Assembly: GCA_040830765.1 (NCBI GenBank)
Contig: JBFOMH010000026.1
Span: 32,001-96,000, forward strand
From: Puniceicoccaceae bacterium
GTDB taxonomy: Bacteria; Verrucomicrobiota; Verrucomicrobiia; Opitutales; Oceanipulchritudinaceae
DNA: 64,000 nucleotides
Direction of reading: 5' to 3'
Every line of letters starts with the position of its first letter. Position 1 is the stretch's first letter. Shown here one piece after another: positions 1-64,000 of this stretch. The position numbers and the translations under genes were made by a program. A model generated the notes under the pieces. The model did no database searches. It was given only the letters and a program-made list of their open reading frames with translations, and was not told the origin of the DNA.

Positions 1-1
1 G

Positions 2-826
2 ACAAAGGATATTCTTACCGAGTATCCGAACCTCAACATCGTCGGTGAGGAGTGGTCCTTGGATGTGCCGATCATTGCCTACTGGCAGCGGGGCAAGGTC
101 AATCATGACGGCTACGTCTCCCACGCGCCCAGCATGATGGACTTTCCGTTGCAGGATGCCGTTGTCGAAAGCCTGACGGATGAACCGAGGGAGTATCATG
201 AGCCGCTTCTGCGGATGTATGAGGTCCTGTCCCTCGATTACCTCTATCCGGACCCGGCCAACCTGGTCATCTTTCCAGACAACCATGACATGGCGCGCTT
301 CTTTACCCAGGTTGAGGAGGACATCGACCTTTTCAGGATGGGTCTGATCTACTTCCTGACCATGCGGGGCATCCCGCAGATCTACTATGGTACGGAAATC
401 CTCATGGACAGTACCGAGGACCCTGATGACCATGGTATCATTCGGACCGACTTTCCCGGAGGCTGGGCAGGGGATCCGGTTAATGCCTTTACCGGGGAGG
501 GACTTACCCTCAAGCAGACGAAGGCCAAGGCCTTCCTCCGCAAACTTCTCAACTGGCGCAAGTCTGCCGAGGTGATCCATTCCGGCCGCTTGATGCACTT
601 TGCTCCGGATGACGGCGTATATGCCTACTTCCGCTATCACGATGACGCATCAGTCATGGTGGTGTTCAACCACAATCGTGAAGATCTGGAGATCGATCTG
701 GAGCCGTTTGCAGAGCGATTGGAGGGATATTCAACAGCGCGGGACGTGATTGACCTTTCGATACACAATCTGGAGAAGAACCTCCCGGTTCCTGCCCGGA
801 CAGCGCTGGTCCTGGAACTCAATTAG
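2..826 (+). CDS. GH13 cyclomaltodextrinase/neopullulanase (SusA-like), 5'-truncated by the window edge
   Basis: Frame is open from position 2 (TKDILTEYPNLNIVGEEWS, containing the GH13 acid/base Glu). Also FPDNHDMAR (conserved region IV), RGIPQIYYGTE and a C-terminal beta domain. Confidence 0.9.
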   Translation, partial: TKDILTEYPNLNIVGEEWSLDVPIIAYWQRGKVNHDGYVSHAPSMMDFPLQDAVVESLTDEPREYHEPLLRMYEVLSLDYLYPDPANLVIFPDNHDMARFFTQVEEDIDLFRMGLIYFLTMRGIPQIYYGTEILMDSTEDPDDHGIIRTDFPGGWAGDPVNAFTGEGLTLKQTKAKAFLRKLLNWRKSAEVIHSGRLMHFAPDDGVYAYFRYHDDASVMVVFNHNREDLEIDLEPFAERLEGYSTARDVIDLSIHNLEKNLPVPARTALVLELN

Positions 827-835
827 CGAATCCGT

Positions 836-1996
836 TCAGTCTCGTTTCAATCCCGGCTTCCGGCTAAGGACGAAGAGTAGCAGGACAAGGCTGAATCCGG
901 CGAGAACAGCGATTATCCGGAACATGATGGGATAGCCAAAGAGATCGGACAGCCAGCCCATGAGGAAGGAACCGGTGGTCATGCCAGCCATCTTGGTTGA
1001 TATGAGCAGGGTGACGGCGGTGGCCCGCCGGGTAGGGCCACAGAGCAGGGTGACAAAGACAATGGAAGCGACTTCCCGTCCGGCCCAGCCAAAGCCGTGG
1101 AAGAGCTGGGGCAGCCAGAGCCACTCGGGTGCAGTCATGAAGGAAGCCGTCAGGAGGCGCAGGGACTGGGCACTGAATCCGAGGATAAGGATCAGGTTGG
1201 CCCCTTTCCAGTCGACCCAGCGGCCCGTCAGCGGAAGAAAGATGAAGCCAAGAAAACCGTTCAAACTGGAAAGAACCCCGATCCACTCCAAGGGTGCGCC
1301 GAGCGACTTGGCGAAGCTGTTGTAGAAGCCGTTAATCGCCGGGTCGGTCAGGCTGACAAGGAAGTTTGCCGCGAGAAACCAGTAAAGGAGAGTGGGCAGC
1401 TTCTGAGAAAAGGCGGCTTCTTCGGATGCCGTCCGTGGCTGTGGACGATCGAGGGAAAAAACAAAGATCAGCGACAGAGGCAGCAGGGCTGCCGCGACGA
1501 TGGCGATATTCGTTATCGAGGAAAGAAGGGCCGGAAGCAAAAGGGTAGCCGCCATGAACCCGATAGAGCCATAGGACCGGTAATCCCCGTATCCTTCACC
1601 CTCACTGCCTTGGGCGAGGTTACCAAGAACCAGTGCCGGCATTACCCCCATTATGGTCGGAAAGAGGACGCCCCGGAGGATGGCGTAGAAGAGAAAGTCC
1701 GAGGGAGAATCCGCGTAGGCGAACCAAAGAAGACAGAAACTCAGGCCGATGGTCCCGATGGCGATGAGGCGGCGATGAAATCGGAACCGGTCAGCCACCC
1801 GACCCCAAAACGGGCTGGTAATGATGATAAGGGCATTTTCCAGGGCCAGTAGCAGGCCGATAAGGGTCCCGTTCAGGCCTTGTTCCATCATATGGACGGC
1901 CTCATAGACACTCAATTGTGCCGCACAGCCGATTTGCAGGAAACAGGAACCACGGGCATGCCACAGCTTACGGCGCAGGTCAGGTTCGCCAGCCAT
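836..1996 (-). CDS. MFS transporter
   Basis: About 12 hydrophobic segments, MFS loop motifs WGRVADRF and GRWVDWKG, YGDYRSYGSIGF; last gene of the EEP-GH3-MFS run. Confidence 0.85.
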   Translation of the reverse strand: MAGEPDLRRKLWHARGSCFLQIGCAAQLSVYEAVHMMEQGLNGTLIGLLLALENALIIITSPFWGRVADRFRFHRRLIAIGTIGLSFCLLWFAYADSPSDFLFYAILRGVLFPTIMGVMPALVLGNLAQGSEGEGYGDYRSYGSIGFMAATLLLPALLSSITNIAIVAAALLPLSLIFVFSLDRPQPRTASEEAAFSQKLPTLLYWFLAANFLVSLTDPAINGFYNSFAKSLGAPLEWIGVLSSLNGFLGFIFLPLTGRWVDWKGANLILILGFSAQSLRLLTASFMTAPEWLWLPQLFHGFGWAGREVASIVFVTLLCGPTRRATAVTLLISTKMAGMTTGSFLMGWLSDLFGYPIMFRIIAVLAGFSLVLLLFVLSRKPGLKRD

Positions 1997-2075
1997 GGGT
2001 GTTGCTCAGGTACATTTGGGTAGATGTGGAGTTAATGGGGCAGGGGATTCATTAAGTGTGACCGCTGGCGGGTGG

Positions 2076-4163
2076 TCAATTGCCTAAATAGCGCCACCCC
2101 GGAGCACTGTCCCAGACATATGCCCAAAGTCCCTCCCCGGACTCGAGCCAGTACATCCAATTATTCTCCGTCATGTCGAAGGCATAGACACCTCCACCGA
2201 CCAGGAAGGGAGGGAAGTACAGCCAACCGGTCCCATAGAGGTACCCCATTGGAAACGCCTCCAGATTGAGATATCCCATCCAGGAGCTGGCAGTTCCCTC
2301 AAAAAGATCTGCCTTTGGGAAAAGGTAACGGAAGTAACCGTTATCTCCTTCAAAGATGTGACTGAAACCAAACGGAAACAGCGGGTCATAACTTTCATCG
2401 CCCACATTGACCGGAACCCCGTCATTGCGGGGCCATGAATGGGAAAGGGTCCCCGTCGGGATGACGTCACCGAAGAGGACATCCGTCACGCCCTGTCCTT
2501 CCGTTCCCGGAAGCCAGGCCGCAACTGTGGCATCCCAGCTGGAAAGTTCGCTTTCAATATACAGCGGCCGGCCTGATATCAGGACGACAATGACTGGTAC
2601 GCCAGATGCCTTGATCCGGTCCGCGACCTGGGAATCGCTGCGAGACAAGTACAGGTTGCTGGTATCGCCAAAGCCTTCGGCGTAAGGTAATTCCCCAACG
2701 ACAACAATTCCCACATCCGCCCCGGCAGCTCCGGTACCATCGATGGAGTAGGTGACGGTCGTTTCGGGCGATACGGCAGCTTCGATGGCTTCAAGGATAG
2801 AGGTGCCGATCGTGGTCTCTCCGGATGAGCCCTGCCAGGAAATGGTCCATCCACCGCATTGATTGCCAATGTCATCGGCGTTGCTTCCCGCCACATGGAT
2901 GCGAGCCAGATCCTTTGACAATGGGAGTAAGGCTGAGTCGTCCTTCAGAACCACCAATGACTCGGCAACGGCCTGACGTGCCACTTGACGGTGTTCCGGG
3001 CTGCCGACCATGGGCAGCAGTTCACGCCGGGCAAGCGGTTCTTCAAACAGACCCGACTCAAATTTAATCCGGAGGATTCGGCGGACGGCATCATCAATGC
3101 GGGAAAGCGGGACCTGGCCGCCGTCAACAGCGCTTCGCAGCGTGCTGATGAAGTTCTTGTAGTCATAAGGCACCATGACCATGTCAATTCCGGCATTGAT
3201 GGCAGTGGCAACTGCGGTGAAGTAATCCCGGTCCACCTGGTCGACACCTGCCCAGTCAGAGAGGAGAAGACCGTCGAATCCCAGTTCTTCCTTGAGGACA
3301 TCCGTCAGGAGATACTGGTCACCGTGCACCTTGAGCCCATTCCAGCTGGAATAGGAAACCATGATGGTTCGTGCCCCGGCCTCAATGGCATCGATGTAGG
3401 GGGCAATGTGGATGTCCCTCAATCCTTGTTCATCAATAACCGTGTCGCCCTGGTCGGTGCCGTTGGTTGTTCCCCCGTCGCCGGCAAAGTGCTTGATGCA
3501 GGCGAGAATGCTGCTGGATGCAGTCAAATCGGTCCCCTGGAATCCGTTCATGGCCGCCACACCCATCTGTGAGACAAGCGGCGTATATTCGCTGAAACTT
3601 TCGTAGGTCCGGCCCCACCATTCATTGCGGGCGACCGAAACAGCCGGGGCGAACGTCCAGTGCACCCCTGTTGCCGCAACCTCCTTGGCGGTCACCTCGG
3701 CAGCGCGCTGCATCAGCGCGGGATTACCGGTAGCTCCCATACCGATATTGTGAGGAAAGATAGTTGCTCCATAAACATTGCTATGTCCGTGTACGGCATC
3801 CACTCCATAAAGGATAGGAATGCCTAAACGTGTTGATAAAGAGATATTTATGTATCCATCAACCATATCCGCCCATGCTTCAGGATTGTTGGTCGCCGGA
3901 GCCTCACCCCCACCACTGAGAAGGGAACCCAGAAAATATGTGCTGATGTCCGAGTGGGGGATCACCGAACCAATATTGGCCTGGGTCATTTGCCCGATCT
4001 TCTCATCCAAGGTCATGCGTGAGAGGAGGTCTTCAACCCTATCATCAACCCCTGCCTCCGGATCCAGGTAGAGTGGCTCCTGCGAATAGAGCGGTGACGA
4101 CAGGGCCACGATGGCGAAGGAGAGGAAAATCAGCAAGCGGCACATATTAGGTTTCAGGGTCAT
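2076..4163 (-). CDS. Secreted GH3 beta-glucosidase with Trp/Tyr-rich C-terminal module (alternative start 4145)
   Basis: Signal peptide, MTLDEKIGQMTQ, GVDAVHG, WGRTYESF, KHFAGDG, nucleophile region LLSDW, GELPYAEG. Confidence 0.93.
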   Translation of the reverse strand: MTLKPNMCRLLIFLSFAIVALSSPLYSQEPLYLDPEAGVDDRVEDLLSRMTLDEKIGQMTQANIGSVIPHSDISTYFLGSLLSGGGEAPATNNPEAWADMVDGYINISLSTRLGIPILYGVDAVHGHSNVYGATIFPHNIGMGATGNPALMQRAAEVTAKEVAATGVHWTFAPAVSVARNEWWGRTYESFSEYTPLVSQMGVAAMNGFQGTDLTASSSILACIKHFAGDGGTTNGTDQGDTVIDEQGLRDIHIAPYIDAIEAGARTIMVSYSSWNGLKVHGDQYLLTDVLKEELGFDGLLLSDWAGVDQVDRDYFTAVATAINAGIDMVMVPYDYKNFISTLRSAVDGGQVPLSRIDDAVRRILRIKFESGLFEEPLARRELLPMVGSPEHRQVARQAVAESLVVLKDDSALLPLSKDLARIHVAGSNADDIGNQCGGWTISWQGSSGETTIGTSILEAIEAAVSPETTVTYSIDGTGAAGADVGIVVVGELPYAEGFGDTSNLYLSRSDSQVADRIKASGVPVIVVLISGRPLYIESELSSWDATVAAWLPGTEGQGVTDVLFGDVIPTGTLSHSWPRNDGVPVNVGDESYDPLFPFGFSHIFEGDNGYFRYLFPKADLFEGTASSWMGYLNLEAFPMGYLYGTGWLYFPPFLVGGGVYAFDMTENNWMYWLESGEGLWAYVWDSAPGWRYLGN

Positions 4164-5067
4164 TGATTACGGGATTCGGAGATTGAAGCTTGGGATCCGA
4201 AAAACTGATCCTTGCTGTAACGGGAAAATGGTCAGATGGGGTATGGCCGTCCAATTGAAAGCGGACAATGGAAGCCGCTTCGACATGCAAATTGTTGGAA
4301 ACAAAGATATAATCGATTTTTTCGCCGTCCACGGCATTCTCAAAGCCGTTGAACGTGCCAACAATGGTTTCCCCGGGATACGCGGATCGAAAGCTGTCGA
4401 CAAGCTTTACGAGACTGACGCCAAGTGGCCCTGCATTGCCCTTCAGGTAATCAATTGTGGGATTGGATTCACCGGCATTGAAGTCCCCCATGGCAATGAA
4501 CGGTTCAGCGTGGGACCTGTTGTGGATGCGCTGGGCGAGCAGGAGGGCACTCTTCTCCCTCGATTTTTGCGACTGGTGGTCCCAGTGGGTATTGTAAAGG
4601 TAGAGGCGTTCTCCGGTCGCCTTGTCATGGAAACGTGCCCATGAGCAGATGCGAAGATGTCGATTGCCCCAGTGTGCCGAAGGAACCTCCGGCGTATCGG
4701 AGTACCAGAATGTGCCCTCCTCAAGGACTTTGAAACGTGCCTTTCTGTAGAGTATAGCGGAGTATTCACCTTTGCCATCCCCATCTCTTTCTTTTCCTGA
4801 GGCAGCATATTCCGGAAATGCCTCCAATACCTCATCAAGTTGAAACTGAAGAGCCTCCTGCAGGCCAAGGAGGTCCGGTGCCTGCTTCTGGATAACCTCC
4901 ATAACCATGTCACGGCGGTGCTCCCAACTGTCCTCTCCATCATCCGCCAATCCATAACGGATATTGAAGGTCATCAAATCAATTGAATCAGTGGCTCTGG
5001 CTGGGGATTTGGGAAGGAGGAAGCAGCAAATTATGCATGCAGTAAGGACGAGTGAGGGTTTCATCAT
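4147..5067 (-). CDS. Secreted endonuclease/exonuclease/phosphatase (EEP) family protein
   Basis: MTFNIR, GLQE, NTHWDH, MGDFN, KIDYIF and PSDHFPV motifs; N-terminal signal peptide. Confidence 0.92.
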   Translation of the reverse strand: MMKPSLVLTACIICCFLLPKSPARATDSIDLMTFNIRYGLADDGEDSWEHRRDMVMEVIQKQAPDLLGLQEALQFQLDEVLEAFPEYAASGKERDGDGKGEYSAILYRKARFKVLEEGTFWYSDTPEVPSAHWGNRHLRICSWARFHDKATGERLYLYNTHWDHQSQKSREKSALLLAQRIHNRSHAEPFIAMGDFNAGESNPTIDYLKGNAGPLGVSLVKLVDSFRSAYPGETIVGTFNGFENAVDGEKIDYIFVSNNLHVEAASIVRFQLDGHTPSDHFPVTARISFSDPKLQSPNPVINDPET

Positions 5068-5154
5068 CAGGTAGGAAAGGTTCGATGGTGGGGAGTCTGG
5101 AGCGCTGGACAGTGTAGTCCAGAAAGAACGGGGGAAGGCGCGATTTGGGTAGGC

Positions 5155-5186
5155 AAAAAAGGGCTACTCACATGTGTGTGTGGCCC
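5155..5186 (-). terminator. Possible intrinsic terminator after acr3
   Basis: Imperfect GC-closed hairpin at 5161-5186 followed on the minus strand by T6, about 30 nt after the acr3 stop; the stem has mismatches. Confidence 0.45.
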
Positions 5187-5215
5187 GGCAGGTTTTGTTC
5201 CAGAAAAAGTGGGTC

Positions 5216-6286
5216 CTAGGATTCCTGGTTGCCCAGGTTCCTGGCGTACCAACCGCTGGACTGGTTGCAGATCCGGCAGACCGAGAGCATTACCGGTACT
5301 TCCACCAGCACCCCGACGACCGTGGCGAGCGCTGCTCCGGAAGTGGGGCCGAAAAGCGTGATGGCCACTGCCACGGCCAGCTCAAAGAAGTTGCTGGCCC
5401 CGATGAGGGCGCCCGGGCTGGCGACATTATGGGGCACCTTGAAGAGGCGCATGAGGCCGTAGACAAGGGAGGAATTGAAGTACACCTGGAGCAGGATGGG
5501 GATGGCAATGAGGATGACGGCGAACCACCGGGTAGTGATATTCTCCGCCTGGAAGGCGAAAATCAGGGTCAGGGTTGCCAGCAGGGCGATGATTGTGACC
5601 GGGTGGAAGCGGGCGAGGAAGTTCTGGTTAAACCAGTCTTCCCCCTTGGCCTTGATGAGGAAGTGGCGGGAGAGGAAACCAGCTACCAGCGGGATGACAA
5701 TAAAGACGACAACCGAGGTAATGAGGACCTTGGAGGGGATGATGACATCCGCGACGCCGAGCAGGAACATGACAATCGGGGCGAAGGCGACAAGCATGAT
5801 GAGGTCGTTGATGGCCACCTGGGCCAGGGTGTAGGCCGGATCCCCGTCAGTGAGGTAGCTCCAGACAAAAACCATGGCCGTGCAGGGAGCGGCGGCGAGG
5901 ATGATGAGGCCAGCCGTGTATTGCTGGGCCTCATCCGGAGAAACGAAGCTGGTGAAGACCACCTTGAAGAAGAACCAGGCCAGGAGGGCCATGCTGAATG
6001 GCTTGATCAGCCAATTGACAAAGAGGGTAATCAACAATCCCCTGGGTTTCCTGGCAACGCCCTTGATGCCGGCAAAGTCGATTTTCAGCATCATCGGGTA
6101 AATCATGAGCCAGATTAGGACAGCAATCGGTGCATTGACATGCGAGCCGCTGACAAACTCCAGTTCGCTTATCCAGTGGACCGTATCCGGGATTAACTTG
6201 CCGAGGGCGACCCCGGCGACCATGCAGAGCAGCACCCAGACCGAGAGGTAGCGCTCAAAGAATTGCATCCGTTTCTTTTCACTCAT
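5216..6286 (-). CDS. acr3: ACR3-family arsenite efflux transporter
   Basis: FFERYLSVWV, LIWLMIYPMM, NWLIKPF, APCTAMVFVWS, GASNFFELAVA, VGVLVEVPVML; start moved to MSEKKRM at 6286. Confidence 0.95.
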   Translation of the reverse strand: MSEKKRMQFFERYLSVWVLLCMVAGVALGKLIPDTVHWISELEFVSGSHVNAPIAVLIWLMIYPMMLKIDFAGIKGVARKPRGLLITLFVNWLIKPFSMALLAWFFFKVVFTSFVSPDEAQQYTAGLIILAAAPCTAMVFVWSYLTDGDPAYTLAQVAINDLIMLVAFAPIVMFLLGVADVIIPSKVLITSVVVFIVIPLVAGFLSRHFLIKAKGEDWFNQNFLARFHPVTIIALLATLTLIFAFQAENITTRWFAVILIAIPILLQVYFNSSLVYGLMRLFKVPHNVASPGALIGASNFFELAVAVAITLFGPTSGAALATVVGVLVEVPVMLSVCRICNQSSGWYARNLGNQES

Positions 6287-6447
6287 GACAATAATACAGT
6301 TGAGTGCTATTGAACGACGCCCGGCACAATCTTCAATGCCCAAAATGCTGTTCTGGGCAGGATTGTGGGCGATTACGGTAAAGCACGGGCGGCAATGGCG
6401 GTATGAGAGAGGAAAGCACTATAAAAGGGGCTAGAACAGGAGGTAAG

Positions 6448-7296
6448 ATGAGAAATCCAGTCCATGAAACATCCAGTCTGACTCGCCGGTCCTTTCTCAA
6501 GGGTTCCACTGCAGCGGCCGTGGCCGCTTCGCTGCCGATTCCGGCATCTGCCGGGATGGCCGGTTCGTATTCAGCGGAAGACGATCGATCCAGCGTCAAT
6601 GCCTTGCTCATCAGTGCCACAACCCTGAAAGGCAAGGGTTCACTGGAACATGCCCATGAGGCAATGCGGGAACTGTATGGTTCCATCCGGCGTATTCTGT
6701 TAATCAATTTCGCCAGCTTGCCGGGTGAACGGGATGCCTATGCCGAACGCATGCAGCGGGATTTCCGTGCAATTCATCCGGATATGGTTGTCGATTCCCT
6801 GCATCAGGTTGATATTTCCCGGGCAGAAGCAGCTGTGAGAAAGGCCGAGGCCTTCTACGTCAGCGGCGGAAACACCTTCCTGTTATTGCGTGAGCTTTAT
6901 GACCGGAAGGTGGTCGATTTGATGCGGAAGCGTGTCCTTGGTGGCGTTCCCTATGCCGGATCCAGTGCCGGTTCGAATATCGGGGGCCTCTGCATCGGCA
7001 CAACCAATGACTTCCCGATCACGGATGTACCGACCCGGCGCAGCCTGGGCCTTTTCAACGGCATCTACAATCCTCATCATCCGGAAGAGGCAGCGATTGA
7101 TTTTGCCAGCCGGCAATGGAAGATCCGCCAATATGCCCGCTTCAATCCTGACGAGACCGTGGTCGGCGTGCCGGATTCAGGCATGCTGCGCATTCAGGGA
7201 AACCGGGTGACCCTGCTCGGCGAGGGTGCCGTGGCCTTTGTCCAGCAGGGTGGGGACGGGCGCAGGGTCAACTCCGGCGAAGCCGTCTTTCAGTAA
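6448..7296 (+). CDS. pepE: Peptidase E (S51 dipeptidase) with twin-arginine signal peptide
   Basis: VSGGNTFLLL, nucleophile motif YAGSSAG, IGTTNDFPI, NPHH; N-terminal TRRSFLKG plus hydrophobic stretch; AGGAGG upstream of ATG 6448. Confidence 0.85.
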   Translation: MRNPVHETSSLTRRSFLKGSTAAAVAASLPIPASAGMAGSYSAEDDRSSVNALLISATTLKGKGSLEHAHEAMRELYGSIRRILLINFASLPGERDAYAERMQRDFRAIHPDMVVDSLHQVDISRAEAAVRKAEAFYVSGGNTFLLLRELYDRKVVDLMRKRVLGGVPYAGSSAGSNIGGLCIGTTNDFPITDVPTRRSLGLFNGIYNPHHPEEAAIDFASRQWKIRQYARFNPDETVVGVPDSGMLRIQGNRVTLLGEGAVAFVQQGGDGRRVNSGEAVFQ

Positions 7297-7339
7297 GTTG
7301 TTTAGGATTGGGCCCTTGCGGGAGGTTTTCAGTGCCGGC

Positions 7340-10318
7340 TTACTCCGTTAGCGCGCGCGAGAAGAGGATAAAGTTCAAGGCATCTCCTGTGGGAACGCCC
7401 TGATCTGCGTTACCGGAAATCCGCAGGTCCTCATCCTTCTCCATCCGCCTGACAAAGAGTGTCATGGGGCGGCCATTGACGGGGACCGCCTCGCCGGTCG
7501 GCTGATAGTCACTGAGCCATCCGGGGCGCTCCAGATTCGCATCATGGGCGACAAAGAGATCCAAGGCCTTGCCGGCAGTGGCAACAATGTAGTCGTTTGC
7601 CCAATACGCCCGGTCACGGTTGGCCGTCCGGATGAGCCGGGCGCCCTCCAGTGAGGGTGGAATGGCATCAATGTAGAGCAGGGCATCATCGGAATAGGCC
7701 AGTGCCTTCACGTAGAGCCGCTCTTCGACACCCCCGGCACCATCCCCGGTGTAGGCGAAGGTTGAGAAGTGACGATTATCGTCGGTAGCGACCGTTGCCT
7801 TTGGAGTGGGGAGCTCGCGCGCCGCAGCCAGCTCGGTGAGCGCATCCGTGTCCACCGGTGGGCGAGGGCCGATGGCAAAGTCGAAGTTAGCCGGAGCTTG
7901 GAGAAGCATCCCGTGGTGCAACTCAACCGGTAGTGACTCGAGGACCAGGGTCGTCGGTTCCAGTCCTTCACGGGTTGCAGTGATGGTGACGATTCCCGCC
8001 TCCAGGGTGGAACGGAGACTGGCCCGGTTGATTCCACATTCGGTATCGAAGTAAAGGTGATTGGTACTGTACTCCTTGCCGCTGTTGTAACTGCCGCGCC
8101 AAATAGCGGGTCCGGCAATGCTGAAATCGACCCGGGCTTGATCGGTCGGGCAGCGCCGTCCCTCCTTGTCGACCACTTCAACATCTATCAGGGCGATGTC
8201 AGATCCGTCCGCCCTCCATCCTCCGGGGGCAAGAATTGGAGTCATCCGCAAGGCAACCGCCTCACCGGCGGTTTCCTTGACTTGTTCGGCAACTGCCTCT
8301 CCATCCAAGTAGGCGACAACGCGGATATTTCCCGGTTCAAAAGCGACCTCCGGCCAAGTGAAAAGGGTATCGAGGCTGCGCTCGCCGAGTCCCAGGCTGC
8401 GGCCATTGACGAATAGTTCAGCGGAATCCGCCCTGGCCACGGCGTACATCGTCTTGACGATTCCCTCGGCATAGGTCCAATGGCCGATGAGGTGGACCCG
8501 TGGTTCATCCGCCCAGGTTGCCTGCAGGGCCCAATAGGCTTCCTTGGGGAGCCGCACACCATCGACTTCGCCGGTAGCGCGGGCTGCGTCCGTCCGCTGC
8601 CGGGTCCCATGGGGTCCGTCGGAAAAGATCCAGTTGGCTCCACCTGAGTGGTCCGGTTTGGCTCCGAAGAGTGTCCACCACTCCTTGATGGCATTGACGG
8701 CGAAGCCTTCTGAGTCGAGGTGGTAGGTGTTCAATTCGGCCAGTTCACCAAGGTTCCCGTAGTCAGGCGGTGAATACTTATCCCAGACGCGCCGTGGCGT
8801 TTCTGTCCGGTCGTATTCGGTTTCCACTACAGGCAAGTGTGGATGTGCCCGGACCCGGCCGACGGTCCCGAGCTCGAGATCAATATAGGGAAGCATGCCG
8901 GGTGAGGACATGCGGAAGCCAAAATACCGTTTCCCGTCGGGGTCCCACTGGTCGACCACTTCCCGTAGCTCCTTGGTGTGGGGGACACTGATATTGTAGT
9001 TGCCGCCTTCCCAGACACAGATCGAAGGGTGGTTCCTGAAATAGATAATCGTGTCGCGAAAGGCGGCCTTGCGCGTTTCCCAGGCCTCGCCGAAGCAGTC
9101 CCGTTCGCCATCGACACCCGGCATGATCGTGACAAAGCCGTACTTGTCGCCACTGTGGAGGGCGGAAGCCGAGCCGGCGGAATGTCCCCAGCGAATCATG
9201 TTGCCCCCGGCTTCCTCCATCATGCGGAGCGTGAAATCGCTGAGCCAGTCCGGCAGGGCGGCACCGAGGCCCGCCCACGCCTGGGTCGGTTTATGACCCC
9301 AGCCATGGAGTTTCAACGGCCGCCCGTTGATCCAGAATCCGGTATGGGTATCCCAGCGGAAATTCCGGATGCCAAACGGGCTGGTTGCGGTATCCTGGAT
9401 TACTCCATCGACGACCACGTCAATCCTGACTTCATAGATGTAAGGATAGTCCGGTTCCCAAAGGTGGGGATCCTTGACCACCAGTTCGGTTGTTGCCTTT
9501 GCGCGTTCATTACTCGTCAACTGGACGGATTTGCTGGCCGAAGCCACCGACTGCCCGCCCCGATCAACGAGGGAGAATCGAAGGTCTGCTGATGTCGATG
9601 CCGGAAGGCTGTTTTCGATTTCTGCCGTTACCAGGATGGAGGCGTTCTCTGCAGTGATGGTCGTTGCCCGCGCATAGATACCTTCCGTCTGGAGATTGGA
9701 GTAGAGCGGCAGGGTAACATGGATGGGGTTGGTGACATGCAGGCGAACGTTTCTATAAATACCCCCATGCGGCGGATGCCAGTTGGGATGGTGCCACGGC
9801 GTGTTGCCTTTAAAGTGCGGATCGAAGCGGTTATCTGCCCGGACCGCAAGGACGTTGCTGCCTCCAAAATTGAAGTAGGGCGTCAGGTCGAAACCAAAGG
9901 GGATGAACCCGGTCTTGTTGATACCAAGACGGTGGCCATTGAAGAATATCTCGGCGATTTGGCGGACGCCTTCGAATTCGATATAGACCCGCTTTCCCTG
10001 ATCGGATTCCGGCAGGCTGAATGTCTTCCGGTACCAGGCCACCCCGGTCCACAGGTCCGATTCCCCCTGGTGGCCGCCTTTGCCAAAATTATTGAAGGTG
10101 TCGGTGTCGTTCCAGGTATGCGGGAGACTGACCTGTTGCCACGTTGAATCGTCAAAGCCTGGTTCGTGGGCATCTCCCGGGTCAGATTTTTCAAAACGCC
10201 AGTCCGGATTCAAGTTCAGGACCTGTCGGGCGGTTGTTTGCAATGGCATAAGGCTGATAAGGCAGATGGTTAATCGTGTGACTATTACGAAAAGGCGCGA
10301 TGGGAAAAAAATGTGCAT
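7340..10318 (-). CDS. Secreted GH2 glycoside hydrolase (beta-galactosidase-like, DUF4982-type C-terminal domains)
   Basis: VSLPHTWN, WYRKTF, IEFEGV, GGIYRNV, FGIR, RNHPSI; signal peptide; additional C-terminal modules. Confidence 0.88.
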   Translation of the reverse strand: MHIFFPSRLFVIVTRLTICLISLMPLQTTARQVLNLNPDWRFEKSDPGDAHEPGFDDSTWQQVSLPHTWNDTDTFNNFGKGGHQGESDLWTGVAWYRKTFSLPESDQGKRVYIEFEGVRQIAEIFFNGHRLGINKTGFIPFGFDLTPYFNFGGSNVLAVRADNRFDPHFKGNTPWHHPNWHPPHGGIYRNVRLHVTNPIHVTLPLYSNLQTEGIYARATTITAENASILVTAEIENSLPASTSADLRFSLVDRGGQSVASASKSVQLTSNERAKATTELVVKDPHLWEPDYPYIYEVRIDVVVDGVIQDTATSPFGIRNFRWDTHTGFWINGRPLKLHGWGHKPTQAWAGLGAALPDWLSDFTLRMMEEAGGNMIRWGHSAGSASALHSGDKYGFVTIMPGVDGERDCFGEAWETRKAAFRDTIIYFRNHPSICVWEGGNYNISVPHTKELREVVDQWDPDGKRYFGFRMSSPGMLPYIDLELGTVGRVRAHPHLPVVETEYDRTETPRRVWDKYSPPDYGNLGELAELNTYHLDSEGFAVNAIKEWWTLFGAKPDHSGGANWIFSDGPHGTRQRTDAARATGEVDGVRLPKEAYWALQATWADEPRVHLIGHWTYAEGIVKTMYAVARADSAELFVNGRSLGLGERSLDTLFTWPEVAFEPGNIRVVAYLDGEAVAEQVKETAGEAVALRMTPILAPGGWRADGSDIALIDVEVVDKEGRRCPTDQARVDFSIAGPAIWRGSYNSGKEYSTNHLYFDTECGINRASLRSTLEAGIVTITATREGLEPTTLVLESLPVELHHGMLLQAPANFDFAIGPRPPVDTDALTELAAARELPTPKATVATDDNRHFSTFAYTGDGAGGVEERLYVKALAYSDDALLYIDAIPPSLEGARLIRTANRDRAYWANDYIVATAGKALDLFVAHDANLERPGWLSDYQPTGEAVPVNGRPMTLFVRRMEKDEDLRISGNADQGVPTGDALNFILFSRALTE

Positions 10319-10394
10319 CGGGAGTGGGATGGATTAGGGTATGAGGGAGGATTTGGGGCAGGAGGCTGTAAAGGGATAATTAAAGCTTATTGTA

Positions 10395-10433
10395 GGAAAA
10401 TTTTCCGTTGCTGAATCCGTTCTCAGAGAACGG
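10395..10433. promoter_or_regulatory. Two palindromes in the divergent GH2 / DUF4955 promoter region
   Basis: GGAAAATTTTCC (10395-10406) and CCGTTCTC-A-GAGAACGG (10417-10433). Confidence 0.35.
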
Positions 10434-10545
10434 TCAAAAGTCCTTGCCATTTCGCCTTCATGCCCCTCAGTTCTCGACTACCAGTGGCTGGATGTGAGCC
10501 AGCTTTAACCCGCTTTTCCATATCCTTCAACATCCCTTGCCCTCT

Positions 10546-12711
10546 ATGAAACGTGCACTCATAACTACTTGGTTCCTGATCGGAATTTCTCTCCTGAATG
10601 CGGAGTTGGTCGAGGCCCCTTCCTGGGTCAACTTTGCCGAGAGCAAGATGAATGGCAACATGGCTGACAGCGTCCTGCTCGATTTCTCCTACGCAGGGTA
10701 CCACTTTTCCGAAAAGCCGTTACCGGATACCTCGACTTGGAATACCATCGACGTTACCGACCACGGCGCAGTGGCCGACGATGAAGGATTTGATGATGAT
10801 GCCATCCAGGCGGCGATTGATGCTGCTGAGGCAAGTGGAGTCCCGACCGTTGTCTATTTTCCTGCTGGACGCTACAAGGTGGCGGACGAGGAACATGCCA
10901 GCACGCCGATCGTGGTCAATAGCAGCAACATCGTCCTCAAGGGAGCCGGAAGCGGGGAAGGAGGGACGGAAATTTATGCCGACCAGTTCGGGAACTTTCC
11001 CTGGCGGTTCACTTTTATCCCCTCCAGTGTCTCCGATTCCCAGATTGACTGGATTAGGGGCGGCATCAGCCGGGGATCGTTCCAGATAGAGGTCAGCAAT
11101 GGCCGGCGGTTCGGCGTCGGCCAGACGGTTGAGATTTTCCAGCACACGACGGAAAACCTTGAGCTCAACATGCCGGGACTCGACTACAAGGACGTCTGGC
11201 GGCTTCCCAACAATGGCATCCGGCCCTATGAGAAGCATTTGATTACCCATATTGATGGCAACATCCTGACCTTCAAGAATCCAGTCAACCTGCACTTTGC
11301 CAGCCACAGTTCATCGGTGGTCAGGCGTTACACGACCATTGAAGAGGTGGGCGTTGAAGGGATCCTGTTTACCAGCGGATGGATTAACCGTCCGGAGGAA
11401 TATGGTCATCATGACAGTGACCTGGAGGACTATGCCTATCGGGCACTGCGGTTCGAGAATGTCTACAATGGCTGGGTCCGGGACTGTGAGTTCCGTGACT
11501 GGAATGAGATCATGATGATCGAAAAGTCGATGGCGGTAACGGTGAAGAATGTTATCTGTTCCGGAAAACAGGGCCACACTTCCTACTTTACCCGCTACAG
11601 CTACGGTATCCTCTTTGAGAAGTGCCGGGACATCGTGGAAATGGCACCGACTTCAAGGCATGGGCATGCCGGCATGATCCATGGGCCCGGACTGCGCTGG
11701 AGTACAACGGCTACGGTCTACCTTGATTGTGAAATGAACAAGCACCAGTCGATTGATTGCCATGGCTATCATCCGTACGGGAACCTTCTTGATGGCGTCT
11801 ATGGCGGTTCCTTCCGCGGTAATGGAGGGGCGGAGAATTCCTATCCCAACAGCGGTCCGGACCTGACCTTCTGGAACTTTGCCCACAATTCCAATTACTC
11901 CAGCTGGACTTTCAACTTCTGGGATACGGTTAACCGGAAGACCCATACGTATCCCTATCCCAAGTTCATCGGATTCAAGAACGGTCCTGGAGAAAATATC
12001 AGTTTTATCAACGAGGGACTGAATGAATTGTATGACCAGGATGTCTATCCCAAGTCCCTTTTCGATGCCCAGTTGCAGCTTCGGCTATACGGCGGCTACA
12101 TGTCGGCGTCTTCCAGTACCGATGAGCAGCCGGCCAAGCTTGCCAATGACCGGGACGACTCGACGGCCTGGGCCTCCGCGGGAGCGGATCCCGGCGAATG
12201 GCTGATGCTCGACCTCGGTGTTGCCCAGCCAGTCCAGTCCATAACGATCCGGGAAGTCGGAGAGGCGGTAGGGGAATACCGTTTGGAATACTGGAACGAA
12301 TCGGAGTGGCTGGAAATTGAGACCGGTAGCGAAATTGGCATTGAAAAAGTCATATCCTTAACGGAGGCAGTGGAGACGCGAAAGATCCGCCTTCTAATCC
12401 TTGGCCTGTGGGATGGGAGTGACGCCAGTTCGTATTCCATCTCAACATTCAGTGTCGCCAAGGATCGTTCCGATTATCTTGCCTCCCTGAAGGTAAAGGA
12501 TGTCAGCCCGAATGTCTTGAAGCTGTCATGGGATAACCATCCGCTACAGGGTTTGCACGAGGCCTTCTCGGTCGAAGAGTCGGGCAACCTTGTCGACTGG
12601 ATGCCGGCGGAAAATGGGGAAATGGTGACAGTGGGTAACGCGGCGGAATGGAGCACCGAAGAGGTATCCGCCGAAAGCGGTCGATTCTTCAGGATTGGTA
12701 CCAGCCTTTAA
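10546..12711 (+). CDS. Secreted DUF4955-like parallel beta-helix polysaccharide-active protein with F5/8 type C (CBM32-like) domain and FFRI terminal domain
   Basis: Signal peptide MKRALI, LLDFSYAGY, pectate-lyase-3-like N-terminus (DVTDHGAVADD...AIQAAID...VYFPAGRY), discoidin motif ANDRDDSTAWAS...EWLMLDLG, ends RFFRIGTSL. Confidence 0.75.
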   Translation: MKRALITTWFLIGISLLNAELVEAPSWVNFAESKMNGNMADSVLLDFSYAGYHFSEKPLPDTSTWNTIDVTDHGAVADDEGFDDDAIQAAIDAAEASGVPTVVYFPAGRYKVADEEHASTPIVVNSSNIVLKGAGSGEGGTEIYADQFGNFPWRFTFIPSSVSDSQIDWIRGGISRGSFQIEVSNGRRFGVGQTVEIFQHTTENLELNMPGLDYKDVWRLPNNGIRPYEKHLITHIDGNILTFKNPVNLHFASHSSSVVRRYTTIEEVGVEGILFTSGWINRPEEYGHHDSDLEDYAYRALRFENVYNGWVRDCEFRDWNEIMMIEKSMAVTVKNVICSGKQGHTSYFTRYSYGILFEKCRDIVEMAPTSRHGHAGMIHGPGLRWSTTATVYLDCEMNKHQSIDCHGYHPYGNLLDGVYGGSFRGNGGAENSYPNSGPDLTFWNFAHNSNYSSWTFNFWDTVNRKTHTYPYPKFIGFKNGPGENISFINEGLNELYDQDVYPKSLFDAQLQLRLYGGYMSASSSTDEQPAKLANDRDDSTAWASAGADPGEWLMLDLGVAQPVQSITIREVGEAVGEYRLEYWNESEWLEIETGSEIGIEKVISLTEAVETRKIRLLILGLWDGSDASSYSISTFSVAKDRSDYLASLKVKDVSPNVLKLSWDNHPLQGLHEAFSVEESGNLVDWMPAENGEMVTVGNAAEWSTEEVSAESGRFFRIGTSL

Positions 12712-12746
12712 TTGGCCCGGGCCATCATTCAGGGCGATTCCGCGAA

Positions 12747-12825
12747 GCGGACGAGTGGCGGACGAGTGGCCGGCTACCCAGCCCGGAAAAGCGGGAGTGG
12801 AACAAGTTTTTTTCCGGGCTTGTTC
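12747..12825. repeat. Short tandem repeat plus overlapping inverted repeats
   Basis: GCGGACGAGTG x2 (12747-12768); AGCCCGGAAAA/TTTTCCGGGCT (12780-12820); GAACAAG/CTTGTTC (12800-12825). Confidence 0.6.
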
Positions 12826-12853
12826 TGGGGCCAATTTGCATTGATGCTCCGGC

Positions 12854-13204
12854 ATGCTACCGAATACACGTTCGCTAAAAAAATATGTCATCTTTCCCTG
12901 CATTCTTCTGGTCTTCGGGGCGCTGGAAGAAGTGGTGGTCTACAAGTCGGACCTGATAACCAATGACCATGCCCGGGTGGCGGCGATGATGGCCTTCTAT
13001 GCCTTCGGGATTGCCCTGCTGGCATTCTGGGTCACTCCGATTCTTGAAAACATGATCCTTCGCCTGCATGCCGCATCAAAGTTTGGTTCCGGACGACTGG
13101 GAGAGTATCTCTTCGTGCTGCTCCTGCTGGCCGGGGTTTACTTCCTCTGGTATCAGATATTGGTCAACGGGCCGGAAAGCCTTCTGCCGGAGAAATGGCG
13201 TTGA
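12854..13204 (+). CDS. Small hypothetical membrane protein (about 3 TM)
   Basis: Three hydrophobic segments; fills the gap co-directionally before amn. Confidence 0.7.
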   Translation: MLPNTRSLKKYVIFPCILLVFGALEEVVVYKSDLITNDHARVAAMMAFYAFGIALLAFWVTPILENMILRLHAASKFGSGRLGEYLFVLLLLAGVYFLWYQILVNGPESLLPEKWR

Positions 13205-13295
13205 GCGAGGGTTATATACCATTGCCGGGGAGACCGGTTTCATTGACTGCATTGCTTCTTGAGATTTGCTGGCCCATCTATCAAGCTGCCTGAGC

Positions 13296-14066
13296 ATGAG
13301 CCTTAAGGATAAGATGGTGCGGGACTGGTTACCGCGGTACACGGGAATGCCCTTGGAGGCATTCGGGGAATACATCCTGCTGACCAACTTTGACAAGTAC
13401 GTCGAGCTGTTTGCCGATTGGCATGGGGTGCCGATTGTTGGCCAGGACAAGCCCATGCTGGCGGCCACGGCTGATGACATCACGATTATCAATTTCGGGA
13501 TGGGCAGTGCCACCGCCGCGACGGTCATGGATTTGTTGACTGCCATATCCCCCAAGGCGGTCTGCTTTCTTGGAAAGTGTGGCGGCCTCAAGAAGCGCAA
13601 TGCCCTCGGTGACCTGATCCTGCCAATCGCCGGTATTCGGGGAGAGGGAACCAGCAATGACTATTTCCCTTCAGAGATTCCAGCCCTGCCGGCCTTTGCC
13701 CTGCAAAAAGCCATTTCACGCACCATACGGGAACATCAGCGCGACTACTGGACGGGAACTGTCTACACGACCAACCGCCGTGTCTGGGAGCATGACGAGG
13801 CATTCAAGGACTATCTTGAAGACAACCGGATCATGGCGGTCGACATGGAGACTGCGACCATCTTCATGGTGGGGTTCTACAACCACATCCCGACAGGTGC
13901 ACTCCTACTGGTCAGCGACCAGCCGATGGTCCCGGAAGGAATCAAGTCTGCTTCCAGTGATGCCGAAGTCACGGCCAGGTTTGTCGAATCCCACTTGCGC
14001 ATCGGGGTCGAGTCCCTGAAGCAACTGATAAACAAGGGGGACACCGTCCGGCACTTGAAGTATTGA
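13296..14066 (+). CDS. amn: AMP nucleosidase, short form (PNP/UDP family)
   Basis: WLPRYTG, YILLTNF, INFGMGSATAAT, RGEGTSNDY, YTTNRRVWE, DMETAT; start moved to MSLKDKMV at 13296. Confidence 0.93.
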   Translation: MSLKDKMVRDWLPRYTGMPLEAFGEYILLTNFDKYVELFADWHGVPIVGQDKPMLAATADDITIINFGMGSATAATVMDLLTAISPKAVCFLGKCGGLKKRNALGDLILPIAGIRGEGTSNDYFPSEIPALPAFALQKAISRTIREHQRDYWTGTVYTTNRRVWEHDEAFKDYLEDNRIMAVDMETATIFMVGFYNHIPTGALLLVSDQPMVPEGIKSASSDAEVTARFVESHLRIGVESLKQLINKGDTVRHLKY

Positions 14067-14108
14067 GGATTGATTCCTCTTAATCCTTCCGGAGGGAGCT
14101 AGTCGACA

Positions 14109-15227
14109 ATGCTGTGGGATCGCGAATCTTACTTGTCCCATCTCTGCTTTGGTCCGTCTGACCGGGAGATGGTGGTGGAATTGTTCGGATTGCTGATCGG
14201 GACGGAGGAACTCTGGCGTCAGCAGGGCGCCAGCGAAGCGGAGATTGACTTGACAGCATTTGCCTGGGACCGCGTTCCGCGGGCGCAGCTGCCGTTCAAC
14301 CGGGAGCCCATTAACGACTTGGAAGAAGTTGTCCTCAGGGAGGATGAGAAGGAACGGGTAGTCCGGGATATCTATGGGCGTATCACCGTCTTGCCGAAGC
14401 AGGTGGCGACAATTTCCCTCCCGCAGGGTTTTCCGGTGGAGGAACCCGAGGACTGGGATCGCATTCGTGAGTGGTTCTGTGAAGATGATTCCCGAACGGA
14501 TCCGGAGGCATTAAAGCGATGCGCGGACGCACGGAACGGAGGAGCGGTGGTTACCGCCTGCATCTGGGGCGCCTACGACATCCTGCGACAGCTCATGGGT
14601 GATGAGAACGCCTGCCTGAGCCTCTATGAGGAGCCGGCAATGGTCCGCAATATCCTTGAGACGGTTGGGGAGATGCAGGCCAGGTGCCTGGAGCAGGCGA
14701 TTGAGATATCGCCCGTCGATATACTCTTTGTGCATGAGGATTTCGCTGGCAAGAGCGGGCCGCTGGTGGGGCCAAACCACATCCGCGAAACGTTCAAGCC
14801 ATATTACGAGCAGTTATGGTCCATCGCCCGGAGCGGTGGTGCACGGTTGTTCGATCTCGACAGCGACGGGTACATCGATCCAGTTGTCGACGTGCTTCTT
14901 GAATGTGGCATCAATTGTCTGCATCCGGTGGAACCGGGAGCTGGCAGCGACATTGTCGCCCTGCGAAAGCAATACGGCGATCGCCTGACCCTGCGCGGTG
15001 GCATTGACAAGTTTGCGCTCACCAAGGGCAGGGCGGCCATAGACGAGGAACTGACTTACCGGCTTGATCCCTGCTTGCGGGGCGGCGGGACGATGTTTGC
15101 GCTGGATCATCGCATCCCCTCCCGGGTGACCGTTGAAGCCTACCGGTACTATGTGAAGCGCCTGAGGCAACTCCTGGATCTGCCCCCCATGGAAGCCGAT
15201 GAGCCCGGCTGGGGCCGGATGGCCTAG
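14109..15227 (+). CDS. Uroporphyrinogen-decarboxylase/methylcobamide-methyltransferase superfamily protein of unknown function
   Basis: HEDFAGKSGPLVGP, DSDG, GINCLHPVEPGAGSD, LRGGIDK and DHRIP are typical of URO-D-like TIM barrels; no recognisable HemE signature. Confidence 0.8.
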   Translation: MLWDRESYLSHLCFGPSDREMVVELFGLLIGTEELWRQQGASEAEIDLTAFAWDRVPRAQLPFNREPINDLEEVVLREDEKERVVRDIYGRITVLPKQVATISLPQGFPVEEPEDWDRIREWFCEDDSRTDPEALKRCADARNGGAVVTACIWGAYDILRQLMGDENACLSLYEEPAMVRNILETVGEMQARCLEQAIEISPVDILFVHEDFAGKSGPLVGPNHIRETFKPYYEQLWSIARSGGARLFDLDSDGYIDPVVDVLLECGINCLHPVEPGAGSDIVALRKQYGDRLTLRGGIDKFALTKGRAAIDEELTYRLDPCLRGGGTMFALDHRIPSRVTVEAYRYYVKRLRQLLDLPPMEADEPGWGRMA

Positions 15228-15325
15228 GCCCATACCCGAGGCCGTTGCCAGACAGTAAACCGGTTTGGTGTTTGCCCGTTCTCCTCTTCTGGGTTTCGTT
15301 AAAGCATCAATTTTTCAATTCCATC

Positions 15326-16735
15326 ATGAAGCGCATTTCCTTGAAACACCTCTGCACGGGAATATTCCTGCCCCTGCTAATGCCCCTTTCCCTGCTTTCC
15401 GGAGAGGAAACATCCCGGTCCCTGATTCTCGGCCAATCGATTCTCGATGAATCGGCGTATCGTTTCCTTGAATACATATCCGACGAATTTGGCCCGCGCA
15501 TGGTCGGGACCGAAGGGCATGCCGCGACGATGGATTACCTGGAGAAGGAACTGCAGTCGCTGGGTTTGGAAACGGAGCGGCAGGAATTCACCTATCCAGG
15601 TTGGGTTCGAGGCGAGTCGCGGGTGGAGTTGCTTGCCCCGCACCGGAAAGTCCTGCGTTCAGTCGACCTTGCCTATGTAGGGGGCTTCGGTCCGGTTAGC
15701 GGTGAGGTGGCCTATGTTGAGGCCAAGGACATTGAAGAGCTGGATACCGAAGCCATCCGCGACCGAATTCTCCTTGTACGCCAGAATGTGAGCTACCGGC
15801 TGCCTCAAATGGTGCGTTTACAAGAAGAGCACGGGGTGAAGGGCCTGCTTTACATCAACCGCGTCAATGGGGGACAGCTTCTGGCGCGGACGGCTGATCA
15901 TGACGGCCGCGCGGCCCCGTTCCCGGTATTTTCCATTACCCAGGAGGAAGGCCTCCTGATGCAGCGGCTGCTGGAGGATGGCAAGGTTGTGCGCGTGGAA
16001 TTGGAGACACGCTCTTCAGCAAAACAGTTTACAGGAGCAAACCTGATTGCCCGCCTGCCGGGCCAGGGCAGCGAACGCGTGATGCTGGGGGCGCACTTTG
16101 ATTCATGGGACCTTGGTCAGGGATCTATTGATAACGGGTTGGGCGTGGCCCAGGTCTATGCGGTCGCCAAGCTACTTAAGGAACTGGGCACCAATAACCA
16201 GCACACTGTCGAATTTGTCTGGTTTGATGCCGAGGAAATGGGACTCTGGGGATCCCGTCATTATGCCGAAGCCGGTGACCTGAGCGACCTTCGGGTGATG
16301 ATCAACCTCGACATGGTGGGCCGGCCGATTGCCATCAACGCCATGGGCTTTGACGGGCTTGTGCCCCTGTTGGAGAGCTATGTGGATTCACTCGGCGCCT
16401 GGGAGTTTTCCAAGAATGTGGCCAACAAGCCCTGGCTTGGCAGCGATCATCATCCCTTCATCATGCAGGGAGTCCCGGCCATTACCTTCAATGCGCCGAT
16501 GGACCATGATGATGTCCGTTATTATCATGATTTTGGGGATAGCATGGACAAGGTGGACCGGACCATGCTCGGCGAGGCCTGTGGGTTGATTGCCTTGCTA
16601 GTTTACGACCTGGCCAATACGGAAGAGCGCGTACCACATTTGGATGACGAGGCTGTTGCGGAACTATTCCGCAAGGCGGATCTCGAGGAGCGTCTTCGCA
16701 AGGCCGACAAATGGCCCTTCGGGGAGGCGGAGTGA
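15326..16735 (+). CDS. Secreted M28 family metallopeptidase with PA domain
   Basis: GAHFDSWD, DNGLG, AEEMGLWGS, NLDMVG, SDHHPF, YYH; signal peptide from MKRISLK at 15326. Confidence 0.92.
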   Translation: MKRISLKHLCTGIFLPLLMPLSLLSGEETSRSLILGQSILDESAYRFLEYISDEFGPRMVGTEGHAATMDYLEKELQSLGLETERQEFTYPGWVRGESRVELLAPHRKVLRSVDLAYVGGFGPVSGEVAYVEAKDIEELDTEAIRDRILLVRQNVSYRLPQMVRLQEEHGVKGLLYINRVNGGQLLARTADHDGRAAPFPVFSITQEEGLLMQRLLEDGKVVRVELETRSSAKQFTGANLIARLPGQGSERVMLGAHFDSWDLGQGSIDNGLGVAQVYAVAKLLKELGTNNQHTVEFVWFDAEEMGLWGSRHYAEAGDLSDLRVMINLDMVGRPIAINAMGFDGLVPLLESYVDSLGAWEFSKNVANKPWLGSDHHPFIMQGVPAITFNAPMDHDDVRYYHDFGDSMDKVDRTMLGEACGLIALLVYDLANTEERVPHLDDEAVAELFRKADLEERLRKADKWPFGEAE

Positions 16736-19315
16736 TCACTCCTTGCGAAGAATGACCAACGGGGGCTGGCTGGCAATGCCGCGAGAAGTGAGCCAGCCGG
16801 TAAAGAGGGTGAGCAGGGTCAGGAGCACGGCGAGGACCAGTGCGTCCAGCGGGTTGACAGCAAATGGCAGTGAAAAGACGAAGCGGAAGAGCGCCCATGC
16901 AGTCAGCCAGGAGAGAAGGATACCGGAGAGACTGGCAATTATACCGAGGAGGACAAATTCCAGCGAGAGCACCTGGCGGATGAAGGCGGTGGAGGCACCA
17001 AGGGTGCGAAAAAGGACACTTTCCTGAAGACGCTGGTAGCGGCTGCCGAGAAGGGCTCCGGCGAGGACAATGAGGCCGGTGGCCACGGTGAACCCAGCCA
17101 TGAACTTGATGACAAAGGCGGCCTTGCCGAGGATCTCGTTCAGGGAATCAAAGACGAGGGAAAGGTCGAGAAGGCTGACATTGGCGTAGTTCTCCGTCAG
17201 GGCATTCTGGAGCTGGGCCGTCTGGAGCCGGCTCTCCGTCTTGACGCTGATGGCATAGACGGTCGGGGCTGCCTCAATTGTACCGAGCGGGAAGACGATG
17301 TTGAAGTTTTGTCGACCCGCCTTCCACTGGACCCGGCGGATGCTGCTGACAACGGTCTCCACCGGGACGCCCTGGACATTCCAGGTAATGGAATCCCCGA
17401 TACCGACGCCGAAGTCCTCAATGACATTCTCAGAGAGGGAGACCGGGTAGGGCGGGCCGTCACTGTATTCGGGCACAAATTCCCCCGCGATGACCTCGGC
17501 ATTGTCGAGGACATGGTCCCGATAAGTGTTCCTGAACTCCCAGGTGTAGACCCAGTCCGAGACCGGGGATTCAGGCATCGCTTTCCATTCGGTCAGGGGG
17601 ATGTCCTTGATGGTCTCGACCCGCATGGTGATGACCGGAAGGATGTCCTGGGGCGGCAGGCCGCGATCATTGAGCAGTTCGACAACACCCTCCTTCTGGT
17701 CCTGTTGCACATCGAGGAGGATGGCATTGGCGGCATCTTCCGTTGGTTCAACATCAACCTGATCGAGCAAGCCATCACGGGTGAGCCAAAGGGTATTGAT
17801 GAGGAGGACCCCCATGCCAAGGGAGACAATCATCAGCAAGGTGCGATTATTGGGGCGGTAGAGGTTGCTGAGGGCGAGCCGGTAGGAATAGGGGGCAGAT
17901 TCCGGGTGCAGGCGTCGCAACAAGTACCGCAGGGAATAGGCCACCCCGGCCAACAGCAGGAGCGCTACCAGCAAACCGGTAACAAAGGAAATGGCGAATC
18001 CGGACTGACGCGACTGGATGACCGTAAAGGCAAAGAGGCCACCGAGCAGGAGGAGAACAGTGAGCCAGACCAGGGGATCACGGGTTGCGGAGCGGGCCGG
18101 TTCGATACTGGCCCGGATAGCCCGGAGGGGACTGATGTGACGTATGGAAAGCAACGGGATCAGGGCCGAGGCAAAGACCACAAACCAGCCGAAGCCCAGC
18201 CCAGTGAAAATGGCCGCGAGGCTGATCCGCATGGAGATATCGAAGGGCAGGAATGACTGCAGGAGCGGGGGGAGGAGAAATTGCACCCCGATACCCAGCA
18301 GGGTCCCGGCAATGGCCCCGGCCAGGCCAAAGGTCAGCATCTGGGCAAGATAGATGGTGAAAGCCTGGCGAATGGGAGTACCCAGACAGCGAAGAATAGC
18401 GATGGTCTCCCGTTTGGCCTGCAGGTAGACGTTGACCGCTCCGATAATGCCAATGCCCCCCAGCAGCAGGGCGGAAAATCCAATCAGGTTGAGGAAGTCG
18501 AGCAGGTTATTGAGGATGCGCTCGATACTGCGGCGACGATCGGCAACGGTTTCCACATCAACCCCGTCAACAACGAACAATCCCTCTTTCTCAGATTCGA
18601 GCAAGCGCTCCAGTTCCTCCGCTTGATTGCTTTCAATCCCGACGTAGGTGCGGTAGCGGATAATGGATCCGGTCTGGATGAGGCCCGTTTCCTTGACGTC
18701 TTGTAGTGGAATATAGATACGCGGGGCAAAGAATCCGGTTATCTCCGATTCCCCGGCCATGCGGACAAGGGCCGCGGCGATGGTGTAGGTCTTTTCACCC
18801 AGGCGGACAGAATCCCCCGGACTCAGTCCCAGTTGCAGGAGGACGCTTTCCTCAATTATGGCCTCATCCGGAGCAGGCATTGCCGCCGTATTCGCGCGCT
18901 CGGGGATGAGTTCCATTTTCCCGTAAAAGGGCAATGGGCCTTCGATTGCCCTGACCTGGACAAATCGCGAGGCATTGTCGGCATCCGGGAAAACAGCCAT
19001 TGAGCGGAAGCGCATCTCGCGGATGATTTCTCCGGGCAATTGGTTGATAAAGCGCTCCAGTTCAGTGCTTGGAGGCCGCCTGGTCTGCATGACAGCATCT
19101 GCCCCGAGGAGGCTGCGCGACTGTTCATCGACGATCCGTTGCAGGTTTTCCCTGAGGGAATAGATGGCAACAATGGACCCAATCCCAAAAACGATGCTGA
19201 AGGTAAACAGCAGGAGCAGCAGCCGTTTGCCACGACTATCCCGCCAGGCCATCCTGAAGACCCAGCCGCGGGAAGTACCTCCCTGTGCCTGGTTGACTGA
19301 CTCCTTATGGCTCAT
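16736..19315 (-). CDS. ybbP: ABC transporter permease, YbbP/FtsX-like with two repeats
   Basis: MAWRDSR, LLGAD, IAILRCLG and LFRTLGA duplicated FtsX architecture; 4-nt overlap with the ATPase gene. Confidence 0.88.
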   Translation of the reverse strand: MSHKESVNQAQGGTSRGWVFRMAWRDSRGKRLLLLLFTFSIVFGIGSIVAIYSLRENLQRIVDEQSRSLLGADAVMQTRRPPSTELERFINQLPGEIIREMRFRSMAVFPDADNASRFVQVRAIEGPLPFYGKMELIPERANTAAMPAPDEAIIEESVLLQLGLSPGDSVRLGEKTYTIAAALVRMAGESEITGFFAPRIYIPLQDVKETGLIQTGSIIRYRTYVGIESNQAEELERLLESEKEGLFVVDGVDVETVADRRRSIERILNNLLDFLNLIGFSALLLGGIGIIGAVNVYLQAKRETIAILRCLGTPIRQAFTIYLAQMLTFGLAGAIAGTLLGIGVQFLLPPLLQSFLPFDISMRISLAAIFTGLGFGWFVVFASALIPLLSIRHISPLRAIRASIEPARSATRDPLVWLTVLLLLGGLFAFTVIQSRQSGFAISFVTGLLVALLLLAGVAYSLRYLLRRLHPESAPYSYRLALSNLYRPNNRTLLMIVSLGMGVLLINTLWLTRDGLLDQVDVEPTEDAANAILLDVQQDQKEGVVELLNDRGLPPQDILPVITMRVETIKDIPLTEWKAMPESPVSDWVYTWEFRNTYRDHVLDNAEVIAGEFVPEYSDGPPYPVSLSENVIEDFGVGIGDSITWNVQGVPVETVVSSIRRVQWKAGRQNFNIVFPLGTIEAAPTVYAISVKTESRLQTAQLQNALTENYANVSLLDLSLVFDSLNEILGKAAFVIKFMAGFTVATGLIVLAGALLGSRYQRLQESVLFRTLGASTAFIRQVLSLEFVLLGIIASLSGILLSWLTAWALFRFVFSLPFAVNPLDALVLAVLLTLLTLFTGWLTSRGIASQPPLVILRKE

Positions 19316-19983
19316 GCAGCTGAATTGCCCTCAATCCGTCCATTGCGGAGGCGCAAAACCCGGTCAGTGCGCGCGGCCAACTCGGTGTCATGAGTGACCA
19401 CAATGAGCGTGTTGCCCGTTTCGCGGTGCGATTGGAAAAGCAGGTCCTCGATTTGGGTTGCCGTTTCCCCGTCAAGATTGCCGGTGGGCTCATCGGCAAA
19501 GAGCAGTGCTGGCTGGCCGGCGCAGGCCCGTGCGATGGCAACCCGCTGCTGCTCACCCCCTGACAACTGGACCGGATAATGACCGGAACGATCAGCGAGG
19601 CCAACCCGCTCCAGCCACTCCATGGCTGTCCGGCGTGGACGCGGAGCGCCTTTCAGCTCAAGTGGGATACAGACATTCTCAAGGGCGCTGAGGGTTGGAA
19701 TGAGTTGGAAGTTCTGGAAAACAAAACCGATATAGCGGCTTCTCAGGGCGGCACGGGCATCCTCGTCCATGGGGGAAAGCGGCTGATCGAGGATATAGAC
19801 CTCCCCATTGCTGGGTGTATCGAGACCGGCGCTGATCCCGAGGAGTGTGGTCTTGCCGCTGCCGGAGGGTCCGACGATGGCCAGGGACTCCCCATCCTCG
19901 ACGAAGGCATTAATGCCGGCCAGTACCTCAAGCGGGCGATCCCCGCTGCGGTAGGTCTTGTGGATGTCTTCAAGTTTGAGCAT
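19312..19983 (-). CDS. ybbA: ABC transporter ATP-binding protein (YbbA/LolD-like)
   Basis: GPSGSGKT, LSGGEQQRV, FADEPTGNLD, VTHD; divergent from an arylesterase as in the ybbAP/tesA arrangement. Confidence 0.92.
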   Translation of the reverse strand: MLKLEDIHKTYRSGDRPLEVLAGINAFVEDGESLAIVGPSGSGKTTLLGISAGLDTPSNGEVYILDQPLSPMDEDARAALRSRYIGFVFQNFQLIPTLSALENVCIPLELKGAPRPRRTAMEWLERVGLADRSGHYPVQLSGGEQQRVAIARACAGQPALLFADEPTGNLDGETATQIEDLLFQSHRETGNTLIVVTHDTELAARTDRVLRLRNGRIEGNSAA

Positions 19984-20079
19984 GTTTATTCCAGTTGGTT
20001 GGTCTCTCGTTTCTGGTCCCCGTTTGACGAAACCGGAAATCCGGATGATGGTTATTTCACAAACAGTCCTTTTTCATCC

Positions 20080-20700
20080 ATGAGTATGCGCAATTGCCTC
20101 ATAATTTCCACGCTCCTTTGCATTTTGGCAGGCACCGCTTCCGCGGAGGAGCGAATTGTCTGCCTTGGGGACAGCCTCACGGCCGGCTACGGCCTGGAAC
20201 CGGAGCAGGCTTATCCGAGTATTCTGGAGTCCTTGTTAACAGAGCGGGGCAGGGCTGTTACTGTCGTCAATGCGGGCGTCAGCGGGGACACCTCAGCCGG
20301 CGGATTGCGACGGCTGGGCTGGATCATGCAGCAGGAGATCGATGTCCTGGTCATTGCCCTCGGGGCCAATGACGCTCTCCGCGGGCAGCCGGTGGACTCA
20401 ACCGAAGGGAACCTGCGGGGGATTATCCGGACCGCCCGGGAGAAACAGCCGGATATTACCATCATCCTTGCCGGCATGCGGGCACCACCAAACATGGGAG
20501 GGGATTATGCCTCCCGGTATGAGGCGATTTTTCCTAAATTGGCGGCAGAGGAATCGGTGCAACTGCTGGACTTCCTCCTTGAGGACGTGGCAGCGCGCCC
20601 GGAGCTCAATCTAGCCGATGGCATCCATCCGAACGCCAAGGGCCAGCGATTGATTGCCGAGAACCTGGCGAAGTTGGTGAATGGAGAAAACGAAGCCTAA
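20080..20700 (+). CDS. tesA: SGNH/GDSL arylesterase / acyl-CoA thioesterase I
   Basis: GDSLTAGYG, NAGVSGDTS, LGAND, DGIHPN; signal peptide from MSMRNCLII (20080 or 20086). Confidence 0.92.
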   Translation: MSMRNCLIISTLLCILAGTASAEERIVCLGDSLTAGYGLEPEQAYPSILESLLTERGRAVTVVNAGVSGDTSAGGLRRLGWIMQQEIDVLVIALGANDALRGQPVDSTEGNLRGIIRTAREKQPDITIILAGMRAPPNMGGDYASRYEAIFPKLAAEESVQLLDFLLEDVAARPELNLADGIHPNAKGQRLIAENLAKLVNGENEA

Positions 20701-23238
20701 TCAAGGATTCACGCTAATCCGGAAAAAGCGATAAGCCGGCACATTAACGGGAATGGTTTCAATGATGGTCGTGGATGCGCCCGTAGCCGTATGGCTGGAG
20801 CCGATCGGATCCCATTCGGCAAGGTCCGGACTGGCGAGGATGGAGTAGGAGAGACCGATGACGGAATCAAATGTGATCTCCACCTGATCGCTGCTCATCT
20901 GGAAGTCCGTTATTCGGAAAGCGCTGGATGGATCCAGGGGATCGGTGCGACTGCCGAAGAGCTCATCGTAGTCATCCAGTCCATCCCCGTCGGAATCGGC
21001 CTTGAGGGGATTTGTCCCATAGACATTGGTCTCATCGGAATCGCTGATGAAGTCTCCGTCACTATCGGGCCCGGCATCCAGGACAACTAGTTCGGTCAGC
21101 GCCCCAATCATGGGCCCGGCGCCGTTGTTGGCGACGGCGAAATAGTTTCCCGCAGAACCCGGTGTGGCCGTGAAGGAGTAATCCTCCATCGTGCTGACCG
21201 GTGCACCTGAATGGTACCATTGATAGGCCAGTGAGCTGGACGAGGTTACGGTGATTTCCAGATCCACAGTCTGGCCATCCTTTACGACGACTTGGGAGGG
21301 TGGTTCACTGGTGAAGACTGGCAGTTCCGTCGTGCCCGTTAAATGCAGGAAGGCCGCATCGGCAATAAAGCTTCCGGAAAGATCCGTATCCGCATCGGTG
21401 GTGACGCGTTCGATGGAGAGCCGTACGAAAGCCGTATTGGCGGGTGTCGTTGCCTCGAGAATCCAGGGAGTCGCCGTGGCCGGGGTGGCGTTGTCGACGA
21501 TGGTCGTCATGGATTCGCTCAACACGGATTCTCCGGAATCAAGGAACTCAATGCGCAAGCGGCCAAGGGCACCGGTGCCAATAGGGTCAGAACCATGGTT
21601 GGCGGCCAACAGGCCATAACGGAGGTCTTGTCCCGCAGTGGCGGTGACTGTCTGGACAAATCCCGTGCGGTTGTCCGGATCAGAGGGTGGGGCGATGGCA
21701 TCATCCTTGAGGAAAAGGCTTGTTGCAGCAAGGCGGCCGGCAGAGCCGGTGGGGCCGGTTGTTTCCAGTCCGACTTGGATAAAGGGAACGCCGGATGCGG
21801 GGATGTCCGCTTGGAGAGTAAAGTCACCCCCGGCGACAACGGACGTTGCCACGTCGGTAAAACTGTAGTCCGGATTGAAGATGCGAATGAAGGCAGATGC
21901 TTCGTTTCCTGCAGCAAAGGTCTCCTCAATGGCCACTGTTCCGGTGTAAGTAAGGCTCAAGCCCTGCACCACAGCCCCATCCAGTTGCCGGAAGACAACG
22001 GCATTGGCCCGTGGAGGAGGTGATGTCTGGTAAATCGATATGGTGACGGAATCGTCTGAGGTCGTGGCCGGAATGGTTGAAGGGTCAATGGATCCGAACG
22101 CTGTAATTTCGCCACCTTCGTCTTGCTGATTGAGCCAGCCGCTCCAGGACCCGGCTGAGCCATCGGTAAGGAGGTTGGGTGCGGGTTCGCCTCCGGTATC
22201 CGGCGAATTGAGCGGATTGATTTGAACGGAAGCCGCTCCATGAAGGGCCCCAGTAGTGACACTGGCCAGGTTGCCATCGTCCTGGGTGTTCCAATTGGCC
22301 CATTGCGGACCTTGATATTCCTCAAATCCACCGCTGGCCAGGTCGCTTGTCGTGCTTGCAGGCTGCCATACACGGACCCAGTCAATAAGGAAGTAGGAGG
22401 GGAAGATTCCATTGTCTGCCGGCACCCCATCAAATAATCCCCCGACCGCTGCATTCATGATCAAGAACATGGGGCCCTGTGGGATGGCCTGGGCATCCGT
22501 GAAGACAACCTGATCGTCCCACCAGGTGGTTATGCTGGTTGAGGTCCATTCGAGACCATACTCATGGAAACTGGTCTGGAGGTTGACGCCTGTATCCAGG
22601 GTATCGGAATTGTACTGGTTCGAATTGTTCGGACCGACCTTGAAATGATGGGCACTGCTGGTCTGGGTCGGCCGTGAACCCCAGCCCTCCATGATGTCAA
22701 TTTCATCGTCCCAGTACCATGGGTCCGGAGCATTCAGCATCCAGAGCGCCGGCCACATTCCCTGGCCAGCCGGCAACTGGGCCCGCCACTTGAGAATTCC
22801 AAAGGTGAACTGGAATTCGTCGGCGGTATTCAATTTGCCCGAGGTGTATTCATGATAGCCCGGGGTGTAAAGGCCGACGGGATCCGTCACAGTCTCATAA
22901 TCAGCCTTGATTTCCAGAATACCATCGCTCACGGAAACATTATCGGGCGTATAGTACTGGCGTTCGTCATTAATGGTTCCGGCCTGCAGCCAGGGTTCGA
23001 ATTCATCATTGAACCAGTGGGGCTCGACAAATTGCCCATCGCTGGCCCGCTGGTACCAGGCATTTACCCCGACGTTGACGTCCCATTTGCTGGTATCGAC
23101 CGTGGCCCCCTCGAATTCGTCGTTCCAGACTATCCGGTAGCCGGGGATGTTCAGCTCGGTATCCGCGTGGAGAGCCAGACATGTCATTGCCAATAGGCCA
23201 GTCATCCAGCAAGAAGAAAGTTTTGCATTAAAGTGCAT
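20701..23238 (-). CDS. Secreted GH16 glucanase with CBM-like, Ig, DxDGD-repeat and FFRI terminal domains
   Basis: WNDEFEG, YTSGKL, GMWPALWML, catalytic EIDIME, FHEYGLEW; DSDGD repeats; ends YRFFRISVNP; start moved to MHFNAK at 23238. Confidence 0.9.
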   Translation of the reverse strand: MHFNAKLSSCWMTGLLAMTCLALHADTELNIPGYRIVWNDEFEGATVDTSKWDVNVGVNAWYQRASDGQFVEPHWFNDEFEPWLQAGTINDERQYYTPDNVSVSDGILEIKADYETVTDPVGLYTPGYHEYTSGKLNTADEFQFTFGILKWRAQLPAGQGMWPALWMLNAPDPWYWDDEIDIMEGWGSRPTQTSSAHHFKVGPNNSNQYNSDTLDTGVNLQTSFHEYGLEWTSTSITTWWDDQVVFTDAQAIPQGPMFLIMNAAVGGLFDGVPADNGIFPSYFLIDWVRVWQPASTTSDLASGGFEEYQGPQWANWNTQDDGNLASVTTGALHGAASVQINPLNSPDTGGEPAPNLLTDGSAGSWSGWLNQQDEGGEITAFGSIDPSTIPATTSDDSVTISIYQTSPPPRANAVVFRQLDGAVVQGLSLTYTGTVAIEETFAAGNEASAFIRIFNPDYSFTDVATSVVAGGDFTLQADIPASGVPFIQVGLETTGPTGSAGRLAATSLFLKDDAIAPPSDPDNRTGFVQTVTATAGQDLRYGLLAANHGSDPIGTGALGRLRIEFLDSGESVLSESMTTIVDNATPATATPWILEATTPANTAFVRLSIERVTTDADTDLSGSFIADAAFLHLTGTTELPVFTSEPPSQVVVKDGQTVDLEITVTSSSSLAYQWYHSGAPVSTMEDYSFTATPGSAGNYFAVANNGAGPMIGALTELVVLDAGPDSDGDFISDSDETNVYGTNPLKADSDGDGLDDYDELFGSRTDPLDPSSAFRITDFQMSSDQVEITFDSVIGLSYSILASPDLAEWDPIGSSHTATGASTTIIETIPVNVPAYRFFRISVNP

Positions 23239-23396
23239 ATTATTGAGTGGAAGGGACAATCGGCTCTGATGCAATGCTGGAAAACAAAAACCTGTACCCG
23301 GGATTGCTGCGCGTATTGGTCTGAGTCCGTGCCGGGCGAGTTTAGGATTTGGCAAATAGGTTGGCAAATCCTGTCAAAGGGCAGTATGGTGTGGCC

Positions 23397-24368
23397 ATGA
23401 ATTACCGCACATTAGGAAAGACAGGCTACAACGTCTCGGCGATCGGATTTGGGGCATGGGCCATCGGGGGAACATCCTGGGGCAAGCAGGAGGATGACGA
23501 TTCCATCAAGGCTCTTCATGAGGCCATCGACCGGGGAGTGAATTTCATCGATACCGCGGCCGGGTACGGGGGTGGCCACAGTGAGCGGCTGATCGGCAAG
23601 GTCCTGAAGGAGCGGTCGGAAGAGATCAAGGTGGCGACCAAGACGCCCCTGAAGTTCCCTGGCACCTGGCCGCCATCGCCGTATGACAATTGGGAGGACC
23701 GCTACGGGGAAGCCTACCTGCGGGAAAACGTGGAGGAGCGACTCCGCTGCCTCGGTGTGGAGTGTCTGGACCTGCTCCAGTTACACACCTGGACACGGGC
23801 CTGGAACCGCGATCCGAAGCCGTTTGAAATTCTCCGCAAGCTGCAGGCGGAGGGGAAGATTGCCAAGATAGGGGTCTCCACGCCGGAGCAAGACCAGAAC
23901 GCCGTTATTGACCTGATGCGGGATGGCTGGGTCGATTCGGTCCAGGTCATCTACAACATTTTCGAACAGGAACCAGCAGCTGAACTGTTGCCGGTGGCCG
24001 AGGAACACAACGTCGGTATCATCGTCCGGGTGGCGATGGAGGAGGGTGCCCTGACTGGCAAGTTTACTGAGGAGACCAGTTTCCCTGAGAGTGACTTCCG
24101 CAGCACCTATTTCGCCGGTGAGCGAATGGGCCGCGTCGTCCGGCGGGTCACGAAAATCAAGGAGGACTTCCCTGGGACCAACCTTGCCGAGCTGGCCCTG
24201 CGCTTTGCCTTGCAGCACCCGGCCGTCAGCACGGTCATCGCCGGCATGCGCAATCCCCGCCAGGTCGAGCTCAACGTTCCCGTCGGGGATATGCCGCCAT
24301 TGTCAGACGAAACGATGGAGAAGCTCCGCCATCACACCTGGCTGAAGCAGTTCTGGCATTCGTATTGA
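23397..24368 (+). CDS. Aldo/keto reductase
   Basis: MNYRTLGKTG, IGFGAWAIGG, FIDTAAGYG, VATK, DLLQLH, QVIYNIF. Confidence 0.93.
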   Translation: MNYRTLGKTGYNVSAIGFGAWAIGGTSWGKQEDDDSIKALHEAIDRGVNFIDTAAGYGGGHSERLIGKVLKERSEEIKVATKTPLKFPGTWPPSPYDNWEDRYGEAYLRENVEERLRCLGVECLDLLQLHTWTRAWNRDPKPFEILRKLQAEGKIAKIGVSTPEQDQNAVIDLMRDGWVDSVQVIYNIFEQEPAAELLPVAEEHNVGIIVRVAMEEGALTGKFTEETSFPESDFRSTYFAGERMGRVVRRVTKIKEDFPGTNLAELALRFALQHPAVSTVIAGMRNPRQVELNVPVGDMPPLSDETMEKLRHHTWLKQFWHSY

Positions 24369-24375
24369 GCGAGCC

Positions 24376-25752
24376 TCAGGTTAGTTCCCGCAGCGCGGCT
24401 GCGAGGGAATCCGCCTCGGTCTTGGCATAGAGTTGCATCGGATCGAGGACTGCTGCCCCCAAAGCTTCTTCGAAGGCCTCCTGGTTGGCGGAGGTGTCGT
24501 AGTTGCTTTGCTCATCCGAACCGAGATTGGACTGGAAGATTCCCGCCGCCGAAACCGGCAGGAAATCCTCATAGGTCTGGGGATCGGCGATGAGGGCACC
24601 GGATTCAATTAAGGTTTCCAGGTTGTCCGATTTGCCCGCCGGCACTTTTCCCGGGCCGGCGCGATAGCGGAAATAGGCCAGGCCCTGCTGGCGGAGCTCG
24701 TCGAAGTTGTCCGGAAAGGCGGCGAAGCGATTCTCCAGTTCGGCCATGTAGTCAGCCGCATGCTCGCCTTGAGGCCCGATTTGGACGGCGGCCCGGGTCC
24801 GGGCCAGCAAGTCATCATAGTGTGCGCGGCCTGCAGGCGTGAGGGCCACTCCCCGCTGCTCAATTTCACCAAAGCGGGCGGTATGGGAACCCGCCTGACC
24901 CCTTTGTCCCTCTCCAACGAAGAGGACGCCCTCTTCCAGTGCCTTGAAGGAGGTCTGGCGCAGAAGGATGGGCGCGGCTCTGCGCGGCGGTCCCTCGACA
25001 ACCGCCTTGGGGCTGATGTTGCGCTGCGGCATGCGCTGCTGGACGGCGTCGATATCGAGGGTGCGCGGAGTCAGGTGGTTGATGTGGGGGCCCTTGAAAC
25101 TGACCACATCGGCGATGAGCCGGTGGGCATCGTGCAGGCGGGCATAAGTGGCCTTGTCGACGGTTGCTTCACTGTGCCAGCGGAAGGTCTCCAGTGCTTC
25201 CGTGACGAAGGACCCGGCGTCTTCCGAAGAGAGTCCGCCATTGGACTCAGCCTGGTCGATAAGTCTCATGGCCTTGTCGGTAACGATTTGCCGGCGGGAA
25301 AGGATGCCTGCGGCCACCTCCGCAAGATCGGGATCTTCTATTAATTCAAGCCGTAGCAGTGAAGTGAATACACGAAACGGATTGTGCTGCAGGGAGGACT
25401 CGGTGAGGGGCCGGAAGGCGGTCGAATGCACGGGGATGCCGGCCACCGAAAGATCGTAGTAGCCCACTGGATACATCCCCATGACCGCGAACATGCGCCG
25501 GATAAGGGCCAGTTCGGCGGGCGTGCCCAGCCGGATGGCCCCATGCCGTTCCACATCAAGCCGGCCGATTTCCCCGGACGCTGTCAGACGCTCCTTAAGG
25601 GCCGGGTCGGCTGCCAATGTCTCCGCATTGACCTCGCGGACTAGTTCCATAAGGGTCCCGTATTGCGGAACCTCCGTCCGGTACATGTCCGACATGGCGG
25701 AGGAGAACAGGGTCCGGATGTCATCCGGATGCATGAAGGCGGGTGTATCCAT
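24376..25752 (-). CDS. hglS: 2-oxoadipate dioxygenase/decarboxylase (hydroxyglutarate synthase, DUF1338, YdcJ-like)
   Basis: FSSAMSDMYRTEVPQY, ERHGAIR, HINHLTPRTLDID, HTARFGEIEQRG, YEDFLPVSAAGIFQSNL. Confidence 0.93.
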   Translation of the reverse strand: MDTPAFMHPDDIRTLFSSAMSDMYRTEVPQYGTLMELVREVNAETLAADPALKERLTASGEIGRLDVERHGAIRLGTPAELALIRRMFAVMGMYPVGYYDLSVAGIPVHSTAFRPLTESSLQHNPFRVFTSLLRLELIEDPDLAEVAAGILSRRQIVTDKAMRLIDQAESNGGLSSEDAGSFVTEALETFRWHSEATVDKATYARLHDAHRLIADVVSFKGPHINHLTPRTLDIDAVQQRMPQRNISPKAVVEGPPRRAAPILLRQTSFKALEEGVLFVGEGQRGQAGSHTARFGEIEQRGVALTPAGRAHYDDLLARTRAAVQIGPQGEHAADYMAELENRFAAFPDNFDELRQQGLAYFRYRAGPGKVPAGKSDNLETLIESGALIADPQTYEDFLPVSAAGIFQSNLGSDEQSNYDTSANQEAFEEALGAAVLDPMQLYAKTEADSLAAALRELT

Positions 25753-25755
25753 TCT

Positions 25756-27258
25756 TCAAATCTCAAACTGAACTCCCTGGGCGAGCGGCAGGGCAGCAGA
25801 GTAATTGACGGTTGAAGTCTGCCGGCGCATGTAGCCCTTCCAGGCATCGGAGCCGCTTTCGCGGCCACCGCCGGTGGCTTTTTCCCCGCCAAAGGCACCG
25901 CCTATCTCGGCTCCTGAGGGCCCGATGTTGACATTGGCAATCCCGCAGTCGGAACCAACGGCCGAGAGGAAGGTTTCCGCTTCCCGCACGTTGAGGGTGA
26001 AGATGCAGGAACTGAGCCCTTGCGGGACGGCGTTCTGGATTTCGATCGCTTCCTCGAGGGTCTCGTAATTCATGACGTAGAGGATGGGCGCGAAGGTTTC
26101 AGTGCGCACAGTCTCGGTCTGTCCCGGCATGAGTACGAGGGCCGGCTTCGCATAGACACCGCCCGGCGTGCCCACTGTCACTGGTTCGCCTCCAAAGACA
26201 ACGCCGCCTTCGCTTTTGGCCTGCTTGAGGGCTTCCTGCATGTTGGCCAGTGACTGCGGGTCAATCAAGGGTCCGATCAAGGTGCCTTCTTCGCGTGGGT
26301 CCCCGATCGGCAGGGAGGCGTAGGCGGCTTTCAGTTTCTCCATCAGCTCATCGCATATGGAGTGATGAACAATGAGCCGGCGCAGGGAGGTACAGCGTTG
26401 CCCGGCGGTCCCGACAGCGGAAAAGACAATTGCCCGGACCGCCATTTCCAGGTCCGCAGACGGCGCGACGATCATGGCATTGTTGCCGCCCAGTTCAAGG
26501 ATCGGCTTGCCCCAGCGGGCCAGGACCTTGGGACCAACGATGTTGCCCATGCGGGTGGAGCCGGTCGCGGAAAGTACCGGGACGTCCTGACTTTCCACGA
26601 GGACATTGCCAACATCCGGGCCGCCAATGACAACCTGTGCCAGTCCGTCCGGTGCGTCTGAGCCGAATCGGTAGACCGCTCGATCAAAGATCTTTTGACA
26701 GGCCAGCGCGGTCAACGGGGTCTTTTCCGAAGGCTTCCAGATAACCGGATTGCCGGTGGCAATTGCGAGGGCAGCGTTCCATGCCCAGACCGCCACGGGG
26801 AAGTTGAAAGCGGTGATGATGCCGACCGGGCCCAACGGATGCCACGTTTCCCGCATAGCATGTCCCGGGCGTTCCGAGGCGATGGTCAGGCCGTACAACT
26901 GGCGCGACAGGCCGACCGCGAAATCGCAGATATCGACCATTTCCTGTACTTCCCCGAGGCCTTCCGAGACAATCTTCCCTGCCTCAAGGGTAACCAGTGC
27001 GCCCAAGGCATCCTTGGCCGCCCGCAGTTCCTCACCGAGCAGACGAATCAACTCCCCCCGGCGCGGGGGCGGCACCTGGCGCCATTCCTTAAACGCCGCT
27101 TGGGAGCGGGCAATGACTGCCGGCACGTCTTCGGCCTTCAGTTCGTGGACGGCGGCGATCTCTGCACCGTCGATGGGGGAACAAACCCGCAGGGTACCAC
27201 CGGTCCGTTCGCTTTCATTCAAATTCAATTCCGCCAATACTGATGCCGGATTCATCAT
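25756..27258 (-). CDS. amaB: L-aminoadipate-semialdehyde / piperideine-6-carboxylate dehydrogenase (ALDH7 family)
   Basis: GLSRQLYGLTIASERP, AFNFPVAVWAWN, ELGGNNA, GTAGQRCT, GGEKATGGGRESGSDAWK. Confidence 0.92.
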   Translation of the reverse strand: MMNPASVLAELNLNESERTGGTLRVCSPIDGAEIAAVHELKAEDVPAVIARSQAAFKEWRQVPPPRRGELIRLLGEELRAAKDALGALVTLEAGKIVSEGLGEVQEMVDICDFAVGLSRQLYGLTIASERPGHAMRETWHPLGPVGIITAFNFPVAVWAWNAALAIATGNPVIWKPSEKTPLTALACQKIFDRAVYRFGSDAPDGLAQVVIGGPDVGNVLVESQDVPVLSATGSTRMGNIVGPKVLARWGKPILELGGNNAMIVAPSADLEMAVRAIVFSAVGTAGQRCTSLRRLIVHHSICDELMEKLKAAYASLPIGDPREEGTLIGPLIDPQSLANMQEALKQAKSEGGVVFGGEPVTVGTPGGVYAKPALVLMPGQTETVRTETFAPILYVMNYETLEEAIEIQNAVPQGLSSCIFTLNVREAETFLSAVGSDCGIANVNIGPSGAEIGGAFGGEKATGGGRESGSDAWKGYMRRQTSTVNYSAALPLAQGVQFEI

Positions 27259-27285
27259 GTCGATTTTCCTTTAGAGTAGGTTAGC

Positions 27286-28416
27286 TTAAGGAGCCTCGCC
27301 GTAGCGGGATCCGTTCTCGGTTTTCAAAAAGGCTTCCAGGGGAACGTCTTCCTGCTTCAGGAAGCCGTTTTGGGGCAGTGAGCCGTCACGCACCATCTCG
27401 ATGACTGCCGCTACTGAGGAGGCAGTCGTCCAGGCAATGGCCCTCCGCTGCTTGCCCATGATATCGAGAGGCTTGAGGGCACGGACGAATTCGAGGCGCT
27501 GCAAGCGGCCTTCCACTTCCCCTTCCGCGGCTGCATGAATGTAGACGATGTCATCGTCAACCGGCGGCTTTGCATGAACCAGAATCTCACCGGCCTCCTG
27601 ACGCCGTTCATGCATCAGCAGTTCATGGAAAAAGAAGTTCATCAGCTGCACATGCCCCGGATAGCGCATGGTCTTGTAGTCCATGTCGGGGACACGCCCA
27701 TGGTAGGTTTCGCACATGGTACCGAGTCCGCCGGAGGTCGTGAAGGCCTCGAGCTCAATTCCGCCAATGACAATTTTTTCAATCCACTCCATTGGTGAAA
27801 CCCATTTGACTTCACCACCTTCGAGAACCTGGCAGTCATTGAGGTATTCATTGACCACGCCTTCTGGGGACCAGTTGAAGGAATAGCCCATGAGGCCGGC
27901 TGGGTGTTGGGGAAGCGCACCCACACGCATCTTGCAGGAGCGGCAGTTGGCGAATTGGCTGATCAGGTGCGCCCCGACAATGCCAATGAATCCCGGGGCC
28001 AGTCCGCATTGCGGTGCCATCAGTCCCCTCGAGGACTCCGCCAATTTACGGATAGCCTGGGTCGTCGGGACATCTTCCGTCAAATCGAAGTAATGCAAAC
28101 CCAGCTCATGCGCCACCTCTGCGACGCCACGGTTTAAAAAATAGGGCAGACAGGAAAGGACCGCGTCCCGGTTCGCCAGCGCTTTCTGGAGGCTGGTCTT
28201 GTCAGCGACATCCGTCGCCTCAATGGCAAACGGCAGTCCCTCGAATTTCCGGGTATCGAATCCTGTCACTTCAAATCCCGAACCATGGAGCAGCTCACCA
28301 GCCAGCCGGCCGACCTTGCCCAGACCGAGGACAGCTATCTTTTTCAAGCCTTTCGTGGAAGAGGTGTTCGTTCCGTCTGAAGCCGACGATTCCGGGACCA
28401 GTGAAGCATTTTTCAT
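27286..28416 (-). CDS. Saccharopine dehydrogenase family protein, probable lysine 6-dehydrogenase
   Basis: GLGKVG Rossmann motif, YFDLTED, CGLAPG, VGALP, WSPEGVVNEY, EAFTTSGG, YKTMRYPGH; operonic with amaB and hglS. Confidence 0.85.
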   Translation of the reverse strand: MKNASLVPESSASDGTNTSSTKGLKKIAVLGLGKVGRLAGELLHGSGFEVTGFDTRKFEGLPFAIEATDVADKTSLQKALANRDAVLSCLPYFLNRGVAEVAHELGLHYFDLTEDVPTTQAIRKLAESSRGLMAPQCGLAPGFIGIVGAHLISQFANCRSCKMRVGALPQHPAGLMGYSFNWSPEGVVNEYLNDCQVLEGGEVKWVSPMEWIEKIVIGGIELEAFTTSGGLGTMCETYHGRVPDMDYKTMRYPGHVQLMNFFFHELLMHERRQEAGEILVHAKPPVDDDIVYIHAAAEGEVEGRLQRLEFVRALKPLDIMGKQRRAIAWTTASSVAAVIEMVRDGSLPQNGFLKQEDVPLEAFLKTENGSRYGEAP

Positions 28417-28493
28417 GGAAAGAATGGGGTAGGGGGTTATCCGGCCCGACTCAACAGGCTGGTCCTGTATTCAGACATTCAATAGCCGTTGCG

Positions 28494-29378
28494 TCAACAG
28501 TTGTCAGCCGATTGAAAGGCACCGCTTTCCGTCCTATTAGGATTGCTGTTCCTGATGCTCCCGGCCAGTGCCCCAATTGCGAATAGCTCCCATCCAAACG
28601 GGATATAGCCGCCATATCCAGCCAGCGGCATTTCAAAAACATGGAGCACCTCCAGGTAGGGAATGGAGTAAATCCATTTCGGGTAGGCGTAGATATTCCA
28701 CATCTCCCAGAAGAATCCGCAAACCAGGGCACCGAGCCCGAAGGCGATGGTGTTTGACAAGGTACCATAGGCAACCTGCCTGATAAGGGAGGGCCGTCCG
28801 CGGAGGGCATTGAGCGGATCCAGAATGAAGAAAACCGATAACCACATGAGGGGGAAGAAAATCCTTGGGAAGGCCAGCATCAGGCCCAGCATGATCCAGC
28901 CGCTTGCGCACAGCCCGAGCAACAAGTTGCGACCCAGTTGGCAGTTCCACCGTCCTTTGAGGTTCTTTATCCAGCCAACCGTGAGGAGAAGTTCAGCCGT
29001 TCCAAACACCGCTGGAATGACCGTTGAGAAGGATAAGGAGGAAAAGAGAAAGTACTCCAAATCCGTGAACGACTCTCGTCCGAGATAACTCCAGTTCTGG
29101 GTGACCAGGTTCAGCACCTCAAACAGCCACCAAACCGGAATCGAAAGCAGGAAAAGTCCGGCATAACGGAGCCTGCTCCGATGGATCAGTGAGGTGCCGC
29201 AGCGCTGAAAGACCCATCCGTCAACCACCAGGCAGTAACCGAGCCACTGCGGAAAGAACAGCCAGTGCGTGCGCAGTCCTTCCAGTCCCCAGTTGAGGAC
29301 CCAGGCCACCGCCACCAGGACCAGGCCGATCCAGAATCGGATCGGGAAACTCCCTTTATGCGCAGCGGTTGGGCTCAT
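28494..29378 (-). CDS. Hypothetical integral membrane protein with two similar halves
   Basis: About 8 hydrophobic segments; repeated pattern WWLFEVLN...NWSY and FFWEMWN...KWIY. Confidence 0.75.
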   Translation of the reverse strand: MSPTAAHKGSFPIRFWIGLVLVAVAWVLNWGLEGLRTHWLFFPQWLGYCLVVDGWVFQRCGTSLIHRSRLRYAGLFLLSIPVWWLFEVLNLVTQNWSYLGRESFTDLEYFLFSSLSFSTVIPAVFGTAELLLTVGWIKNLKGRWNCQLGRNLLLGLCASGWIMLGLMLAFPRIFFPLMWLSVFFILDPLNALRGRPSLIRQVAYGTLSNTIAFGLGALVCGFFWEMWNIYAYPKWIYSIPYLEVLHVFEMPLAGYGGYIPFGWELFAIGALAGSIRNSNPNRTESGAFQSADNC

Positions 29379-29536
29379 GGTGCAAGGTATCTGCCAGCAT
29401 AGTGACAGGGGTCTTTACGCTGCAATGAAAAAGCCCGGAATTGCCAAGCGCATGCAGCGCTGTGTTGGTCCAGAGTAGGTACGCCGACCTGCCTGTTGTC
29501 GTAGCGAATCTACTAGATTGAATAGCAGAGACTGGG

Positions 29537-30841
29537 CTATCTGGGATTCTTCCTGTTCAGGCCGCCTTCGAAGATATTACCCCCCGGCAGGAAGAGAAAC
29601 AGTTTCCCGCGGCGATCACTTTCGCCAATAAAGATGGTTCCATCGGATCCAGTTGCCATGGCATCAAACTGGTAGGCCCTCTTGGCATAATAGGGGCTCC
29701 GGTCGACAGAGATGTAGCTCCAGTTCGTATAGCCATCATTTGCTTTCGTATCCCAGGAAACCAGTTTGCAAGGTTCGCCCAGTTCACCGCAGATCATGTA
29801 AAGGGTACCGTCGATTCCCATGGTCGCCGCCCGGACCCGCCGGGCAATCCTGGGCTTGCCCATGTCTTTGACGGATTCTGAAACCATGTCCAGTTGGAAA
29901 AGGAAGCCGTCTGATGTAGTTCCCCAGATCACGTCGCCCTTGCCGTGAATCAGCTGCTCAACGACCGGGTATCCATAATAGTTCCATGACTCAAAATACT
30001 CCCCCGGGATAGCACAGGAAAGTGCTTCAAATGCTTGTTCAACAATATCGAAGCGAATGATGCGTCCCTCGTCACCGGATGTAATGACATCACCATTTTC
30101 AAGACAGAGTAGGGCACGGGGAACGGTACGCCATGTTCGCTCGGGTCCAGAGTAGACCTTCTGGGAAAGGATTGGCCCATAGTTGTCCACTTTTCCTGTG
30201 GTTGGATTCAGGCGGAAGAAATCGGCGTCCGGATAGGTGATTCCATAGATGTTGTTGTCCGCCGGATTGAACGTCAAAGCGTAGATCGAGTTGTTCGCCT
30301 TGATCAGGCCGAGGTCCTCAACGGTGGCCTCGTCCTCAGGCAGATAGACGGCCTCATCCGCTGCTCCGGTGGTATAGCGGTAAATCCTCCCTCCAGTGAA
30401 CTTGGCATGGTGGTTCTTAATGTCTTTCCATAGAGCTTTTTCAATTTGCCGATGACCACCGGGAATGTCCCGGGTGAGCGAAATTTCATCCAGCAGGTTC
30501 AGGCCTGTCCCGATATATAGATGACCTTGATCATCGGTCACCAGTGTATGGTGAACGCCCTGGGAATCGGGGATTTGTCCCAATGGCCGAACTTTGTTAA
30601 TGTGGGGATCGTACAGGAAGAGATAGGATTGTTTTCCGCTGGTTGCTCCATAGACATAGCGACTGTCCGCGGGTCGAAGGAGGGCGGAAATGCGGCTATG
30701 GTCGGCTGGTATTTCAGTTGCTCCCGGGTAACCCAGATCGCGGAAGTCCAAGCGGTGATTGTCATAGTTGGGGCTGACCCATTTTTGGCCAAAGGCGAGA
30801 CAGGACAGGTTCAACAGGAGGATGATTGCAATTCGTTTCAT
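29537..30841 (-). CDS. Secreted hypothetical protein, probable beta-propeller
   Basis: Signal peptide; repeated blade-like motifs (VYGATSG...LFLYDP, LYIGTG, IYGITYPD...FFRLNP, DGTLY, DGTIFIGES). Confidence 0.75.
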   Translation of the reverse strand: MKRIAIILLLNLSCLAFGQKWVSPNYDNHRLDFRDLGYPGATEIPADHSRISALLRPADSRYVYGATSGKQSYLFLYDPHINKVRPLGQIPDSQGVHHTLVTDDQGHLYIGTGLNLLDEISLTRDIPGGHRQIEKALWKDIKNHHAKFTGGRIYRYTTGAADEAVYLPEDEATVEDLGLIKANNSIYALTFNPADNNIYGITYPDADFFRLNPTTGKVDNYGPILSQKVYSGPERTWRTVPRALLCLENGDVITSGDEGRIIRFDIVEQAFEALSCAIPGEYFESWNYYGYPVVEQLIHGKGDVIWGTTSDGFLFQLDMVSESVKDMGKPRIARRVRAATMGIDGTLYMICGELGEPCKLVSWDTKANDGYTNWSYISVDRSPYYAKRAYQFDAMATGSDGTIFIGESDRRGKLFLFLPGGNIFEGGLNRKNPR

Positions 30842-30853
30842 GGCAATGGTTCC

Positions 30854-32209
30854 TTAGTAAGAAGTTGTCGGAAGGGGCATGCTCAGCAGGGCCATTGAAT
30901 AGTGCCAAGTCTCCTCAATCTCACCGGCGATGTACTGTTCATCGTGTTCCTCGATAGCCCCGACGAAATAGAGCTTATTGTCCAAGTGGCTGTAAACGGC
31001 TCCACCAAGGCCAAATACAGGCAATCCTTTTGAAGTCTTCATGAGACCGAGTTCCTTCCGCTTGCCGGAATCGATATCATACTCAATTAAAACCGAAAGC
31101 GGGGGCGTTTTCCTTTCGGTGACCTTGTTGGTGAAATTTCTCTCATCCTTCACATCCCATGATTCAGCGGAGTAGTCGAAAGCGACGGAAGTCACGGGTG
31201 CGTAATAGGCTCGATTGTTGGGAGCCAGGGTAAAGGCCAGGGTCGCGATCGGAATCTTCTTCGGGTCGTCGTCGAGGTAGCGGTCCGCACACATCAGGGA
31301 AAGCGATTCGATTTCGCCTTCCTCCCCCGAGTTGGGATCAAACCGGAATAGCCGGCAATCCGCGTTGGTGATTCCATAGAAAACTTTTTCATCATCCTTC
31401 CACTCGAGGATACGCCAGAGGGTCTTGCGATCGATTTTGGGATTGGACATGGTTCGCGGCGATACCCGGGGATCGTTGGGTACCCGAAGGTTGTAGAGAT
31501 CGTGTATGCGGTCTGTCTCCGGATCATACTTCCAGACGCGATTTACCGGGAAGGCTCCGTAAATGTTCCCTTTGTCATCAGCTACGATAGTGCGGCAGAT
31601 GTCCCAGTCATCGACCCGGCCCTTGGAGACGGTGATGTTCTGCTCCATGTCGTACATGTAAAGATGCCCATCCTCGGCAAGCCCGTAGATCCGCTGGCGC
31701 TTGTTGTCCATGGCGATACCTAGCAGTCCTGCATGCCGGGAAATCATGCCCAGGTTCGTCAGCTTGCGGGTGTCTGGCTCATACTTGAACCAGTGGGCTC
31801 CACGGTAACTGTAGGGATCGATGCACTCCGGACCATTGTCTTCACAGAAGTCCCCGAAATAGATATTCCCCTCAGCGTCTTCCACAAAGGGAACATGTAT
31901 CTTGCCACTGGTCCTGATTCCCTCACCGCGCTCACCTTTGAATATGGATAGGTCGGCAATGTGAATCATGGTGTTCGTTGCGGGATCAAATTCATAGAAA
32001 TTTGCCGCGTCTGCGTGGGTGCATAACCCAATGTAGATTTTTCCCGACTTTGCCGTGTAGACGCCACTCCACATGCTGTCAGGTTTTCGCCCGCCCGGGA
32101 AACGGAATGCCTCCAGTTCAATTGAATCTTGGGCAGTGGCCGGGGTCAGCAGACTCGAAACCGGTACAATGAAGGAGAGAACAAGGAATTTAAGGATTCG
32201 ATTTTTCAT
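30854..32209 (-). CDS. Secreted hypothetical protein, probable beta-propeller
   Basis: Signal peptide; blades GKIYIGL...FYEFDP, GNIYFG...WFKYEP, GNIYGA...VWKYDP, FYGIT...LFRFDP. Confidence 0.75.
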   Translation of the reverse strand: MKNRILKFLVLSFIVPVSSLLTPATAQDSIELEAFRFPGGRKPDSMWSGVYTAKSGKIYIGLCTHADAANFYEFDPATNTMIHIADLSIFKGERGEGIRTSGKIHVPFVEDAEGNIYFGDFCEDNGPECIDPYSYRGAHWFKYEPDTRKLTNLGMISRHAGLLGIAMDNKRQRIYGLAEDGHLYMYDMEQNITVSKGRVDDWDICRTIVADDKGNIYGAFPVNRVWKYDPETDRIHDLYNLRVPNDPRVSPRTMSNPKIDRKTLWRILEWKDDEKVFYGITNADCRLFRFDPNSGEEGEIESLSLMCADRYLDDDPKKIPIATLAFTLAPNNRAYYAPVTSVAFDYSAESWDVKDERNFTNKVTERKTPPLSVLIEYDIDSGKRKELGLMKTSKGLPVFGLGGAVYSHLDNKLYFVGAIEEHDEQYIAGEIEETWHYSMALLSMPLPTTSY

Positions 32210-32420
32210 GAGAGTTGATTGCTTCTGAAGCTAGCAGGGAAGAGTGGGTACAGGTGGTATTGGATACTGAATGGGATGAGTCGATTAGCAGTTTTAATTT
32301 CATTTGTTATTTCATTTTAATTTCAAATTTTGGCAAGATTTATTCTTGCTCCAATTTTCCCTTCAGGCAATCATCAATACGGAATAACCCCATTATAAAA
32401 GCCGATAATACCGCCAAGCC

Positions 32421-34448
32421 ATGCACGAAAACGCAAAAGAAAATCCTGTCCGAAGCTATTTATTTCATGAAATAAACTTCTTTTCGTTTGTCTTATTCTT
32501 CTGTTTGGGTTCTTCCGTAGCCTGGGCCGAGAACCTGGTCACCAACGGGGATTTCAGTACGGGTGACCTGACAGGTTGGGCCACGACGGAGACAGCTCCG
32601 GTCACAATAACCCATGATGGAACGGAGGGAAACCCATCTGGTTCTGCGCTTCTGGCCCGCAACGACTCCAGCTTGTCGGCGAATGCCAACTACCTCTACC
32701 AGGTTATACCGGTTACATCCGGTCAGCAATACAAGCTGGATGCGGAATGGAAGGGGGACCTGCTCAATGGGGGTACGGGCCGCAACTGGGCGGAAGTGTT
32801 TGTTTCCTTTGCCGCATCCCCGACAGCGACGCCCTCCGGTATTATCTACAAGAAGGCCAGTGACGGTGGTCCCAATGACCAACCGATGCCCTGGGACTGG
32901 GAGAGCGTCCTGCTTTCACCCGACAACGGGGCGTCCCCGGAGGACGGCATCTTTACCGCCACTGGCGACTACATGGTCATCGGATTCAACCTTGGGGGCC
33001 GCGCTGTTTCCAGCAACAACACCCAGCCCGGATTCTTCTGGGTCGATAATGTCAGTGTGTCGCCCTATCCACCAAACCAGGTCCCGATTGTCACCGACCT
33101 GGCGGTTGCGGGGGAGGAACTTTCGGTCACCGGCCAAGACGGGCCCCCGAATGGAGCCTACCAGATCCTGCATACCAGCAATCTTGCTGCGAACCATGCA
33201 GATTGGTCAGAAATTGCCATTGAAGCATTTGATGCGGAAGGCGGGTTTGCCTTCTCGACAGACCTGACGGCCAACCCGGCGAACTTCTATCGGATAGGTG
33301 TATTGTCCCGGGTCAGTTCGCCCAGCATTACCGTTCAGCCCTTCGACATCGCAACGACTGAGGGGAAGTCTGTCACCTTCAGTGTCAGCGCGGATGGCCT
33401 GGAGCCGTTGAGCTACCAATGGTACTTCAATTCCGGAATCCTGGAGGGCGAGACAGGCGATACGCTTTCCTTGTCCGATGTGCAGTTGGACGATGTTGGT
33501 GACTACACCGTAGTCGTCATGAACCGATTCGGAGAAGTCACCAGTGAGGTTGCCAGCTTGTCCATCATTGAGGACTCCGGGCTTGTTGTTGATGGATATG
33601 CCGCCATGAACGGCGGAACCACCGGTGGCGGCAATGCAACGCCGGTCACCGTCACCACCGCGGCTGAGTTCAAGTCACTCGCGGAGAACAATACCCCGGC
33701 AGTCATCATCGTCCAGGGGCGGCTCAATGTGGGATCGGTGAACATCGGTTCCAACAAGACGATTATCGGAGCGGACTCCCAATCCGGGTTGTATGGTGGG
33801 AATGGCCTTAGTGTCGATGGATCGAACTACATATTCAAGAACCTGACCTTTGGGCCCGCCGAGGGCGATGTCATGGAGATTTCTGGCGGGACCAATGTTT
33901 ATATAACGAAGTGCGAGTTTTATGACAGCACGGATGAGCTCTGTTCGATCGTCCGGCAAGCCGACTACGTCACCATTTCCTGGAGCAAATTCTATTTCAA
34001 AAATCCTGACGGGCATTCCTTTGCCCACCTGATCGGGAATAGTGATGGCGCTACCGCCGACAGGGGCAAGCTGCATGTCACTCTGCACCACAACTGGTAT
34101 TCGGATGGTCTCCGGGGAAGATTACCGCGGGTCCGGTTCGGATTTGTCCACATCTACAACAATTACTACAATGCCCCGGATTCCGGTTATTGCGTCGGCA
34201 TTGGATATGAATGTCACATCCGGTTGGAGAACACGCATTTTGAAAATGTCTCCAAGCCATGGTCGGATTACGGAGGTGTGAATAATGGAGAACTTGGATG
34301 GGCCAATCTCAAGTTCACCAACGCCAGCCAGCCGACGTTCATGCCGAATACCTACCCGACAATCTTTACCCCACCTTATTCCTACACCTTGGATGATGTG
34401 GAAGCTGTTAAGAGCCTCGTCACCGCAGGGGCGGGGAATACTTGGTAG
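32421..34448 (+). CDS. Secreted multidomain PL1 pectate lyase (CBM-like, internal FYRI domain, Ig, PL1)
   Basis: NLVTNGDF CBM-like start; Ig domain (LSYQWY...DVGDYTV); GGTTGGG, SNKTIIG, VTISWSKF, VTLHHNWY, RLPRVRFG, HIYNNYY. Confidence 0.88.
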   Translation: MHENAKENPVRSYLFHEINFFSFVLFFCLGSSVAWAENLVTNGDFSTGDLTGWATTETAPVTITHDGTEGNPSGSALLARNDSSLSANANYLYQVIPVTSGQQYKLDAEWKGDLLNGGTGRNWAEVFVSFAASPTATPSGIIYKKASDGGPNDQPMPWDWESVLLSPDNGASPEDGIFTATGDYMVIGFNLGGRAVSSNNTQPGFFWVDNVSVSPYPPNQVPIVTDLAVAGEELSVTGQDGPPNGAYQILHTSNLAANHADWSEIAIEAFDAEGGFAFSTDLTANPANFYRIGVLSRVSSPSITVQPFDIATTEGKSVTFSVSADGLEPLSYQWYFNSGILEGETGDTLSLSDVQLDDVGDYTVVVMNRFGEVTSEVASLSIIEDSGLVVDGYAAMNGGTTGGGNATPVTVTTAAEFKSLAENNTPAVIIVQGRLNVGSVNIGSNKTIIGADSQSGLYGGNGLSVDGSNYIFKNLTFGPAEGDVMEISGGTNVYITKCEFYDSTDELCSIVRQADYVTISWSKFYFKNPDGHSFAHLIGNSDGATADRGKLHVTLHHNWYSDGLRGRLPRVRFGFVHIYNNYYNAPDSGYCVGIGYECHIRLENTHFENVSKPWSDYGGVNNGELGWANLKFTNASQPTFMPNTYPTIFTPPYSYTLDDVEAVKSLVTAGAGNTW

Positions 34449-34707
34449 GGTAACCAAAGGCACAATCGCCAAGCCTATTGGAGAAGCCGTTTGAATAGTG
34501 CCGCCAGTGCCATAATCACTGGTAATCTGCATTATTAAACCCCCTCATATTACCAATCGGTAAATTCAGCCGATTGACTAATGGCAGGGATTTGGTCAAA
34601 ACCGTAGCGGCGGGAGCTACACCCCAACTCCCAATCCTCGATTGGAGAGATCCATCGATTTCTTCCCATCGAACCAGTTCAAACCCTTCAGCTCCAAGGA
34701 CCCCGCG

Positions 34708-36312
34708 ATGAAGAATCAATCTGCCTGGAAGTACCCCTGCCAAGGGGTGTGTCTGATAATCTTGTTATCCACCTTCAATCTGCCGCTGTCTGCAGCCATG
34801 AATCCCATCTGGAACAATGCTACCAGTCATGCCGAGAATTGGTTGAATTTGGGCTGGTTTGGATGGTTCAAGGAGACCTCGGCTGAATGGATCTATCATG
34901 CCGAGCATGGGAATCAGTATGTTTCCGGTACGTCGCAGGCGAGTCTGTTTCTCTACGACGTGGAAACCGCCGGCTGGTTCTGGACCAGTAATTCCGTATA
35001 TCCATACCTCTACCGGTTCGGAACAAACCAGGGCTGGTACTGGTATTACCGCAATGCAGAACCGGGCAACCGCTGGTTCAAGCGCATGAGTGATTCGGCC
35101 GACCATCTTGAGACGGAGATGTTCGGTTCTGCCCCGAATGCACCGACCATGCTCAATGTTTCCTCAATTACCGCGACCGGTGCCGTGTTGACCTGGCGGG
35201 ATCAGTCGGACAACGAAAGTAGTTTTGTCGTCGGCCGGTATCTGAATCTTTTTCCCACCGGATCCTTGTGGAGCAAGTTTGGGGAAGTCCCGGCCAATAC
35301 GACTCAATATACCTTCTCAGGTTTGAGTCCCGATACCCTTTACACTGTCTATGTCCGTGCGGTGAATGACTTCGGGTTCGCGACTTCGACCAGTACGGCT
35401 TTCAGGACTTTGAGCCAGACAGTCGCGTTGGCGGCTCCGACAAACCTGACCCTGACCCCGCTCACCCTCAGCTCGGTTCAGCTTGACTGGGATGATAATG
35501 CCACCAGTGAGACAGCTTACCACATTAGCTTTTCCACTACTGGTCCGTCAGGCCCGTTCACGGAATTGCCAGCCTTGCCTGCCAATACGGAAAGTGAACC
35601 GCTGACTCAATTATCTCCGTGCCAGACCTATTGGATAAAGGTCCGTGCGGCTTCCGGGAATAGCTACTCCGACTATTCAAACACGGTCAGTGTCAACGTC
35701 GATACAACGGCGACGATAATCTTTAACAACAGTGCCATCTCACCATTTTCGCCCAGCATGGGATTTCCTACCTATGTCGGCTGCTGGAACAGTGGCACAT
35801 TTACGGGAGGGTTGGCTATTTTCGACGACGACGGCAATGGCATCCTCGATAACGAATCCGGCAGCAATTCATATGTCTTCCCGCGGGAAGCTGAGCAAAC
35901 CGCTCCCTTGCAGAGTACATGGACTTTGAAAGCCGGTCGGGCATTCGAACAGGATGCCAACCTTGTCTTGTTTTTCCGGTTCAGCAGTTGGGCCACCTAC
36001 ACGCGTGACCAGTACATCGCCGTGTACTTGAGGGTGTCCAATGGGATTGTCACTCCGGTTTCGATGCGCGGTGGTGACATGTTCCATCCGGTTAACGGCC
36101 TATTCGGTCAGGAAGACGGCATTGTCATGTATGGTGCGGTGTTGAACAATCAGTTAAGTATCGATTATGGCCAGCTTCCGGGGGCGGAGGTTGGTGTCCT
36201 GCAAGGTTCAGCTTCCGCATTCATGGCCTTTGTCGCTCCGGCCCTGGTCAACCCGACGACGTACAGCGCGGATGTCTACATTACCTTCAATGTCCCGATA
36301 TACACGGATTGA
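34708..36312 (+). CDS. Secreted fibronectin type III protein with N-terminal Trp-rich module
   Basis: Signal peptide; two FN3 domains (LTWRDQSDNE...GLSPDTLYTVYVRAVN; LDWDDNATSE...YWIKVRA); unrecognised C-terminal domain. Confidence 0.82.
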   Translation: MKNQSAWKYPCQGVCLIILLSTFNLPLSAAMNPIWNNATSHAENWLNLGWFGWFKETSAEWIYHAEHGNQYVSGTSQASLFLYDVETAGWFWTSNSVYPYLYRFGTNQGWYWYYRNAEPGNRWFKRMSDSADHLETEMFGSAPNAPTMLNVSSITATGAVLTWRDQSDNESSFVVGRYLNLFPTGSLWSKFGEVPANTTQYTFSGLSPDTLYTVYVRAVNDFGFATSTSTAFRTLSQTVALAAPTNLTLTPLTLSSVQLDWDDNATSETAYHISFSTTGPSGPFTELPALPANTESEPLTQLSPCQTYWIKVRAASGNSYSDYSNTVSVNVDTTATIIFNNSAISPFSPSMGFPTYVGCWNSGTFTGGLAIFDDDGNGILDNESGSNSYVFPREAEQTAPLQSTWTLKAGRAFEQDANLVLFFRFSSWATYTRDQYIAVYLRVSNGIVTPVSMRGGDMFHPVNGLFGQEDGIVMYGAVLNNQLSIDYGQLPGAEVGVLQGSASAFMAFVAPALVNPTTYSADVYITFNVPIYTD

Positions 36313-36534
36313 TAGCCGTCATTCCCTCAGGCTACCGGGTCTGGGCTAACCTGCCCAAGGGGTAAATTTCCTTGCCCGGCTAAGGAGATAAGATTACCTT
36401 ATCACCATTAGTACTGTAGATGGAATTGGGTCTGCATGGGTTCTATCGACGCCCAGTTTTGGGCGACTGGCCGCATGTGGCTTCCTGATTCTTCCTCAAC
36501 AAACTCTCTCATCCCGATTATCGGACATATCATC

Positions 36535-39500
36535 ATGCATCGAAAAATCTTCCTCCTTCTTCTGCTGACAAACTGTTCCCTGATTACCCTTTCGGAGGCG
36601 GCAACGGATATCCTCTTCGCCATCAAGGAGCAGGTCTTCGAGCAGAATGGCAACAATCTGGCCTTTGCCCCGCAGGCCTACCGGTTCTTTGCCGGAGCTG
36701 AGGGAGACGGCGATTTGACTGCGCTTACGGTCACTTATCCCGGCAGTGGAGGTCCCTTTCCGGTCCCGGGCTCCCCGGGGGAGTTTGGCCTCGAATCGCC
36801 CGACTATGCCACCATCGAGGAACTGAATGCCGTTTACCCGAACGGAGACATCACCTTCAGCCTGACTGACAATGGTTCGACCCAGGACCTGGGGCCCTTC
36901 AGCATTAGCGGAGATGCCTATCCGGTTACGCCCAACATTTCCAATGCCCTTGAATTCCAGGACAGTGACTACTCCCAGGATTTCCAGCTAAACTGGAATG
37001 CCTTCTTTGGGGCTGGTGACGAGGATCGGATCCTCCTTCAGATCTGGGACAATCAAGCGGATTCTGAATTGATTTCCTCCGGTTTCCTGGATGCCACCGC
37101 AACCTCCTTCACCATCCCCGGGGGAACGCTCTCGGTGGACCGGTATTATGACATCGAACTCCTGTTCATCAACAGCAGCACCGGAGCCACCAACCCGCAG
37201 ACAGTCGTCGGCTACCTGACAACTACCCGTGTTCTCCTATCCACACATACGAGTGATACCCGCTTGTCGCTGTACAAATGGCGGGCCCAGCAGCAGCTTT
37301 CCTCGACCGGAGACTACACAGATCCGAATTACCGGTTTCTGTCGGTTGTGACAGGCGCTTCCAAAACAGTGGCAGGAGCATCACTCGATACACCCGTCTC
37401 GGATATATTGGCCTCCTATTTCCCATTCGGGGAGAATGCCTACATCCTCGCGAGCCCGTTTGGACCGAAGGAAACCCTGGATACAACCTATCCCGCCGGC
37501 GAGTATACCTTTATTGTCACGGAAGACAGTGTTAATACCGCATACGGGCCCTTTAACTTGCCCGGTGACGACTATCCCTCAAATCCCCAGATAATAAATT
37601 TTGCCGAACTGCAAACGATTGACCCGAGTGAATCCCAGACCATCACATGGGATTCAACGCCCATCGGTGTCAGTTTCATTGAAGTGTTTGTCCTTGATGG
37701 GGACAATAACCGGATCTGGTATGAGTCCTTCGGTCCGGGTTTCACGACTACCCAGTTACCCGCAAACACAATATCCCTTGAGGGAACCTATCGCCTGGTT
37801 ATCCGGTATTGGGCGCCGAAAGTTACCAACGAGCGACCCCCGACCGCACTTGGTTACCTCTCCTCGACCAACATGGCATTAGGTACCAGCCAAGGGGGAG
37901 GGGACCCTGTGATTGAGCTGGCCTATGTCGTCAAGACGCAGAATTTCAGTCAGGAAGGAAGCGCTGCTCCTCAGGCCCCTTATTCATGGAGCATGAATGC
38001 CGGCTTGTCCGGCAGTGACAACATCGTTTCGGCTTCTTTTGTCCATCCATCCGGAACCGATGTGCTTGATGGCTTCGAAGGCGAGTACGATTTGGACGGT
38101 ATGGATTATGGGAGTCAGTCTGAACTCGATTCAGTCTATCCGGACGGGGAGTTTGACTTACTCGTTTCCACTGGTGGTCCTTCACAATCACTGGGTCCAT
38201 TCCAGATTACGGGCAGTGCTTACCCCAATGCGCCGCATATCCAGAACGCACTTGATCTGGAAACACATGACCTCACCCAGGACTTTGAGCTGACATGGAA
38301 TGCGTTTAGCTCCGCTGACGAATTTGATGAGATATTGGTCGAGGTATATGATGAGACGTTGGATGAGGGCGTTATTTTCGAGCGATTGGCCCCAACAGCC
38401 ACTTCGTTTGTCATACCCGGCAACCAGTTGCAGCCGGACCGGTATTACGAGATCATTGTTTTATTCGTCAACCGGGTCGACGCCCTCGATTCGCCGGAGG
38501 CGATCATCGGCTACCTTTCCGTAACGGAATTCAGGCTCTCCACCCATACCAGTGACACGGACATTTTGTTTTACAAGCGACATCAACTTGAGCAAACGGG
38601 TGTCGACCAATTGGAGGATCTGGGTTACGCTCAGCTGGTCTTTGTTCGCGGCAACTCCAGGAGTGTCGATTACGGGGAGTTGTTTACACCGCTTTCCATA
38701 ACTCCCTTGATAAATACAGCCCCCAACACCTTGATTCTCGCTCCCGGATTTGGACCGAAGGAGGTCATGGATGCGGATTATCCGGCAGGTGAATACGGTA
38801 TCGGTCTGAACGAAGACGGACAGTACACTTACTACGGGCCTTACGTGCTTTCAGAGGATGCTTATCCGGAAGCACCTCTCTTTCAGAATTTCAGTGAGTT
38901 GCAAAACGTCGACGCCAGTCAGGAGCAACAAATCAACTGGAGCGCTTCTCCGGATGGGGTGGGTGCTGTCACTCTGCAAATCCGGGATGCTTCATTCAGA
39001 GTGATTTGGTCGGAGACATTGCCTCCAGAAGCGACCGGCACGGTGATTCCGGCAAGTACCTTGTCGAAGAGCAGCAGCTACAGGTTTTCTTTGCAGTTCT
39101 GGGTGGAATCATCTGGAAGTGAGATGCCCGATGCCAGTGTTGGTTATGGAACGATCACCCGGATCAATGTTCAAACCCTTCCGTACTCGGCTGCCTACGC
39201 TTCCTGGCTGACCCAGTATTTCTCGGCGGAGCAGATCGCAGACCTTGCCATCGTTGGCGAGATGGTGGACTACGACGGGGACAAGCTGAACAACTACTTT
39301 GAGTTCCTGGCTCAATTCGATCCGACGGACAATACCTCAACGCTTACGGTTGATTTCTCTTTCGGCGTCTCGGATATGTTGAGAGTCAGCCCGCTGGCAG
39401 TCGGGCTTCCGCTGGAAGTTCAATCCAGTACAAATCTTGTCGACTGGAATCCGGTTGGGGCCGAGTCGTACGAGATCATTGGTGAGGAACTTCAACTGGA

Positions 39501-39552
39501 TCTGCAGCCGTTCCTGCCCGATACCTTCTTCCGGATCGTGCTGACTGAATAA
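36535..39552 (+). CDS. Large secreted/surface protein with four ~215-aa repeats (ABAB) and FFRI terminal domain
   Basis: Signal peptide MHRKIFLLLLL; repeats with YP[NAD]G and GP[FY]...YP..P; DYDGDKLNNYFEF...DP motif; ends FFRIVLTE. Confidence 0.85.
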   Translation: MHRKIFLLLLLTNCSLITLSEAATDILFAIKEQVFEQNGNNLAFAPQAYRFFAGAEGDGDLTALTVTYPGSGGPFPVPGSPGEFGLESPDYATIEELNAVYPNGDITFSLTDNGSTQDLGPFSISGDAYPVTPNISNALEFQDSDYSQDFQLNWNAFFGAGDEDRILLQIWDNQADSELISSGFLDATATSFTIPGGTLSVDRYYDIELLFINSSTGATNPQTVVGYLTTTRVLLSTHTSDTRLSLYKWRAQQQLSSTGDYTDPNYRFLSVVTGASKTVAGASLDTPVSDILASYFPFGENAYILASPFGPKETLDTTYPAGEYTFIVTEDSVNTAYGPFNLPGDDYPSNPQIINFAELQTIDPSESQTITWDSTPIGVSFIEVFVLDGDNNRIWYESFGPGFTTTQLPANTISLEGTYRLVIRYWAPKVTNERPPTALGYLSSTNMALGTSQGGGDPVIELAYVVKTQNFSQEGSAAPQAPYSWSMNAGLSGSDNIVSASFVHPSGTDVLDGFEGEYDLDGMDYGSQSELDSVYPDGEFDLLVSTGGPSQSLGPFQITGSAYPNAPHIQNALDLETHDLTQDFELTWNAFSSADEFDEILVEVYDETLDEGVIFERLAPTATSFVIPGNQLQPDRYYEIIVLFVNRVDALDSPEAIIGYLSVTEFRLSTHTSDTDILFYKRHQLEQTGVDQLEDLGYAQLVFVRGNSRSVDYGELFTPLSITPLINTAPNTLILAPGFGPKEVMDADYPAGEYGIGLNEDGQYTYYGPYVLSEDAYPEAPLFQNFSELQNVDASQEQQINWSASPDGVGAVTLQIRDASFRVIWSETLPPEATGTVIPASTLSKSSSYRFSLQFWVESSGSEMPDASVGYGTITRINVQTLPYSAAYASWLTQYFSAEQIADLAIVGEMVDYDGDKLNNYFEFLAQFDPTDNTSTLTVDFSFGVSDMLRVSPLAVGLPLEVQSSTNLVDWNPVGAESYEIIGEELQLDLQPFLPDTFFRIVLTE

Positions 39553-39761
39553 GCGCCCTGAGGTATTTGAAGTGAGAGACTCACGTCTTCTTACCCGTAC
39601 TCACCTGATGTTGGGGAAAGCGTCTAAACAGCCGGGGTGGGGGACAAGCCAATCCAAACACTGTCGAATCGCTCGACCACGATGCACTTTGACAAGGTTG
39701 GTTCGTGAGTTGGATCCTGGCTTGAGTCTATGGGAATGCGTTATTCCAATAGTAAATTCTG

Positions 39762-39787
39762 CCTGACTTGCAGGCCTGGCAGTCAGG
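39762..39787. terminator. Hairpin between convergent genes
   Basis: CCTGACT/AGTCAGG inverted repeat 8 nt past the TonB receptor stop; no strong U tract. Confidence 0.35.
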
Positions 39788-39795
39788 TAATTTGG

Positions 39796-42700
39796 CTAGA
39801 GTCGTCCACTGATTCCAATCGTGAAGTTAATCCCGTATGAACTCGTCTCGCTCCGGCCGACCAATTGTCCGTAATACGGGAGTTCTCCTCCATCTGCCAA
39901 AATATAGGTATCCAAAGGATTGCTCTCAGTAATGTTACGTGCCGAAAAGTCGACCGACAGGTTTTTCGTGATGCGAAAGGATGCTGTTAAATCCAGGCGC
40001 AGATCTGCCGGCGATACCCTCTTTATCTCACGTAATTCACTTGCAGGTATTGGATCATCCAGTGTTCCGGGCTGGTACCAAGCCGGATTTCCGATGCGTG
40101 GATCGCTCCAGATAATCCCATCTAAAAGGTCTCTTGTGCGCTCGTTGCGCCAGGTAAAGTTAAGCTGAACCTGGAGGCGCTTGTAGCTGATACTGACCCC
40201 TCCAGATGCATTGAGCTCCGGAGAGCGGTCTTCTTCTATGTCGAGTAGATCCGATTCATTTTCCGCAATCTTCACGTCTTCAAACCGCTGGGATAGGGAA
40301 CCATACAAGTAGACATGTTTGCCCCAAATGCCCAGGAAACTCAAGTCGTGCCGAGCCTCGAGTTCATATCCATAATTAATGAAGGTGCTCAAGGAAGTAA
40401 TGTCAGAGGAAACCTCCCATTCCTCATCCCAATACTCGGAGCCGGGACCGTAGCCCAGATCTCCCATGAGGAACTCCCAGTTCTCCCTGTCGGTCGAGGG
40501 CAAGAAGGTGACATTCACAGCCCGGTTTTTCTCCGTGTCATAAAATCCGTTCATGGAGAATTTGCCCCCGGTTGTGGTGTAGTAGGTCAAACCGGCATTC
40601 CAGGAGACGGTCCTCGCGATATCCAGATTCGGATTTGTTACCCTGAGTTCACCACCATATCCGCTTTCATCGGAGATGAAGTCAAACCTGCGAAGGGTTC
40701 CTCCAGCTCCACCGGAACTTTCAAATGGGGGATTGGAGTAGCTGATTGACCACGATGCCCGCGCAACCAGCTTTTCCGTAATGTCAAAGGACGCGCTGAT
40801 GATGGGTTGGGGCTGCCCTCGGGAAGCTTCATTTATCTGGAAATCCTTTACGTACTCAAGCTGTGTTGCCCGCAATGTGCGAGGCTGCACCCTCTGGTAA
40901 TCGGCAGCTGAAAAGAGCGTACCGTCCGCATAGATGGCGCCCAGTTGCTCGAAGTAACCATAGAAGGTGGCGAAATTTGCCCGTAATGCGGGGTCCGAGA
41001 TGGAATCCAAACCGGGTCGCGTCGTCACGTCCATGAAATCGGGGGTGATGTCTTCAAATCCCGGAGCTAGATCAAGATCCTCTGGCCATGCCTCGATTAC
41101 ATCTGGAAACCCGTCCTGGTTCTCATCCCGAGGGTAAAAAAGCCGTCTCCAGCGACGGTTTATGGTGGGATTATTCCCTGCTCGCTCCCTTTCAGTGTAG
41201 CGGAACCCTCCAATAACGGATAGGCGTCCTTCAAAGAAGTCCCCCTCCAGTTGGGCGTATACCGCAGTTTTTGTCTCCAGGATGGCTTTTGAGGTATTCA
41301 CCTCCTCTATGTAGTTACTTGCAGCTACGGAACGTTCTGTTCCTGAACCACCAAGCGGGACATCATCGTTTGTGTCACTGAATGCGCCCGGATTATTAAT
41401 ATGATAACTATACAGCTTGAATACGTCTGGCCATTCCAACGGATTTAAGCCAAATCCGGGATCGACTCCGGCATAGGTCTCATCCCGGAAGTCGTCGATA
41501 TCCAACGGAGCGTTTTCCTCCTCGCCGACATAGAGGAATTGGTAGTTTGAACCTCGACCAAACTTGCGCTCATCCCGTTCCTCCCAGTCTGCACCGGCTT
41601 TCACGGCAAGGTTCATAAATCCGATCGGCAGAAAGTCGAGGTCCCGCCTCACATCAAATTTTACCGAATGAACTTCACTCAAGGAGTTGATTCCTGCAGC
41701 ACGGACTTTCAAGGTCGCTGCTGTTGGATCCTCCGGGTCATAGTTGGCAATCCCGTAGTTTGTGAGATCGGCAATATCAACCTGTTCCCGATCCACCACA
41801 TTCCCCTCTTCGTCCAAGATATCGCGGTAGTGATAGATATTCTGGGGTACGCCTAGATCATCGATTTCCAGAAACTCTGTAAAATCGATTCCGCCCATGG
41901 ACAGTTCGACAACTGAAAAATGACCTTTCTCCGCCGTGTTAATGTCACTCTCGGATCGAGAGTAGCTGTAATGGGCTCTTACGTTCCAAGGCCCCCTGAT
42001 ATACTGGGCCCTGATATATGCAGTTTGAGAGATCCCTTCACGACTAAATGCATCGGTATCCAGCCGGACACCTCCCGTATCGCTGAATACAAAGTCTTCT
42101 CCGAATACCGTAGGGGCCCCGATCGTTTGATGAACCCGGCGCTTGGCGTCCTGGTCCTCAAAGGTGGAGACGCTGTAGTTCGTCGTCAGGAGAAGTCCTT
42201 TCAGAGGACGCCAGTCCAATTTGATTCCCCCGGAAAGCTTTCTGGAAATCCTTGGTGAATCAGTAACTTGAACACGACTGATATACGGATGGGCATAATC
42301 CCGTAGTACGCGACCAACCTCTTCGCCATCCCGGTTCACGAAAATGGGTAATTGGTTGTAGTTCTCAATGTCTTCCGGTGCCCATGCTCCAAGGTTGTTA
42401 CCCTCACGGTCATACCGGGGAAGCCGCTTTACTTTTTCCAGGACCTCTTCCAGTCGCGATTCCGGCACACCGGCTGCCGTATACATCTGCACGAACTCTT
42501 CTTCCGTCCAGTTTGTCCAGTCGGCTCCATAGGTATCCTGCCACTGGTTGAACTGAGGATCGTTGACAAGCCAATAGGTGCGGTCTCCAAATACCGTCTC
42601 GTCTGCTTCCCGTTCAACCGGATGCCAGCCTTCCGGACTCCTGCTCACATTGACCCTGAGGCGATCATTCTCACTAGCCTGGTTCGCGCTCGCAAGGGTG

Positions 42701-43752
42701 AAGGTAAGGCCGATTTTATCATTCAAGGGAAGTGCATAAGTAAGATCCGCGTTGGGGAGGATCTTGTAAGTCTGTTTGTTCATCGGCCCCGGTGTCTTTT
42801 GAAAGGGCTTGAGCTCCTGTTCGGTGTTCGCGGAGACGCTGACCCGAAAGCTCAGCGTTGGCTTTGGATACTCAAATGCGGTTTTGCTGATCAGGTTGAC
42901 GGTACCTCCGATCCCTGCATTGGGCTGGTCAGGTGTTGGTACCTTGATGACTTCTATTCGGGAAGCATTGTTGATGGAGAGCATGTCAAGGCCGATAGCT
43001 GGATCCAGCGTTCCCGGAGCAGCATTGGCGATTGGGATTCCGTCAATGGTGATGGCTGTTTCGTTCGCCCCGTATCCACGAATGGAAATAGTGTTGGCGT
43101 CTGCGCCTGAAGAATAGTTACCCCCGGCATCTCCACTCCCTCCATACCCAATGGTTACTCCCGGTATATACTTCACGAATTCTCCAATATTTCCCTGGGC
43201 AATCAGTCCATAGGCATCCGTATCGACAACGTTTTTGAGATTAACCGAATACCGCTCCTCCTGAATCGCCAGTTCTGAAACCTCCTGAAATGTTGGCCTG
43301 ACTACATACTCCTCTAATTCGTATACATATTCCTCATCCGATCGGACATCCATTAGTCGGAAGTCGTGTTCAGCGGTCTCTCCTGCAGTGACGGTAACGG
43401 TTTTCGTTTCTGTTCGTTTCCCCGTAAAGCTGACCCGTAAGGTCACTTCGCCAGCAGGAACGTTAATCAACCGATATTCGCCAAACTGGTTGCTGAAGGC
43501 ACGGTTATTGCCGCCGACGACAGATACTTGAACACGGTTCATGTAGAGCCCCGTATTGGGATTGAATACCCGCCCTTGAATCGATCCAGTCATCGTGGAC
43601 CCGGGAGAATTGGCAGTTGATTGGGCGAACATCCCAGTAACCAGAACACCCGAAGCCAGCATGAAGACAGGGACTAGCTTAAGGAGCACCCGTACGGGAA
43701 GAAATTGATAGATTAGAGAGACCTTTGGAACACAGCGTTGGGTGACGCACAT
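39796..43752 (-). CDS. TonB-dependent receptor with N-terminal carboxypeptidase-regulatory-like domain (start uncertain)
   Basis: TGSIQGRV...GEYRLINVPAG, plug NIGEFVKYIPGV...ISIRG...IEVIKVPTPD...GGTVNL, NPNL, terminal strands ARNIT...FTIGISGRL. Confidence 0.9.
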   Translation of the reverse strand: MCVTQRCVPKVSLIYQFLPVRVLLKLVPVFMLASGVLVTGMFAQSTANSPGSTMTGSIQGRVFNPNTGLYMNRVQVSVVGGNNRAFSNQFGEYRLINVPAGEVTLRVSFTGKRTETKTVTVTAGETAEHDFRLMDVRSDEEYVYELEEYVVRPTFQEVSELAIQEERYSVNLKNVVDTDAYGLIAQGNIGEFVKYIPGVTIGYGGSGDAGGNYSSGADANTISIRGYGANETAITIDGIPIANAAPGTLDPAIGLDMLSINNASRIEVIKVPTPDQPNAGIGGTVNLISKTAFEYPKPTLSFRVSVSANTEQELKPFQKTPGPMNKQTYKILPNADLTYALPLNDKIGLTFTLASANQASENDRLRVNVSRSPEGWHPVEREADETVFGDRTYWLVNDPQFNQWQDTYGADWTNWTEEEFVQMYTAAGVPESRLEEVLEKVKRLPRYDREGNNLGAWAPEDIENYNQLPIFVNRDGEEVGRVLRDYAHPYISRVQVTDSPRISRKLSGGIKLDWRPLKGLLLTTNYSVSTFEDQDAKRRVHQTIGAPTVFGEDFVFSDTGGVRLDTDAFSREGISQTAYIRAQYIRGPWNVRAHYSYSRSESDINTAEKGHFSVVELSMGGIDFTEFLEIDDLGVPQNIYHYRDILDEEGNVVDREQVDIADLTNYGIANYDPEDPTAATLKVRAAGINSLSEVHSVKFDVRRDLDFLPIGFMNLAVKAGADWEERDERKFGRGSNYQFLYVGEEENAPLDIDDFRDETYAGVDPGFGLNPLEWPDVFKLYSYHINNPGAFSDTNDDVPLGGSGTERSVAASNYIEEVNTSKAILETKTAVYAQLEGDFFEGRLSVIGGFRYTERERAGNNPTINRRWRRLFYPRDENQDGFPDVIEAWPEDLDLAPGFEDITPDFMDVTTRPGLDSISDPALRANFATFYGYFEQLGAIYADGTLFSAADYQRVQPRTLRATQLEYVKDFQINEASRGQPQPIISASFDITEKLVARASWSISYSNPPFESSGGAGGTLRRFDFISDESGYGGELRVTNPNLDIARTVSWNAGLTYYTTTGGKFSMNGFYDTEKNRAVNVTFLPSTDRENWEFLMGDLGYGPGSEYWDEEWEVSSDITSLSTFINYGYELEARHDLSFLGIWGKHVYLYGSLSQRFEDVKIAENESDLLDIEEDRSPELNASGGVSISYKRLQVQLNFTWRNERTRDLLDGIIWSDPRIGNPAWYQPGTLDDPIPASELREIKRVSPADLRLDLTASFRITKNLSVDFSARNITESNPLDTYILADGGELPYYGQLVGRSETSSYGINFTIGISGRL

Positions 43753-43835
43753 AGTGGGTGTGGGATGGGTTTGGGGTGGGGGACCTTCGCGGTAGCGACT
43801 TCGCCCGTTGGTTGAAGGAGAAAGAATTTCATGCC

Positions 43836-43911
43836 AGTGAAATAGTCCCCGGTCAAGAAATTTCACCATGATATAAAGTAAACAATTAATATGAAATAAA
43901 ACTATTTCACT
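43836..43911. promoter_or_regulatory. Candidate operator(s) in the AT-rich divergent promoter
   Basis: TGAAATA-N4-TATTTCA (43892-43909) and perfect inverted pair AGTGAAATAGT (43836-43846) / ACTATTTCACT (43901-43911). Confidence 0.45.
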
Positions 43912-44053
43912 AACATAATCTTCTTAGACCCTTTATTATATTGACTAGAGCCGTATGAGTTGTGATTAAGAGTTAGCGAATTATTGATGAAAATCAGATG
44001 AATTAATAATTCTACAGATCATTCCTTATTGCCAACACAATCTGAAATACCCC

Positions 44054-45436
44054 ATGAAAACCATCACTTGGAATACTCGCAGCCTGCGCTCAGCAGGTGT
44101 CCTGTTATGCGCATGCACCCTTTTTTGCTCCATGAGGATGCATGCTGAACTTATTGCCTACGAAGGGTTCGATTACACTGCCGGAACAATCCTGGGGCCG
44201 AATGACCTGATTGGTGAAGGTGAACTCGGCAATGGTTGGGAAGGGGTCTGGATCCGGTCGCGAAATTCAACCCCTAGTGGATATGCTCCGTTGCAGGATG
44301 GAAGTTTGTCCTATACTGATGCCTATGGAAGCACGCTCATAACTTCGGGTAATCACGTCCTGGTATCGGGACAGACTATGACAGAAGGCGGACAGAATAC
44401 GACAGTTGGTCGCGATTTGGCCGGGCTGGAATCAACGCCTGGGAGCGTGTATTACATCTCCTTTATTGCCCAACGTCTCGGAGATCCGGTGGATATGAGC
44501 AATGCGTATTGGGACACCCTTGATCCCCCGGGATACATTTATGGAACAAATGCCTATCCCCGGGCAGCGGGAGTCCGCTTCCTGCCAGATGCCGGCAACA
44601 ATAAACTGAGTGCGCTCGTGGGTCGGTTTTCGAATCAGCCGACGGGTGTCTGGACGCTAGCAGGAGAAGCCCTCACGGGAGACAATGATATTGAAAGTGA
44701 TGTTCCCCTTACAGAGACATCCTTTATTGTGGTCAGGATCGAATATTTTGACGGGGGACCAGGTGTCGACTCAGGGGGTAACCCGATTGACGTCATTGGG
44801 ACAACCGTCAGCCTCTGGGTGAATCCGGAAAACCTCAAAATTGAGACTGCTCCCGTTGGCACGGCAACGCCGGTCGATGAAGATCTTGGTGATCAGCCGG
44901 TCCTTTGGGGGATTGATGGAATTGGGATTGAAGGTAACAATGAGTCGGTCACTCCCGAGGGATTTGTCACGCGCGCCGTCTCCAAGATTGCAGTCGATGA
45001 ATTGCGCATCGGCACAACTTGGGATGATGTAACTCCCAGTGAGGGTGGTTCGTCCCCGATGTGGGCTCATTATCCAATCCAACCAGATGGTTCTTCAGTC
45101 GATACGGGCGGACTTGTCGGGTGGATCGATTATTCTGGTTCGGATTTTGTCTTTAGCTACAGTCTCGGCAAGTATATCTACATGCCTCAGGCTTATGTAA
45201 GCACATTGGGGGCCTGGTTCTTCATTCTCGGTGAGAGCACCCCACAGTCAGGTGAGTCATTGTGGGCTGGATACAGCAAGGACGCTGAAGGTTATGTCGA
45301 CACAATGGGCCTGTTGGGTTGGATATGGGTTGGACCACAAGGTTACATATACAGCTTTGACCTTGGAAAGTATATTTACCTTCCGGAGGAATTTGTCATT
45401 TCCAGTGGTGCCTGGGCCTATGCCGGCGTTGAGTAG
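44054..45436 (+). CDS. Secreted hypothetical protein with two tandem Trp-rich C-terminal modules
   Basis: Signal peptide, ELIAYEGFDY...DELRIGTTWDDV domain, then two ~60-aa repeats W.GY...VDT.G..GWI.....S..LGKYIY.P......GAW. Confidence 0.85.
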   Translation: MKTITWNTRSLRSAGVLLCACTLFCSMRMHAELIAYEGFDYTAGTILGPNDLIGEGELGNGWEGVWIRSRNSTPSGYAPLQDGSLSYTDAYGSTLITSGNHVLVSGQTMTEGGQNTTVGRDLAGLESTPGSVYYISFIAQRLGDPVDMSNAYWDTLDPPGYIYGTNAYPRAAGVRFLPDAGNNKLSALVGRFSNQPTGVWTLAGEALTGDNDIESDVPLTETSFIVVRIEYFDGGPGVDSGGNPIDVIGTTVSLWVNPENLKIETAPVGTATPVDEDLGDQPVLWGIDGIGIEGNNESVTPEGFVTRAVSKIAVDELRIGTTWDDVTPSEGGSSPMWAHYPIQPDGSSVDTGGLVGWIDYSGSDFVFSYSLGKYIYMPQAYVSTLGAWFFILGESTPQSGESLWAGYSKDAEGYVDTMGLLGWIWVGPQGYIYSFDLGKYIYLPEEFVISSGAWAYAGVE

Positions 45437-45483
45437 CCCCTTCTGCTCCAAATAACCAGGACTTTTTGCTTCAGCTGCTGACG

Positions 45484-46290
45484 TTACTCGCTTCCGGCGA
45501 CAATCGCGGTATCCCCGAGTCCTTCGGGGCCCATGCTCTGGTAGCCGCCATCGACTGGCAGGTCGGTGCCGGTTATGAAGGACGCATCATCGCTGAGGAG
45601 AAACAGGACCGGCTTGGCGACTTCCTCGACGAAGCCCAGGCGTCTCAACATATGATACGCGCCCCAGACCGGGGTATACTTTTCCCGGTCGCCACCGGCT
45701 GCCTTGTCCACTTCCCGGGTCCAAATCCAGCCGGGGCTGACAGAGTTGACGCGGATCCCTTTCGAAGCCAGGTCCAATGCGGAGCACTTGGTCAATTGAT
45801 TGACGGCCCCCTTGGCGCAGTTGTAGGTCCATCGCTCCTTTTGCGCAACAAAGCCTGAAATGCTGGAAACGTTAACGATACTGCCTGCCCCGGACTTTTC
45901 CATGTGGGGAGTTACCAGTTGAGTCATCAAGGCGTAGGCAATTGGCCCGACAGCGTAAGTATGCTCCCAGTCTTCTGGTTTGGCATCGAGCGCCTTGGCG
46001 AGAAAAGAGAAGGCATTATTAACCAGATAGTTGATTGTGCCCCACTTGTCGGCCGTTGCCTCCACGACATGTTGACAAAACGCCTCGTCTTTCATGTTGC
46101 CGGGGAAGAGCTCCACTTTGTATCCAGTCTCCTGTAACTTCTTATACGCCTCATCGCCGTCCTGTTCCAATCCAGTAATGGATACCTTGCAGCCTTCCTG
46201 GCAGAGTGCTTCAGCGATGGCATAGCCAATGCCGGCTGTGCCTCCGGTTACGATGGCGACCTTGTCTTGAAATCTTTTTGAATGACTCAT
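45484..46290 (-). CDS. Short-chain dehydrogenase/reductase
   Basis: TGGTAGIG, LVNNA, SSIS, YNCAK, RVNSVSPG, VDGG. Confidence 0.93.
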   Translation of the reverse strand: MSHSKRFQDKVAIVTGGTAGIGYAIAEALCQEGCKVSITGLEQDGDEAYKKLQETGYKVELFPGNMKDEAFCQHVVEATADKWGTINYLVNNAFSFLAKALDAKPEDWEHTYAVGPIAYALMTQLVTPHMEKSGAGSIVNVSSISGFVAQKERWTYNCAKGAVNQLTKCSALDLASKGIRVNSVSPGWIWTREVDKAAGGDREKYTPVWGAYHMLRRLGFVEEVAKPVLFLLSDDASFITGTDLPVDGGYQSMGPEGLGDTAIVAGSE

Positions 46291-46291
46291 T

Positions 46292-47254
46292 TTACTTTCC
46301 TATCTGGTTGACCGGGTTCTTTGGGGCCCCGCCCCTGAGGCAGCGGACCATCTCTTCCGCTGCGCACTTTTGCAGATTCGTAATGCTGGACTCACTGTAG
46401 TAGGACATATGCGAGGTGAGAAGGGCGTTCTCGCAGCTCAGCAGAGGATGATCCAGTGGGATGGGTTCCTCTTCGAAAACATCAATCCCGGCATAGGCGA
46501 TTATCCTATTGTTCAGTGCCTCCGCCAGATCGACTGTGTTAATCAGGGGTCCCCGGGCCGTATTGATGAGGATGGAAGTTGGCTTCATCGCGGCAAGGGT
46601 ATCCTTGTTGACGAGATGTTTGTTTTCCCCCGTCATGGGAGCGTTGATGCTCAAAACGTCGGCGATTGAAAACATCTCCTCAACGCTGTGCAACCGGCTG
46701 ACGCCTGTTTCAGTGAACAAGGCATCGTCGACAAAGGGATCGTAGGCATGCAGCTTGAACCCGAAGGCTTTGGCTCTCCGATGAATGCCACAGGCAATGC
46801 GGCCCAGCCCGTAGGTGACAAAGTTCATTTCCCTGAAGGCATGCATGGGAGTGACTGGACTCAGGGACCAGTTTCCCTTTCGCAAGCGTTTATCGAGGGC
46901 GGGTAATTGGCGTCCCAGCGCCAATGCCAGGCTGACAGCGTGATCGGCAACTTCCTCAATGCAGTAGTCCGGAATATTGCAAACCTGGATGCCTTTAGCC
47001 GTTGCCGCCTCAAGGTCGACATTATCGTACCCGATGCCATAGCGGATGATCGCTTTGCAGTTCTCCAGTTGGTCGATCAACGCCTTAGTGAAAGGGGAGA
47101 ATTGAACAAATATGCCATCCGCATCCTTGGCGTGCTGGACGATTTCATCTACCGTATCCCAGGGACCTACGGACAGGGTTGCGCCAATGGAATCCATGGC
47201 GGCCTTTTCATGAACATGGTCCGCAAAGGAATTTCTGGTTATGACAGTCTTCAT
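46292..47254 (-). CDS. D-isomer-specific 2-hydroxyacid dehydrogenase (CtBP-like)
   Basis: RYGIGYDNVD, PDYCIEEVADHA, GLGRIA, INTARG, DVFEEEP, TSHMSYYS. Confidence 0.92.
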   Translation of the reverse strand: MKTVITRNSFADHVHEKAAMDSIGATLSVGPWDTVDEIVQHAKDADGIFVQFSPFTKALIDQLENCKAIIRYGIGYDNVDLEAATAKGIQVCNIPDYCIEEVADHAVSLALALGRQLPALDKRLRKGNWSLSPVTPMHAFREMNFVTYGLGRIACGIHRRAKAFGFKLHAYDPFVDDALFTETGVSRLHSVEEMFSIADVLSINAPMTGENKHLVNKDTLAAMKPTSILINTARGPLINTVDLAEALNNRIIAYAGIDVFEEEPIPLDHPLLSCENALLTSHMSYYSESSITNLQKCAAEEMVRCLRGGAPKNPVNQIGK

Positions 47255-47263
47255 GTTATCTGC

Positions 47264-48277
47264 TTACGGATTCAGGATTGCCTTAATGTGGTTGCCTTGA
47301 GGATTCAACATGGTGCGAAAGGCTTTTTCTCCCTCATCAAGGGTATAACGGTCTATCCAGTCCAAATTGATCTTCTGGTTTTTCAATAAATCGATCGCGA
47401 TTTTGTAATCCGGTTGATTGGCCGAGTATGTCCCGAGAACCTGTTTCTCACCCAGTGTAATTCCGTAGCTGTTAAGGCTTATCTTGTCCGTGCCCAGTCC
47501 CAGCCACACGGCGCAGCCGCCCGGTCGCAGGCATTCGATGGATTGGGCTTTTGTCGATTCCGTTCCGGCAGCATCGACCACAACATCAAATCCTTCGCCT
47601 TTGGTAAAATCCAGCATTTGGTCCCGGTTGCTTTCGTCTCCGGCAAGGCTGGTTGCTGAAGCCCCCAGCATCTTCGCGGTATCCAGCCTTTCCTGTATCG
47701 TGTCGGTTACATAGGTCCTTGTTCCCATTAGGACCTGCAGTGCCTGCTGGCACATCAGTCCGATGGGACCGGCTCCAATAACCAGGGCATTCTGCGGGTT
47801 GGTGTGCCTCGTCAGGCTGACAACATGAACGCCATTGCCCAACGGTTCGGTCAGGCAGGCATGATTCGCGGGCAAGCTGTCCGGCCACTGGTAAAGTGCG
47901 TGGATGGGGACACTCACATACTCCGCAAATGCACCGTTGCGGTGCATGCCAAACAATTCCTTGTTCGGACACAGGTGGTAATTGCCCCGATGGCAAGTTT
48001 GACATTTGCGACAGGGAACCAGCGCACTGACGATCACCCTGTCGCCAACCCTGAAGTCCCCTCCGGTTGAAATGTCGACAATTTCGCCGCAAAACTCATG
48101 CCCGAGAATGATGGGCGGCTTTCGCCTTCGGCTTATTGACTTAAAGGATTCCAGCTCGCTCCCGCAAATTCCACAGGCAGCTACCTTGACGATGGCCTCA
48201 TCCATTTGTGAGAGGCTCGGATCGGTGAATTCCTGAAGTTCTATCGTTTCCCAATCTACGTAAACGAGGGCCTTCAT
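47264..48277 (-). CDS. Zinc-dependent polyol/sugar-acid dehydrogenase (MDR)
   Basis: CGICGSE, LGHEFCG, structural Zn motif CRKCQTCHRGNYHLC, GAGPIG. Confidence 0.92.
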   Translation of the reverse strand: MKALVYVDWETIELQEFTDPSLSQMDEAIVKVAACGICGSELESFKSISRRRKPPIILGHEFCGEIVDISTGGDFRVGDRVIVSALVPCRKCQTCHRGNYHLCPNKELFGMHRNGAFAEYVSVPIHALYQWPDSLPANHACLTEPLGNGVHVVSLTRHTNPQNALVIGAGPIGLMCQQALQVLMGTRTYVTDTIQERLDTAKMLGASATSLAGDESNRDQMLDFTKGEGFDVVVDAAGTESTKAQSIECLRPGGCAVWLGLGTDKISLNSYGITLGEKQVLGTYSANQPDYKIAIDLLKNQKINLDWIDRYTLDEGEKAFRTMLNPQGNHIKAILNP

Positions 48278-49128
48278 AAATGATAAATTCTCCTCGCGTT
48301 GGCATTGAAAAACAGCACCTGCTCGGTGTCGCTGAAATCATCCAGATAACGGGTAATCGTCTCGTACCACCTTGCGTAGGTTCCGTTCAGTGTGCAGACG
48401 GGCCAATCGCCACCAAAGAACACCCGGTCGATTGTGAATTGCTCAAAGACGGTGTCGAGGTAAGGCCGCAGGTCCTCGTACGACCAGTCCTCTCCAGCCT
48501 CATTCATGAGACCGGACACCTTGCTGGTGGTATTGGGTAGGCTCGCCAGTTGGGCGATGTATTCATCCCAGGGGGAGAGAATTCCGTCCGCGATGAAGGG
48601 CTTACCGATGTGGTTGAGGATAAAGGGGACATTGGGTGTTTGCCGGACCAGGGAGAGGACATTCTCGAATTGCTGATCCCCCTTGATGCAAATCTCAAAG
48701 TTCCAACCACACTTTTCCATCAGTTGGACGCCTTTTATAAAGTCGGGTTGCAGGCAGAATTCATCATCGTCTTCAAATTGGATAATCCTCCGAATGCCGT
48801 TAACGAGTGGGTAATCCTTCAGCTTGTCGATATCCTCCTGGGCGGCATCTCCCTTTTCCAGCGGTGCCCAGGCGGTAATGGATTGGATGCGTGAGTCTTG
48901 CGTTTGTGCGATGTCGCTCACCCACTTGACTTCATCCAGGTACTGACTGGGCTCCGCTTCGCACTGGAGGAAGACCATTTTTTCAATCTCGATGCCCTGC
49001 GTGGCCTTCTTGTAATCGGGAATCAGGTGGGGGGCATTGATGCTGGGGACATCCTTCAACCAAGGGTAATGGATGGCGTTGGGATCCCAAAGGTGCAAAT
49101 GGGTGTCGATAATCGGGGTCTTATTCAT
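48274..49128 (-). CDS. Amidohydrolase_2 family sugar lactonase (L-fuconolactonase-like)
   Basis: IIDTHLHLWD, GIRRIIQ, LNHIGKP, KVSGL, FGGDWPVC; 4-nt overlap with the Zn dehydrogenase. Confidence 0.87.
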   Translation of the reverse strand: MNKTPIIDTHLHLWDPNAIHYPWLKDVPSINAPHLIPDYKKATQGIEIEKMVFLQCEAEPSQYLDEVKWVSDIAQTQDSRIQSITAWAPLEKGDAAQEDIDKLKDYPLVNGIRRIIQFEDDDEFCLQPDFIKGVQLMEKCGWNFEICIKGDQQFENVLSLVRQTPNVPFILNHIGKPFIADGILSPWDEYIAQLASLPNTTSKVSGLMNEAGEDWSYEDLRPYLDTVFEQFTIDRVFFGGDWPVCTLNGTYARWYETITRYLDDFSDTEQVLFFNANARRIYHL

Positions 49129-49194
49129 CGTTCACAAGGGGGATTTAACGGGCGCATTCTCCATGAGACGGAGTATTCTGACAGTATCGGTGGA

Positions 49195-50262
49195 TTATGT
49201 CGGTGAGGAAGACTTTGGCAACGCAATCGGATGGACATACTCGGGATCCTTCTCCTGCCGGTACTGAATGGTGGCAATCTCCTTCCATACGGCAATGAGG
49301 CCGTGCTTGGTCGGCGGGAGGTCATGCCGGATGAGGCGGTGTAACCTGGCTAACCGGTAGCACGGCACAGCGGCATACATGTGATGCTCCGTGTGGAAAT
49401 TCATATGCCAGTAGAGGAATTGAACGACTGGATTAAGGGTGAACGTGCGGCAGCACAGGCGGAAGTCCGGTACAAAATCCCGCAGGCCGATATGCTGGGT
49501 ATTGTTGCACAGGAAAAAGAGCCATCCACCATAGAAACGGGAACCGGTGACCAGCAGGGGCACTATCCAGTATCCACTAACCAATCCCCCCGCGATAATC
49601 AGGCCATGGCCGAGGAGTAGCACTCGTGCCCAATTTACAGGAGCCTTGCGCTTCTTCGGGTCAGACTCCGGAAACAAGGTTTCCTCCCATTCGCCTTTAA
49701 AATTCCCCAGGGCCTTCTCGATGACCCATTTTGGGGTGTAGTAAAGGTCCTTGAAATTGATGAAGGCAGAGAGGAAAAAGTGACGCACCATCAGTTTGAT
49801 GGGCAGGACAACCTCCAAATCGTCTGGCGGATGCAAAGTGTACCGATGGTGGCGGATATGGCTCTCCTGGAAGGTCTCATCATTGATTATCCCGAGAAAC
49901 GCGAAGATCTTGCAAAAGAAACGATTGCACCAGCGGGTTTTGAAGACGGTTCCATGCCCCAATTCATGCACGGCGTTGATCATGAAGGCGGCTACGGTCC
50001 CGTGCAGAAATACCAACAGCACGGTGGTCCAGGCGGGCCAGAATGCGAAAGAGACGATGGCCAGGGTGAGGGTGGTCAGGTAGAGGCCCAGGTATCCGCC
50101 TGTCTGCAGGGCCCCCAAGAGGTCGCTTTTGCGGTGAAGGCTCTTGAATTCCTCCTTTGATATCGGGCTGCGGTACCAGTCAATCGCCGGGGCATTGCGC
50201 TGTTTGGCTGTAAAGACGGGGAGGGCATCCGGCTCTTGGGGAAGAGGAGATGGGATCTTCAT
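49195..50262 (-). CDS. Membrane fatty-acid-desaturase superfamily di-iron enzyme, MocD-like
   Basis: Three His boxes HELGH, HIRHH and HTEHH, plus HGTVFKT, NTQHIGL and YAAVPCY; transmembrane segments. Confidence 0.85.
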   Translation of the reverse strand: MKIPSPLPQEPDALPVFTAKQRNAPAIDWYRSPISKEEFKSLHRKSDLLGALQTGGYLGLYLTTLTLAIVSFAFWPAWTTVLLVFLHGTVAAFMINAVHELGHGTVFKTRWCNRFFCKIFAFLGIINDETFQESHIRHHRYTLHPPDDLEVVLPIKLMVRHFFLSAFINFKDLYYTPKWVIEKALGNFKGEWEETLFPESDPKKRKAPVNWARVLLLGHGLIIAGGLVSGYWIVPLLVTGSRFYGGWLFFLCNNTQHIGLRDFVPDFRLCCRTFTLNPVVQFLYWHMNFHTEHHMYAAVPCYRLARLHRLIRHDLPPTKHGLIAVWKEIATIQYRQEKDPEYVHPIALPKSSSPT

Positions 50263-50460
50263 TTCGTCATCCTAACACAATCAGCAATGGATTGCTTTCT
50301 AAAATCTACGGCAATCCGTAATTATCGGCCCAAAACCATCCACGTCCTTGACTTCTCGTTGATTTAACCTAACACAGAGGCCAGTGGTTGCCGCAACGGG
50401 ACAGATTCTCAAATCTCTGGACTTCAACTTACGGCGTGGACGTCTTGTCACGGGATAAGC

Positions 50461-53400
50461 ATGCAATTCTTCCGCAATCTATCCATTCGGGCAAAGCTGA
50501 TGAGCATTCTTATGTTCAGCTGTGTCATTTCGTCGGGATTGGTGGCGGTTGCCTTCCTGACCTATGAGTTGGTCAACGTCCGCAGTTCAATGGTCAAAAG
50601 GCTGCTGACCGACGCAAGAGTCATCTCGGTGAACATCCGCGAGCCGATGCTCTCCGGCAACAAGGCCGCTGCCGACGAAATCCTCGCCACGCTCAGCACC
50701 GACCGGAGCATAGTGGCCGCCTTCCTCTTTGATAGCGAAGGGGCAGTTTTTGCCACTTTCCAGAGGGATACAGAGAATCCGATGGCGGCTCCCGACCCCG
50801 ATGCCAAAAAGCAAGGATTCTCCCTCGGCCAGTTACGGATTTCCGAACCCATCCAGCAGGCTAATCAGCAACTGGGGACGATTTTCATCGCCCAGGATCT
50901 TAACAAGCTGAAAATGTGGGTCTTTCCCTACGTAGGCATCCTGAGCTGGGGGCTGCTCATCTCCATCCTGGTGGCGGTGATTTTGTCCAATTTGCTGGGT
51001 CGTGTCTTCTTGAGGCCGATTCTTGAACTTGCCGCAACCACCCGGCGAATCACCCGGAAACACAACTACAGCACCAGGGCCAAGTCGTTCTACAACGATG
51101 AAGTCGGCCAGTTGATCGATTCCTTCAATGAGATGCTGTCCGTGGTTGAGAACAAGGAACACGACCTCCGCGATCGTGAACAGCGCTTCCGGGCCCTGAT
51201 TGAAAATGCCTCGGACCTTATCATCATTCTCAACAGCGAGGGCCAGATCATCTATGGTAGCCCCTCCCTGAGCCGCCTGTTCAATAACGATGCCAAGGAG
51301 TATATCGGCCAGTCATTTTTTGAATTCATGCACCCTTCAGATGTCTGGCGCTGCAAACAGACCTTTCAGCGGCTGAAGAAGCGGAGCAATACGCTGCTTG
51401 GGTTTGAATTCCAGTTCAAGGGCAGGGACGGGTCATGGATGGACATTGGCGCTATTGCCCGGAACCTTCTCCATGTCAGTGGGGTCAACGGCATCGTTGT
51501 CAATGGCCGGGATGTGACCTCCCGCAAGGAACTGACCAAGGAACTCATCACCCACAGGGATGATCTTGAGCAAATGGTCGCTGCCAGAACCCAGGACCTG
51601 GAGGCCTCCCGCAAGGCAGCTCTTGACTCGATGGAGGATGCCAATCTGCAGCGACTGCGGGCTGAGGACGCACTGGCTGAGCTTACCCTGTCGCAGGAAT
51701 CCCTCGCCAGGGCCAAGGATGCCGCTGAAGAGGCCAGCAAAGCCAAGAGTAACTTCATCGCCAACATGAGCCACGAGATCCGCACCCCCATGAATGCTGT
51801 CATCGGGTTGGCGGACCTGGCCTTGAAGTCGGACTCCAAAAAGAAACAGACCGACTACCTGGAGAAGATTCTCCGTGCATCGAGGATCCTTCTGGGGATC
51901 ATCAATGACATCCTGGATTTCTCCAAGATTGAACAGCGCAAGGTGGAGCTGGAAGCGACAACCTTCGACCTGCACGAGGAGATGCGAACCATCAATGAAA
52001 TGTTCGCACGGAACATCGAGGACAAGGGACTCTCCCTCAGGGTTGATTTCGCCCAGGATATTCCGGCTAACGTGGTCGGGGATCCGCTGCGGCTGCGCCA
52101 GATTCTCATCAACCTCTTCAGCAATGCCATCAAGTTTACTGAGAAAGGGGAAATTTCGCTTTCCGCCCGCATGGTCAAGCATGAGGAGGGCCAGATTACG
52201 CTGGAATTTTCCGTATCTGACACCGGTATCGGGATGGACGAGGAGCTCACGGCCAAGGTGTTTGAATCCTTCAAGCAGGGGGATGAGTCGACAACCCGTG
52301 TATTTGGCGGAACCGGTCTGGGCCTAGCGATCAGCAAGCACCTGGTGGAACTGATGGGCGGGACCATCTCTGCCAAAAGCTTCTACGGCAAGGGGAGTAC
52401 CTTCACCTTCACCGTGGTGTTCGAGGAGGCGGTAATGGAATCGATTCCCGAGGCACCAACCGGTCTTGAAGGACTCCGGATTCTCGTCGTCGACGAGGAA
52501 AAGGAGGTTCAGGAGATGCTCTCCCATCTGCTCAAGGACTTTTCGTTTCGAACCGCTACCGCTGGTTCGGTTGACGAGGCGGTCAAGATGCTGGGGGCGG
52601 CTCCGTTTGGCGATCCGTTCCGGCTGGTCATTCTCGACTGGAACATGCCTGAAAAGAAGGGTACGGAGGCGGTCAAAATCATCACCGAACTCAATACAAT
52701 CCCGCTCAAACCAAGCTACATGATCATGAGCGGCTACTGGAACGAGGAATTGCACAAGGACCTGGATGAATGTGGCGTCACCGCCTTCCTGCCCAAGCCC
52801 TTCAAGAGTTCCACCCTGCTGGACCTCATTATCCGGCAGTTCTCGGACGAGGTGATGGATGTTGTTCGAGCGGTGAAGGATTCAGATGCTTCCGGCATTC
52901 CCGACTTAAGCCATGCCAACCTGCTTCTCGCGGAGGACAATGAGCTCAACCAGGAAGTTGCCCTCGGACTGCTCGAGGAGACCCAGTGCAAGGTCTTCGT
53001 GGTCGAAAACGGTAAAGCTGCCTTGGAAGCCATAACAGAAGACACCTATGATCTGGTTCTGATGGACATCCAGATGCCTGAGTTGGACGGTTACGAAACG
53101 ACCCGGCAGCTTCGCGACATGGAGTCGAGGGGAGAACTTCCGAAACGGGATAACGGCGATGCCAACGATGGCCGAATCCCCATCATTGCCATGACTGCCG
53201 GCACCCTTAGTCGGGACAAGGATCGCGCCTTCGAAGCGGGAATGGATGACCATGTATCAAAACCGGTGGATCCGAAGTTGTTTTACAAGGTACTTGCCAA
53301 GTGGCTTGGGGGCGTCGCCGCGGAAGGCTCTAGTGTCGGCAAAAAGCGGGTACTTTCCCCGAAGGACGAGACAAAGTCGGATCAATCAGAAGGCATCCTG

Positions 53401-54033
53401 ACTTCACTGGCGCCATTCCCGGGCATTGAACTTGAAAAGGGCTTGATGCACGTCGGTGGCAATGAGGAACGCCTCGGAAAGCTGATGCTGAAATTCCGCA
53501 AGGGCCAGGCCAATGTTGTGGAGGAAATCAAGACCGCGCTCGCCGACGGCGACCGCGAACTGGCACACCGGACGGCCCATACCTTGAAAGGCCTCGCGGG
53601 AACACTCGGGGCCACCACTCTGCAGGAAGCTGCCCGAGTACTTGAAGCAGCGCTTAAGGGTGAACCGGGAAAGAAAGACGAAGACGCCCTCCTGGTGGAC
53701 GTGGAGCAATCCCTTCAGGAAGTAATTGAAGGACTTGCCCCTCTGGAGACCGTTCCCTCCTCTGGCGCGAAAAAGAAGAGATCGGTCAAAATCTCCAAGA
53801 AGGAACGGACACGATTGCTGAACAAGCTCTCAAGCTTGCTGGAGGATGGCGATTCCGAGGCCATTGCCTGTTATAATGAGCTAAACGAGGCTGGAGTGTT
53901 TTCCACCGGCAGTGGCCAGCCTGACCAGCTCGGCAGCCTGATTGAAGCCTACTCGTTCGAGGAAGCCAAGGCGGTCCTGAAGACGATAATGGAGAGTCCT
54001 GAAGATGATAAGGAAGCTGTGAAAGATGACTGA
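50461..54033 (+). CDS. Hybrid sensor histidine kinase (periplasmic sensor-HAMP-PAS-HisKA-HATPase-REC-REC-Hpt)
   Basis: Two TMs, DEVGQLIDSFNEM, PAS, MSHEIRTPMN, NAIKFT, DTGIG, GGTGLGL, LDWNMP, MDIQMP, HTLKG. Confidence 0.95.
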   Translation: MQFFRNLSIRAKLMSILMFSCVISSGLVAVAFLTYELVNVRSSMVKRLLTDARVISVNIREPMLSGNKAAADEILATLSTDRSIVAAFLFDSEGAVFATFQRDTENPMAAPDPDAKKQGFSLGQLRISEPIQQANQQLGTIFIAQDLNKLKMWVFPYVGILSWGLLISILVAVILSNLLGRVFLRPILELAATTRRITRKHNYSTRAKSFYNDEVGQLIDSFNEMLSVVENKEHDLRDREQRFRALIENASDLIIILNSEGQIIYGSPSLSRLFNNDAKEYIGQSFFEFMHPSDVWRCKQTFQRLKKRSNTLLGFEFQFKGRDGSWMDIGAIARNLLHVSGVNGIVVNGRDVTSRKELTKELITHRDDLEQMVAARTQDLEASRKAALDSMEDANLQRLRAEDALAELTLSQESLARAKDAAEEASKAKSNFIANMSHEIRTPMNAVIGLADLALKSDSKKKQTDYLEKILRASRILLGIINDILDFSKIEQRKVELEATTFDLHEEMRTINEMFARNIEDKGLSLRVDFAQDIPANVVGDPLRLRQILINLFSNAIKFTEKGEISLSARMVKHEEGQITLEFSVSDTGIGMDEELTAKVFESFKQGDESTTRVFGGTGLGLAISKHLVELMGGTISAKSFYGKGSTFTFTVVFEEAVMESIPEAPTGLEGLRILVVDEEKEVQEMLSHLLKDFSFRTATAGSVDEAVKMLGAAPFGDPFRLVILDWNMPEKKGTEAVKIITELNTIPLKPSYMIMSGYWNEELHKDLDECGVTAFLPKPFKSSTLLDLIIRQFSDEVMDVVRAVKDSDASGIPDLSHANLLLAEDNELNQEVALGLLEETQCKVFVVENGKAALEAITEDTYDLVLMDIQMPELDGYETTRQLRDMESRGELPKRDNGDANDGRIPIIAMTAGTLSRDKDRAFEAGMDDHVSKPVDPKLFYKVLAKWLGGVAAEGSSVGKKRVLSPKDETKSDQSEGILTSLAPFPGIELEKGLMHVGGNEERLGKLMLKFRKGQANVVEEIKTALADGDRELAHRTAHTLKGLAGTLGATTLQEAARVLEAALKGEPGKKDEDALLVDVEQSLQEVIEGLAPLETVPSSGAKKKRSVKISKKERTRLLNKLSSLLEDGDSEAIACYNELNEAGVFSTGSGQPDQLGSLIEAYSFEEAKAVLKTIMESPEDDKEAVKDD

Positions 54034-55186
54034 TAAAAAGCCCACTATTCTGGCGGTCGATGATGAACCGGCCAATCTGGACGTCCTGATCGGATTATTG
54101 AAGGACCAGTACCGGGTTAAAGTTGCCACTAACGGGGCAAATGCTTTGAAGCTGGCAACCACCAGCGAGCCACCGGACTTGGTCCTGCTCGATATCCTGA
54201 TGCCGGAAATGACCGGGATCGAAGTATGCCGGGCAATGAAGGAATTCAGCCAGTTGAAGGATGTTCCGGTCATTTTTATCAGTTCCCTTGAGGAGGTTAT
54301 GGACAAGGTGCAAGCCTTCACCTCAGGAGGCGTTGATTATGTCACCAAGCCGTTTCAGCCTGAGGAATTGCTGGCCCGGGTCAGCACCCACTTGACCCTC
54401 AGGAAGATGCAGAAGCAGCTTGAAGAACATAATAACCACCTCGATGAGCTGGTTCGCCGCAAAAGCCGGGAACTGGCCGAAGCGCATGACCGGCTGGACC
54501 TCGTCTCCCGGACCAAGGGGGAATTTCTCAAGCTTATCTCCCATGAGTTGCGTACCCCGGCAAACGGGGTTCTCGGAATTGCCGATATCATCATGGAGAG
54601 TTGTCCGGACAACGAGGAGATCAGCTCCCTGCGTCCCTTTTTCAAGGAATCGCAGGAACGCATGCTCTCCGTCCTGGAGGATGCGCTTCTATTGGCCGAG
54701 GTTGATTTTTCGCAAGACGACTTCAAGGCAGCGCCGGTTTCCCTGGAAATGATACTCGCCGAAGCCTTTGGCGAGGCGGTCGAGTTCGCCATTGAGCATG
54801 ATGTCCAGATTGGAGACATTCCGCTGTGCGACACGGATGTGGATGGCGATGAAAAACTGTTCAGAATGTCCCTGACCGCCCTTCTAAAGACGGCTGTTAT
54901 CTTTAGTGCGCCCAATGAAGAAGTGGTTGTCCGTTGTATCGATGGAGACACGACAGCTTCGCTCATTATGGAGGTCACCGGCAAGACCCTTGATGATGAT
55001 ATCATCGCCGGATTCTTTGACTTGTCCAGCAGCACGCGCAGCAGCACACCTGCTGAAGTCCTCGGTCTGAGACCGGTGGTGGCGGATCGGGTGGTATCCC
55101 TTTACGGGGGCTTTGTCCAGTTGCGGAATCACGACGACAGCGGAATCGTGTTGAACGTGACGATGAAAAAGTCCCTCAGCGGGTAG
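54026..55186 (+). CDS. REC-HisKA protein with degenerate ATPase domain
   Basis: VDDEPAN, LLDILMP, DYVTKPF, SHELRTP; N/G1/G2 boxes not recognisable; 8-nt overlap with the hybrid kinase. Confidence 0.88.
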   Translation: MTDKKPTILAVDDEPANLDVLIGLLKDQYRVKVATNGANALKLATTSEPPDLVLLDILMPEMTGIEVCRAMKEFSQLKDVPVIFISSLEEVMDKVQAFTSGGVDYVTKPFQPEELLARVSTHLTLRKMQKQLEEHNNHLDELVRRKSRELAEAHDRLDLVSRTKGEFLKLISHELRTPANGVLGIADIIMESCPDNEEISSLRPFFKESQERMLSVLEDALLLAEVDFSQDDFKAAPVSLEMILAEAFGEAVEFAIEHDVQIGDIPLCDTDVDGDEKLFRMSLTALLKTAVIFSAPNEEVVVRCIDGDTTASLIMEVTGKTLDDDIIAGFFDLSSSTRSSTPAEVLGLRPVVADRVVSLYGGFVQLRNHDDSGIVLNVTMKKSLSG

Positions 55187-55196
55187 CTGGTTCCAG

Positions 55197-56309
55197 TCAA
55201 TCCTGGATTGGCAGGCGAAACCAGAAGGTGCTTCCCTTGCCGATTTCACTCTCAACGCCGATGGTTCCCCCATGGGCTTCAACGGCCAGCTTGCAGAAGG
55301 TCAGGCCAAAGCCGGTGGAGTACTTCCGCTTCTTGTTGTGCATCTCAACTTGTCCGAATTTCTCGAATATCTTTTCATGATATTCGGGTGAGATACCTGG
55401 TCCGTTGTCGGTTATGGAGACTTTCACACCTTCATCGACTTTCTCCAGGACGAGACGGACCGTTCCGCTGTCAGGGGTGAACTTGACGGCATTTCCAATC
55501 AGGTTGGTGATCACCCGTTGGATGATATTCCGGTCGCACTGCAGTGACAGCGAGTCCAATGATGGTTCAAAGGCAATGCTGGCGCCAAAATCCAAGGCCT
55601 GGTAGGGGTCGGCCGTCTCCTTTGCCAGGGAGACGATATCCAGCTCTTCCATCTCCAGTGGCATTTCATTCTCATCGAAACGGCTGACATCCAGCACGGT
55701 ACTCACCATCTCGATAAGCCCTGTGCAGGCTCGGGTGGCCGCGTCCAGGTGCTGCTCTGCCTTGGGATTGAGCTCACTCCTCATTTTGAGCAGTTCCAGA
55801 TGGCCGTTCATGAGGGACAGCGGGGTACGCATGTCGTGGACCACCATGTGGACCAGGTTGTCCCGAAGGGCTTCCAGTTCCTGTAGCTGCTTGTATGCCG
55901 TTTCGATCTTCAGTCGTTGCCGGTTGACTTCCAGATGGGTCGCTACCCGGGCGAGGACGATTGCCGGCGTTATGGGCTTGGCGATGTAATCGACGGCGCC
56001 CAGAGCAAGTCCCTTTGTTTCATCCTGGGGCTCGCCTTTTGCGGTAATGAAGATGATGGGGATGTTCTTGGTCTCCTCCTTTTTCTTCAGTCGTCTACAG
56101 ACCTCATACCCATCCATCTCCGGCATCATGATATCGAGGAGGATGAGATCCGGGGCCTCTTTTTCGCAAAGCGAAAGGGCAATCTTCCCGTTGGTCGCGA
56201 TCCGGGTGCGATAGTCTGGCGATAGGCAGCCAACCAGCACATCGATATTGTCCGGGGTATCGTCAACGATGAGGAGACTTCCTTTTTTTGCTTTGTTTTT
56301 CCTTGGCAT
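55197..56309 (-). CDS. Cytoplasmic REC-histidine kinase
   Basis: VDDTPDN, LLDIMMP, VHDMRTPL, NLIGNAVKF, DNGPGI, STGFGL, GKGSTF; start moved to MPRKNK at 56309. Confidence 0.92.
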   Translation of the reverse strand: MPRKNKAKKGSLLIVDDTPDNIDVLVGCLSPDYRTRIATNGKIALSLCEKEAPDLILLDIMMPEMDGYEVCRRLKKKEETKNIPIIFITAKGEPQDETKGLALGAVDYIAKPITPAIVLARVATHLEVNRQRLKIETAYKQLQELEALRDNLVHMVVHDMRTPLSLMNGHLELLKMRSELNPKAEQHLDAATRACTGLIEMVSTVLDVSRFDENEMPLEMEELDIVSLAKETADPYQALDFGASIAFEPSLDSLSLQCDRNIIQRVITNLIGNAVKFTPDSGTVRLVLEKVDEGVKVSITDNGPGISPEYHEKIFEKFGQVEMHNKKRKYSTGFGLTFCKLAVEAHGGTIGVESEIGKGSTFWFRLPIQD

Positions 56310-56501
56310 AGCCGTCTGAAGTGCCAGTCCGTGAGGTCTTGGACTGGCGAAACCTAGTTCTCTATTTGAGCATGGCATGCCTCTGGTTCAAGTCCATTCC
56401 GAACGAGATCAACCAAAAGTTCCCGCACTGGCCCGGTTTGGTGGTCCGACATTGATGTCATGGTATTGGCTATGGTTGGCTTGGGTGGTTGGAATTGCTG
56501 C

Positions 56502-57863
56502 TCAATCACCGGGTTCATTTGCCTCCGCCTTCAGGGCCATATCCAGTCGTTCGTTCAACTCGACTCGAGCCTGTGCCAGTACCCGCTGGGCATCCGGGTT
56601 GGGCGTGACCAAGGCCAGCTCCTCGACCAGCGTCAGTTGCTGACGTACCTGTTCAGCCGTGAGCATGCCACCCGCTGGTGCATAGAAGAAGTTCTGGTTG
56701 TTGAGGTTGATGTGGGATACGCCCGTATTTACCTCCACCAGCGAGGGCAGCTCATCATTGAAGACCGAATCCAGGACTTGTGCCTGGTCTCCGGCGAGCG
56801 GTCGCGTCAAATAGGGCCAGTGGTTCGCCGGAATCTGATTTTCCTGAGCCTGTTCAATGAGTGCCTCCCGGGCATCAGGATTCGCCACAGCCATCTGGGC
56901 CAGCATCTGGAGGGCCTGCAACCGGGCTGGACCCGAGCTGCCGTTCGGTTGGGCCTGGGCCAGTTCGATCAGGGAGGGAACACCTGCTCCTTCAGGCAAG
57001 TTGCCCAACGTCAAGGTGGCATAATAGCTCCAGTAGGACGCGGAATTTTGCAGATCGCCAACGATCGCAGTGCCGCCGTATCGTTCCAGCACTTCAAAGA
57101 GTGGAGCAACATCATAGCCTTCCAATTGCTGTTCAACCGCCATGGCCAGTGATTCGCGGGCGGCCTCTACTGCCTTGGCACGATATTGGTCGGGAGCAAT
57201 CGCTTCCAGCATAGCCGCCAGCCAGGCGATCTCCCTGGGGGAGGCTGTGGTCTGCAATACGTTGCCCAGGACCCCGATCGCCTCCGGACCGCCAATCCAG
57301 GCCAAAGCATCGAATACCGCTACCCGGGTCGATTCGTACCCAAGCGCGGCCATCGTTGCCTCATCAAAATGCTGGTCCTGGTAGGAGTTCAGCAACTGCG
57401 CCAAGGCGGGCACCGATGCGATCCCTCCACGGACCAGACTCTCGAATGTCTGCTTCCACACGCCGGCATTTTCTCCGGTCACCGGGCCGGTCTCCGCCAG
57501 GCTCCAGAGGGTCCCCACCATTTGTTGCGACTCCGGCGAAGGCGGTGGCAGATAAGGCGCTTCAATGAGCGGAGGGGGCGGGGTGGTGGAAATCGACGAA
57601 GGTGCTGCCGTGACTTGATCCGGAGAAAAGGATCCCCCCTCTGCGATCGTGGTCTCCGGAAGGACCGACTCTGTTACGCGTGGCTGCTCAGTATCGCGCG
57701 CAATGGTGGATTCCGCTTCCGAACGCTTGCTGCACCCGACGGCAAGGGTAAGATACCCGCAACTCACGGCCATGATGGCATAAACCAATCCACGACTGGC
57801 ATTCCGCCTTGGTGCCTGATCTATGGCCTGGTGTCGTGATATGTGAGTTGGAGCAATCATCAA
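56502..57863 (-). CDS. Hypothetical lipoprotein with Pro-rich linker and HEAT-like helical repeats
   Basis: Lipobox-like LAVGC, Pro/Ser/Thr-rich linker, repeated VPALAQLL / ALAWIGGPEAIGVL / GVPSLIELA helices. Confidence 0.7.
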   Translation of the reverse strand: MMIAPTHISRHQAIDQAPRRNASRGLVYAIMAVSCGYLTLAVGCSKRSEAESTIARDTEQPRVTESVLPETTIAEGGSFSPDQVTAAPSSISTTPPPPLIEAPYLPPPSPESQQMVGTLWSLAETGPVTGENAGVWKQTFESLVRGGIASVPALAQLLNSYQDQHFDEATMAALGYESTRVAVFDALAWIGGPEAIGVLGNVLQTTASPREIAWLAAMLEAIAPDQYRAKAVEAARESLAMAVEQQLEGYDVAPLFEVLERYGGTAIVGDLQNSASYWSYYATLTLGNLPEGAGVPSLIELAQAQPNGSSGPARLQALQMLAQMAVANPDAREALIEQAQENQIPANHWPYLTRPLAGDQAQVLDSVFNDELPSLVEVNTGVSHINLNNQNFFYAPAGGMLTAEQVRQQLTLVEELALVTPNPDAQRVLAQARVELNERLDMALKAEANEPGD

Positions 57864-57980
57864 TTAATAGTCGAAGAGACTGGCACGATAGGAGGATGGC
57901 TTAATTCAGTGTCACCGGGTCTCCTAGGCGTACCGGTCCGGAGGCCATGACCACCGTGCACACCCACCAATACAGGGAAT

Positions 57981-58715
57981 CTACTCCAACAGGTTGGCCT
58001 CTACAATGTTTTTTGCGAAGGCATGGTAGACCGCCTGGAATTCCTTGGCCATTTCGTCCGGGAAACTGTGGAACTCGCCAGCTTCCAGGTTTTCGATAAT
58101 GCTATCTGAAACGACCGAAACCGGTGGGGCATCTTCGAAACCGATGGACTTTGCCATGTCGGTGGCAATGGGGCCAGGATGCACACTGAGGACGCGAACG
58201 CCCTTGGCCTCGAATTCGTTCCTCAGTCCCTGCGTCAATGAATAGGCGGCCGCCTTGGAGATACAATAAGTCGACAAGCCGGTGAAGTTCTTGAAGGAAG
58301 CCAGTGAATTCAACTGAACCAGGATGCCCTTGTTTTTCACCAGGATATCCGCGAATGCATGGGCGACACGGAGCAGGCCAAAGACATTTACATCCAGTTC
58401 CTGCTCCAGTTTTTCCCAGGTGTCGGGTTCCAACATGGTGCTGGGCAGTAAAATCCCCGCATTGTTGACCACGATGTCGACATCCGGTGCCAGTTCCGCC
58501 AACCGGTTGATGGACTCGGTATCCGTCATGTCAGCCTGGAGCGTAACGACCTTGTCCCCGTATTGTGTTTCCAGCTCGCTGGTGGAATCCGGATTGCGCA
58601 CCGCAAGGTATATCTTGCGGGCACCGTGCTCAATAAAGGTATCGACAATTGATTTTCCGATTCCGCGATTCGCCCCCGTAATAATCGCTACCTTGTCCTT
58701 GATGATTTCGCTCAT
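57981..58715 (-). CDS. Short-chain dehydrogenase/reductase
   Basis: TGANRGIG, VNNAG, YCISK, VHPGPIATDM; AGGAG upstream of ATG 58715. Confidence 0.92.
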   Translation of the reverse strand: MSEIIKDKVAIITGANRGIGKSIVDTFIEHGARKIYLAVRNPDSTSELETQYGDKVVTLQADMTDTESINRLAELAPDVDIVVNNAGILLPSTMLEPDTWEKLEQELDVNVFGLLRVAHAFADILVKNKGILVQLNSLASFKNFTGLSTYCISKAAAYSLTQGLRNEFEAKGVRVLSVHPGPIATDMAKSIGFEDAPPVSVVSDSIIENLEAGEFHSFPDEMAKEFQAVYHAFAKNIVEANLLE

Positions 58716-59018
58716 GGTTCTCCTGTTTGATTGTTCTGCTTTTAGAGGATTGTGTGAGGTAAGGGGAAGCAAGAATCAGCGATTGGCAAATCCGGCCCGG
58801 AAAAAGGAGCGCCAGGCCTTGGAATCCTTGCCGTTTGCCCCGTATCGCAGAGGCAGCCCATCACTGGACCCGTAGTAACGGTGTTATTGGGTCCCGCTCC
58901 CATCTAATCGCTTCCGGGAGGGGAAACAGTCCGGATTTCTGACGGTCTGAATTAATAGGACCTTACCTGGTTGAGGATTCAACGTAGTTGTCTAAGTCGC
59001 AACTTCTACCCCAACCCC

Positions 59019-60812
59019 ATGAAAACCATCTTTGGCATAAGCGCGGATACCCTGGAGCAATTTGAGGAGGCTGCGCAGCGATCGACTGAATGCGGCGCGA
59101 CGCACCTTCTTGTAACGGAGGATCTCCCGGTCGCGCAGTGGCAATTTGACTCGCCGGGGGATCCGTATCCCGCGTGGTATGCCTTCCAGCCGGGACTGCT
59201 GAAAACCTTTCCGCCGGAAGACATCCATCCGTACATTAACCTGGATCACGCTAAGCGGGTTGGGGAAATCCTGGAACAGCGCTGTGAGATTCTGCGCCGG
59301 TACAATCTGCGTGGGGTGTACCACACAACCGAACCGCAGGTCCTGCCGGAGGAGCTGTATCTGGCCCATCCGCAATGGCGGGGACCGCGGGTGGATCAGC
59401 CGAACCGTTCGCGTACGGCCCGCTTTGCCCCCTGTGTCGGGCATCCGGAGGTCCTCAGGTTGTACTCCGAATCGGTCTCCCGCCTCCTCAGGAGATGCCC
59501 CGAGATCGACACCTTCCTGTTTCTGACCATTGATTCCGGATCCGGCTTCTGCTGGGCACCCTCCCTCTATCCGGGGGCGAATGGGTGCAGTTGCTGTTCG
59601 GAAGCAGACCTTGAGGACAGGGCAGTGGGATTCCTTAATATCCTCGCTGACAGCGCCAGGCAGGAGGGGACTGAGCTGGAAATTGATTTGGTTGAAATTG
59701 AGCCACGATCCTGGATGCGAAAAACCTTCCGCAATCCGGAAAGGCTGGCGACCCGTCTGCCTGCAGGCCTTTCCATCAATCATTGCGAGGGGCCCGACGG
59801 GAACCCCTTTGCTTCCGAGCGCTTCAGTAACCTTTTCTTCAATGCCTTTTATCCGGTAGTGGGATTGCCCCGCCCGTTGAATTTCCTCAAAAAGCTAATC
59901 CACACTGAGACAAAGGGAGCCAAGCGGGCGATCCTGAGTTTCAATGACGGGTTGAACACGGATCTCAATGCTTCCTTGTACCAGGCGTTCCAGAAGGATC
60001 CGGCGCGGAATACCCGCGAGGCAATGCAGTTACTCCATGCCGTGGCCGGGGAAATCTATGACCCGGAATCGGCCGATACGGTGTTTGATATCTGGTCGGC
60101 AATTGATGATGCGGAGCAGCAGCTGGCGTCGCTCGATTTTGGGCCATTTGTCCTCATGGGTGGGCTCTTGGCCAGATGGATAACCCGTCCCTTTGTTCCC
60201 TTTCCGGAGGAACTCGGCGAAAGTGAGCGTGGGTCCTTCTTCCCCTACCTGTTTCAGGCAAGGGATGAGAATTCTGCTTTAAACCTCGTCGATATACAGG
60301 CGATGCGGATGTTTGAAGGGTGGGGTGCCCGGTTGCTGGTCGAGCAGTCGGTGGAGGCAACGTTTGGTCATCTAAACCGGGCCCGCGCTGCAGCAGAATC
60401 AATGGGATCATCATACCCGTCAGAATCAGCATTGATGATTGCCCGTCTGTATCTTCTGACCTGTTTCCTGCGTACTGGCCGCAATGCAGTTGCCTACCAG
60501 GCACAGCTGGACCGGTTGAAAGCTGCCATGGCAGAGGAAGAGATTCAACCGCCTCCGCCACTGGGAGCATCTGCTTCCTGGGACTGCCGTGATCTGGTGA
60601 ATATCGCTCGCGCTGAGATCGATAACACGGCTGAAACCCTTGAGATAATCAAGAAAAACGGCTGCGCGGCAGTGGATATGGCACCGGAGGGAATTCCGGA
60701 ATCCATCATGCGATTCTCCAACGACCTCATTTCCCATCTTGAGGCAAAGATTTCCATCATGAATGCCAAGTGGATGGATTATGCCCGACTTTCCCCTCCA
60801 GCTAATCCTTGA
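59019..60812 (+). CDS. Hypothetical cytoplasmic protein, possibly a glycoside-hydrolase-like TIM barrel
   Basis: Long ORF without signal peptide heading the rhaT cluster; HPQWRGPRVD, FAPCV, TIDSGSGFCW, LYPGANG; family not recognised. Confidence 0.7.
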   Translation: MKTIFGISADTLEQFEEAAQRSTECGATHLLVTEDLPVAQWQFDSPGDPYPAWYAFQPGLLKTFPPEDIHPYINLDHAKRVGEILEQRCEILRRYNLRGVYHTTEPQVLPEELYLAHPQWRGPRVDQPNRSRTARFAPCVGHPEVLRLYSESVSRLLRRCPEIDTFLFLTIDSGSGFCWAPSLYPGANGCSCCSEADLEDRAVGFLNILADSARQEGTELEIDLVEIEPRSWMRKTFRNPERLATRLPAGLSINHCEGPDGNPFASERFSNLFFNAFYPVVGLPRPLNFLKKLIHTETKGAKRAILSFNDGLNTDLNASLYQAFQKDPARNTREAMQLLHAVAGEIYDPESADTVFDIWSAIDDAEQQLASLDFGPFVLMGGLLARWITRPFVPFPEELGESERGSFFPYLFQARDENSALNLVDIQAMRMFEGWGARLLVEQSVEATFGHLNRARAAAESMGSSYPSESALMIARLYLLTCFLRTGRNAVAYQAQLDRLKAAMAEEEIQPPPPLGASASWDCRDLVNIARAEIDNTAETLEIIKKNGCAAVDMAPEGIPESIMRFSNDLISHLEAKISIMNAKWMDYARLSPPANP

Positions 60813-60854
60813 TAGGAATAGCCTTGCACCCACGTTAATTGTAATACTCCCAAC

Positions 60855-61898
60855 ATGGTTTTCTTCGGCGTCATCCTTCATGCAATCGGCGGTTTTGCGG
60901 CCGGCAGTTTTTATCTGCCCTTAAAGCGCATCAAGGACTGGTCATGGGAGAGCGGCTGGTTGTTCAACGGATTCTTCTCATGGATCGTTGCTCCACTGGT
61001 TGTTGGATTCCTGACGGTACCCTATCTCTTTGACACCCTCTTCAGTGCTCCGGCAGCTTCCCTGATCTGGACCTTCTCATTCGGGGTGTTATGGGGAATA
61101 GGCGGACTGACCTTCGGCCTGTCGGTCCGTTATCTCGGCATGTCGCTCGGATACGCAGTCGTCCTTGGATTTTGTGCGGCATTCGGAACCCTGATACCGG
61201 CGATTTATGACGGCAGGATCGTTGAATTACTGACGACGCTGCCCGGATGGGTCGTGATGGCCGGGATCCTCGTTTGTCTACTGGGAATTGGCCTCTGCGG
61301 CTATGCCGGACATGTCAAGGAACTGGGGATGACCCGGGAAGAGGAGGAAAAGCAGGAATTCCATGTCGGCAAGGGTTTGCTGGTGGCAGGTTTTTCGGGG
61401 GTGATGAGCGCCTGTATGGCGTTTGCCTTTGCGGCGGGCAAACCGATAGCCGAGTCGGCGGTCGAGCACGGGACGGATCCGCTTTGGGTCAACAGCGCGG
61501 TGCTGGTAGTTATCCTCCTTGGTGGCTTCGTCACAAATCTGGCCTGGTGCGTATTCCTGATGACCAAAAACCGTAATTGGAGTGATTACTCGAATAGGAG
61601 TACCCCGTTGCTGAAGAATTACAGCTTCGCGGCAATTGCCGGAGTTACCTGGTATCTCCAGTTCATGTTTTACGGAATGGGATCCACGAAGATGGGGGAG
61701 TACGATTTCACCAGCTGGACCTTGCACATGTCCTTCATCATCATTACCAGTAATTTATGGAGCCTTTATCTGAAGGAGTGGAAAGGGACCGGGAGGAAAG
61801 CGACGAGAGTGCTGGTGAGTGGAATATTGGTGATTGGGCTTTCAACCGTTCTCATCGGCCTCGGCAATTATCTCCAGGCTGCTACCGCCAGCCATTGA
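60855..61898 (+). CDS. rhaT: L-rhamnose/proton symporter family transporter
   Basis: HAIGGFAAGSFYLP, WSWESGW, WGIGGLTFGLSVRYLGMSLG, WYLQFMFYGMG, SWTLHM, LKEWKG. Confidence 0.92.
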   Translation: MVFFGVILHAIGGFAAGSFYLPLKRIKDWSWESGWLFNGFFSWIVAPLVVGFLTVPYLFDTLFSAPAASLIWTFSFGVLWGIGGLTFGLSVRYLGMSLGYAVVLGFCAAFGTLIPAIYDGRIVELLTTLPGWVVMAGILVCLLGIGLCGYAGHVKELGMTREEEEKQEFHVGKGLLVAGFSGVMSACMAFAFAAGKPIAESAVEHGTDPLWVNSAVLVVILLGGFVTNLAWCVFLMTKNRNWSDYSNRSTPLLKNYSFAAIAGVTWYLQFMFYGMGSTKMGEYDFTSWTLHMSFIIITSNLWSLYLKEWKGTGRKATRVLVSGILVIGLSTVLIGLGNYLQAATASH

Positions 61899-61931
61899 AT
61901 TTCAGAATATAAGCAGAAGGAAAACCTCATT

Positions 61932-63338
61932 ATGAAAACAGGAATTTTCTCAATTGGACTGGATTCCTACTGGCCGCAGTTTGACGGGTTAAGGGACAAC
62001 CTGAATGGGTATCATGTCGAGATTCGCGATCGTATTTCGGCAATGGGCGTCGAGATGGTGGATGCCGGCATGGTCGACAATGTCGAGCGGGCGCATGAGG
62101 CTGCGGCCCTTTTCAAGCGTGAAGACGTTGACCTGATATTCCTGTTTATCTCCACTTATGCCCTCTCGTCGACCGTATTGCCGGTCGTGCAGAAGACCAA
62201 GGTTCCGGTGGTAATGCTCAACCTGCAGCCTGTCGCGCAGCTGGACTATGAAAAGTTCAATACAATCGGCGATCGGGGCACGATGACGGGTATCTGGCTG
62301 GAGCATTGCCAGTCCTGCAGTGTCCCGGAGCTGGCTTGTGTCTTCAACCGGGCGGGAATCGACTACCATGTGGTAACCGGTTACCTGCAGGAAACGGAGG
62401 CCTGGGATGAGATTGAGGACTGGGTGGATGCCGCCAAGGTTGTCGTCGGCATGAGGGAAAACCGGGTCGGTGTGCTGGGACACTATTATTGTGGAATGCT
62501 CGATGTATATTCCGACCTGACGCAGCAGTCGGCAGCCTTCGGCAATCACTTCGAGATCGTGGAAATGTGCGAGGTCTCTGACCTGCGGAAAGCGGTCACG
62601 GATGATGAGGTCGCGCAAAAAGTAGCGGAATTCAATGACAAATTCGATGTGTCGGAAGAATGTGAGCAGGCCGAGATAGAACGCGCCGCGAAGACCTCAG
62701 TAGCCCTGGATAAACTGGTTGAGAAGCACGACCTTGGCTCGATGGCATATTACTATGAGGGTAGCGGCGAATATGAGAACATCGTTACCTCCGTCATAGC
62801 CGGCAATACCCTGCTGACGGGACGGAATGTTCCGGTGGCGGGTGAATGTGAAATAAAGAACGTCCAGGCCATGAAGATTATGGATCTGTTTGGGGTGGGC
62901 GGCTCTTTTTCGGAATTCTACCTCTCCGATTTCAAGGATGATGTGCTGTACCTTGGCCATGATGGCCCCGCCCACTTTGCCATCGCCGAAGGACGGGTCG
63001 GCCTGGTCCCGCTGCCGGTCTATCATGGCAAACCGGGCAAGGGGCTCTCCATTCAAATGACAGTACAGCATGGTCCGGTCACCCTGCTATCGGTGGTTCA
63101 AAAAGGGGATGGTTCGGTCCTCCTGCAAGTTGCGGAGGGGGAATCCGTTCCCGGCCCCATCATGCAGATCGGCAATACCAACAGCCGCTACAAATTCAGT
63201 ATTGGGGCCAAGGCCTTCATGAATGACTGGTCAAAAGGGGGTCCTTCCCACCATTGTGCAATCGGGGTGGGGCATATCGCCGGCAAGGTTGAGAAGCTGG
63301 GCGAGCTCCTTGGGTTGGATGTTAACCGAATCTGTTGA
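61932..63338 (+). CDS. L-arabinose/L-fucose isomerase family protein, substrate uncertain
   Basis: GLDSYWPQF, VAGECE, GGSFSEFY, LGHDGP, IGNTNSR, GPSHHCAIG metal-binding pattern of the FucI/AraA superfamily. Confidence 0.85.
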   Translation: MKTGIFSIGLDSYWPQFDGLRDNLNGYHVEIRDRISAMGVEMVDAGMVDNVERAHEAAALFKREDVDLIFLFISTYALSSTVLPVVQKTKVPVVMLNLQPVAQLDYEKFNTIGDRGTMTGIWLEHCQSCSVPELACVFNRAGIDYHVVTGYLQETEAWDEIEDWVDAAKVVVGMRENRVGVLGHYYCGMLDVYSDLTQQSAAFGNHFEIVEMCEVSDLRKAVTDDEVAQKVAEFNDKFDVSEECEQAEIERAAKTSVALDKLVEKHDLGSMAYYYEGSGEYENIVTSVIAGNTLLTGRNVPVAGECEIKNVQAMKIMDLFGVGGSFSEFYLSDFKDDVLYLGHDGPAHFAIAEGRVGLVPLPVYHGKPGKGLSIQMTVQHGPVTLLSVVQKGDGSVLLQVAEGESVPGPIMQIGNTNSRYKFSIGAKAFMNDWSKGGPSHHCAIGVGHIAGKVEKLGELLGLDVNRIC

Positions 63339-63366
63339 AGCTAAATTAGTCCCTGAGGAAAGTTAC

Positions 63367-64000
63367 ATGAAAACCGCACTTCTACGCCGTATCATCGGGC
63401 TTTCACTAACCTGCTGCGGTCTTCTGGCGGTGCCGTTGTTGGCGCTCGATCGTCCGGGGCGGGAATTCAAGATCTACCAGTTTCCCGCGGCTGCGATTCC
63501 CCGCATCGACGGTAATGACGATGACTGGTCCATGGTGCCGGAGAGCTACGAGATCGGGACCAGTGAACTCTGGGACAGCACGGGCAAAATTGAAGGTATC
63601 CAGCCGGAAAGCCTGGATGTGCGCGTTCGCGTGGGCTGGGTCAAGGGCATGAACCGCCTTTATTTCCTCTATGAGGCCTATGACGACTATTGGGATTTTT
63701 CCCGTCCCGGCCTGAGAAATGACACCTTCGAGGTTGTTGTCGACGGAGACCTCTCCGGAGGACCCTTTGTCGATAAATTCCGGATCAATGAAGACATCCT
63801 CAGCAGGGAGGAGGCATATTTCACGATTCACTCCGTGCACGCGCAGAATTATCATATCTTCACGCCCGCCCGGGAGAAGTCATGGGCCATGTTCTGGGGG
63901 ATCCAGCAATGGCTGAAATCGCTCCCTTATTCAAATGTCGTTTACCGATACGACTTTGAACCGGGGGAGAGCGGACGGTTGACCATGGAGTTTTATATCA
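63367..64000 (+). CDS. Secreted DOMON/CBM9-like protein, 3'-truncated (absent from the ORF track)
   Basis: Manual translation MKTALLRRIIGLSLTCCGLLAVPLLA-LDRPGREFKIYQFP...PRIDGNDDDW...VRVGWVKGMNRLYFLYEAYDD...NDTFEVVVDGD; no stop seen before the window end. Confidence 0.8.
   Translation, partial: MKTALLRRIIGLSLTCCGLLAVPLLALDRPGREFKIYQFPAAAIPRIDGNDDDWSMVPESYEIGTSELWDSTGKIEGIQPESLDVRVRVGWVKGMNRLYFLYEAYDDYWDFSRPGLRNDTFEVVVDGDLSGGPFVDKFRINEDILSREEAYFTIHSVHAQNYHIFTPAREKSWAMFWGIQQWLKSLPYSNVVYRYDFEPGESGRLTMEFYI

Follow-up and report, generated by a model that had tools for sequence, protein, structure and literature searches.

Does a membrane oxygenase gene that heads a run of sugar-oxidation genes supply those genes with their substrate, and might that substrate be a methylated sugar? 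The question is raised by a five-gene unit in a 64,000-nucleotide stretch of DNA from a Puniceicoccaceae bacterium, called the window here. A first-pass annotation had seen a MocD-like oxygenase leading a lactonase/dehydrogenase operon and had proposed a pathway of methyl-sugar demethylation and catabolism. The reading that we favour, with a probability of about 0.5, is that the substrate of the oxygenase is of a carbohydrate type and that its gene fronts a sugar-oxidation module in this lineage only; as the leading guess, the enzyme may hydroxylate an O-methyl group with O2 and leave the sugar to be oxidised by the module.

The unit is a co-directional minus-strand run of five ORFs at 45484-50262 in the window's ORF listing (Table 1), and ORF coordinates and Pfam assignments agree exactly with the genes, gaps and families first described for it. 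From the oxygenase gene downstream, the spacings are a 66-nt gap, a 4-nt overlap between the lactonase stop and the Zn-dehydrogenase start, and then gaps of 9 and 1 nt; a terminator scan found no terminator-like site between the genes. The five genes are presumably transcribed together from the 198-nt upstream region, in which a consensus scan found no promoter (the whole scanned stretch gave 5 sites against 4.2 expected). A 1785-nt RNA-library contig (record 6 of metatranscriptome run X2) extends from 47771 to 49555, bridging the 66-nt spacer, and hints at co-transcription over the oxygenase/lactonase junction; both flanking genes, the convergent and the divergent one, are covered by contigs of the library to a similar depth, so that carried-over DNA in it is possible. 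The Pfam scan of the window took in 39 ORFs, made up of 36 of the 38 non-nested ORFs of at least 200 aa and three nested ones; outside it were 5216-6343 (-) and 56502-57863 (-), each overlapping a scanned ORF of the opposite strand. Lipid-metabolism families were absent from the 39 scanned ORFs, as were ferredoxin, sugar-acid dehydratase and aldolase families, which bears out the earlier description of the window on both counts.

Table 1. Features of the five-gene unit and the ORFs that bound it (window positions).
Feature	Position	Strand	Basis
Convergent ORF, 460 aa, without Pfam family, bounding the unit	44054-45436	+	
Short-chain dehydrogenase (SDR), putative sugar 1-dehydrogenase, 268 aa	45484..46290	-	Pfam adh_short_C2
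D-isomer-specific 2-hydroxyacid dehydrogenase, 320 aa	46292..47254	-	Pfam PF02826 + PF00389
Zn-dependent medium-chain dehydrogenase, 337 aa	47264..48277	-	Pfam ADH_N + ADH_zinc_N
Putative sugar lactonase, Amidohydrolase_2 (cog3618-type), 284 aa	48274..49128	-	Pfam PF04909, NCBIfam, PDB
Spacer between oxygenase and lactonase genes, 66 nt	49129..49194	-	No terminator-like hairpin; spanned by RNA-library contig
Clade-W membrane di-iron oxygenase, 355 aa	49195..50262	-	Pfam PF00487, trees, hydropathy, model
Intergenic region between oxygenase gene and divergent kinase gene, 198 nt, presumed promoter region of the unit	50263..50460	.	Coordinates, sequence
Divergent hybrid histidine kinase, bounding the unit	50461-54033	+	

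The protein encoded at 49195-50262 is an integral-membrane di-iron oxygenase of the desaturase fold. It matches the Pfam family FA_desaturase (PF00487) with 118.4 bits (cut-off 29.7) over profile positions 1-249 of 253, and its three His boxes, HELGH at 99-103, HIRHH at 135-139 and HTEHH at 290-294 (HxxxH, HxxHH, HxxHH), are invariant across 31 aligned relatives. Hydropathy gives two hydrophobic hairpins, with stretches at 55-101 and 211-241. The predicted structure (pLDDT 76) aligns with the alkane monooxygenase FtAlkB (8sbb_A) at Z 9.0 over 260 residues with an rmsd of 4.7, where unrelated rows stay at Z 5.6 or below; beyond its own family, the closest Atlas structures are desaturase-Rieske fusions.

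Among plasmid genes, the best relatives of the oxygenase are 267 near-full-length MocD-like genes (E 1e-32 to 1e-40), which are arranged as triplets of MocD, a Rieske protein (MocE) and a reductase, whereas other plasmid-borne desaturase-family genes reach it at E 2e-6 or weaker only. Identity to the rhizobial MocD-like genes is about 33% over 95% of the length. In the tree, the oxygenase falls inside a clade, here called W (SH-aLRT 97), whose sister is formed by the MocD-like proteins together with Rieske-fused forms (92), and the alignment has conserved polar residues that are common to clade W and the MocD clade and absent from the outgroups. The outgroup consists of three other desaturase-family proteins, none of them an experimentally proven lipid desaturase; from these, as in the plasmid matches, the oxygenase stands apart, and a grouping with lipid desaturases was what the earlier annotation had named as evidence against its proposal. 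The label MocD-like holds in so far as MocD types are nearer than any sampled desaturase-family protein, but the oxygenase belongs to the sister clade and not to the MocD clade itself. On this phylogeny, clade W is shown to be uncharacterised and sister to the MocD-type (rhizopine) oxygenases of rhizobia; we found no measured activity in the literature consulted for any member of either clade. The basal members of clade W, of other families, are fusions with rubredoxin and rubredoxin reductase, and rubredoxin fusions are confined to them; some basal relatives have a rubredoxin or a plant-type 2Fe-2S ferredoxin in place of a Rieske protein.

Clade W is present in many glycan-degrading phyla and is patchy: it turned up in 12 of the 401 genomes sampled from the phylum and, with the window oxygenase as query, in one of 13 genomes of its own genus. 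The commonest neighbour is an AraC regulator, adjacent in 11/35, 7/17 and 6/18 loci, and the loci usually hold glycoside hydrolases, sugar dehydrogenases, lactonases and aldolases. Of 18 genome-derived loci, 7 have glycoside hydrolases no more than four ORFs away from the W gene (GH13, GH29, GH31/GH5, GH2, GH35, GH78-like and GH63-like). The enzyme families of the window recur beside W genes in other arrangements: a 2-hydroxyacid dehydrogenase, an Amidohydro_2 protein and an SDR stand alongside at L170, Gfo/Idh/MocA and 2-hydroxyacid dehydrogenase genes follow at L112, the closest fragment, an Amidohydro_2 gene is found at L076, an HpcH aldolase at L052 and L091, and at L171 the genes for an ABC transporter, Gfo/Idh/MocA and xylose-isomerase-like proteins make up a moc-like set. 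These surroundings support a carbohydrate, not a lipid, context for the oxygenase and its relatives; the distribution of clade W is an accessory one, and with the AraC neighbours it points to an inducible character.

The four genes downstream of the oxygenase encode enzymes of recognisable families. The lactonase matches PF04909 with 117 bits and, in the PDB, 6uvz (E 3e-22) and 4dlf (E 1.5e-20), and it scores 131 bits with the NCBIfam L-fucono-1,5-lactonase model (cut-off 400). The Zn-dehydrogenase scores highest in NCBIfam with the model for threonine 3-dehydrogenase (190 bits, cut-off 380), and its identity to the E. coli L-galactonate oxidoreductase LgoD is 28%. The 2-hydroxyacid dehydrogenase matches PDB 1wwk at E 6e-50, the SDR matches adh_short_C2 with 198 bits, and the L-fucose dehydrogenase model gives 149 bits against 300 on the module dehydrogenase, a match at family level only. 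No sugar can be named, because all four enzymes fall short of the NCBIfam equivalog cut-offs. The SDR is the best-conserved gene of the module: its orthologues in the modules of six related genomes are 58-62% identical, and a 61% identical copy adjoins a lactonase gene in one genome of the same genus; the SDR and lactonase, taken at the outset as the entry pair of a sugar oxidation, prove to be a conserved core of the downstream genes. No dehydratase or aldolase was found in the unit, elsewhere in the window's scanned ORFs, or beside the module in the six related genomes.

The linkage between oxygenase and module, on which the first-pass annotation had staked its proposal, is not conserved. 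The window's four genes were beside the W gene at none of 35 genome loci (32 with at least 1 kb downstream), none of 41 metagenome loci (23 with at least 1 kb downstream) and none of 18 further loci. The four-gene module stands without an adjoining oxygenase in five of six related genomes, and the sixth is without the 2-hydroxyacid dehydrogenase. A W gene is also present in four of those genomes, either on a different contig or at a distance of 250-520 kb from the module; in the module-bearing relative G274 no W gene was found with the window oxygenase as query. Furthermore, the gene order of the module differs between the window and its relatives, and therefore a local rearrangement occurred. 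On comparative grounds, the best reading is that oxygenase and module were probably joined in a lineage-specific event and do not reflect a conserved pathway design.

The oxygenase is a stand-alone protein, with no fused or adjacent electron carrier. Queries with Rieske, MocE, MocF, rubredoxin and 2Fe-2S sequences gave no tblastn match on the window's contig, and the genome-wide search for MocE and MocF that had been suggested for this locus brought up no partner, nor did the genome hold a rubredoxin or cytochrome b5 partner for the oxygenase. The only Rieske domains of the genome are inside two fused paralogues on contig C11, and its 2Fe-2S domains are confined to ORFs of 271-644 aa. Neither this genome, which is 96.9% complete, nor any of five further W-bearing genomes from the order gave a match to rubredoxin (PF00301), and no Rieske gene was found within 8 kb of the relatives' loci (37 genome and 46 metagenome loci). 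The genome also has one P450, within a sugar locus, and for that reason the description of the proposed route as a non-P450 one needs care.

If the oxygenase serves the module, it would use O2 and two electrons from a general donor to hydroxylate a substrate that is small, polar and like a sugar; the most favoured specific guess is that an O-methyl group is hydroxylated and departs as formaldehyde. The freed sugar would then be oxidised to a lactone by the SDR, the lactone ring would be opened by the lactonase, and the Zn-dehydrogenase and 2-hydroxyacid dehydrogenase would carry the product towards central sugar-acid catabolism. O-demethylation by this enzyme is plausible by analogy and from gene context, but its pairing with the module is peculiar to this genome, and a methyl-sugar demethylation route is therefore a reasonable idea only. 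A wider proposal, which we offer tentatively, is that clade W may be a third, undescribed architecture of oxidative sugar O-demethylase beside the P450 and MocDEF-type Rieske systems: stand-alone (rubredoxin-fused at its base), AraC-switched in glycan degraders of many phyla and unlocking methylated sugars, and wired in this genome to the oxidation module of the freed sugar.

It is also conceivable, though we consider it unlikely, that the oxygenase acts alone on a carbohydrate-type substrate and came to lie before the four genes by an accident of rearrangement, without feeding them. W genes mostly stand alone with an AraC regulator, the Pfam results place no AraC gene next to the window's oxygenase, and both the separation of module and W gene in the four related genomes and the altered module order would fit such an accident; against it, the 66-nt same-strand gap is free of terminator-like sites and bridged by the RNA-library contig, and enzymes of the module's families are found next to W genes in several independent arrangements.

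Two further explanations would take the enzyme away from sugars. That it is a membrane-lipid desaturase or hydroxylase, fed by a general ferredoxin or flavodoxin and with no role in sugar catabolism, is suggested by its Pfam family, by the lack of any other stand-alone PF00487 gene in the genome, and by its want of a dedicated electron partner, since lipid desaturases usually have none and many draw on a general ferredoxin or flavodoxin; lipid-type neighbours (diacylglycerol kinase, PEMT, ceramidase) also occur at about three kinds of locus among 70 W relatives. We hold this improbable: the NCBIfam lipid desaturase models DesA and DesB give about 22 bits against cut-offs of 500, the tree puts the oxygenase next to MocD-type enzymes and apart from the three desaturase-family proteins sampled beside them, clade W was found in few genomes of its phylum and genus, its surroundings are dominated by AraC regulators and glycoside hydrolases, and the scanned window is free of lipid genes. 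We give very little credence to an AlkB-like enzyme that would hydroxylate a nutrient of hydrophobic or amphiphilic nature (an alkyl chain or aglycone, for instance), even though AlkB is the sole sequence match among solved structures (E 0.008), FtAlkB is the best-understood structural match, basal clade W has the AlkB-type electron chain of rubredoxin and rubredoxin reductase, and AraC-type regulators are known for alkane hydroxylase genes too. The similarity to AlkB is marginal against that to MocD-type proteins, rubredoxin is missing from this and the five other W-bearing genomes, and the neighbours are sugar enzymes and not alcohol/aldehyde dehydrogenase and acyl-CoA genes.

The module resembles systems of non-phosphorylative L-fucose/L-galactose oxidation (e.g. 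BmulJ_04915, PDB 4dlf) in its pair of sugar 1-dehydrogenase and cog3618 lactonase, and it shares with the Luteolibacter lgu cluster for L-galactose/L-glucose a Zn-dependent dehydrogenase and a keto-acid reductase-type enzyme, along a route from sugar to lactone, aldonate and keto-aldonate. The later steps in Luteolibacter are assigned to a Zn-type aldonate dehydrogenase and a tagaturonate reductase (PMC12632266); there, an aldo-keto reductase takes the place of the SDR, and no lactonase is described (PMC12632266). The four window proteins, in contrast, are far below the equivalog cut-offs, and the unit is without dehydratase, kinase and aldolase. With AlkB alkane 1-monooxygenase and its rubredoxin AlkG, the oxygenase has in common the overall fold (Z 9.0) and, at the base of clade W, the rubredoxin/rubredoxin-reductase fusions, but the sequence similarity is marginal (E 0.008), the genome has no rubredoxin, and the context is one of sugar, not hydrocarbon.

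In porphyran-degrading Flavobacteriia, a P450 with ferredoxin and ferredoxin reductase demethylates 6-O-methyl-D-galactose, and an adjoining Zn-dependent alcohol dehydrogenase is required for growth on the methyl sugar (PMC10033563, PMC6292453). The likeness is in the proposed oxidative O-demethylation, from methyl sugar to sugar and formaldehyde, within a glycan-degradation locus; the P450 is a soluble haem enzyme with dedicated redox partners, whereas the oxygenase is a membrane di-iron enzyme of an unrelated protein family without any, and at E 1e-40 or better the window's Zn-dehydrogenase matches threonine dehydrogenases in the PDB and not those P450-linked alcohol dehydrogenases.

Closer comparisons are found among MocD-type enzymes. 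MocD has been named a rhizopine oxygenase, converting 3-O-MSI to SI (PMC2593844), and mocDEF a rhizopine-inducible unit (PMC10107442). Like the oxygenase, MocD of the Sinorhizobium/Rhizobium MocDEF system (rhizopine being 3-O-methyl-scyllo-inosamine) is a desaturase-fold di-iron membrane protein with the same His boxes and shared clade-specific residues, and it is found among sugar or cyclitol enzymes in an inducible setting of catabolism. The oxygenase differs in belonging to the sister clade, in having no adjacent Rieske ferredoxin (MocE) or flavin reductase (MocF), in the lack of a LacI or MocR regulator, and in its taxa. The MocA-type dehydrogenase, MocC-type TIM-barrel enzyme and binding-protein transporter are likewise absent from the five-gene unit, but such genes adjoin some W relatives (L171, L166, L112). 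Verrucomicrobiota also have fused MocD-Rieske-flavin reductase proteins of about 760-790 aa, and the two paralogues on contig C11 are of this kind. These are the nearest structural neighbours of the oxygenase in the Atlas, their desaturase domain is 31% identical to it, and they lie in carbohydrate loci with AraC regulators. They differ in falling inside the MocD clade, not clade W, and in bringing their own electron chain, with a Rieske domain 51% identical to S. meliloti MocE; they are also much commoner in near relatives, occurring in 9 of 40 against one (G040) for the W type when the window oxygenase is the query.

The five genes that the first-pass annotation had read as an operon were recovered at the same coordinates in the ORF listing, with spacings of 66, -4, 9 and 1 nt. 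Pfam agreed with their families, and the matches of all five proteins far exceed the cut-offs. The oxygenase carries the histidine boxes HELGH, HIRHH and HTEHH and two long hydrophobic stretches. The unit lies between a divergent hybrid histidine kinase and a convergent 460-aa ORF to which neither Pfam nor NCBIfam assigns a family, and which has three paralogues on contig C19 (28-31% identical). The Pfam scan covered 39 window ORFs, namely 36 of the 38 non-nested ORFs of at least 200 aa and three listed nested ones; the two ORFs outside it each overlap a scanned ORF on the opposite strand. Glycoside hydrolases, pectate-lyase-like proteins, transporters and signalling proteins were found among these 39 ORFs, and lipid, ferredoxin, sugar-acid dehydratase and aldolase families were absent from them, as had been claimed. 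Elsewhere in the window, genes for a 2-oxoadipate dioxygenase/decarboxylase (HGLS, 546 bits), an aldehyde dehydrogenase and a saccharopine-dehydrogenase-like protein stand in a row, and after them come three ORFs to which Pfam assigns no family. The window also has a URO-D-fold gene, weakly matched at 37 bits, that resembles in kind the companions of the fused oxygenases on contig C11.

Coordinates of the features discussed (window positions unless another contig or locus is named)
Feature	Location	Strand	Source or remark
FA_desaturase-family oxygenase	49195-50262	-	ORF listing and Pfam
Amidohydro_2 lactonase	48274-49128	-	ORF listing and Pfam
Zn-dependent alcohol dehydrogenase	47264-48277	-	ORF listing and Pfam
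D-2-hydroxyacid dehydrogenase (2-HADH)	46292-47254	-	ORF listing and Pfam
SDR	45484-46290	-	ORF listing and Pfam
460-aa ORF	44054-45436	+	convergent on the unit
HGLS row	24376-28416	-	three genes
Three ORFs after the HGLS row	28494-32209		no Pfam family
URO-D-fold gene	14109-15227	+	37 bits
ORFs outside the Pfam scan	5216-6343; 56502-57863	-	
Metatranscriptome contig	47771-49555		1785 nt
Fused-oxygenase locus	own genome (G000), C11 1-30000 (L120, L121)		outside the window
GNAT ORF	C11 locus, 19301-20215		
P450 locus	own genome (G000), C27 ~31000-34000 (L173, 4056-6852)		outside the window
Rubredoxin-fused W genes	L153 (G384); L154 and L155 (G118)		pyridine-nucleotide-disulphide reductase and rubredoxin-binding domain included
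W gene with second desaturase-fold gene	L167 (G256:C28:1-8000)		
PanB paralogues	L060 9640-10449; L125 8958-9758		rhizobial plasmids

The oxygenase reached no NCBIfam equivalog; the top model was the arginine hydroxylase GntB with 37 bits, and the lipid desaturase models DesA and DesB gave about 22 bits, against cut-offs of 380-500. Among 72,556 plasmids, 267 records, mostly from Rhizobium and Sinorhizobium, hold near-full-length relatives (E 1e-32 to 1e-40, about 33% identity), and the remaining plasmid desaturase-family genes match only at E 2e-6 or weaker. Behind the MocD-like genes of R. etli, Aminobacter and S. meliloti come genes for a Rieske ferredoxin, annotated 'MocE-like' or 'MocE family', and an FAD-dependent reductase, with a LacI regulator alongside. 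Excerpts from two papers describe MocD as the rhizopine oxygenase that turns 3-O-MSI into SI (PMC2593844), and mocDEF as a unit induced by rhizopine and required in its catabolism (PMC10107442). On the strength of these relatives, gene rows and excerpts, the name 'MocD-like' given in the first-pass annotation is fair at the superfamily level, but the window protein itself belongs to a sister clade, here called W, and not to the MocD clade. In R. etli and S. meliloti alike, the MocD-like/MocE/reductase triplet is followed by a PanB paralogue annotated as ketopantoate (3-methyl-2-oxobutanoate) hydroxymethyltransferase.

A protein search with the window oxygenase returned 3237 relatives, the best 120 of which are 58-91% identical; few of these are named, and those as 'fatty acid desaturase'. 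The 91%-identical orthologue, P0002, is encoded on a 57.6-kb contig, and orthologues 42-66% identical occur in Verrucomicrobiota, Planctomycetota, Chloroflexota, Armatimonadota, Lentisphaerota, Spirochaetota, Ignavibacteriota and Poribacteria. Two quick maximum-likelihood trees were built, with SH-aLRT as the sole support measure. The first, of 58 rows, combined the window protein with 18 of those 120 relatives, 20 ORFs taken from 19 of the 35 genome loci, two more from G040, 11 fused forms, and six plasmid desaturase-family proteins, three of them MocD-like and three not; for the second, of 62 rows, the mis-called L039 and the duplicate L120 were removed and six rows added. The window protein lies inside W (SH-aLRT 97), and the sister of W is formed by the rhizobial MocD-like and Rieske-fused proteins (SH-aLRT 92). 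In this phylogeny, which had been proposed as a check against lipid desaturases, W stands apart from the outgroup of three other plasmid desaturase-family proteins; these have long branches and include no proven lipid desaturase, so that the score gap weighs as much as the tree in placing W nearer to MocD than to lipid desaturases. Positions W29-Y30, S134, D148, Q256, D266 and R268 are common to W and the MocD clade and missing in the outgroups, and the two clades differ, for example, at H219 of W, which is Y in the MocD clade. Open-access papers and preprints yielded no account of a clade of stand-alone MocD relatives in glycan degraders.

The linkage of the oxygenase to the lactonase, Zn-dehydrogenase, 2-HADH and SDR genes (the module), central to the first-pass reading, is not conserved, an outcome that the first-pass annotation had itself listed as refuting. 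In tblastn searches, orthologues of the four module proteins stood beside W in none of 35 genome loci (at least 1 kb of downstream sequence in 32, at least 3 kb in 23) and none of 41 metagenome loci (23 and 17, respectively), the sole matches there being a Zn-dehydrogenase at 25%, an SDR at 28% and a 2-HADH at 27% identity. Homologues of the window's TonB-dependent receptor and of the 460-aa ORF were likewise absent beside W genes elsewhere. Queried with the Zn-dehydrogenase, 401 genomes of the phylum gave six with a match, all from one family of the window's order. In five of them the four genes are adjacent on one strand, 47-62% identical to those of the window and in another order; the sixth has no 2-HADH. 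None of the six has a desaturase-fold gene at the module, which is surrounded by genes for putative glycoside hydrolases, a heparinase-like protein and regulators. Five of the six genomes, all but G182, were searched for W, and four, among them the complete genomes G271 and G099, carry an orthologue (53-59%) on another contig or 250-520 kb away; the window query found none in G274, also a complete genome. Another genome of the window's genus has the lactonase (44%) and the SDR (61%) adjacent, without the other two genes. Because the four genes occur in related genomes without the oxygenase, they form a separate module with an SDR-lactonase core, and the oxygenase is set ahead of it in the window's lineage only. 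As the operon is not a conserved pathway, conclusions from it are not simply transferable to the W family.

Within the unit, a promoter/terminator scan found no terminator-like hairpin between genes; it counted 5 promoter-like sites where 4.2 were expected, and 1 terminator-like site where 6.4 were, which is no better than chance, and the scan is thus uninformative about the transcript. The stretch is present in nine public runs from three studies. Two runs are recorded as metatranscriptomes, with the sample type labelled mollusc metagenome; for runs X3 and X4 an RNA nature is only a guess. A contig from one metatranscriptome bridges the spacer: on one side it takes in the entire lactonase gene and part of the Zn-dehydrogenase gene, and on the other 361 nt of the oxygenase gene. 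Contigs of RNA runs are no proof of a single transcript, and carried-over DNA is possible because the opposite-strand flanking genes show similar depth, so the contig bridging the spacer gives weak support for co-transcription. Contig depth in RNA libraries was left out of the ranking of genes, and stretches of the unit uncovered in some runs carry no weight.

Elsewhere, W genes are found among regulators and carbohydrate enzymes. An AraC-type regulator adjoins W in 11 of 35 genome loci (two ORFs per side), in 7 of 17 metagenome loci (three ORFs per side; two are near-duplicates) and in 6 of 18 loci from genomes of the phylum; in 7 of these 18 a glycoside hydrolase lies within four ORFs. Most of the AraC-type regulators are divergent, and they often have a cupin or periplasmic-binding sensor domain. 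Locus L157 has a same-strand row of PhyH, W, a URO-D-like gene and a GH29 fucosidase, and GH2 or GH78-like genes immediately follow W in L161 and L160. Recurrent neighbours include PhyH dioxygenases, aldo-keto reductases, Zn-dehydrogenases, Gfo/Idh/MocA dehydrogenases, xylose-isomerase-like TIM barrels, HpcH aldolases, lactonases, sugar kinases, SSF transporters and URO-D-like proteins, and URO-D-fold (methyltransferase-type) genes lie repeatedly next to both MocD-type and W-type genes. These counts are lower bounds because the simple ORF caller took opposite-strand shadow ORFs, which yield no Pfam match, in several GC-rich loci. Three loci are most like the window in spirit. L170, from the window's order, has a 2-HADH, an aldehyde dehydrogenase, four PhyH, an Amidohydro_2 and an SDR around W, just 24-33% identical to the window proteins; L112, the closest fragment (86% over 74 residues), continues with a Gfo/Idh/MocA gene and a 2-HADH; and in L171 the genes with W, for an ABC transporter, a Gfo/Idh/MocA protein, a xylose-isomerase-like protein and a Zn-dehydrogenase, are reminiscent of mocA, mocB and mocC. 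In L167, a W gene occurs with a second desaturase-fold gene (27% identical), behind which stands a MocE-like Rieske gene; this locus also has a URO-D-like gene and two AraC regulators, of which one carries a PocR sensor domain.

A profile search found three PF00487 genes in the genome. Besides that of the window there are two on contig C11, one of 764 aa and one of at least 700 aa that is cut by the contig end; both combine a desaturase domain with a Rieske domain, and the complete one also has FAD_binding_6 and NAD_binding_1. Their Rieske domains, 51% identical to S. meliloti MocE, are the only ones in the genome, so the suggested search for MocE and MocF met them as portions of these fused proteins but not as separate ones. 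Rubredoxin and cytochrome b5 were not found in the 96.9%-complete genome, and 2Fe-2S domains occur only within ORFs of 271-644 aa, the 271-aa protein being encoded on contig C4. Within 8 kb of W, Rieske, MocF-type and FNR-type genes were present at 0 of 37 genome and 0 of 46 metagenome loci. A rubredoxin follows a W-like C-terminal fragment in the three fragment-only loci (L058, L059, L115); the others of these loci gave no rubredoxin, rubredoxin-reductase or 2Fe-2S match. Among basal W members from other families of the phylum are three 811-819-aa fusions of desaturase, rubredoxin and rubredoxin reductase, each adjoined by an AraC regulator; we found no description of such an AlkB-style self-sufficient electron chain on a MocD-related enzyme. 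Behind one further basal member lie genes for a 105-aa 2Fe-2S ferredoxin and for a GH13 enzyme.

The genome has other sugar loci of interest. The one on C11 holds, besides the two MocD-Rieske-flavin-reductase fusions, five URO-D-fold genes, DUF1638, a RACo-type corrinoid activator, an aldose 1-epimerase, a tagaturonate-epimerase-like gene, an esterase, two AraC regulators, an SSF transporter, a sulfatase, GH88 and GH78. The search for a B12-binding protein in this locus was negative; one of the ORFs is a GNAT. The locus looks like a candidate methyl-sugar locus with both oxygen-dependent and corrinoid-type systems. Known sugar demethylases, according to an excerpt of PMC10033563, are P450s with dedicated redox partners. 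The only P450 of this genome, on C27, comes after genes for a Gfo/Idh/MocA dehydrogenase and a 104-aa protein to which Pfam assigns no family, and near those for a sulfatase, an esterase, an oligogalacturonate-lyase-like protein and a PfkB kinase; since the genome carries it in a sugar locus, P450 and W routes need not be mutually exclusive.

We give a probability of about 0.5 to the reading that the window protein is an O2-dependent oxygenase for a small polar carbohydrate-type substrate, co-expressed with the module and supplying it. That it functions independently of the module although adjacent is rather unlikely: W orthologues apart from the module in related genomes are consistent with it, and the close spacing and the bridging contig point the other way. 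A lipid-modifying role, in line with the database names and with the diacylglycerol kinase, PEMT or ceramidase genes that neighbour W as lipid-type genes in about three kinds of locus, is improbable given the low DesA and DesB scores. W is present in only 12 of 401 sampled genomes of the phylum and, with the window query, in 1 of 13 of the genus, the window's own; this sparse occurrence in the phylum and the AraC and carbohydrate neighbours make it look like an inducible accessory catabolic gene, not a membrane-homeostasis gene. Least probable of all is an AlkB-like hydroxylase of a hydrophobic substrate. The rubredoxin fusions would suit it, as would the match of the AlphaFold model (pLDDT 76) to FtAlkB (Z 9.0 over 260 residues). 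The latter is outranked by chain K of 8xks, the algal Orf2971-FtsHi chloroplast motor complex (Z 13.9, 283 residues), with no other match above Z 5.6, and rubredoxin is absent from five other W-bearing genomes of the order as well. Foldseek of the model against the PDB returned nothing at E <= 0.001; its top rows, the algal FtsHi motor complex subunits 8xks_K and 8xqw_M and then AlkB and SCD1 at TM 0.3-0.4, show fold class only. In the ESM Atlas, the nearest structures after the protein's own family are desaturase-Rieske and desaturase-Rieske-reductase fusions.

For the carbohydrate-type oxygenase, O-demethylation is our best specific guess, and a tentative one. It is favoured by the chemistry proposed for the sister clade, by the recurrence of URO-D-fold genes, and because a mostly solitary gene whose downstream partners change and whose regulator senses sugar would suit a lone 'unlocking' enzyme. 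Methyl ethers on algal, plant and animal glycans obstruct ordinary sugar catabolism. To our knowledge, their removal from sugars has been demonstrated only for a few P450s, and for the MocD type, proposed to act on a methylated cyclitol, we know of no assay. Surrounded by glycoside hydrolases and sugar dehydrogenases, the W family is a concrete candidate for the missing sugar-demethylating chemistry, and the label 'fatty acid desaturase' would be a systematic misannotation in Verrucomicrobiota, Planctomycetota, Chloroflexota and others. The window is among the few cases in which a W gene shares an operon-like unit with enzymes that lend themselves to substrate screening, and so offers a practical way to the substrate of the oxygenase.

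As to the module itself, none of its four proteins reached an NCBIfam equivalog cut-off; the lactonase is similar to cog3618 sugar lactonases (4dlf), and the SDR scores 149 bits with the L-fucose dehydrogenase model. A role of the Zn-dehydrogenase as L-galactonate 5-dehydrogenase was considered and found to have no specific support, its identity to E. coli LgoD being just 28%. The module can be compared with the characterised L-galactose/L-glucose route of Luteolibacter, in which, according to an excerpt of PMC12632266, oxidation of the aldonate falls to a Zn-type dehydrogenase, the keto-acid then goes to a reductase, and general hexuronate enzymes follow. By likeness to that route, the module could run from sugar to lactone, aldonate and keto-aldonate, and a general hexuronate route would then take over, which would account for the absence of dehydratase and aldolase genes.
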